Of a DNA stretch of 24,000 bases, positions 1-24,000 are shown piece by piece (positions within the stretch are counted from its first letter, which is position 1; each line of letters opens with the position of its first letter). The stretch is from Reichenbachiella versicolor. GTDB taxonomy: Bacteria; Bacteroidota; Bacteroidia; Cytophagales; Cyclobacteriaceae. The position numbers were made by a program, and so were the translations under genes. The notes beneath the pieces were generated by a model. It did not search any database, had not been told where the DNA came from, and saw only the letters and a program-made list of their open reading frames with translations. The stretch spans positions 1,094,684-1,118,683 of the forward strand of contig NZ_QFZQ01000001.1 in assembly GCF_003171675.1 (NCBI RefSeq), written 5' to 3'.

Positions 1-1
1 G

Positions 2-568
2 CTAGAAGAAGCTTTAAATAATAGAGTTGAATCGTTTTTATATGTATCTGCAATTAATGGAGATAAGCTAAGACATTTGAAAATCTTCGAAGCAAAGGAG
101 AAGTTCGTAGATGAATTAAAAGCTTCAGGATTGAACTATACGGTAATGAGACCCAATGGCTTTTTCTCTGATATGAAGGACTTTCTTGAGATGGCGCAGC
201 GTGGCAAGGTATACTTGTTTGGTGATGGAGAAAAAAAGCTCAACCCAATTCATGGAGAAGATTTAGCCAAAGCTTGTATCAATGCTGTACTAGAAGGACT
301 TAAAGAATATACAGTAGGAGGCGACGATGTATTGACACAAAATGAGATCGCAGCGTTAGCCCTGAAAGCTTGGGGAAAACCTATCAAAATAGTTCACCTT
401 CAAGACTGGATCAGAAGATTAATCATTTGGAGTCTAAGAACATTCACATCTTCCAAAACGTACGGGCCTTTTGAATTCTTCCTTACTGCGATGTCTATGG
501 ACAATATTGCTCATCAAAATGGTTCAAAGAGATTAGCGGAATTTTTTGACAGTCAGGTAATTCAATAA
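2..568 (+). CDS. NAD(P)H-binding NmrA-like / atypical SDR family protein, C-terminal part (5' end lies outside the window)
   Basis: The frame of the 77..568 ORF stays open back to base 2 (LEEALNNRVESFLYVSAINGDKLRH...). The stretch KFVDELKASGLNYTVMRPNGFFSDM is typical of NmrA/PF13460-type proteins. The TTG at 77 is probably not the real start. Confidence 0.55.
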   Translation, partial: LEEALNNRVESFLYVSAINGDKLRHLKIFEAKEKFVDELKASGLNYTVMRPNGFFSDMKDFLEMAQRGKVYLFGDGEKKLNPIHGEDLAKACINAVLEGLKEYTVGGDDVLTQNEIAALALKAWGKPIKIVHLQDWIRRLIIWSLRTFTSSKTYGPFEFFLTAMSMDNIAHQNGSKRLAEFFDSQVIQ

Positions 569-593
569 GTATTGTTATATAATGACTTCATAT

Positions 594-1901
594 TCACTTA
601 GAATTCATGATTCTTTCTTTCTGCTTTTCACTTAGCCCAAATAGAAAACTGATTTCAGGGTGATTGAAGATATCAGTTTTTTTCATTTCAGGATCATCTA
701 GGTCTAAGCTTAGATCACAATCAAATCGAGCAAGCATACTATAGCTTTGACTAGGACTACCTTTTTTCAGTATATCTCTGAAGTGACAAAGTCCCCAAGT
801 AATGCCACGTCCGTTGCCATTACCTAAGAATGCATCTGGGATATGAGGGCCAGGAGCAACTGGAAGCAACGACGTAATAGCAGCTATTTCAAAGTTGACA
901 CCATCTGGTGAATATTGAATCGTATTATGTTCTAAACCATGACGACTTACAATGGCTGCAATTCCCTCTTTGAATGGGAAGAGAGCGGTTTCATGACCAG
1001 AATTAATTACAGGATTAAGAGGGTGTTTAGTGAACGGACCGAAAGGATTATCCCCAATAGCAAGACCTTGTGCTTTCACTCGATGCTTACCACCCATCTC
1101 ACCCTTGTAGTAAACATAGATCTTACCATTATATACCATGGGAAACGGATCATGAATGATAAATTGATCCCATGTACCCTTTGGGCCATTTTCGATTACT
1201 ACCTTATTGGAAGGAGTCCAAGGGCCATCAGGACTATCAGCTACAGAAGCAGCCACGGGGCAATTGTCACCACGGTTCTTACTTTCACCTCCGGGCATTT
1301 CAGTATATGCTTGATAATAGAGGTAGTACTTATCCTTGTAAACCAGTATATCTGGCGTAGATACTGATCGCCATCCAGGGTATGGCTTTTCTAATCTAGG
1401 TACAGCTACTCCCTGTTCCTCCCACGTAAAACCATCGTCACTAGTGGCATACCATATTTCCGAAAGGTCCCAGTCTCTAGAGGGAATCGTATCATTTCCA
1501 CCAAAAGCATCAGGAGGAGTAGGAGTGTCTCTATGGGTATACCAGACGTAGTATTTTCCATTGATTTTAACCACTTTGGAGGGGTCTCTTCTAGAGATAC
1601 AACCGTTCTTCTTTCCGTAATCAAATCCCTCTAGAGGAGTGTATTTAAAAGTCGAGTACAGTTCATTGCTTTGTACCTCAAGTCCTCCATATGTTCCATC
1701 ATAGATCCGTTCAAACGCTGCACTCATTGGCGTGTTAGGCTTTTCTCTCGGTACTAGACCGTACGGAAAACCATTTGGATATTCATCTATTACTTGAGTG
1801 GAAGGCTGCGATTGCTGGGGTGTATCGCAAGAAAAAAGAAATAAGGAGATCACACCCAATAAAAAAAGAGTTTTCATACAGCCCTGATTTAGTTGATTCA
1901 T
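594..1901 (-). CDS. Secreted lipoprotein, five-bladed beta-propeller glycoside hydrolase (clan GH-F; GH43-like, possibly GH117-like)
   Basis: Lipoprotein signal MKTLFLLGVISLFLFSC, so the likelier start is the internal Met at 1877. Repeated propeller-blade motifs: RRDPSKVVKINGKYYVWYT, WYATSDDGFTWEE, TPDILVYKDKYYLYYQA, IHDPFPMVYNGKIYVYYKG. The GH117 versus GH43 choice is not resolvable by eye. Confidence 0.6.
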   Translation of the reverse strand: MNQLNQGCMKTLFLLGVISLFLFSCDTPQQSQPSTQVIDEYPNGFPYGLVPREKPNTPMSAAFERIYDGTYGGLEVQSNELYSTFKYTPLEGFDYGKKNGCISRRDPSKVVKINGKYYVWYTHRDTPTPPDAFGGNDTIPSRDWDLSEIWYATSDDGFTWEEQGVAVPRLEKPYPGWRSVSTPDILVYKDKYYLYYQAYTEMPGGESKNRGDNCPVAASVADSPDGPWTPSNKVVIENGPKGTWDQFIIHDPFPMVYNGKIYVYYKGEMGGKHRVKAQGLAIGDNPFGPFTKHPLNPVINSGHETALFPFKEGIAAIVSRHGLEHNTIQYSPDGVNFEIAAITSLLPVAPGPHIPDAFLGNGNGRGITWGLCHFRDILKKGSPSQSYSMLARFDCDLSLDLDDPEMKKTDIFNHPEISFLFGLSEKQKERIMNSK

Positions 1902-2230
1902 TTAGTCTAGTAATCAAGTAATATATCAAGATTATACTAATTATCACTCGTTTATGGATTTAATACATGTTGTTACTGTGTTGATAAACAGTTAATTATA
2001 AGCTGTAAAACTTTCCCTCTAAAGTGCCTAAATCGGTTAACTGATATCACATCCTATTCATATTGAGACGCTCTAATTGACACTTGAAAACTCTTTCATC
2101 TGCGTCTTAGGTTAAATATCTACTCCTATTAGGTTATTCATACTTACCTGAAATAACAGTTCATCATGTATAATCAACAGCTCAGCATAAAATAATGTGA
2201 GAAAAATTGAGATCGGGGAAGTTTTGAGCA

Positions 2231-2734
2231 TTGAATGATTCAAAAACTATAGACATGGAAATATTACTTCTTGATACAATCGGAATGACTCACTTAGTTT
2301 CTTCTTGCTTTGCACTGATATTCGGAACGATTATTTTGTTTGCCAGAAAAGGAACTAAGAGACACGCTAAAGTAGGCTACTTATACGTGATCAGTATGGC
2401 CGTCTTAATTGCTACCGCCTTCATGATATATAAGCTGTTCAACACTTGGGGTATATTTCATTACTCTGCAGTGGTTAGCCTCATCTCTATCATTCTTGGT
2501 ATGGTACCAATTTGGATCAAAAGACCAATCAATAGATGGAAGTATCTTCACTTTTCGTTTATGTACTGGTCGGTCATCGGTTTGTATGCTGCTTTTGCAG
2601 CAGAGATGTTAGTCAGAATACCAACCATACCTTTCTTCGGGATGGTAGGAATAGGTACTGGTGTAGTGTTTCTAATAGGAGTTATCATGTTTGCTTTCAA
2701 CAAAGCTAAATGGCAAAAGGTATTTGGGGATTAG
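2231..2734 (+). CDS. Multi-pass integral membrane protein, function unknown
   Basis: Four to five hydrophobic helices (LVSSCFALIFGTIILFA, LYVISMAVLIATAFMIY, AVVSLISIILGMVPIW, WSVIGLYAAFAAEML, VGIGTGVVFLIGVIMFAF). The track start is TTG 2231; ATG at 2255 (MEILLLD) is more likely. Confidence 0.5.
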   Translation: MNDSKTIDMEILLLDTIGMTHLVSSCFALIFGTIILFARKGTKRHAKVGYLYVISMAVLIATAFMIYKLFNTWGIFHYSAVVSLISIILGMVPIWIKRPINRWKYLHFSFMYWSVIGLYAAFAAEMLVRIPTIPFFGMVGIGTGVVFLIGVIMFAFNKAKWQKVFGD

Positions 2735-2823
2735 ACTTACTCATCGATCGTCATCCCAGAAGGTTTTCTCATGAGAGTGAAGAAAAGCTATCAGAGATCT
2801 TTTTTGTTTCGATATGACGAAAA

Positions 2824-2940
2824 GGGGAGTAATAAGTTCTCAAAAATCCTCGTCAATTACGAGGAAGAATGACGAAGTAATCTGTCAAAGTCAAGCAGTA
2901 CCTTACCTGAATAGATCGCCACGCTGCGCTCACGAAGACG
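2824..2940. repeat. Intergenic repeat, copy 1 of a ~117 bp direct repeat (partner at 3283..3400)
   Basis: ggggagtaataagttctcaaaaatcctcgtcaattacgaggaagaatgacgaagtaatctg...cctgaatagatcgccacgctgcgctcacgaagacg aligns along its whole length with 3283..3400, with scattered substitutions. A partial third copy lies at 2982..3015 (aacgtctattgcgaggaggtacgacgaagcaatc). Confidence 0.75.
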
Positions 2941-3037
2941 TTTTATATTGTAGGTTATTCTATACTTGAACTTAAAAAAACAACGTCTATTGCGAGGAGG
3001 TACGACGAAGCAATCAATCACCATTAAGTACAAATAA

Positions 3038-3180
3038 TTGTCATCTCAGAAGGTTTCTAACGAGAGTAAAGAAAAGCTATTAGGGGTCTCTCCGCTATGG
3101 TAATGATCAATGGGTACATTAACTGAGAGATCCCAAATAACCAATTCTTGCTTTCGCATCATTGCTTTTTGGGATGACGA
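3038..3180. repeat. Palindromic MITE/REP-like unit (inverted arms 'gtcatc[tc]cagaagg...ggggtctctc' / 'gagagatccc...tgggatgac')
   Basis: The left arm at 3038..3092 is nearly the reverse complement of 3125..3180. A solo copy of the same arm lies at 2749..2800 (cgtcatcccagaaggttttctcatgagagtgaagaaaagctatcagagatct). Confidence 0.65.
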
Positions 3181-3282
3181 TTAGTTAGGTCGTATTTTCA
3201 TTCTGATGTGAGGAAGAATCTACATCATCGAGAAAATAACTCCATAGTAGCTAGATCTTTCCTTGCATTAAGGTAACAAAAA

Positions 3283-3400
3283 GTGGAGTGAAGGGTTCTC
3301 AAAAATCATCGTCTATTACGAGGAAGTATGACGAAGTAATCTGTTAAAGTGAAGCAGCTACATTACCTGAATAGATCGCTGCGCTGCGCTCGCGAAGACG
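3283..3400. repeat. Intergenic repeat, copy 2 (partner of 2824..2940)
   Basis: See 2824..2940; same order and orientation. Confidence 0.75.
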
Positions 3401-3643
3401 GCTATTTGTTAAACTACACCGTTATTTTAGAAAAAACTTACAATCTGTTGGCAATTCCGTAATACTTTCTTAATGTTGTGATGCTAATCTTAGATACACA
3501 GGAAACCTAACCCATCTAATCTGCCTAGCCTGCAGCATCAATAAGCGTTTCCCAAGGACATAAGAGCAGTAAAGCAAAGCAATGTCAGCATTGACAAGGC
3601 TTGCGTATTTAATTATTTAAGTAACTTAAAAACATAATTAACC

Positions 3644-4027
3644 ATGGCAGTTAAATTTAAAGTAATTGAAAAAGGACAACCAGGAGTAGTAGGGGGTGGA
3701 ACTAAGAAGTTCTATGCCAGCACAAAATTATCAGGAGAAACGAATATTGAATTGTTGACCGCGCACATCGAGAGAATGAGTACGATGAGTGGAGCCGATA
3801 TCCGAGGGGTATTATATGCACTAGTAGATGTTGCGACTACAGAACTATCCAATGGTAGTATCATACGCTTAGGAGATTTAGGCAGTTTACGACTTTCGAT
3901 TAGCAGTATGGGAATGCCTACAGAAAAGGAAGTAACCGCAGGATCGATCAAGGGAACAAAAATTCTTTTCACCCCAGGTAAAAAGCTAAAGGACATGCAG
4001 AAGACAGTACAGTTCCAGAAAGACTAG
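3644..4027 (+). CDS. HU-family DNA-binding protein (Bacteroidota HU-HIG type)
   Basis: 127 aa. MAVKFKVIEKGQPGVVGGGTKKFYA...ERMSTMSGADIRGVLYALVDVATTELSNGSIIRLGDLGSLRLSISS is the characteristic Bacteroidota HU-like fold signature. It is followed by a strong terminator. Confidence 0.7.
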   Translation: MAVKFKVIEKGQPGVVGGGTKKFYASTKLSGETNIELLTAHIERMSTMSGADIRGVLYALVDVATTELSNGSIIRLGDLGSLRLSISSMGMPTEKEVTAGSIKGTKILFTPGKKLKDMQKTVQFQKD

Positions 4028-4087
4028 AATAAATAAGCATGAAATCATGAATTTCATGCTTAAAAAGGTCTAAAATGACGCTTACAA

Positions 4088-4129
4088 TTTTTAAAAATCA
4101 CACGTGGAAAAAAAAATACCACGTGTGAT
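4088..4129 (+). terminator. Rho-independent terminator of the HU-family gene
   Basis: Perfect 10 bp stem tcacacgtgg (4088-4097) / ccacgtgtga (4109-4118), followed by an 11-T run (4119-4129). An A-run precedes the stem, so it could work in both directions. A second hairpin (agcatgaaat/atttcatgct) lies at 4036..4060. Confidence 0.75.
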
Positions 4130-4700
4130 TTTTTTTTTTCGTAGTTAGGGGATGAAAAAACGATAGTAAGTGCTTTTTCAAGTGGTATTTAAGGAAAAAA
4201 GAGAACACAATTAGTTGTTTCTTCTTTTCTCGTATCCAAAGTACCGTTATTCATTAACACCTTTAAAATGGGTTTTTTGAAGATCATTTCACTAAGGCTT
4301 TTTCTAGAAAAATAGTATGAAATGTAGTGTCTTTTTGCTCTGTATTTTTGTAGAATCACCTTACTAAATAGCCCATTTATCAGCACTTCCAAAGGGGTGT
4401 TGGGAACTCAAAAAGTAACCCAAGTCAAGCAAGTTTTTAATATTATTCTACTTTTTGGATTCATAGATTAATCCCCCCAGCCCCCTTATCAAGATAGAGT
4501 ATTGTACCTTCTACTCTATATAAAAAGCTTCAAAAGTCATTTCATTATAAAAAAACGCAGTCATATTGAGCGGAGCGAAATATCTAACTAAGGACTTAGA
4601 AGACCCTTCACTTGGGTTCAGGGTAACTATCACCATTTTAGGCTGCATTATGCTTTGTTTCTAATAAGATGGAAGCAACTCAAGTGCATCATTAAAAAGG

Positions 4701-4754
4701 CTAGGGACTTCTATATAAGCTAGATTTCAGTCGCAAAACATTTGCGACCGAGCG
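4701..4754 (-). repeat. A-type repeat, short copy (hairpin gtcgcaaaacatttgcgac plus flank), related to group II intron domain IV remnants at 6715..6818 and 9216..9320
   Basis: ctagggacttctatataagctagatttcagtcgcaaaacatttgcgaccgagcg matches the right-hand half of the 6715..6818 and 9216..9320 copies. Confidence 0.6.
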
Positions 4755-4775
4755 TATATTCGATATATACAAATA

Positions 4776-4871
4776 TTACTAGGACACAAATCCACAAAAA
4801 CCACCGAAATCTATACACAAGTAGCGAACTCCAATTTCATGAATATCAAGAATCCGTTAGATTTGACATAA
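4776..4871 (+). pseudogene. C-terminal remnant (31 codons plus stop) of a tyrosine recombinase/integrase
   Basis: In-frame translation is LLGHKSTKTTEIYTQVANSNFMNIKNPLDLT*. This matches the LLGH..[ST]TxIYTHV...(K/R)(S/N)PLD box II motif, including the catalytic Tyr. No upstream reading frame exists, and the sequence 5' of it is the A-type repeat. Confidence 0.6.
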
Positions 4872-4929
4872 TGCTGTATAATCACCATTATACACATTAA
4901 CATTATAACTACGTTAGAGACAATCAAAA

Positions 4930-5598
4930 ATGGAAAAACCTAACTCAAAATTCCCAACCTACAAAGACCATCTTAACAAGACTTTTCTTGAAGAGTTGAA
5001 CTACAAATTTTGGTCAACTAAAGCCATCAGGTTCGGAGCAAGTAAAAGGCTACTGACTCAAAACGACTTGTCAAATAAGGCAATTGGCTTCTTGTCAGCT
5101 TACTTAATCATTTTAGGACTGTTATCAGTTTATAAAATAACAGGAGAAACTGCTATAAGTGACAATCTTATTGCATTTGGTTCGACAACGTTATCTATCC
5201 TCTTACTTGCATTTAGCCAGATGGAAGCGGCTCAAGATTTCAAGATAAGGGCTCGAAACTATCAAGACTGTGCCCTTAAAATATCTGCTCTCTATGACGA
5301 ATTAAGAATATACAAAACGTTAGAAGATAAATCATTTAAACCTGATACAGACTTTTGTAAATCCATTAGTAACAAGTACCAAGACATATTGGAAAGTTAT
5401 CCTAATCATGACAGCATAGACTACGCTAAATTTAAAGCAGAGCATAAAGAATATTTCGAATTAAGTACGATGAATTGTTTGAAAATCAGACTAAAATACT
5501 ATCTCAAGGTACAGCTTGCATATCATCTGATGATCGTCATTCCTCTTGTGGTAATAGTTTTTTCTGTTGTCCATTCATTATCCGAAAAAAGTCTCTAA
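4930..5598 (+). CDS. 2-TM protein, SLATT-domain-like (SMODS/SLOG-associated 2TM effector family), stand-alone
   Basis: 222 aa. N-terminal YKFWSTKAIRFGASKRL is followed by two TM helices (AIGFLSAYLIILGLLSVY; LIAFGSTTLSILLLAFS), then a helical region EAAQDFKIRARNYQDCALKISALYDEL. This layout is as I recall for SLATT_5-type proteins. An extra C-terminal TM is present. Confidence 0.45.
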   Translation: MEKPNSKFPTYKDHLNKTFLEELNYKFWSTKAIRFGASKRLLTQNDLSNKAIGFLSAYLIILGLLSVYKITGETAISDNLIAFGSTTLSILLLAFSQMEAAQDFKIRARNYQDCALKISALYDELRIYKTLEDKSFKPDTDFCKSISNKYQDILESYPNHDSIDYAKFKAEHKEYFELSTMNCLKIRLKYYLKVQLAYHLMIVIPLVVIVFSVVHSLSEKSL

Positions 5599-5882
5599 CA
5601 ATAGATATAGTTTATGGGCACGCTGTCTTTAGCTGACTAGGTTTCGAACTAACCGTGAATTCTATCTACCTAGCAGCGATTCTGTATATAAGTAACTTTC
5701 TGCTCGGTCGGTGCAAGTGGTGGAAAGCAGGTGGCTCAATGGACGGCTGAACATCAGAGAAATCAGCTCACCTTTGCTTTTCGTGAAAAGCGTCCTACAT
5801 TCAAGATAGATTCACTACTTTAGTACCTTTAGAAACAATAAGCACACAAAGCTATATCTGGTCGTTATGATTTATTAAGCAC

Positions 5883-6431
5883 ATGAAAACTTATAACCTA
5901 ACAATAATCTTCGCGCTTTGTGTTATTCTGATTTCAGTAGCATGTTCTGAATTAGCTGATTCGACCTGTCAATGTACTGAACGTGCATGCTTCTCGAAAG
6001 ACAACCCTGTGATCACTTTAGCTTTTGAGATTACATCGAGTCAACAACTTAACTCCGAAGATTTCGATAGCATAACGGTGGTTCAACTCAAACTTGATAA
6101 CACACCCTTAGATAGTATCGAAACAAGCTTTGTTCCGATCGAATTTGGTAGCTCAACGCTTCAACTTAAAATTGGTGAAGAATACTCAAACTTTCGCTTC
6201 CCATTTTCTGAATCCAAATTGCTCATAAAAAATATTGACCTTCAGCAAAACGATACAATTTCAAATATCAGCTATAATGCAATTGAAACAGAAGAAGTCT
6301 GCAACGTATGCTCTGGAGGTCCTAATTGTCAAGACGAAACTTATATTGTAATCACTTATAATTCTCCTAACCTTAGCTACAACCAACTCGACTTAAGCAG
6401 TTTTGAAATTCCATACACCGTAAAAGAATAA
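5883..6431 (+). CDS. Small lipoprotein, function unknown
   Basis: The signal peptide with lipobox MKTYNLTIIFALCVILISVAC is followed by a Cys-containing mature part (CQCTERAC ... CNVCSGGPNC). Confidence 0.55.
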   Translation: MKTYNLTIIFALCVILISVACSELADSTCQCTERACFSKDNPVITLAFEITSSQQLNSEDFDSITVVQLKLDNTPLDSIETSFVPIEFGSSTLQLKIGEEYSNFRFPFSESKLLIKNIDLQQNDTISNISYNAIETEEVCNVCSGGPNCQDETYIVITYNSPNLSYNQLDLSSFEIPYTVKE

Positions 6432-6438
6432 AAATCAT

Positions 6439-6818
6439 AATCGAGTAGACGGCCGTGAGCCATAAGCTCACGGAGCGCCTCTCACACCACCGTATCCCGT
6501 ATCAAGTACGGGACAGGTTGTACCGATCTGGTATACGGCGGTTCATCAAATCAACTAACTAGACAAAATTGCATTACGATTGTATCTACATATAGCAACT
6601 CTGATGCGACCTCCATATTCAACCTAATCCTATAACTTCACTCTCCTGACACCATCAAGTTTATAATGGTAAAAGTCAAAAAGTACAACCCTTCATTATC
6701 ACGAATCTTGTACCGGTTAGCCATAGCTACCAATTAAAATTAAGAACACCGAAATGAAATTGCTAGATACTTCTATATAAGCTTGATTTCAGTCGCAAAA
6801 CATTTGCGACCGAGCGGG
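6439..6818 (-). mobile_element. ORF-less group II (IIC-like) intron 3' fragment: domain IV remnant (A-type repeat 6715..6818), spacer, and domain V/VI-like element (6439..6550)
   Basis: The minus strand reads GAACCGCCGUAUACC-AGAUC-GGUAC...AUACGGUGGUGUGAGAGG followed by a hairpin and CCGUCUAC. The 5' and 3' strands match the domain V of group IIC introns as I recall it (CGC triad). No reverse transcriptase ORF is present. Confidence 0.55.
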
Positions 6819-6919
6819 TTTTAAGTAAGAAATAGTATACATGTGATTTTGGTTTGTTTGTAGTTTCGGATATTCTATTATTGTAGGTATCAATTGAACT
6901 ATTATGTGATATATATAAT

Positions 6920-7462
6920 GTGAATAGATGGAGTATGTTAGATACCAGATTATCTAAAATGACCTTAGACAAACTAAATATTACATTTGCGACAATTCTG
7001 TTATTCAGTGTTACATATTTGCTGGATCTCTTCTTGCCGAAAGATGAAATTAAACTCACAGAACAACAAACTTCCTTTTATTCAGAGTCAGGAAATCAAC
7101 CTTCTATCACAAAACTTGATTACGGATACGGTTCGCACACAACTTCCTATAATTCGGCCCAACTTAAGTTTGGAAATAACAGCATGCTAATGCCCTTGGG
7201 TCGACAGGCTGGAAAGCTTAGAGTAGAGTTGATCAAAAAAGGAATTGATATCAAGGTATCGAAAATATTCAGACTGGTTACCTCTTATAAACTTTCTAAT
7301 ATTAAGTATAACAGTAGAGACTATATTTTCATTAACTGGAGCCTCTTCATCTCATTAATATTAATGACGATTGAAAAAGCGTTTCGACCAGGAGGTGATA
7401 TTTTGTATTGGATGTCAATTCTTGCATTTGCATTAACCTCTTATATAATGTTCATAATTTAA
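6920..7462 (+). CDS. Hypothetical membrane protein
   Basis: An N-terminal TM (ITFATILLFSVTYLLDLFL) and two C-terminal TMs (INWSLFISLILMTI; ILYWMSILAFALTSYIMFII). The start is uncertain (GTG 6920; ATG 6935 or 6959). No recognisable domain. Confidence 0.4.
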   Translation: MNRWSMLDTRLSKMTLDKLNITFATILLFSVTYLLDLFLPKDEIKLTEQQTSFYSESGNQPSITKLDYGYGSHTTSYNSAQLKFGNNSMLMPLGRQAGKLRVELIKKGIDIKVSKIFRLVTSYKLSNIKYNSRDYIFINWSLFISLILMTIEKAFRPGGDILYWMSILAFALTSYIMFII

Positions 7463-7700
7463 AAAGTAGCTAACAAGCTGTGATAGGGCATGCCCATGTT
7501 CACTTACAGAATCATTACAAGAAGATATTCAACCGATCCGACCAGAGAGTGTTTATGATGGCCTTCCTAAGTATTCCTAAATCTAAAAGTGCGGCAATAT
7601 TATTGAAAGGATAATGCTATTTAAGCAAAGAACAATCTTCAAGCAGAAAGATTAAAATGATAATATTATCTTGCGATCGCAAAAATAACCTAATACCAAT

Positions 7701-8963
7701 ATGGCTTCATTCTTTCCGGTACTCGGCTTCCTTATTGTTAATTCCATTTATTTAATAGGAAAATTTATCACTTCAATCTTATTAGGTGTACATGATACAA
7801 GGGTCTTTATTGGCTATGGTACTAAGCAATTATTTAAGCTAAAGTTAAAAAAATTAGAACTCCACGTAGGTTGGTTTATTCCGTTGCCTTGGTTAGCTAA
7901 GTTCTATAAGTATGATGAATTTGTAAAAGAACCTATTAGTTATGAATGGCAGCTTACGAAGCATTCTATTTTAACGAGACTTTTGACAATTTATAGTGGA
8001 GCTATATTTAGTTTCCTTATGGCGATGGTAATATTTACGGGTGTTAACTACATGACCCCTAGAACCATTCTATCTATAGAGGAATTCAATAAATATGGTG
8101 TGTATCCTTCACAAGATGGGATGACATGGTTCGAAGAAGGAGACAAAATTCTACAGGTCAACGGTTCTGTGCTAAAAGAATACAGGGATATTTTTATACA
8201 GGAAAGTGATAGAGACTCGATTCGATTGACTGTAGAGAGAGATGACACATTGATTGACATATTCATACCAGCTAACCAGCTAAAACCAGATAGCTTATTT
8301 ACTATAAATGCTCCATTTACTATAGATAGCATTGTTTCGAGTTCATTCGCCTATTTTGCCAAATTGAAGAAAAGAGATCAAATCATAAAAGTAGATAATA
8401 AGCCTGTGAAATCTTTGGCTTCTTTTAAAGATGAGATTAGTCAATCCAAATCAAACTACGTTTGGCTTACTGTACTTAGACAAGGAGAAGAGATAATACT
8501 CGAGTGTCAAAAAGATCAAGACAATATTTTGGGGTTTACCAGTAGGATAGGATTGGAATATGATCAAGAGAGATTATCCTTATTACAATCTATTAAATCG
8601 GGGGCTACTTATCCATTTGAGGTTTTTTATGTAAATAGCAAGGCATTTGTGAGTCTGTTTATAGGGGAAGTGAAAACTAAAAATAGACTAGGAGGCTCTA
8701 TAGGTTTAGCCAAATTATGGTCTTCAAATGATTCTTGGTCACACTTCTTGAGAATAACCGGATTCCTTTTGTGTTTGATTTTGTACTATGAGATACTTCC
8801 AATTCCAGGTCTAGGACTTAATAGATCTATTCCATTGATTTCTGAGGCAATAGGCAGACCGATGAATAGAAAGGGATATTTCAAAACAAAGAAATACTTT
8901 TGGTGGTCTTTGTTTTTACTCTTTGTGGTGAGTGTAGTAAAGGATTTGAGTTCATTGATTTAG
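7701..8963 (+). CDS. RseP/site-2-protease (M50) homologue with PDZ domains but lacking the HExxH and LDG catalytic motifs (pseudo-protease)
   Basis: Collinear with RseP. The N-terminal TM plus GV..R.F.IG.G block is present, but IYLIGK replaces HEFGH. IPLPWLAKF corresponds to LPLGGYVKM. There are two PDZ-like segments (GDKILQVNGSVL; KKRDQIIKVDNKPVKSLASF). NRLGGSIGLAK corresponds to NLSGPISIAK. EILPIPGLGLNRS replaces NLLPIPxLDGGH. Confidence 0.6.
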   Translation: MASFFPVLGFLIVNSIYLIGKFITSILLGVHDTRVFIGYGTKQLFKLKLKKLELHVGWFIPLPWLAKFYKYDEFVKEPISYEWQLTKHSILTRLLTIYSGAIFSFLMAMVIFTGVNYMTPRTILSIEEFNKYGVYPSQDGMTWFEEGDKILQVNGSVLKEYRDIFIQESDRDSIRLTVERDDTLIDIFIPANQLKPDSLFTINAPFTIDSIVSSSFAYFAKLKKRDQIIKVDNKPVKSLASFKDEISQSKSNYVWLTVLRQGEEIILECQKDQDNILGFTSRIGLEYDQERLSLLQSIKSGATYPFEVFYVNSKAFVSLFIGEVKTKNRLGGSIGLAKLWSSNDSWSHFLRITGFLLCLILYYEILPIPGLGLNRSIPLISEAIGRPMNRKGYFKTKKYFWWSLFLLFVVSVVKDLSSLI

Positions 8964-9215
8964 TCAATTTAAAATTGGAAGACTAAATAAAATATACTAT
9001 TGATCTTGCCATTGTGGGCAACTGCTATATTTTTTAAATGCCATTACTCGATTTCTCATTTTGATCTTGTTTTCAAAATGTCTTGAGATATCCATATACT
9101 TCTGATCAAAGTCTCTCTTACCATCATCTGAATTGTCATTAGGGTTGTTCCAGTGATATATTCTTATCTGGGAACAATTATCATGCTCAAAAAGATATCT
9201 AAGTAGTGTTCTATC

Positions 9216-9686
9216 GGTTAGCTATAGCTACTAATTAACATTAAGAACACCGCAATGCAATTGCTAGATATTTCTATCTAGACTAGATTTCAGTCGTAAA
9301 ACATATGCGACCGAGCGGGGTGATGGCTCTGCCCATTGGTACCATGGCGTCTGCTGACTTCTTAGTCTCCATCTCGTGGAGTTTAAGATCTCCCTTGGTA
9401 AGGCGAATATCCTTGTATCTAATCCTGCAAGATCTACTATGTCGACACTAACTCTTTCGAGCTTTGGACTTCGGTAAGATGTGTTACCTCATCCCATCAA
9501 ATAGCCTCTGTATCTAGTTTCTGTTCATCAGTTCAGATACCGCAGTCTGGCTTACTTCACTGCATACCTCACGGTAAACCAGCTTGCCACTTGCTTAGCT
9601 TCGGGTAACGACTCCCGCGCTTACAGGACTCTCACCTTTTGGAACGTTTCTCTTTTGAGACTATATTCACCATTCAAGGCACACAC
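9216..9686 (-). mobile_element. Group II (IIC-like) intron 5' fragment: domains I-III (9321..9686) plus start of domain IV (A-type repeat 9216..9320); no intron-encoded protein
   Basis: The minus strand begins GUGUGCCUUGAAUGGUG. It also contains GGUGAGAGUCC, GUGAAGUAAGCCAGACUGCGG, CCUUACCAAGGGAG and GAAGUCAGCAGACGCCAUGGUACC. These strings closely resemble the Oceanobacillus iheyensis group IIC intron as I remember it. Confidence 0.65.
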
Positions 9687-10119
9687 TAGCTGTGATGAAA
9701 TCATGCTTGGAGAATGCTAGCTGAAAGTTTTGCTACATTCTGGTAGCTCCGCCAATTCTGCGAATTGGCCTACTGAGAAATAAAAAAGTAAGAACCCATC
9801 TCGTAGAGTTGGCTATTTAGTATATGAAACATTATCTTCACCAAGACGCACGATTCATACAGGATCGTTAGCATTCAACACAACAAACTGCAAATTATCT
9901 CATCATAAATAACCATTTTATATTTAATCAACACTCATAAGTTTACCAAACTTAAGGTTGTAAATTAACTAACATATTAGTTTGACGATTGTGAATTAAC
10001 TTACTTGAATTTTACGTGATGTAATAAAATTATGTGATTTGTCCATATCCTTGTACTTATAATTACTTTTACATTGAATTGGTATTTGATTCGATTTTAG
10101 ATAACTTAATAATAAATAA

Positions 10120-11259
10120 ATGAAGAAAATAAATCTATTTACTCTAATTCTATTAATTCACATGATTGTGGCTTGCAATAAGGATAACAATCCCATAACA
10201 AAAGAATTTGGATCTGGATCCATTACTTTTAGCCCTAAAGAAACCAAACAGTCTTTTAGTAGATCTTACTCAACCAACTTTGAAAATATACATTCTATCG
10301 TTGTTTCGATTACTGACAATGATGGCCCTTTAGCTGATTATAATAAAACTGAAATACCTATTAGTAAATTCGACGCTAGTTCAATCGCAATTGATCCAAT
10401 CGAATTGAATCCTGGAGATTATTCTATCAGCTTTTTTGAACTTAGAAATATTAATGGATTTACAGAGTATGCCACTCCTTTAATTGGCTCTGAACTTGCT
10501 GAAATGGTAAATTACCCACTGCCAATCAATTTTACAATATCTTCAGACAATGCAACGAATGTAACAATAGAGGTTATAAATACATTAAATCGTGATGCCT
10601 CAGAATTTGGTTATCTCGAACTCGACATTGCAGAAGCAGCTGAATCTGAAACTATAGTTGATTATGATGGCAACGAGTATCGTGTAATAAAAATCGGAAA
10701 TCAATGGTGGATGACAGAGAATTTGCGCTCAATACATTATAGTGACGGAAGACCAATAGAATATAGTTGGTATAATAATGAATCATCTTATGCTGAAATA
10801 TATGGTGCTTTATACGATTGGGCCTCAGTTATAGATGCTTCTAAAACTTCAAATAATACACTAAATGGTATTCAAGGAGCTTGCCCTACAGGATGGAAAG
10901 TTCCTTCCGATCAAGATTGGAAAGAACTTGAACTATTTGTAGGTATGTCAGAAGATGAAGTGAAAAAAACAGGCTATAGACTTGGAGCTGGAGGTAAATT
11001 ACGTGCATTAAATGACCTATGGAGAGAAGGTGTTGCTGGAACTGATGAATTTGGTTTTAGTGCTTTGCCAGCTGGGTATTATTTTTCAGATATGAATGAA
11101 TTCATTGCTGTTGGTACAGATGCTGCTTTTTGGACATCAACAGAGACTTCATCGGCTTTAGCCTATTGGAGAGATATATTTCATGACCAGGATCTTATTA
11201 CTAGACAGGGAGTTTCAAAAAACAACAGATTATCATGTAGGTGCATAAAAGCTCAATAA
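10120..11259 (+). CDS. Lipoprotein with C-terminal FISUMP (Fibrobacter succinogenes major paralogous, TIGR02145-type) domain
   Basis: Lipobox LIHMIVAC. The C-terminal half has DGNEYRVIKIGNQWWMTENLR, YGALYDW, CPTGWKVPSDQDWKELE, GFSALPAGY, FWTST and CRCIK, which are the hallmark FISUMP motifs. Confidence 0.7.
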   Translation: MKKINLFTLILLIHMIVACNKDNNPITKEFGSGSITFSPKETKQSFSRSYSTNFENIHSIVVSITDNDGPLADYNKTEIPISKFDASSIAIDPIELNPGDYSISFFELRNINGFTEYATPLIGSELAEMVNYPLPINFTISSDNATNVTIEVINTLNRDASEFGYLELDIAEAAESETIVDYDGNEYRVIKIGNQWWMTENLRSIHYSDGRPIEYSWYNNESSYAEIYGALYDWASVIDASKTSNNTLNGIQGACPTGWKVPSDQDWKELELFVGMSEDEVKKTGYRLGAGGKLRALNDLWREGVAGTDEFGFSALPAGYYFSDMNEFIAVGTDAAFWTSTETSSALAYWRDIFHDQDLITRQGVSKNNRLSCRCIKAQ

Positions 11260-11963
11260 TATGAAGCTACCAAATGTTTTAGGCCCGTGCTATATCTTAT
11301 TTCGCATTAATAAGAAGTCAATATAAATGAAGTTAATAATGATCTTATTAGCAATTTGAAATACCATATTCATTTTGTAAAAAACAACTGACTACCCAAA
11401 GGGAGTATATATGCCTTTGAAATAAAGTCAAAATCTCCAAGTGTTGCTTATGCACTTGAAATTGAACGGAAAACTAAAGGAGATATTAAAAAGAATTGAC
11501 AGAACAATTATAAACAGTTTAAGTTGGATAAATCAATTCCCAATAAGACATCATGAAAGAATATTATGCTTGCTCAGACGGAGATTCTTTTTATATCAAT
11601 TGCATTCATTACAAGATTTAACCTTGGTATGCCCCAACTCTTGAGTGCGAGAAAATTTTAGTAATTCAAAGGAAAATCTATGATTCCAAAAAATCAGACA
11701 GAATAACTTGACAACCAAGCTTAACTTGGAAACATATTTTGGGGCAATTGGTGGAGTAATTCAGGGAGCAAAATTGGCTTCGTTAAGGTTCATTTATGCG
11801 ATTGATAGAGAACCAAACTAAAACTATATAAATTAATTATTTAAGTAAACTATTAGCAGGCACTAGAATTCTTGAAGCAGTATGAGGCAGAGCAAGAAAA
11901 AGTGGATCAAGCTTTATTCATTAAATATCTGATCTGAGCCTTCTGAATGAACAAAACTGATGC

Positions 11964-12136
11964 TAATCGTGTAGACGGCTCCGCCCCTTATTAGGAACGG
12001 AGTGCACCTCTCACACCACCGTACCCCGTATCAAGTACGGGACAAGCTGTACAGATCTGGTATACGGCGGTTCATCAAAACTCAGTTTTACAATTTCAAA
12101 TAGTAACCCCGCTCGATCGCAATTCCATTGCGATTC
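11964..12136 (-). mobile_element. Second group II intron 3' fragment: domain V/VI-like element (11964..12080) adjacent to a domain IV stem remnant (12107..12136)
   Basis: The ~75 nt core (cctctcacaccaccgta.cccgtatcaagtacgggaca...ggtatacggcggttcatcaaa) is nearly identical to 6477..6550. The adjacent hairpin differs in sequence but still pairs. Confidence 0.55.
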
Positions 12137-12871
12137 TATTTTTGATATAGCCTTATCCATAGTCAAACTAGTCCGAAATTTTTACTTTGATAACTCCATC
12201 AAGACCTGTGTAATTAATTGTACTATTATATAGGTACTCTTCTGACTAGTCAAGCCAATTAACTCAACCAAAGCCTCTTCCATCAAAGTAATTCCTCAAG
12301 ACTAAACTACCATCATCAAAGTAAAATGATACTGGTAGTTTGGTCTTTCTTTTATGCCCTATGGATACTACAAAAGAGGTATTTACCATAGTCACCCTTT
12401 TAGGGTAAATACACTAGAGATGAAATCCTCACTTTTGAATGTGATCAAAAGTTGAGTGAATCATCACACTAGATGATGCGATAGACTTTGATTTCATATT
12501 GTAAACTATAATTCCCGATCAAAATGTATTCTATTGCCACCCAAATTACTTTCTATCGTCAAGGTGTAATTGATTTGATTACCCCATTGATATCAAACAC
12601 TTCATTGTTCTCACAAAGAATAAAACTGAAGTTGCATTCAACAAATGTCTTAAAAGGTTTGATACCCATCTGATCAGAAGACAACTGATCCACAGATCAA
12701 TTGTACTAGCTGAGCTAGATTATTTCTTCAAGCAAAAGTAGTCTCTCAAGTCAGCAGTAAAGACCAATATTAGGCAATTGCCTAACTAGGTTCATACTAT
12801 CCATTCTTTAAAAATTTTAAACCCATCCCTAAAAGTCAAATCGACTCTAGGGAATAGAATCACTGTGCCCA

Positions 12872-13771
12872 ATGAAATACAATACCATCAAAACCCAGCT
12901 AGAGCCTAATTTACTTTCTCAGCGATTGTCCGAAGAAGAAAGCACACTTCTTCATACTACAAAGGCCAAAATCTTAAACAACCTATCTAATGCATATTAT
13001 GATCCTCAGTCATTGTCCGAAGAGATGAATATGTCTCACGTTCAACTCACACGAAAGATAAAGGCATTGACAGGATATACACCCGTAGACCTGATCAAGT
13101 ACTACCGGCTAGAATACGCCAGTGTATTGTTGCTTGAGACCAATGATTCGATCAAAGAGATTACCTACAAGACAGGTTTCCTTTTACAAGGTAACTTTTG
13201 TCGAACCTTCAAAAAATGGTTTCATAAAAGCCCTTCAGATTATCGATTGGAACATAAGAAGGAGCCATTGTCATTTAAGTATCACTGTAATAGTCCCTTC
13301 TCTAAAAATGACGTTCAGTACCTCACTTGGCTTCAAAACTCACATCCATTCATAGGTCAAGTGCTGTCTACTATTATAGAGAATATCCAGCAGGATGGAT
13401 TAAATGTAAGAATACTCGCTGGGTATTTGGCGGTCGAACCTGACTATATAGATAAGACAATAGATGAATTACTGAGTCTATCGGTAAAAAAATTTATCAA
13501 GAACGTTCGTTTACAGTATGCTGCGGAAGCTTTAGTGTATGATGATGCATCTGTCACCAGTATAGGCTATACCACTGGTTTTTTTGATACAGCCCATTTC
13601 AGTAGATCATTCAAGGAAGCGTATGACTGCACCCCATCAGTGTTTAGATCTACTATTCAGAAGGGGTCATTTCCACCTTTTTTAACCATAAATCTACTGA
13701 AGTCAAAAAAAGATAAGACGAGCCGTTTTTTATACAATCAATCAAAGCATTCAGAAGATAGGTTTGTATAA
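12872..13771 (+). CDS. AraC-family transcriptional regulator made of two tandem AraC-type HTH domains and no sensor domain
   Basis: Domain 1: LSEEMNMSHVQLTRKIKALTGYTPVDLIKYYRLEYASVLLLETNDSIKEITYKTGFLLQGNFCRTFKKWFHKSPSDYR. Domain 2: LAGYLAVEPDYIDKTIDELLSLSVKKFIKNVRLQYAAEALVYDDASVTSIGYTTGFFDTAHFSRSFKEAYDCTPSVFR. It ends 27 nt before the first Reb-like ORF, on the same strand. Confidence 0.7.
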   Translation: MKYNTIKTQLEPNLLSQRLSEEESTLLHTTKAKILNNLSNAYYDPQSLSEEMNMSHVQLTRKIKALTGYTPVDLIKYYRLEYASVLLLETNDSIKEITYKTGFLLQGNFCRTFKKWFHKSPSDYRLEHKKEPLSFKYHCNSPFSKNDVQYLTWLQNSHPFIGQVLSTIIENIQQDGLNVRILAGYLAVEPDYIDKTIDELLSLSVKKFIKNVRLQYAAEALVYDDASVTSIGYTTGFFDTAHFSRSFKEAYDCTPSVFRSTIQKGSFPPFLTINLLKSKKDKTSRFLYNQSKHSEDRFV

Positions 13772-13798
13772 GAAATTAAATAATAAAGATACAAAACT

Positions 13799-13960
13799 AT
13801 GAGTCCTACATTGATACAAAGCTTTATTGCCATGACAGGGTCGATTGGCATGGTCATGCAAAACGGTGCTTCAAATCAGAAAAATGGTCAAATGGTTTCG
13901 ACAGCGTGTACCGGAGTAGCCTGTGCTATGATTGTGAAAAAAGGGGGCAATGCTAAGTGA
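13799..13960 (+). CDS. Short (53 aa) Reb-like 'core-only' protein; not in the supplied ORF track
   Basis: ATG 13799 to TGA 13960 gives MSPTLIQSFIAMTGSIGMVMQNGASNQKNGQMVSTACTGVACAMIVKKGGNAK. It aligns with the central RebB core (LYQATAQALANAAHNATTNQQQANITAQAATTQGVATLYA) at Q, N, NQ and GVA positions. It also resembles the N-domain of the collagen fusion ([30 protein letters not shown]). Confidence 0.4.
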   Translation: MSPTLIQSFIAMTGSIGMVMQNGASNQKNGQMVSTACTGVACAMIVKKGGNAK

Positions 13961-14021
13961 TAGATAGGTAACAGATAGAAAAGATAATAATCGATTAAAT
14001 CCAAAAAATAGAACTAATACC

Positions 14022-14360
14022 ATGGCAAATCAGCAAAATTCTTCAATTGGAGTCGTATCACAAGCTTCTACTCCGGTGTCTACTGTAGTAAGACAGGAGG
14101 GAGCAGGGAAAGCATACCAGTCGGTGGCGCAGTCTACTGCGATAGCCATTCAGGATGCTACGGATAACTTAAGAAACGTCAACACGATGAGCACTACAGC
14201 TCAGGGGGTAGCGATGGCACAGTTTCTCGCAACTGGTGAATCAAAGTACGCAAAGGCTCTGGAACTGGCTCAGTCTATGTCTGTAGCTGCTTCGGCTAAC
14301 TTCTTAACCGTTAGTACTAATGCGGCAGATGCACTTAAAGGATATCCCTCAGGACAGTAA
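14022..14360 (+). CDS. Divergent RebB-family (R-body/killing trait) protein, 112 aa
   Basis: AYQSVAQSTAIAIQDATDNLRNVNTMSTTAQGVAMAQFLATG parallels the canonical LYQATAQALANAAHNATTNQQQANITAQAATTQGVATLYA. It has N- and C-terminal extensions. Confidence 0.55.
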   Translation: MANQQNSSIGVVSQASTPVSTVVRQEGAGKAYQSVAQSTAIAIQDATDNLRNVNTMSTTAQGVAMAQFLATGESKYAKALELAQSMSVAASANFLTVSTNAADALKGYPSGQ

Positions 14361-14389
14361 TATTTATTTACCTATAAACAACAACACAC

Positions 14390-15406
14390 ATGGTTTTCAT
14401 GGCTGGTAAACAGATTGACAATATCAATGCATTTTCATCGCAGTTTCTGACTACTTTGAAATTGATCAATGACGGATACGCATGGTTGAAATGGGCATTG
14501 ACCAATCCTGGGCTGTCAGTATACTATGCTCAAAATGAGCAGGACTTGTTGTTGAAGATACAGAGCGGTTTGCATGAGACGCTTTTGCTTCGATGCAAAG
14601 CATTTACCATCCATCTTGAGACCATTCTTACTTTTGATGAGGCTGATTTGGAGTTGCTTATTGAGTTGTTTGATACCAATGCCAGTCAGTCTGCCAGCAT
14701 AGCTTCACTGTCCAAAAGGTATTCACTGACGACTAATAAGCAGCTAGTGACGAATGCATCTTTTCTTAAGCAATACAATCAAACCGATGCTCCAGTTTTC
14801 CAAGGAATAGGATTTGAGGATCAATTGGAGCTATACAAGTTTCAGAAATCTATCAAGGAAGGAGAGGAAACAAATGAAGCGATAGCCTTTGCACTGAGTA
14901 AGGCTTCTAACAGTAGTGAATTTGTGCACTACTCTAACTTCTATATCAATTGTATCAATCATCAACTCACTGATCAGCCTGACTCTGCAGCCAGATCAGA
15001 GCAGATCAATGATATGTACAATATGTTGGACAATGTGTGTTTTAACCTGATCTACGTGCCTCAGGTAGGGTCTTTTAATTCACAGAAGGAATTGATGGAT
15101 CATCTGAAGGATTTTATTTCAACTACCAAATTCGTAGGGTATCAGATGAAGGCATCAGCTATGGATAGCTTATCTAAAAACATACCTATTCATGGGGCAT
15201 CGGATGAGCAACTACGAAAGAACATAGAACAGTTTTTGTCATTCATCAAACAAGAAGTGGCTAGAGGACAATTTGAACCCGAACCTATGCCACAGGATGG
15301 TCAAGAACAGTTATTTAGTATAACGACTGAAAAATACAAAACAACCATAGTAGTAGATACGGAGAGCAATTTGTTCTTATCACCTACTTCGGGGTCAATT
15401 GAATAA
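14390..15406 (+). CDS. Hypothetical protein (338 aa, predicted helical), no recognisable domain; embedded among Reb-like genes
   Basis: Long uninterrupted ORF on the same strand with 29 nt spacing from the upstream gene. There is no TM or signal peptide and no motif I can name. Confidence 0.6.
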   Translation: MVFMAGKQIDNINAFSSQFLTTLKLINDGYAWLKWALTNPGLSVYYAQNEQDLLLKIQSGLHETLLLRCKAFTIHLETILTFDEADLELLIELFDTNASQSASIASLSKRYSLTTNKQLVTNASFLKQYNQTDAPVFQGIGFEDQLELYKFQKSIKEGEETNEAIAFALSKASNSSEFVHYSNFYINCINHQLTDQPDSAARSEQINDMYNMLDNVCFNLIYVPQVGSFNSQKELMDHLKDFISTTKFVGYQMKASAMDSLSKNIPIHGASDEQLRKNIEQFLSFIKQEVARGQFEPEPMPQDGQEQLFSITTEKYKTTIVVDTESNLFLSPTSGSIE

Positions 15407-15520
15407 AGCTGCCAGACGGGCATCTACGAGATTTTTAAACTATTCGACCAAAGGGTCGAGAAATAAACTCAAAGGGCTATTGCCTTACGAACAACTAGAA
15501 TTAGAAAAGAAAAAATTATC

Positions 15521-16027
15521 ATGGACAATTCAGAGATAATAAACAACCTGAAGCAGCTTCAGGATTTGCTTACCGAGAGAGAGGAGTCTAAGTCAATGAC
15601 TATGGTAAACACCGTGATGGCGGAGACTCTGGGAATGTCGATGCACAATGCAGTCTCCGCTCAGCACAATGCCCAAATGGTCAATGCTGCTGCGACTACG
15701 AGCACCTGTGCGAGGATCATTGCAACAATAGGAGAGAAACCTCATACTCCAGGCCCTCCAGGTCCTCCGGGTCCAAAAGGTCCTGCGGGTGAAATAGGAC
15801 CAGATGGTTTGAGAGGACCTGTAGGAGCGACGGGGGCACAAGGTCCGATTGGCATCGTAGGTGAGCAAGGTCCTAAAGGAGAGCCTGGCAATCCATCTGA
15901 AACGGTGAAGGTGGAGATCGTAGATAATCCGAGCAGTACACCTAGCAAAACGGATCCGCCGGCTACTCCAACGACTCCAACTACACCTAGTAGTCCTTCG
16001 AACCCTAATCCGGGTGGTAGTCACTGA
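15521..16027 (+). CDS. Reb-like N-terminal domain fused to a collagen-like triple-helix repeat and a Pro/Thr/Ser-rich tail
   Basis: The N-terminus [43 protein letters not shown] is Reb-core-like. Then 16 uninterrupted G-X-Y triplets follow ([48 protein letters not shown], nt 15752..15895). The tail is [29 protein letters not shown]. Confidence 0.7.
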
Positions 16028-16101
16028 ACTGCAAAAGTGGCTGGACACTTAGGAAAGTTGTACGGACACTTAAAACGAAAGAATAACTCATAGATAAGAA
16101 T

Positions 16102-16329
16102 ATGCAGAAGTCAACCGTAAATGCTCAAGTAACCGATTCACTAACTGAGACCAATACTTTGGTAGTGGGGCAAGCACCATCAGTGGCGGTAAGTACGCTC
16201 TATCAAGCGACTGCTCAGGCGATGGGTAATGCTGCTCACAATTCGACGGTGATTCAGCAGCAAGGAAGTATAGTAGCGCAAGCTGTAGGAGCACAGGCTG
16301 TTAATCTAGTCTATTCGATCAAGTTTTAA
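16102..16329 (+). CDS. RebB-family R-body protein, short divergent paralog (75 aa, lacks the C-terminal DTA..G.AT tail)
   Basis: MQKSTVNAQVTDSLTETNTLVVGQAPSVAVSTLYQATAQAMGNAAHNS... has the same N-terminal and core motifs as the four downstream paralogs. Confidence 0.75.
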   Translation: MQKSTVNAQVTDSLTETNTLVVGQAPSVAVSTLYQATAQAMGNAAHNSTVIQQQGSIVAQAVGAQAVNLVYSIKF

Positions 16330-16453
16330 TCGCAAGGCGATGGCATGTTGAGTTAGTTGATCAAACGCTGAAGATAGAGATATCACTAAGCTTTGAAGCA
16401 AAAAAGAAAGAATAAGAAAAGTAAAATAATTCATTAATTAAAATTCGAAAATT

Positions 16454-16723
16454 ATGGCTCAGAATACACCAGTCAACAGCCAGATTACCGACTCGGTAAC
16501 TCAGGCAAACACAAAGGTACTAGGCGATGCAGCTGCGGTAGCTATGGGAAACCTCTATCAAGCGACTGCACAAGCACTAGGTAATGCAGCACACAACTCT
16601 GCTACTGCGATACAGCAAACTAATGTAACTGCTCAGGCAGCTACTACTATGGGAGTGGCGACGTTGTACGCTATCGATACGGCATCTACTGGGGTAGCTA
16701 CCTCTAAGGTTCTTAATTCCTAA
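16454..16723 (+). CDS. rebB: RebB-family R-body ('killing trait') structural protein, paralog 2
   Basis: VNSQITDSVTQANTKVLGDAAAVAMGNLYQATAQALGNAAHNS...TAQAATTMGVATLYAIDTASTG carries the signature I recall for RebA/RebB/RebD of Caedibacter (NSQITD.VTQ.N.KV.G..PA.AMG.LYQ). Confidence 0.85.
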   Translation: MAQNTPVNSQITDSVTQANTKVLGDAAAVAMGNLYQATAQALGNAAHNSATAIQQTNVTAQAATTMGVATLYAIDTASTGVATSKVLNS

Positions 16724-16754
16724 AAATAAATTGTTAAACTAAAATCGAAATCAA

Positions 16755-17024
16755 ATGGCATTTCCAACCGCAGTAAACAGTCAGATAACTGACTCAGTTA
16801 CTCAAGCAAATGTGATGAGCCTGGGCGTTGCTCCAGCTGTTGCAATGGCCAATTTATACCAGGCAACAGCACAAGCATTAGCCAACGCTGCTCACAATGC
16901 GACTACTAGTCAGCAACAAACCAATATCACAGCGCAAGCTGCAACAGCTCAAGGAGTGGCTCTATTGTATTCTTTGGATACGGCTGCCACAGGCATAGCT
17001 ACTAAAGACATCTTAAATAGCTAA
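16755..17024 (+). CDS. rebB: RebB-family R-body structural protein, paralog 3
   Basis: MAFPTAVNSQITDSVTQANVMSLGVAPAVAMANLYQATAQALANAAHNATTSQQQTNITAQAATAQGVALLYSLDTAATG. Confidence 0.85.
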   Translation: MAFPTAVNSQITDSVTQANVMSLGVAPAVAMANLYQATAQALANAAHNATTSQQQTNITAQAATAQGVALLYSLDTAATGIATKDILNS

Positions 17025-17107
17025 CTATAAGATAAAGACTATCAATGGTTTAATACTATTGATAGTAAGTGAAAATACATTTAAATAAACCAATAAACAT
17101 TTCAATT

Positions 17108-17377
17108 ATGGCATTTCCTACATCAGTTAATGATCAAATCACAGATTCAGTTACCCAAGCCAATACCAAAGTATTGGGTGACGCTCCTTCGGTAGCTTTA
17201 GGTAATCTTTATCAGGCTACAGCACAGGCACTGGCAAACGCTGCTCACAACGCAACGACTAGTCAGTCACAAACCAATGTTACTGCTCAGGCAGCGACAA
17301 CTATGGGTGTCACGACGCTATATGCGATAGATACTGCTTCTACAGGAGTAGCAACTAGCGACATCTTGAATTCTTAA
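17108..17377 (+). CDS. rebB: RebB-family R-body structural protein, paralog 4
   Basis: The track ORF starts at GTG 17069. The internal ATG at 17108 gives MAFPTSVNDQITDSVTQANTKVLGDAPSVALGNLYQ..., collinear with the other 88-89 aa paralogs. Confidence 0.85.
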   Translation: MAFPTSVNDQITDSVTQANTKVLGDAPSVALGNLYQATAQALANAAHNATTSQSQTNVTAQAATTMGVTTLYAIDTASTGVATSDILNS

Positions 17378-17427
17378 TCAGTAAACAATTTCATTTAAAT
17401 TTTTTTACAACTTAAATTTTATCAATC

Positions 17428-17694
17428 ATGGCTTTTCCAACTGCAGTTAATAGTCAAATAACAGACTCAGTAACCCAGGCAAATACTAAAGTATTGGGTG
17501 ATGCTCCATCGGTAGCAATGGGTAACCTGTATCAAGCAACAGCGCAAGCTTTAGCTAATGCAGCTCACAATGCTACTACTAATCAGCAGCAAGCTAATAT
17601 CACAGCTCAAGCAGCTACTACTCAAGGTGTAGCTACGCTATATGCTATCGATACAGCTTCTACTGGTAAGGCGACTAGCAAAATATTTGCTTAG
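17428..17694 (+). CDS. rebB: RebB-family R-body structural protein, paralog 5
   Basis: MAFPTAVNSQITDSVTQANTKVLGDAPSVAMGNLYQATAQALANAAHNATTNQQQANITAQAATTQGVATLYAIDTASTG. Confidence 0.85.
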   Translation: MAFPTAVNSQITDSVTQANTKVLGDAPSVAMGNLYQATAQALANAAHNATTNQQQANITAQAATTQGVATLYAIDTASTGKATSKIFA

Positions 17695-17714
17695 TCCTAC
17701 CTACACATTGAATT

Positions 17715-17816
17715 GAAATACAAACAGGTATAGGCATTTCCGGTTTTTCATCTAGAAATGAATCTGATCGGGATTGTTACCTAATGATAGACTTAGATGC
17801 TTTCCTGTTTGTATTC
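17715..17816 (+). promoter_or_regulatory. Long-range inverted repeat between the reb paralog array and the downstream accessory genes (possible attenuator or processing site)
   Basis: gaaatacaaacagg (17715-17728) pairs with cctgtttgtattc (17804-17816). Pairing extends imperfectly (ggcat / atgc). The loop is about 75 nt and there is no T-run. Confidence 0.3.
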
Positions 17817-17846
17817 TTTAGATACTGAATCAAAAAGCAACTAATC

Positions 17847-18401
17847 ATGTCATCTCCAAAGCCTCAGCAGAACCATCCCGCCGAACAAGATTTGGCGGTA
17901 TTTGATGAAAGTAAAAAGCAATTTCAACATGAGTTGGAAGTGCTAAAGAGTCAGACAGAGATGGCTAGACAAAAGACTTTAGCATCTATTAAAGAAGGTA
18001 TTCTCAAAGCTAAGCAGGACGGCCTTCACCAAACTTTATTTCCAGGAACTGATTTATTCAAAGACATGTCACAAAAACAAAATCAAGAACAAGTATCTAA
18101 CGCTAACGATCCAACACCACAAATAGCTAATGCTCAAGAGGCTATGGCTTACACTGATGATCACATGAAGGAGTTGATTAACAATATGTCCAATCAACTA
18201 AAGTCCGCTATGACTGGTGCTACTCAGGCCACTGAAGAGGCTAAAAAGATAACAGGACTAGCCAATGATAATATGAAGCAAGCTGTCCAAGCAGAACAAA
18301 GCACTATCAATCATAGCAATGAGACTGTGCAGCAAGAAATGCTAAAAGCACAAGAAGCCGTGGCTAAGACCATTAACAGTGAACCTTCTAACGAAGCATA
18401 A
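17847..18401 (+). CDS. Hypothetical Q/A/E/K-rich, probably coiled-coil protein (184 aa)
   Basis: Heptad-like helical low-complexity sequence (ELEVLKSQTEMARQKTLASIKEGILKAKQ; MKQAVQAEQSTINHSNETVQQEMLKAQEAVAK). No TM and no catalytic motif. Confidence 0.55.
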   Translation: MSSPKPQQNHPAEQDLAVFDESKKQFQHELEVLKSQTEMARQKTLASIKEGILKAKQDGLHQTLFPGTDLFKDMSQKQNQEQVSNANDPTPQIANAQEAMAYTDDHMKELINNMSNQLKSAMTGATQATEEAKKITGLANDNMKQAVQAEQSTINHSNETVQQEMLKAQEAVAKTINSEPSNEA

Positions 18402-18431
18402 TTTTTCAAACATAAAACAAGCTCTATCAAC

Positions 18432-20327
18432 ATGCCTATTCAAGAGATACAATCATTAGCCCAATTTGCTGATGAGACATTAGTTCTCGTTGGCAAAGCC
18501 AATCAATCATCGGCAAGCGAGATGACTCCATACCTACAAGAGTGGAGTCAAAAACTATCGCAAGCCGTTACAGGTATGGGGGCTTCTAACCAAGTACAAT
18601 TAATAAAAGAACAGTTCAATCTGGACGATCAATCCATTGCATTTATCCTACTCACCTTATTGCCAGCACTGGATACTAAGTATACAGACTTCTTCAAGGA
18701 AGCTTCATCAAACCCTGCAAGAAAAATACCCACTATTGATTTGGTGAGCTCTTTGATGTGTGATAGTTACGATCAAAAAACGACTTTCATCAATCAGCTA
18801 AGAGATGATTCTCCGATCTTCAAATGGAGAATGCTAAAAAGGCTAGGAGATGATTTTATCCAATCTGAGTTACTTCCTGGAAAGGATTTGGTGTTGCATT
18901 TGGCTTCTACCAATGAGCTCACAAGAGACGCATCTGGACTGGTCAGCCAAATAACAAAGCCAGCGCTAGGCATACCCGCAGATCAGGTAAAGAACAAGCC
19001 TATCGGTCAGATTATTAGTATTATTGGAGGAATCGATGCTCGAAGGAAATCTTATGCCTTCAACTGTAGTCAAATGCTACAAAGACCATTGTATCAATTC
19101 AATGCTGAACTTTTTCAGTCGATCAAAGATCCAGTGGGAGAGTTGACTGAGACCTTGCTCTTTGTGATGCTTAGAAACGGAGTACTCTATTGGGAAGATG
19201 GTATATCTACTTTTCAAGAACAAGCTGATGTAGCCAAGCTCATTCGCTCATGGTTAAGCATGAAGAATAGCCTGTTGATTGTAGGACAAGACGAACATAA
19301 AACGCTACCTACTATATTCAAGAATATTAATACCGATTCAGTTACACTGGTCAAGGCTGATCAGAAGATCAATCAGTTGATATGGGAAAGTGTAGGCAAT
19401 GAGTTTTTGCAAGTCACCAATGTCGATTATAAGCAGCTCAGCAATACTTATACAACCGACTACACTCGGATAGAAGAAACCATGCGCCGAGCCGCTGAGG
19501 GGAAAGAAAAAACTGGAGTTGCAGTGACGACCGAGGCGGTTATTAGTGATTATTTGGCTACAAGTCCTGAGAAAGTTACGGACATGGCTAGCAGAGATCA
19601 TTCGTCCTATAGCTTCGAAGATATGATTCTGCCCAAGGATACACAGTCAGGCATTGATCATCTGGTAAAAGCCTATCAACAAAGGGCTAAAGTGAACCCA
19701 GCTCATCCTGCGGGTATCATAGCCATATTTGAAGGAGCTAAAGGTACAGGCAAAACTATGGCAGCGATATGTTTAGCCAATCAGCTAGGGATACCACTCT
19801 ACAAGGTTGATTACAGTGCGTTGGTTGGAGTATCTCAAGATGCTGAGAAGACGCTCAATCTATTGTTTGCAGAAGCAGAACGAAATACGGCTTTATTGCT
19901 ATTCGATAATGCTGACAATTTGTTTACTGAGTCGGAGACTTCCGATACGCATCGTGCACTGATATCTACCTTGATTCAAAAAATGGAGTCCTATGGCTGT
20001 TTGATCCTATTGGCCACGAGTGATAAGCCAAAGGTCAGTAAGGAATTGTTCCAGAGAGCCTTGATGCAAGTAGACTTTCCAGTTTTAAATAGTAAGGATC
20101 AGTATGCCTTGTTTACTAAGATTTTGGCTCAAAAAGGAATAAAAATTAAGAATGAAAGCCAGCTTCAAGACATGGTTAAAAAGCTAGGCGCCAATGGAAG
20201 ACAAATCCAGAATATAGTACAAAATGCCATCATTTCATCGGATGGAGAGCATGTTCCACTGCAAGAATTAGAAATCACAGCCAATGACCTAGCTAAGGCC
20301 ATTGATTTAGAAAAAAAGAAACAATAA
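18432..20327 (+). CDS. AAA+ ATPase (single C-terminal AAA module, ~430 aa unknown N-terminal region) with degenerate Walker B
   Basis: Walker A is GAKGTGKT (19734..19757). Walker B is LLLFDN (19893..19910), with Asn where the catalytic Glu is expected (FDNADNLF versus the usual FDEADALF). The sensor-1 region is LILLATSDKP. A second region of homology is RALMQVDFPVLNSKDQYALF. Confidence 0.8.
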   Translation: MPIQEIQSLAQFADETLVLVGKANQSSASEMTPYLQEWSQKLSQAVTGMGASNQVQLIKEQFNLDDQSIAFILLTLLPALDTKYTDFFKEASSNPARKIPTIDLVSSLMCDSYDQKTTFINQLRDDSPIFKWRMLKRLGDDFIQSELLPGKDLVLHLASTNELTRDASGLVSQITKPALGIPADQVKNKPIGQIISIIGGIDARRKSYAFNCSQMLQRPLYQFNAELFQSIKDPVGELTETLLFVMLRNGVLYWEDGISTFQEQADVAKLIRSWLSMKNSLLIVGQDEHKTLPTIFKNINTDSVTLVKADQKINQLIWESVGNEFLQVTNVDYKQLSNTYTTDYTRIEETMRRAAEGKEKTGVAVTTEAVISDYLATSPEKVTDMASRDHSSYSFEDMILPKDTQSGIDHLVKAYQQRAKVNPAHPAGIIAIFEGAKGTGKTMAAICLANQLGIPLYKVDYSALVGVSQDAEKTLNLLFAEAERNTALLLFDNADNLFTESETSDTHRALISTLIQKMESYGCLILLATSDKPKVSKELFQRALMQVDFPVLNSKDQYALFTKILAQKGIKIKNESQLQDMVKKLGANGRQIQNIVQNAIISSDGEHVPLQELEITANDLAKAIDLEKKKQ

Positions 20328-20332
20328 CTGAT

Positions 20333-20668
20333 ATGAAACCTGAAGATTTTCCTATAGCTAGTATTATTAAGCCAGAACCTGTTGAGAATGAGTCTAAGCC
20401 TAATAATGATTCTTCTTCACCTATTTCTAAGATGCCCGAAAATGATGAGAATACAGTTTCGAGCCCAAGCGCATCATCCTCAAATGCGAATCAGAATGAA
20501 AACAACTTGAATTCTGCTAGCGCTGAACCTGAAGTAACTAATGCAGAAAATAAACAAGAGGATACGCGAGTGAACACCACGGAAAAAGCCCCCATATCTA
20601 ATGGATCATGGGAGTTAACATTTGAAGAAAATTTATTTCTTCTGGAATTCGACCTTTTCAATGAATAA
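20333..20668 (+). CDS. Acidic, Ser/Asn/Glu-rich low-complexity protein with a short hydrophobic C-terminal motif
   Basis: 111 aa, predicted disordered (NNDSSSPISKMPENDENTVSSPSASSSNANQNENNLNSASAEPE), ending in WELTFEENLFLLEFDLFNE. It starts 5 nt after the AAA+ stop. Confidence 0.5.
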   Translation: MKPEDFPIASIIKPEPVENESKPNNDSSSPISKMPENDENTVSSPSASSSNANQNENNLNSASAEPEVTNAENKQEDTRVNTTEKAPISNGSWELTFEENLFLLEFDLFNE

Positions 20669-20681
20669 TTAAATAGAACCA

Positions 20682-22043
20682 ATGAGACTTTTTATATACA
20701 AAAACAACAGACTACTAGATGTTATAAAGTCTAGTTATACTGGTCAATCAACACTGTCAGATGTATTTAGTCCTACGATTACTTCTAAGTATTTATTGGA
20801 TAAGGATAAGGGTACGGGTACGGATACAAGAGAATCAATATTTTGGGCAACAGCCATGCTGGCCATAAAAGCAGTGAAATTCAAAGCTTCAATAAATGTT
20901 CTAAAAAATATTGCTAAGGAGGATAATTCTGGTCGGACTATTCTAGTAGATCAATCTTCAAGCACAAAAGAATCAAACGGTTATGATTTCTATCTTGATC
21001 GAGATACAGGCTGGTGTGCTCTAGCAAAAAACTATACTATTTATCGCGAAATAGGAGGAGCAGGAAATATCCCAGATAAGAATTCTTATTTGCAGTCTGT
21101 ACAAACCCCTCCTTGGCTGGACTACAAAAATCATTATGGATTTTTCTCAACTGATGGGTCTGAGAGTTTCGCAAAGAAGTTGATTAAAGGAGAGGAGTCT
21201 ATAATTCCTTTTGGAGCAGGTAATTTCTATGGAGAGAAGTTTGCCATGACTTTGAATCATTTGCAGGATATGTCTAGAGTATCAATGCTAGTGTCTGAAA
21301 CGGTCAGAGCAGTTTTAATAGTCGAATGGCCTGCGGCAGTATATGATGTTTCAATATTTAGCTACATACAAGGAGAAGATCAAAAGAAAACAGCCCTAAA
21401 CGAGTATAACAAGTTTATGAAAGAAATGGATGTGTCTCACCAAGATATAAGCGCTTTCAATTATCCATCAACTCCTGCCATCGGAACAGATTCTTTTTTG
21501 GACAAATTGCAAAGAGTTGAATTATACATTATAGCAGCATATCAACAGTTAAAAACATTGATTTCCTGTTATCATTTTGACAACACTTCACTAAATAAAG
21601 AGCTTTATCAAAAAATATGTAGTGGCATTCTTTATGCCTTGAGCAAAGTTTGTAAACATCTTGGAAATCTGATCAGTGGGGCTATTCATTCTGCTTTAGG
21701 GCCTGCGGATCTAGGGATAAGCGATTTAGGTAAAGAACTGTTTAACAGTCTTTCTGATACATTGGATAAGAAGCATGCACTCTATGAAAATGGTGGACAT
21801 TCTGAGGGCGTAAAAGTGGCATTAGATAATATGCTTGATACAATCGTTATCTCTTATGTGATTTTCGATTTATTTCTTCTTAAATGGGGGGTAGCGGAAG
21901 TGGTGACAAAACGAACTCCAGATCAAATTAAAGACAAGTTGGATATGGTTCGTAAACTAATAGTTGCTAAAAATAAAAAAGTGCCGCACTCTGTCATAGA
22001 AAGACTCAAAGAAGAACTTTCTCCACAAATGAAAGGAAAATAG
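20682..22043 (+). CDS. Hypothetical protein (453 aa), no recognisable domain
   Basis: Long ORF starting 13 nt after the upstream stop. There is one hydrophobic stretch near the C-terminus (IVISYVIFDLFLLKWGV). No motif I can name. Confidence 0.6.
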   Translation: MRLFIYKNNRLLDVIKSSYTGQSTLSDVFSPTITSKYLLDKDKGTGTDTRESIFWATAMLAIKAVKFKASINVLKNIAKEDNSGRTILVDQSSSTKESNGYDFYLDRDTGWCALAKNYTIYREIGGAGNIPDKNSYLQSVQTPPWLDYKNHYGFFSTDGSESFAKKLIKGEESIIPFGAGNFYGEKFAMTLNHLQDMSRVSMLVSETVRAVLIVEWPAAVYDVSIFSYIQGEDQKKTALNEYNKFMKEMDVSHQDISAFNYPSTPAIGTDSFLDKLQRVELYIIAAYQQLKTLISCYHFDNTSLNKELYQKICSGILYALSKVCKHLGNLISGAIHSALGPADLGISDLGKELFNSLSDTLDKKHALYENGGHSEGVKVALDNMLDTIVISYVIFDLFLLKWGVAEVVTKRTPDQIKDKLDMVRKLIVAKNKKVPHSVIERLKEELSPQMKGK

Positions 22044-22075
22044 ATCTGTTGAACATTTGAAAATTCAATCATACC

Positions 22076-23311
22076 ATGACACCCACACCTTCTTCACATA
22101 CTACATCAGGGGCACCTATGCCTCCTATGCCGTTAGTAACGGCAAGTCATTCAGGTAGATCTGCTGCAAGCTCTACTGCACCTCCCTCAAGTGCTAGAGA
22201 AATATTACTCATCTGGTTTAACGGAACAGGTACACCAATGGAAGATATGGCGCCTCTATTGACACACCTGCATCTATCACCTAGTCAGATGCAGTCTATT
22301 TCAGGACTGGGAACAGAAGACAACCTCATATCCTCCAAGGCTTTGTCTTCCAATTCAAATCTTCATAGTACAGGAAGCTGGTTTGATCCGACTTCATATA
22401 CGCTATTCAATACAATACTTGGAACCAAGGATACTACAGCAGGGTATGCAGAGAGAAACCAATTCGCGTCTATCAATGCTGTATTTAATACCATAGACAA
22501 GATTTCCACTTCTTCTAGTTCCAATATAGAATTGATCATTGGGGGACATAGTAGAGGAGCGGCAGCAGGAATAATAGGATTTCTATCATCACTATTAGAG
22601 GCTATTTCCAAGGACAAGAGTTTTAGGGAAAGTCCCTTGTACAAGAAAGTGAAGAAAATACACGTGATCTCGGTAGATCCTGTAGCTGGACAACGAGGAA
22701 ACGATTTGACAGGAGGGGAAGATATACGAATAGATCAGCTATATAAAAGCATCCAGAGTAAGTTCGAAAACACCTCTTTGATCAGTACTACTTTATACCA
22801 AGCCAGATTTGATTGTCGAGATGAGTTCAAAGCAGATGATAAATGGTTAAATTATCTAAAAGCCAACTACAACTTTGTCACAGCAACTTCTACTAACCCT
22901 AGTTTTAGGTATTACATAGCAGGTTTTAGGCATTCAATAATGATCTATCCCAATGATGGAGAACTATCAAAATCATTGTATGCCAATACACAAGTAACCC
23001 CATTAAACTTATTGATCAATATCATCAATGATATAGTAGGCAATACGAATACCGCACAGACCATATTTGATCAATTAATAGCCCTAGAAAAGGAAACTGT
23101 TTTCAATCTAAAACTATATCCATTAGGCTATCCAAAATTATCCTACGCTACTTCAGTAGATGGGTATAGCGCCATAGAGAAAGCATTGTCTAAGATATAT
23201 GTTTTCACAGGAACAAGTCTGGTAGATACGGTCAAGGACAAACCAGACAGCATTCTTGTATCAAGTACACCAGTCAACAATAGATACACTTTTTACTTCT
23301 TCAATAAATAA
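22076..23311 (+). CDS. DUF2235 / T6SS Tle1-like alpha/beta hydrolase (candidate phospholipase toxin) with disordered Pro/Ser/Thr/Ala-rich N-terminus
   Basis: LLIWFNGTGT corresponds to the DUF2235 'v.fDGTgN' block. The nucleophile elbow is GGHSRGAAAG (Ser codon 22550..22552; compare GFSRGA in Tle1). The Asp block is HVISVDPVAG and the His block is IAGFRHSIM. The first ~40 aa are MTPTPSSHTTSGAPMPPMPLVTASHSGRSAASSTAPPSSA. There is no signal peptide. Confidence 0.6.
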   Translation: MTPTPSSHTTSGAPMPPMPLVTASHSGRSAASSTAPPSSAREILLIWFNGTGTPMEDMAPLLTHLHLSPSQMQSISGLGTEDNLISSKALSSNSNLHSTGSWFDPTSYTLFNTILGTKDTTAGYAERNQFASINAVFNTIDKISTSSSSNIELIIGGHSRGAAAGIIGFLSSLLEAISKDKSFRESPLYKKVKKIHVISVDPVAGQRGNDLTGGEDIRIDQLYKSIQSKFENTSLISTTLYQARFDCRDEFKADDKWLNYLKANYNFVTATSTNPSFRYYIAGFRHSIMIYPNDGELSKSLYANTQVTPLNLLINIINDIVGNTNTAQTIFDQLIALEKETVFNLKLYPLGYPKLSYATSVDGYSAIEKALSKIYVFTGTSLVDTVKDKPDSILVSSTPVNNRYTFYFFNK

Positions 23312-23320
23312 TCAACCACT

Positions 23321-24000: not shown

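Follow-up and report, generated by a model that had tools for sequence, protein, structure and literature searches.

The window, by which we mean the whole 24,000-nucleotide stretch of the Reichenbachiella versicolor genome analyzed here, contains a gene cluster for R-bodies, coiled protein ribbons that spring open and that, as pH-triggered protein actuators, are studied as membrane-breaking devices. The cluster consists of the following genes:

12872..13771, + strand: regulator of the AraC family that heads the cluster (Pfam HTH_18, 132 bits), with a homolog at the same position in Bacteroidota loci
13799..13960, + strand: short distant Reb homolog of the HP1.4/S1 type, 53 aa (Pfam RebB, 27.4 bits), present in 20 of 36 related loci
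14022..14360, + strand: conserved 112-aa protein of the HP1.2/S3 type, 45-72% identity in 34 of 36 related loci
14390..15406, + strand: conserved 338-aa protein of the HP1.1 type, directly upstream of the fusion gene, with a homolog in 27 of 36 related loci
15521..16027, + strand: the fusion gene, a complete ATG ORF of 168 aa plus stop, encoding an accessory Reb protein of the HP1.3, very probably S2, type with a collagen-like tail (Pfam RebB and Collagen above cut-off)
16102-16329, 16454-16723, 16755-17024, 17108-17377 and 17428-17694, + strand: five primary reb genes (Pfam RebB, 78-108 bits each)

Neither the HP1.2/S3-type protein nor the HP1.1-type protein matched any Pfam or NCBIfam family. 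A scan of the cluster for sigma-70 promoters and terminators, which is ill-suited to Bacteroidota, yielded no more hits than shuffled sequence did.

Layout of the fusion protein

The fusion gene, present in a single copy next to the five primary reb genes, encodes a Reb-like head followed by a collagen-like tract and a low-complexity tail:

15521..15733, + strand: Reb-like N-domain, residues 1-71 (RebB match at residues 23-68; hhalign to primary Reb columns 4-67; AF2 helix at residues 3-71)
15707..15709, + strand: codon (TGT) of Cys63, 14 residues ahead of the first collagen Gly
15710..15751, + strand: 14-residue linker, residues 64-77; the Cys-to-first-Gly spacing is 12-16 residues in 23/23 fusion proteins
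15752..15895, + strand: collagen-like tract, residues 78-125, with 16 uninterrupted G-X-Y triplets, a GPPGPPGP start and a conserved 21-residue core
15896..16024, + strand: Pro/Ser/Thr-rich low-complexity tail, residues 126-168 (from composition and comparison of tails)

The two Pfam families that a previous reading of the sequence alone had named as candidates both match above cut-off. RebB (PF11747) covers residues 23-68 with 44.6 bits (cut-off 24, E = 1.6e-11), aligning with positions 18-63 of the 68-position profile and leaving positions 1-17 without a match, and Collagen (PF01391) covers residues 77-126 with 36.9 bits (cut-off 27.2, E = 3e-9). In a profile-profile comparison (hhalign), the N-domain family of the fusion clade aligned with primary Reb over 64 columns at 96.9% probability (E = 1.7e-10). 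These matches bear out the resemblance of the N-terminal ~70 residues to Reb that the sequence-only reading had noted, minus the N-terminal QITD region. A search of PDB sequences with the fusion protein found only collagens (best E = 4.8e-9), and the Pfam scan detected no domain besides RebB and Collagen and so no trimerization domain.

The uninterrupted (G-X-Y)16 sequence and the Pro/Thr/Ser tail had likewise been read correctly: by script, residues 78-125 are the single G-X-Y run of the protein, with exactly 16 triplets and zero interruptions, and the 43-aa tail contains 10 Pro, 8 Ser and 8 Thr. Glycine at sixteen successive third positions is beyond what chance can produce, and homologs have the architecture too. 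The 12-residue motif that opens the tail is common to the closest homolog, P0001, and Pro makes up 23% of the protein downstream of the Cys motif. The collagen segment has a GC content of 59% against 38% in the window. Inspection shows a hydrophilic N-terminus lacking a signal peptide, as would suit a cytoplasmic partner of the R-body, and neither LPXTG nor any other anchor.

Residues 3-71, the part homologous to domains 1-3 of primary Reb, are predicted to be a single alpha-helix about 10 nm long. AF2 run with a 143-sequence alignment modeled this helix at pLDDT 83-95 and the chain after it as extended; the AF2 monomer with 17 sequences reached pLDDT 54. The collagen tract is extended in the monomer models (pLDDT 41-79), which are mute on oligomers. 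A Foldseek comparison of the AF2 model with the PDB gave no match, and a PDB sequence search with a primary Reb found nothing.

Relationship to the HP1.3 and S2 accessory proteins

R-body accessory proteins of the HP1.1-HP1.4 and S1-S4 groups are conserved across phyla. The HP1.1-HP1.4 gene set was defined for reb loci with Group 1 synteny, where HP1.4 was described and where HP1.3 is a distant Reb homolog about twice the typical Reb length (Raymann et al. 2013, PMC3583457). In a separate classification, the secondary Reb groups S1, S2 and S3 co-occur with group 1, the S2 seed is htRebF of Hydrogenophaga taeniospiralis (184 aa, WP_068173300.1), and primary Reb proteins are ~80-115 aa long and are marked by QITD at the N-terminus and by a C-terminal domain 4 that is short and charged (PMC13430693). 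The fusion protein resembles HP1.3/S2 as a long, distant Reb (168 aa against 88-89 aa in the neighboring Rebs) encoded by a single-copy gene next to HP1.4/S1 (~50-80 aa), HP1.2/S3 (~110-120 aa), HP1.1 (~340-360 aa) and multiple primary reb genes, and it carries a Pro-rich extension, in which the collagen periodicity is extra to the published definition. Judged by sequence and synteny, it is an ortholog of HP1.3; by description and synteny, it very probably belongs to S2. No named Hydrogenophaga protein appears among the 120 listed homologs, where Comamonadaceae/Burkholderiales are represented by Curvibacter, Piscinibacter and Roseateles.

By its sequence, the fusion protein is a divergent secondary Reb and not a structural subunit of the RebA/RebB type. 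It is 168 aa long and has no QITD motif, and its homology stops at Reb column 67, past which the Cys, the linker and the collagen tract stand where primary Reb has domain 4; an HMM built from the five primary Rebs of the window did not reach E = 1e-3 on it. The sequence-only reading had taken the gene for a new fusion to an R-body subunit, whereas it falls in the known accessory class HP1.3, very probably S2, with Pro-rich tails. Since this class always has a Pro-rich C-terminal extension, collagen is one variant of the tail and not a new ribbon-subunit fusion.

The genomic neighborhood, an R-body gene cluster with Group 1 synteny, is widely shared. Most of the 36 related loci, which span Bacteroidota, Proteobacteria, Desulfobacterota and others, contain a common set comprising an S1-like gene, an S3-like gene, a gene for a ~340 aa protein, a long Reb and 4-9 primary reb genes; loci L037 and L038 also carry the gene set of the fusion cluster. 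Homologs of the HP1.1 type always adjoin S3- and S2-type genes (27 related loci). The closest relatives of the window show 55-64% identity, and a locus in a Roseivirga MAG (L005) is the nearest over several genes. A WHD-AAA ATPase co-occurs with the collagen-bearing Bacteroidota loci. The S2-type gene is located upstream of the reb array in Bacteroidota, whereas the published HP1.3/S2 is downstream, and in Burkholderia, Uliginosibacterium and Arenicella the order is reb array, S1, S2, S3, HP1.1. Apart from gene order and the absence of the QITD motif in the head, the fusion protein differs from HP1.3/S2 in its strict (G-X-Y)16 followed by a PT tail, in place of an irregular Pro-rich sequence followed, in Proteobacteria, by an Ala/Gln-rich helix.

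Collagen goes unmentioned in both HP1.3/S2 papers (PMC3583457, PMC13430693). In the literature searched, no paper ties R-bodies, RebB or killing trait to collagen, so that the earlier statement that no Reb-collagen fusion had been described holds within that scope, and the collagen variant of the S2 accessory protein is new with respect to it.

Collagen tails and other tails among the relatives

Collagen fusions number 23 proteins in all, namely, the window protein and 22 others from MAGs or metagenomes. The latter comprise 16 database proteins in which the homolog search identified both Reb and collagen domains and 7 loci in GTDB species-representative genomes, one of them duplicating a database protein; thus, the RebB-collagen architecture, for which the sequence-only reading had proposed a database survey, recurs. 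All fusion-protein clusters are singletons. In a search of representatives with the fusion profile, long multi-repeat collagens dominated and the full-length, single-stretch matches were the known fusions only, and a homolog search with the 68-aa head profile retrieved only proteins shorter than 150 aa and cannot gauge how often collagen attaches. As a separate matter, a viral origin or a link to phage tail fibers was considered and set aside, no relative having been found in IMG/VR viral contigs.

Each of the fusion proteins (23/23) has exactly one uninterrupted G-X-Y run, of 12-53 triplets and mostly of 14-17, and alignments of 21, 36 and 143 sequences show Cys63 without exception across the S2-type clade. 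A seven-triplet core is conserved beyond the glycines: identity at the X and Y positions is 0.42, against a null of 0.22 +/- 0.018 (500 triplet shuffles, maximum 0.27), and the core motif, GL[RQ] GP[ST] G[SA]T ... G-x-I G[MV][TV], is hydrophobic and conserved. In comparisons of the related loci L001, L002 and L003, coding indels are of 9 or 18 bp, that is, whole triplets, and all lie in the collagen tract or in the Pro-rich tail after it; the ratios of synonymous to non-synonymous codon changes are 13:2 and 33:12, and 14 of the 21 shared Gly codons have changed synonymously. By these sequence comparisons, the collagen tract is under purifying selection. In L001-L004, GPQ-type sub-repeats expand and contract by slippage, and the only DNA tandem repeat within the window tract is at 15747-15774 (9-bp unit, the first three triplets).

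Viewed across the class, collagen is, on the evidence of the sequences, a rare variant of the S2 Pro-rich tail. We retrieved 200 S2-motif proteins, and in the 173 with tails of at least 40 aa, the first 30 tail residues contain a median of 33% Pro; we expect the usual tail to be extended and polyproline-II-like. The tails vary in length (10-220 residues) and in sequence. Orthologs from Pedobacter, Mucilaginibacter and Sediminibacterium have Pro/Thr-rich tails only, with no obvious oligomerizing element, so that trimerization cannot be essential to the class. Proteobacterial S2 tails (for example, L029) include a conserved Ala/Gln-rich helical segment with 3-4 hydrophobic spacing, and JGI lists one homolog as a coiled-coil protein, which suggests that the tails may often carry an oligomerizing element. 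The possibility that Pro/Thr-rich non-collagen tails are frameshifted collagen was rejected: the Bacteroidota orthologs have no G-X-Y run in any other frame, and another frame of the Desulfatibacillum ortholog has a single 7-triplet run that is not collagen-like.

Possible roles of the collagen tract and comparison with known systems

The reading that we tentatively prefer, at a probability of roughly 45%, is that the protein is a minor subunit whose long Reb-like helix sits in or on the ribbon, and that three chains form a collagen rod projecting the flexible tail. The helix would pack with the helices of primary Reb in or on the ribbon; where three copies adjoin, their collagen tracts would zip from the conserved GPPGPPGP end beside the helix, and the resulting rigid, triple-helical rod of ~14 nm (48 residues x 0.286 nm) would keep the flexible tail off the ribbon. 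Such a rod could be a spacer or bristle, or a three-chain staple affecting ribbon assembly and stacking. Sequence comparison establishes the homology, the synteny, and the conservation and selection of the Gly register; formation of the triple helix, incorporation into the ribbon and the spacer or staple role are what we infer. This reading is favored by the two above-cut-off Pfam domains and the hhalign match to primary Reb, by synteny with the HP1.1-HP1.4 and S1/S2/S3 gene sets, by the kept Gly register with its conserved core X/Y positions and whole-triplet indels, and by the precedents of RapA and RebD discussed below. Against it, 16 triplets with neither hydroxyproline nor a recognized globular trimerization domain may be only marginally stable, and a ~14 nm brush is hard to fit into tight, rolled lamellar packing unless it is sparse or located at edges or ends. 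The filaments of the BclA type on the ribbon surface, or the nucleation or capping of polymerization, that the sequence-only reading had suggested as functions are plausible by analogy.

It is also conceivable, although we consider it rather unlikely, that no triple helix forms, the G-X-Y tract being a monomeric, flexible Pro/Gly-rich spacer whose resemblance to collagen is structurally inconsequential. The tract is short, the Pfam scan found no trimerization domain, and bacteria make no hydroxyproline; orthologs hold non-collagen Pro-rich sequence at the equivalent position; and the GPQ-type sub-repeats show slippage. However, a disordered spacer does not need Gly at every third position, and yet 23/23 runs are perfect although the heads are at 40-60% identity, the indels remove or add whole triplets, and the Gly codons drift only synonymously. 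Moreover, the seven-triplet core is kept at X and Y, the window tract is non-repetitive DNA, and the collagen-like tracts of Scl2, BclA and phage fibers form triple helices without hydroxyproline. If the tract is only a spacer, the result is a small addition to what is known of how tails vary within one subgroup of Reb.

With similar reserve, we regard as doubtful an action confined to assembly, whereby the collagen trimer unites three Reb-like helices and seeds, caps or steers polymerization, the protein being absent or nearly so from the finished ribbon, like RebC. The gene is single-copy beside five primary reb genes and is kept in most related clusters, as would suit such a factor, and the helix-collagen linker is held to 12-16 residues, a tightness that suggests structural coupling of head and rod. 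RebC and RebD act on the assembly pathway of type-51 R-bodies, RebC without being incorporated, and regulatory roles have been suggested for secondary Reb proteins (PMC13430693). The very variable tails (10-220 residues) look more like exposed spacers than like a precise nucleation machine, many orthologs are devoid of an oligomerizing tail, and RapA, the sole secondary Reb tested, stays with the R-body.

A bolder form of the rod reading, which we hold to be improbable, gives a cytoplasmic collagen triple helix an active role in the R-body machinery: the rod would staple three S2 helices into one unit, seeding the lattice or bridging layers ~14 nm apart; the core motif would dock another product of the cluster, for example, the WHD-AAA ATPase; and melting or unfolding of the rod could aid roll assembly or release.

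A secreted or surface collagen-like adhesin or fiber (of the Scl, Lcl, BclA or phage tail-fiber type) whose gene simply happens to sit among the reb genes is very improbable. Collagen-only matches in the homolog search do include phage tail-fiber proteins, and NCBIfam gave weak matches to Scl2/SclB (36.7 bits against a cut-off of 325), Lcl (34.9 against 500) and Scl1 (SclA; 29.6 against 400), but these are all confined to the G-X-Y tract, and their 30-37 bits fall short of the 325-500 required by an order of magnitude; furthermore, no signal peptide, LPXTG or other anchor is apparent on inspection, the head is a Reb domain, and the position in the cluster is conserved.

The antisense strand carries two long ORFs over the fusion gene, neither of which is considered a gene:

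15593..16048, - strand: antisense shadow ORF, 151 aa
15742..15948, - strand: second antisense shadow ORF, 68 aa

Both exist, as the sequence-only reading had listed, and the segment is indeed GC-rich, but the 151-aa ORF overruns the repeat on both sides, so that the repeat alone is not its cause. That their overlap with the fusion gene reveals an annotation artifact, with an antisense ORF as the real gene or the fusion ORF as a frameshift chimera or pseudogene, is hardly credible given that neither antisense ORF matches a Pfam family while the + frame matches two, that 22 homologs share the architecture with colinear domains, and that purifying selection acts on the + frame in relatives.

Among characterized proteins, RapA of Pseudomonas aeruginosa PA14 (PA14_27680, WP_003108962.1), which co-purifies with R-bodies at RebP1/P2-like levels and co-localizes with them (PMC8322103), is the only such protein shown with R-bodies and hence the best functional parallel for an accessory subunit associated with the ribbon. 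Like the fusion protein, it is Reb-related, divergent, encoded in a reb cluster and equipped with Pro-rich extensions; compared by description only, it differs in belonging to group S4 and group-2 synteny, in having extensions at both ends and in containing no collagen repeat. In the type-51 R-bodies of Caedibacter taeniospiralis, RebD is a minor incorporated component, and RebC guides assembly without being incorporated (bioRxiv 10.64898/2026.05.21.725848), so that an accessory protein need not remain in the ribbon. Both serve as a comparison, being products of a reb operon that, while minor in the ribbon or left out of it, direct assembly toward an ordered, extendable roll. Unlike the fusion protein, neither has a tail; RebD is a Reb of the primary type and short, and RebC, which is not homologous to Reb, lacks relatives beyond Caedibacter.

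The collagen tract itself is most readily compared with Scl1/Scl2 of Streptococcus, Lcl of Legionella, BclA of the Bacillus exosporium nap, and phage fibers, with which it shares uninterrupted G-X-Y, Pro-rich X positions and charged residues; by analogy, such a run should form a triple-helical stalk even though hydroxyproline is absent, and BclA filaments share the rod-plus-tail logic. Unlike the fusion protein, these are secreted, surface-anchored or virion components with a globular trimerization domain, whereas the fusion protein has no signal peptide or anchor, has a helical Reb head, and is encoded in a cluster for a cytoplasmic polymer. In the collectins (SP-D, MBL) and macrophage scavenger receptor A, a coiled coil adjoins collagen; there, the triple helix can be nucleated, and its register fixed, by a bundle of helices. 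The long helix next to the collagen tract recalls this arrangement as an architectural analogy only, those proteins being eukaryotic, extracellular and unrelated in sequence. The collagen tail hints that the S2 accessory protein is a three-chain stalk and adds to the understanding of this group the hypothesis of a rod, probably of three chains, that extends from the end of the helix where primary Reb has its charged domain 4. To our knowledge, bacterial collagen-like proteins have so far come from cell surfaces, spores and phage fibers, and the rod reading, if true, would add a cytoplasmic, polymer-associated setting to these.

The fusion gene and its Reb-homologous head

From position 12872 onwards, every gene in the window lies on the + strand, among them the fusion gene, which directly precedes an array of primary reb genes, that is, genes for RebA/RebB-type structural subunits of R-bodies.

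Features in and around the fusion gene (window coordinates)
12872-13771, +, AraC-type regulator (Pfam)
13799-13960, +, 53-aa weak Reb homolog (Pfam RebB, 27.4 bits)
14022-14360, +, 112-aa protein, HP1.2/S3-type, no Pfam or NCBIfam family
14390-15406, +, 338-aa protein, HP1.1-type, no Pfam or NCBIfam family, followed by the fusion gene
15521-16027, +, fusion gene (ORF listing; ATG start, 168 codons)
15707-15709, +, codon of Cys63, directly ahead of the tail start
15593-16048, -, antisense ORF (ORF listing)
15742-15948, -, antisense ORF (ORF listing)
16102-17694, +, five primary reb genes, 78-108 bits each, directly after the fusion gene
17847-18401, +, 184-aa protein, after the reb array
18432-20327, +, winged-helix and AAA ATPase protein (Pfam), after the 184-aa protein
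20333-23311, +, three ORFs of 111, 453 and 411 aa without family match, between the ATPase and GH25 genes
23321-24000, continuing past the window end, +, GH25 muramidase with N-terminal membrane anchor (Pfam, 161 bits)

The fusion ORF described in the sequence-only reading is real: residues 78-125 form 16 G-X-Y triplets with zero interruptions, and the C-terminal 43 residues are mainly Pro (10), Ser (8) and Thr (8). Both Pfam searches proposed there gave matches above the curated cut-offs, RebB (PF11747) at residues 23-68 (44.6 bits; cut-off 24) and Collagen (PF01391) at residues 77-126 (36.9 bits; cut-off 27.2), and the suggested Reb likeness of the N-terminus was borne out when the head domain family was compared, profile to profile, with primary Rebs (96.9% probability, E 1.7e-10, Reb columns 4-67). 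The collagen segment has a G+C content of 59%, against 38% for the window. The two antisense ORFs noticed earlier are present, have zero protein-family matches in Pfam, and are treated here as shadows of the fusion gene's coding frame. By inspection, the fusion protein contains no signal peptide or anchor, in agreement with the cytoplasmic site of R-bodies.

The head bears the signature of an S2-type clade (S1-S4 being groups of secondary Rebs, divergent accessory homologs of the primary subunits), which ends in TTSTCARIL and has five positions invariant in 143 S2-type sequences, one of them the lone Cys (Cys63 in the window protein). This invariance is notable because Cys is rare in Reb proteins, as stressed by a 2026 survey (PMC13430693); the residue might form a covalent link, bind a metal or be acylated. 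In the profile-profile comparison, homology to primary Rebs ends just ahead of the invariant Cys, so that the extension takes the place of their 'domain 4', which is charged and heterogeneous. Given the 143-sequence alignment, AlphaFold2 predicted one unbroken helix for residues 3-71 (pLDDT 83-95) and an extended chain after it; with 17 sequences, pLDDT was 54. A sequence search of the PDB with a primary Reb found no Reb structure, and Foldseek of the predicted model against the PDB returned zero matches.

Synteny and class assignment

Scanning one genome per GTDB species, we found relatives of the head domain at 36 loci, in nearly all of which the gene borders 4-9 primary reb genes in an array; it precedes this array in Bacteroidota and follows it in Proteobacteria and Desulfobacterota. 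Homologs of the window's 53-aa, 112-aa and 338-aa proteins were present at 20, 34 and 27 of these loci, respectively, adjacent every time. A 2013 paper described this gene set as the Group 1 synteny, comprising HP1.1 (~360 aa), HP1.2 (~110-120 aa), HP1.3, a distant Reb homolog of ~170 aa, twice the typical Reb length, and HP1.4, a distant Reb homolog of 60-80 aa (PMC3583457); its Reb-like members were renamed 'secondary' groups in the 2026 survey (PMC13430693). Given this synteny and the secondary-group definitions, the fusion gene is the HP1.3 ortholog, and its product very probably belongs to group S2 (seed htRebF of Hydrogenophaga taeniospiralis). Matches in the third homolog search came from Burkholderiales, Xanthomonas and Stenotrophomonas, with no named Hydrogenophaga protein among the matches listed.

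The fusion protein fits PF11747 and every HP1.3/S2 feature tested, and it lacks the length, the QITD motif and the domain 4 of a primary structural Reb. The earlier idea of an R-body subunit fused to collagen holds as to Reb homology and fails as to a primary structural subunit. With a probability of roughly 0.9, we regard the protein as an accessory Reb of the S2/HP1.3 type whose tail is a collagen-like variant.

Over several window genes the nearest relative is a Roseivirga MAG (L005), and two further loci, L037 and L038, share the window's gene order: AraC, 51-aa Reb, ~110 aa, ~340 aa, RebB+Collagen, 5-6 Rebs, ~185 aa, winged-helix (WHD)-AAA ATPase, unknown proteins and GH25. Homologs of the ATPase were found only at collagen-bearing Bacteroidota loci (L001, L002, L005, L037, L038); it is absent within the flanks of Pedobacter, Mucilaginibacter and Chitinophagaceae-type loci, and none lies near the 'QITD-type' collagen bearer L039. 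This co-occurrence of ATPase and collagen may reflect lineage rather than function. Among the three ORFs at 20333-23311, which might encode cargo or toxins of the R-body cluster, only that of 453 aa has a homolog, at L005.

Several side observations concern the same gene sets. The run of co-directional genes ends with the GH25 muramidase, which might couple cell lysis to R-body release, not only in the window but also at its two closest homologous loci (L037, 16475-17224; L038, 18461-19222). Across phyla, identity of the 112-aa HP1.2/S3-type protein is 45-72%, a higher conservation than that of the accessory Reb itself. Four S2-type Rebs of Xanthomonas citri (P0356, P0361, P0372, P0379; ~308 aa) are labelled 'Translation initiation factor IF-2 (modular protein)', likely a misannotation, presumably because of their Pro-rich tails. 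The window further encodes Fib_succ_major and GH43 proteins, which, like the closest relatives, indicate a Bacteroidota genome. About 8 kb ahead of the reb cluster it encodes a SLATT_5 domain protein (4930-5598, +; Pfam 179 bits), a member of a SMODS/SLOG-associated two-TM effector family.

Spread and conservation of the collagen-like tract

The first homolog search returned 16 proteins with both Pfam domains (40-70% identity), all from metagenomes or MAGs, and the GTDB scan added seven loci with a collagen-bearing Reb. The latter carry 26 triplets in a Chryseobacterium MAG, 20-21 in three Bacteroidota MAGs (L002-L004), 16 in a Roseivirga MAG, 14 in a further Bacteroidota MAG and 53 in a Desulfobacteraceae MAG; the L006 protein is the database protein P0007. 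All 10 clusters of collagen-bearing proteins looked up were singletons, and these proteins are annotated only as 'RebB family R body protein' or hypothetical. That the sequence-only reading knew of no described fusion agrees with full-text literature searches, in which R-body, RebB or killing trait combined with collagen yielded nothing relevant; the word 'collagen' is absent from PMC3583457, PMC13430693 and PMC8322103. Rare but recurrent, the collagen-tailed Reb adds a new form to an accessory class that is known but has no functional characterisation.

In all 23 fusion proteins (window protein, database proteins and GTDB loci), the triplets form a single run without interruption, 12-53 triplets long (14-17 in most), starting 12-16 residues past the invariant Cys, usually with GPPGPP-like triplets. 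A common core, GL[RQ] GP[ST] G[SA]T GA[QK] G[PSV]I G[MV][TV] GPx, lies six or seven triplets in. X/Y identity within this core is 0.42, compared to 0.22 +/- 0.018 (maximum 0.27; 500 trials) under a triplet-shuffle null, so the tracts are homologous to each other and not independent inventions. Among the closely related L001-L003, indels are exactly 9 or 18 bp, synonymous to non-synonymous codon differences in the collagen-plus-tail part are 13:2 and 33:12, and 14 of 21 shared Gly codons have changed but still encode Gly. DNA tandem repetition in the window tract is limited to the first three triplets, implying an old, maintained tract and not a fresh slippage product. The Gly register and the specific core are kept under selection.

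All family members have a low-complexity extension beginning a few residues past CARIL, with a median of 33% Pro in its first 30 residues (173 tails of at least 40 aa, among 200 S2-motif proteins). It is Pro/Thr-rich in Pedobacter, Mucilaginibacter, Flavipsychrobacter and Sediminibacterium, one tail being ~110 residues of (TP)n; the proteobacterial tail has Pro-rich stretches on either side of a conserved helical segment that is rich in Ala and Gln and has its hydrophobic residues at a 3-4 spacing. Collagen runs occur in 16 of the 200 S2-motif proteins, a biased sample that gives no frequency estimate, and the Collagen domain in none of the 120 proteobacterial relatives listed. In a low-resolution neighbour-joining tree of the ~70-residue head, members with and without collagen are interleaved, the bearers making up at least three clusters, and P0017, near the window's own clade, has a long helical tail in place of collagen; tail modules have evidently been exchanged or lost repeatedly. 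Short motifs immediately past the collagen run are kept within clades, so the tails are not purely low-complexity. An origin of Pro/Thr tails as frameshifted collagen was tested and found no support. Right after its run, at 15896-15931 (+), the window encodes a 12-residue motif matching QPIKVEIVPNP of P0001, and a Trp-rich SWWRxWS motif follows the run in P0005, P0008 and P0014.

A possible ribbon-associated stalk

A Reb-homologous helix with a conserved Cys holds a fixed place in R-body clusters. This helix may be a minor subunit packed beside those of primary Rebs. RapA, a P. aeruginosa secondary Reb with Pro-rich extensions, is the closest precedent from experiment: it co-purifies at about RebP1/P2 levels and co-localises with R-bodies (PMC8322103), and RebD is likewise a minor incorporated component (bioRxiv 10.64898/2026.05.21.725848). 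A role confined to assembly, as nucleator or regulator in the manner of RebC, seems to us unlikely. Three neighbouring copies would allow the collagen-like tract to fold as a triple helix of ~14 nm (48 residues at the collagen rise of 0.286 nm per residue), nucleated at the imino-rich end adjoining the helix. We lean towards such a triple helix and doubt that the tract is merely a flexible spacer. The rod would project the Pro/Thr tail from the end where primary Rebs bear domain 4. It would serve as a bristle-like or spacing element, or else staple three chains together and so affect assembly and layer stacking. The full picture of a ribbon-associated stalk is tentative, at slightly less than even odds. 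The collagen-tailed variant is of value in giving the S2 class a structural hypothesis and simple ways to examine it by experiment.

As a collagen-like protein, the fusion protein passes PF01391, but it is not a member of the Scl/Lcl/BclA families (NCBIfam 30-37 bits against cut-offs of 325-500), and has neither a secretion signal nor an anchor nor a globular trimerisation domain. It may resemble BclA-type filaments in its likely mode of action and collectins in its helix-collagen junction, in both cases as a resemblance only, and it would possibly be the first case of a collagen-like rod on an intracellular bacterial polymer.

What the first reader, a model, noticed from the sequence alone, without database searches (positions are those of the whole stretch)
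22076..23311. Tle1-like (DUF2235) serine hydrolase with a disordered N-terminal extension: candidate R-body cargo toxin
The motif order FNGTGT ... GHSRGA ... VDPV ... FRHS matches the DUF2235/Tle1 phospholipase effector fold, with a G-x-S-x-G nucleophile and Asp and His blocks. Such enzymes are established antibacterial and anti-eukaryotic T6SS effectors. There is no signal peptide. Instead there is a ~40 aa Pro/Ser/Thr/Ala-rich N-terminus that differs in composition from the rest of the locus. Disordered N-terminal segments serve as packing signals in other injection machines. The toxins delivered by R bodies are still unidentified, so a lipase linked to reb genes is a concrete candidate. No obvious immunity lipoprotein is visible within the window.
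Basis: partly seen in the sequence, partly recalled or inferred. Interest (0 to 1): 0.72.

Follow-up and report, generated by a model that had tools for sequence, protein, structure and literature searches.

The report
Divergent Tle1-like lipase in R-body operon
This gene encodes a signal-less serine hydrolase only distantly related to Tle1 toxin phospholipases; it sits with a lysozyme at the end of an R-body operon, so it is a plausible but unproven and clearly non-universal candidate for the long-sought R-body-associated lytic factor.

Summary
The ORF (22076-23311, +, 411 aa) is real and identical to a Reichenbachiella versicolor hypothetical protein. No member of the family hits Pfam DUF2235 (PF09994), even at E<=10. 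Remote homology to Tle1 is nevertheless supported. Profile-profile alignment to Tle1-EAEC relatives gives E=4e-5 (probability 70%; shuffled controls E 0.08-0.8). The Ser and Asp blocks align in register. Tle1 and TleB are the top PDB neighbours of two AlphaFold models, though weakly (E about 2-3e-3). It is therefore a new, rare sister family (76 clusters), not a DUF2235 member.

The R-body cargo idea is weakly supported. Only this locus and one syntenic metagenomic locus link the hydrolase to reb genes. None of 78 other related reb loci carry it, and 13 other family contexts lack reb. The hydrolase's constant partner in its closest clade is a GH25 lysozyme, with or without reb. Lysozymes recur in reb loci, which fits published evidence that the cell wall blocks R-body-driven rupture. 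The Pro/Ser/Thr/Ala-rich N-terminus occurs only in the two reb-linked copies, but that is a single lineage, and a disordered N-terminus also occurs in a reb-less relative.

Best reading: a latent membrane-lytic enzyme that acts with GH25 once the cell envelope is breached.

The parts
22076..23311 (+). Hydrolase ORF (411 aa), alpha/beta-hydrolase with Ser159-Asp201-His286; member of a small family not covered by Pfam
22076..22195 (+). N-terminal 40-aa Pro/Ser/Thr/Ala-rich disordered extension (75% PSTA; DNA GC 0.51 vs 0.38 for the rest of the gene)
22217..22234 (+). FNGTGT block after strand beta-1 (putative oxyanion-hole loop); aligns with FFDGTGNN of Tle1-EAEC
22298..22315 (+). ISGLGT block; aligns with YISGIGT of Tle1-EAEC
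22544..22561 (+). GHSRGA nucleophile elbow (Ser159); aligns with GFSRGA (Ser197) of Tle1-EAEC
22673..22684 (+). VDPV block (Asp201) at the end of a beta strand; aligns with FDTV (Asp245) of Tle1-EAEC
22802..22819 (+). ARFDCR block; aligns with AMHECR of Tle1-EAEC
22925..22936 (+). FRHS block (His286, invariant in 37 sequences); putative catalytic His
23321..24000 (+). GH25 muramidase with an N-terminal TM anchor (VLVILIVLLVSALIFALFV); truncated by the window end; starts 9 bp after the hydrolase
20682..22043 (+). p453, orphan protein with no family hit; absent from the syntenic locus L001
20333..20668 (+). p111, acidic low-complexity protein; absent from L001
18432..20327 (+). AAA+ ATPase with an N-terminal winged-helix domain; directly precedes the hydrolase in L001
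17847..18401 (+). p184, Gln/Glu-rich low-complexity protein conserved in L001
16102..17694 (+). Five tandem RebB-family (PF11747) genes
15521..16027 (+). RebB-like domain, collagen GXY repeats and a Pro/Thr-rich tail
14022..15406 (+). p112 and p338, conserved reb-core accessory genes (found in 39 and 31 of 78 related reb loci)
12872..13960 (+). AraC-family regulator (12872-13771) and a 53-aa Reb-like ORF (13799-13960)

Best explanation
The gene encodes a cytoplasmic, signal-less serine esterase or lipase with a Ser159-Asp201-His286 triad. It belongs to a small unannotated family that is a distant sister of the DUF2235/Tle1 phospholipases. Together with the adjacent membrane-anchored GH25 muramidase it forms a two-enzyme, envelope-attacking module. 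That module existed before its association with R bodies and was captured at the 3' end of the reb operon in the Reichenbachiella lineage. Proposed mechanism: GH25 reaches the periplasm through its TM anchor and weakens the wall, so that R-body extension can burst the cell. The hydrolase stays harmless in the cytoplasm, as Tle1-type enzymes do. It reaches membrane lipid only when the inner membrane is breached. It then degrades the producer's remaining envelope and/or the membrane of the predator's phagosome. On this reading it is a co-released lytic factor, not cargo physically packed on the ribbon. Shown here: the fold class, conservation of the triad residues, remote Tle1 homology, operon position, and GH25 co-occurrence. 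Inferred: lipid substrate, latency, timing and target.
For: Enzyme identity:
- The motifs are invariant across the family.
- The second AlphaFold model is confident (pLDDT 89.9, pTM 0.90) and has alternating strands and helices, with Ser159 just after strand residues 151-158 (model 113-120), Asp201 just after strand 192-200 (model 154-162) and His286 shortly after strand 277-281 (model 239-243).
- hhalign against Tle1-EAEC relatives gives E=4e-5, controls give E 0.08-0.8, and five motif blocks plus a conserved Trp align in register.
- The top PDB neighbours are Tle1 (4o5p) and TleB (9j3f).

Localisation:
- The hydrolase has no signal peptide or TM segment; GH25 has a strong TM anchor.

Operon:
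- The genes are co-directional with 5-32 bp gaps.

Module:
- All four members of the closest clade (window, L001, L002/L003, L020) have GH25 adjacent or within two genes, and two of them lack reb.

Lysozymes and R bodies:
- GH25 occurs in 7 of 78 other reb loci in at least two further architectures, and GH24 in one more.
- R-body extension lyses lysozyme spheroplasts (36% intact) but not walled cells (95% intact).

Action on external membranes is plausible:
- Distant relatives are T9SS-secreted proteins, and one is fused to MACPF and ricin lectin domains.
- Another reb locus (L036) carries a signal-less PF04185 phospholipase-C-family gene.
- DUF2235 TleA/TleB were toxic only when targeted to the periplasm, not when expressed in the cytoplasm.
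- The literature considers species-specific toxins co-released with R bodies.
Against: - No enzymatic or genetic data exist, and the substrate is inferred only from remote homology.
- Foldseek matches are weak (none at E<=1e-3, TMq 0.29-0.42), and hhalign probability is only 70%.
- Most family members (Flavobacterium, Edaphocola, Vibrio) sit in unrelated operons with DUF2589, an OEP-like gene, a PLP decarboxylase and a pLGIC-like gene, and no lysozyme, so the family's core role may be something else.
- The hydrolase is absent from 78 related reb loci, so R bodies do not need it.
- Co-transcription is inferred from gene spacing only; the promoter/terminator scan is uninformative for Bacteroidota.
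Confidence: 0.45

Rival explanations
1. One reading: the hydrolase is a true R-body cargo toxin. It is physically loaded onto or into the Reb ribbon through its disordered Pro/Ser/Thr/Ala-rich N-terminus, possibly with help from the adjacent AAA+ ATPase, and is injected into the target when the ribbon unrolls.
For: - The extension is present only in the two reb-linked copies (window and P0002/L001) and absent from all close non-reb relatives.
- The AAA+ ATPase lies immediately upstream in L001.
- The RebB-collagen protein of the same locus carries a similar Pro/Thr-rich tail.
- The R-body toxin is still unidentified.
Against: - The two reb-linked copies are 63% identical and syntenic, so they represent one evolutionary event (n=1).
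- The two extensions share composition but little sequence.
- Disordered N-termini of 30-85 aa also occur in P0025, P0026, P0039 and P0051. P0025 (Aquimarina) has no reb within 10 kb.
- Pro/Thr-rich linkers also occur in other proteins of these loci: the GH25 of L002 and D7 of L053.
- None of 78 other reb loci has this family.
- No precedent for protein packing on R bodies was found in the papers read.
Confidence: 0.12
2. A purely self-directed lysis accessory. The hydrolase acts like mycobacteriophage Lysin B or a spanin substitute. After a membrane lesion and GH25 action it destroys the producer's outer membrane to free the R bodies, and it has no role against other cells.
For: - GH25 adjacency in all four closest contexts.
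- GH25 matches phage endolysin families (phrog_291, E=1.6e-38).
- Small or multi-TM membrane proteins lie next to GH25 in L001, L002, L032 and L044/50/53-55. The last group also has a downstream protein with a lipoprotein-type signal, giving a lysis-cassette layout.
- The wall blocks R-body rupture.
Against: - No holin or spanin homologue was recognised by PHROGs.
- Lysin B is only a weak structural neighbour (probability 0.35).
- No prophage genes were recognised among the window ORFs scanned.
- Relatives fused to T9SS sorting domains or to MACPF/ricin point to action on external targets.
Confidence: 0.2
3. A hitch-hiking or functionally unrelated enzyme. The family may be an esterase, thioesterase or acyl-hydrolase with a non-membrane substrate, for example in signalling or small-molecule metabolism as in the Flavobacterium operons. 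On this view its position after the reb genes reflects insertion of a mobile gene block, not function.
For: - The dominant family context is an unrelated conserved operon with a PLP decarboxylase, a pLGIC-like protein and DUF2589 proteins.
- The block after the reb core is highly variable between loci.
- p111 and p453 are orphan insertions.
- Only sub-threshold matches to lipase families (Lipase_3, best E=2e-4).
Against: - Tight spacing (9-32 bp) and the same strand as the reb genes.
- Synteny is retained in a second locus at 57-63% protein identity.
- The best remote homologues are phospholipase toxins.
- Lipid- and wall-degrading enzymes recur next to reb cores elsewhere.
Confidence: 0.2

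Closest known systems
Tle1 / DUF2235 (PF09994) T6SS phospholipase effectors (Tle1-PA 4O5P, Tle1-EAEC, TleB 9J3F)
   Same: Both are alpha/beta-hydrolases with a G-x-S-R-G-A-A nucleophile elbow. The conserved blocks are collinear: (F/W)F(D/N)GTG, xSG(I/L)GT, GxSRGAA, (V/F)D(P/T)V and A(R/M)(F/H)(D/E)CR. Ser-to-Asp spacing is similar: 42 residues here, 48 in Tle1-EAEC and 40 in TleB. Neither has a signal peptide. Tle1 and TleB are the best PDB structural neighbours.
   Different: There is no PF09994 hit at any threshold. hhalign probability is only 70% and Foldseek E is only about 2-3e-3. The nucleophile motif is GHSRG rather than GFSRG. The His block is FRHS rather than HSD(I/V)GGGY and lies about 20 residues further from the conserved Trp. 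The protein lacks the large Tle1 C-terminal or membrane-anchoring module. There is no VgrG, PAAR or DUF4123 chaperone and no Tli lipoprotein nearby. The host is a Bacteroidota organism and the gene lies in a reb operon.
Legionella pneumophila PlaB phospholipase (6ZTI/6ZTH)
   Same: A signal-less phospholipase with an N-terminal Ser-Asp-His alpha/beta-hydrolase domain.
   Different: It is not among the top 50 neighbours of the better model. There is no sequence-level relationship.
Mycobacteriophage Lysin B (lipolytic lysis enzyme working with an endolysin)
   Same: A signal-less alpha/beta-hydrolase encoded next to a peptidoglycan hydrolase. It offers a conceptual model for a lipase that completes envelope destruction after the wall is cut.
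   Different: It is only a weak structural neighbour (E=3e-2, probability 0.35). There is no phage context here, and the envelope chemistry differs.
R-body (Reb) killing systems of Caedibacter, Pseudomonas aeruginosa PA14 and Azorhizobium
   Same: A cluster of RebB-family genes under a dedicated regulator. The published model is that R-body extension releases bacterial contents, including an unidentified toxin.
   Different: No lipase or lysozyme partner is described in the surveys read. This Bacteroidota locus adds a RebB-collagen fusion, p112/p338, an AAA+ ATPase and the hydrolase-GH25 pair.

Membership tests
DUF2235 / Tle1 (PF09994) | Match to the Pfam PF09994 profile at or above the gathering score | tested here: not met
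   No PF09994 hit for the protein at E<=1, for any of 11 family members at E<=10, or for 15 distant GFSRG relatives at E<=10. As a check on the seed, the Tle1-EAEC hits carry precomputed PF09994.
DUF2235 / Tle1 (PF09994) | Profile-profile homology to genuine Tle1 sequences | tested here: inconclusive
   hhalign of A4 (37 sequences) against A3 (15 Tle1-EAEC relatives) gives probability 70%, E=4e-5 over 73 columns. Reversed and 22 shuffled (20 distinct) controls give E 0.08-0.8 and scores 12-22 against 45.6. The match is above noise but below the usual 90-95% probability. The DUF2235 alignment was shallow (at least 53% identity).
DUF2235 / Tle1 (PF09994) | Collinear catalytic and structural motif blocks (FDGTxN, GxGT, GFSRGA, DTV, HE-R-F, HSD) | tested here: met
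   With a permissive alignment (mact 0.01), five blocks and the conserved Trp are in register, with S159~S197 and D201~D245. His286 is offset by an insertion of about 20 residues. The blocks are invariant in the family.
DUF2235 / Tle1 (PF09994) | Structural similarity of the catalytic module, with a superposable triad | tested here: inconclusive
   The top PDB hit of model 1 is Tle1 4o5p (E=3.2e-3, TMq 0.29). The top hit of model 2 is TleB 9j3f (E=2e-3, probability 0.99, TMq 0.42, rmsd 14 A). No hit reaches E<=1e-3. Residue-level triad superposition could not be computed.
DUF2235 / Tle1 (PF09994) | T6SS genetic context (VgrG/PAAR/chaperone) and an adjacent Tli immunity lipoprotein | tested here: not met
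   Neighbours are reb genes, an AAA ATPase, p111, p453 and GH25. Compare the EAEC locus with VgrG-Tle1-Tli1-Tli1-PAAR.
DUF2235 / Tle1 (PF09994) | Phospholipase A1/A2 activity dependent on the nucleophile Ser | not testable with these tools
   Needs an enzyme assay with a Ser159Ala control.
alpha/beta-hydrolase superfamily | Alternating beta-alpha core with the nucleophile at a strand-turn-helix elbow and Asp and His on loops after later strands | tested here: met
   DSSP of the pLDDT 89.9 model shows strand residues 151-158 (model 113-120) followed by Ser159 and a helix, strand 192-200 (model 154-162) followed by Asp201, and strand 277-281 (model 239-243) followed by His286. Foldseek neighbours are esterases and lipases.
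Lipase_3 (PF01764) | Match to the Pfam profile at the gathering score | tested here: not met
   Eight of 11 homologues give sub-threshold hits (best E=2e-4). The window protein gives none.
R-body (Reb) system component | Encoded in a cluster with multiple RebB-family genes | tested here: met
   Five RebB genes, a RebB-collagen fusion and a 53-aa Reb-like ORF lie upstream on the same strand. Synteny is repeated in L001.
R-body (Reb) system component | Conserved co-occurrence with reb loci across taxa | tested here: not met
   None of 78 related reb loci carries the family (HMM E<=1e-3). Thirteen of 15 distinct family contexts with flanks lack reb.
Phage-type lysis cassette | Endolysin with an adjacent holin-like membrane protein, with or without a spanin or lipoprotein | tested here: inconclusive
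   GH25 matches endolysin PHROGs and has a TM anchor. The window ends inside GH25. L001 has a 305-aa multi-TM protein after GH25, and L002 has a 98-aa TM protein before it. None matches a known holin.

The most novel reading that the evidence does not exclude
R-body operons act as platforms that carry lineage-specific, signal-less lytic payloads. The payloads seen here are a Tle1-like lipase in Reichenbachiella, a phospholipase-C-family enzyme in L036, and lysozymes in many loci. In the strongest version of this reading, the Pro/Ser/Thr/Ala-rich N-terminus of this hydrolase is a recruitment tag, recognised by the adjacent AAA+ ATPase or the Reb ribbon. That would make it the first identified R-body cargo toxin and the first R-body loading signal.
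Probability: 0.12. Interest if true: 0.85.

Novelty: new variant of a known kind. Interest (0 to 1): 0.5.

Why it matters
The toxin or lytic factor that acts with R bodies has been unknown since the killer-Paramecium work, and recent papers still call it unidentified. This locus comes from a named marine bacterium (Reichenbachiella versicolor). It offers two concrete, testable candidates in one operon: a divergent Tle1-like lipase and a membrane-anchored lysozyme.

The lysozyme link recurs in independent reb architectures. It fits the published finding that R-body extension ruptures spheroplasts but not walled cells. It therefore suggests how producers license R-body ejection.

Separately, the hydrolase defines a rare family not covered by Pfam (76 clusters at 50% identity among 1.84 billion proteins). 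This family extends the Tle1/DUF2235 lineage into Bacteroidota. There it appears as a stand-alone cytoplasmic protein, as a domain of T9SS-secreted proteins, and once fused to MACPF and ricin domains.

Tried and rejected
- Direct membership in DUF2235: rejected, because there are no PF09994 hits and no Tle1 hit by sequence profile against the PDB.
- NCBIfam, PADLOC and PHROGs on the hydrolase: nothing useful. A defence-system reading was dropped; the AAA ATPase has only weak IetA/IteA-like AAA-domain similarity (42-50 bits).
- Plasmid origin of the locus: no megablast match in PLSDB.
- Bait with the AAA ATPase in metagenomes: no relatives found.
- Idea that the ~490-aa paralogues flanking the hydrolase in L002/L020 are CDC/MACPF-like pore formers: no Pfam or PDB support, so it is left as untested.
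- Homology between the multi-TM proteins next to GH25 in L001, L032 and L053: none detected.
- Viral structure library as a test of a phage-lysis-lipase origin: only generic giant-virus esterases, with Lysin B weak.
- Sigma-70 promoter and terminator scan: fewer promoter-like sites than shuffles and no terminator between the AAA gene and GH25. It is uninformative for Bacteroidota promoters.
- Upstream extension of the ORF, or fusion with p453: excluded by an in-frame stop and a different reading frame.
Full report
**1.

The ORF at 22076-23311 (+) encodes 411 aa. It is identical over its full length to a hypothetical protein of Reichenbachiella versicolor, a member of Bacteroidota, Cytophagales. 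An in-frame stop at 22058-22060 fixes the earliest possible start.

| Motif | First residue | Key residue |
|---|---|---|
| FNGTGT | 48 | - |
| GHSRGA | 157 | Ser159 |
| VDPV | 200 | Asp201 |
| FRHS | 284 | His286 |

They are invariant or nearly so (F284 >=90%) in the 11-member family alignment. In a 37-sequence alignment reaching down to about 20% identity, His286, Arg160 and Gly161 are invariant, and Ser159 and Asp201 are at least 90% conserved.

The protein has no signal peptide or TM segment. Its first 40 residues are 75% Pro/Ser/Thr/Ala and are predicted to be disordered. The DNA encoding them is GC-enriched, at 0.51 against 0.38 for the rest of the gene.

Five RebB genes (PF11747) lie upstream on the same strand, together with a RebB-collagen fusion and a 53-aa Reb-like ORF.

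**2. What the protein is**

Pfam PF09994 (DUF2235) does not match in any of these tests:
- the protein itself;
- any of its homologues at E<=10;
- 15 distant relatives that carry the GFSRG motif.

Family profiles also fail to reach Tle1 in PDB sequences. Eight of 11 homologues give only sub-threshold Lipase_3 matches.

For a profile-profile test I retrieved Tle1-EAEC from E. coli 042 and collected its PF09994-annotated relatives.
- hhalign of the 37-sequence family alignment against 15 Tle1 relatives gave probability 70% and E=4e-5 over the GxGT-to-GxSRGAA region.
- Reversed and shuffled controls gave E 0.08-0.8.
- With permissive settings five motif blocks and a conserved Trp fall in register. 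These are WFNGTGT~FFDGTGNN, ISGLGT~YISGIGT, GHSRGAA~GFSRGAA, VDPV~FDTV and ARFDCR~AMHECR. His286 is displaced by an insertion of about 20 residues.

Two AlphaFold models were made. The first had pLDDT 71. The second, trimmed to residues 39-411 and built on 37 sequences, had pLDDT 89.9 and pTM 0.90.
An mBio paper gives 4O5P as the PDB code of the Tle1 structure it used for molecular replacement, and a second paper cites that entry as the P. aeruginosa Tle1 structure.
- The top neighbour of the second model is 9j3f, TleB, a DUF2235 phospholipase (E=2e-3, probability 0.99, TMq 0.42).
- No hit reaches E<=1e-3.

Conclusion: this is an alpha/beta-hydrolase of a distinct, rare family, with 76 clusters at 50% identity among 1.84 billion proteins. 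Its nearest known relatives are the Tle1/DUF2235 phospholipases. It works like a Tle1-type serine hydrolase but is not a DUF2235 member by the family's own profile.

**3. Relatives point to action on external targets**

Distant relatives include large proteins with T9SS C-terminal sorting domains. One carries MACPF and ricin-lectin domains.

**4. Genomic context across the family**

- The closest homologue, P0002 (63% identity in the alignment), lies in a syntenic reb locus, L001. Its gene order is AraC, p112, p338, RebB-collagen, RebB genes, p184, AAA ATPase, hydrolase, GH25.
- The next clade (P0003 and P0004, 52-53% identity) has no reb genes. It keeps a GH25 lysozyme two genes downstream and is flanked by two-component regulators.
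- More distant members (Flavobacterium, Edaphocola, Croceitalea, Vibrio, Celerinatantimonas) have no reb genes within 10 kb. Most lie in a conserved operon with two DUF2589 proteins, an OEP-like protein, a PLP decarboxylase and a pLGIC-like protein.

In the opposite direction, 78 related reb loci were fetched with RebB as bait.
- They share the core AraC, p112, p338, RebB-collagen and RebB genes.
- None carries the hydrolase family.
- Regions flanking the reb core are highly variable.

The hydrolase is therefore a lineage-specific addition to this reb operon, not a conserved R-body partner.

**5.

Nine base pairs downstream begins a GH25 muramidase (E=4e-47). It has a strongly hydrophobic N-terminal anchor and matches phage endolysin families.

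Peptidoglycan hydrolases recur in other reb loci:
- GH25 occurs in seven other reb loci.
- One architecture (L044, L050, L053-55) has a lysis-cassette layout: a multi-TM protein, a GH25 with an N-terminal region resembling a PG-binding domain, and a protein with a lipoprotein-type signal. These calls were read from the sequences, not profile-tested.
- L057 has a GH24 lysozyme fused to a C39-like peptidase.
- L036 has a signal-less PF04185 phospholipase-C-family protein beside its reb core.

Polka and Silver reported that R-body extension ruptured lysozyme-treated E. coli spheroplasts, with 36% remaining intact. Untreated cells stayed 95% intact. A co-encoded lysozyme therefore has an obvious role: it lets the R body burst out of its producer.

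**6. The N-terminal extension**

The extension occurs only in the two reb-linked copies. However:
- those copies represent one lineage;
- the two extensions share composition but little sequence;
- Pro/Thr-rich segments also occur in other proteins of these loci;
- other family members have disordered N-termini of 30-85 aa, and one of them (Aquimarina sp. W85) is a stand-alone gene without reb neighbours.

The packing-signal idea is not excluded, but it rests on thin evidence.

**7. Mechanism**

Best reading (confidence about 0.45): the hydrolase and GH25 form a pre-existing envelope-attacking pair that was appended to the reb operon.
- GH25 weakens the wall from the periplasmic side.
- The signal-less lipase is latent in the cytoplasm. 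The DUF2235 effectors TleA and TleB were toxic only when targeted to the periplasm, not in the cytoplasm.
- It acts on membranes once R-body extension breaches the inner membrane. Its target is the producer's remaining envelope, the grazer's phagosomal membrane, or both.

Rivals:
- a physically packaged cargo with an N-terminal signal (0.12);
- a purely self-lysis helper similar to Lysin B (0.20);
- an unrelated esterase that hitch-hiked into the operon (0.20).

Only the fold class, motif conservation, remote homology and gene neighbourhoods are shown here. Substrate, latency, timing and target are inferred.

**8. Novelty and value**

This is a new variant of a known kind: a divergent sister family of Tle1 in a new genomic setting. 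Published reb surveys do not mention lipase or lysozyme partners, and the toxin is still unknown. The locus gives experimentally tractable candidates. The absence of the hydrolase from other reb loci limits how general any result would be.

Noticed in passing
window 23321-24000 (+), runs off the window end: A GH25 muramidase with a strongly hydrophobic N-terminal TM anchor starts 9 bp after the hydrolase. GH25 or GH24 lysozymes recur in at least 8 other reb loci (L032, L038, L044, L050, L053-55, L057), each GH25 beside a non-homologous multi-TM protein. This fits published data that the cell wall blocks R-body-driven lysis.
   Followed up: partly
window 15521-16027 (+): A fusion of a RebB-like domain, collagen-like GXY repeats and a Pro/Thr-rich tail. 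Homologues ('RebCol') are present in 42 of 78 related reb loci.
   Followed up: partly
window 14022-15406 (+): p112 and p338 have no Pfam family but are conserved next to reb genes in 39 and 31 of 78 related loci. They are likely core R-body accessory proteins of this locus type.
   Followed up: partly
window 18432-20327 (+): An AAA+ ATPase with an N-terminal winged-helix domain and weak similarity to the IetA/IteA anti-phage ATPases (42-50 bits). It is conserved in L001 but has homologues in only 2 of 78 other reb loci. Its role (assembly, loading or regulation) is unknown.
   Followed up: partly
window 20333-22043 (+): p111 (acidic, low complexity) and p453 (no family hit, possible C-terminal TM segment) are inserted between the ATPase and the hydrolase. 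They are absent from the syntenic locus L001 and from every other locus fetched, so they are orphan genes of unknown role.
   Followed up: partly
window 4930-5598 (+): A SLATT_5 domain protein (PF18160, E=1e-52), a 2TM effector domain associated with SMODS/SLOG systems. The next two ORFs (5883-6431, 6920-7462) have no family hit. This may be a defence-system fragment.
   Followed up: no
L036 14387-16486 (+): A 699-aa PF04185 phosphoesterase/phospholipase-C-family protein (E=1.5e-61) whose N-terminus appears to lack a Tat or Sec signal. It lies two genes after p338 in another reb locus, giving a second, unrelated lipid-attacking enzyme beside an R-body core.
   Followed up: partly
L004, L006, L009, L012-L014, L016, L017 (about 5000-13500 in each): A conserved uncharacterised operon in Flavobacterium and Edaphocola. 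It contains two DUF2589 proteins, small ORFs, an OEP-like protein, a 258-370-aa protein, the hydrolase, usually a PLP decarboxylase, and a pLGIC-like protein (Neur_chan_LBD). A LytTR response regulator and a TPR histidine kinase are encoded divergently upstream.
   Followed up: partly
L002 8370-9863 and 11120-12562; L020 1-1098 and 3960-5399: Paralogous proteins of about 480-497 aa flank the hydrolase in the non-reb loci. They have no Pfam or PDB sequence match. I suspected a pore-forming (CDC/MACPF-like) fold but could not test it.
   Followed up: partly
P0066 (1583 aa; found by the profile search, no locus): A relative in which the hydrolase domain (residues 77-314) is fused to MACPF-like (770-959) and ricin B lectin (about 1000-1118) domains. 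The architecture resembles a membrane-attack toxin.
   Followed up: no
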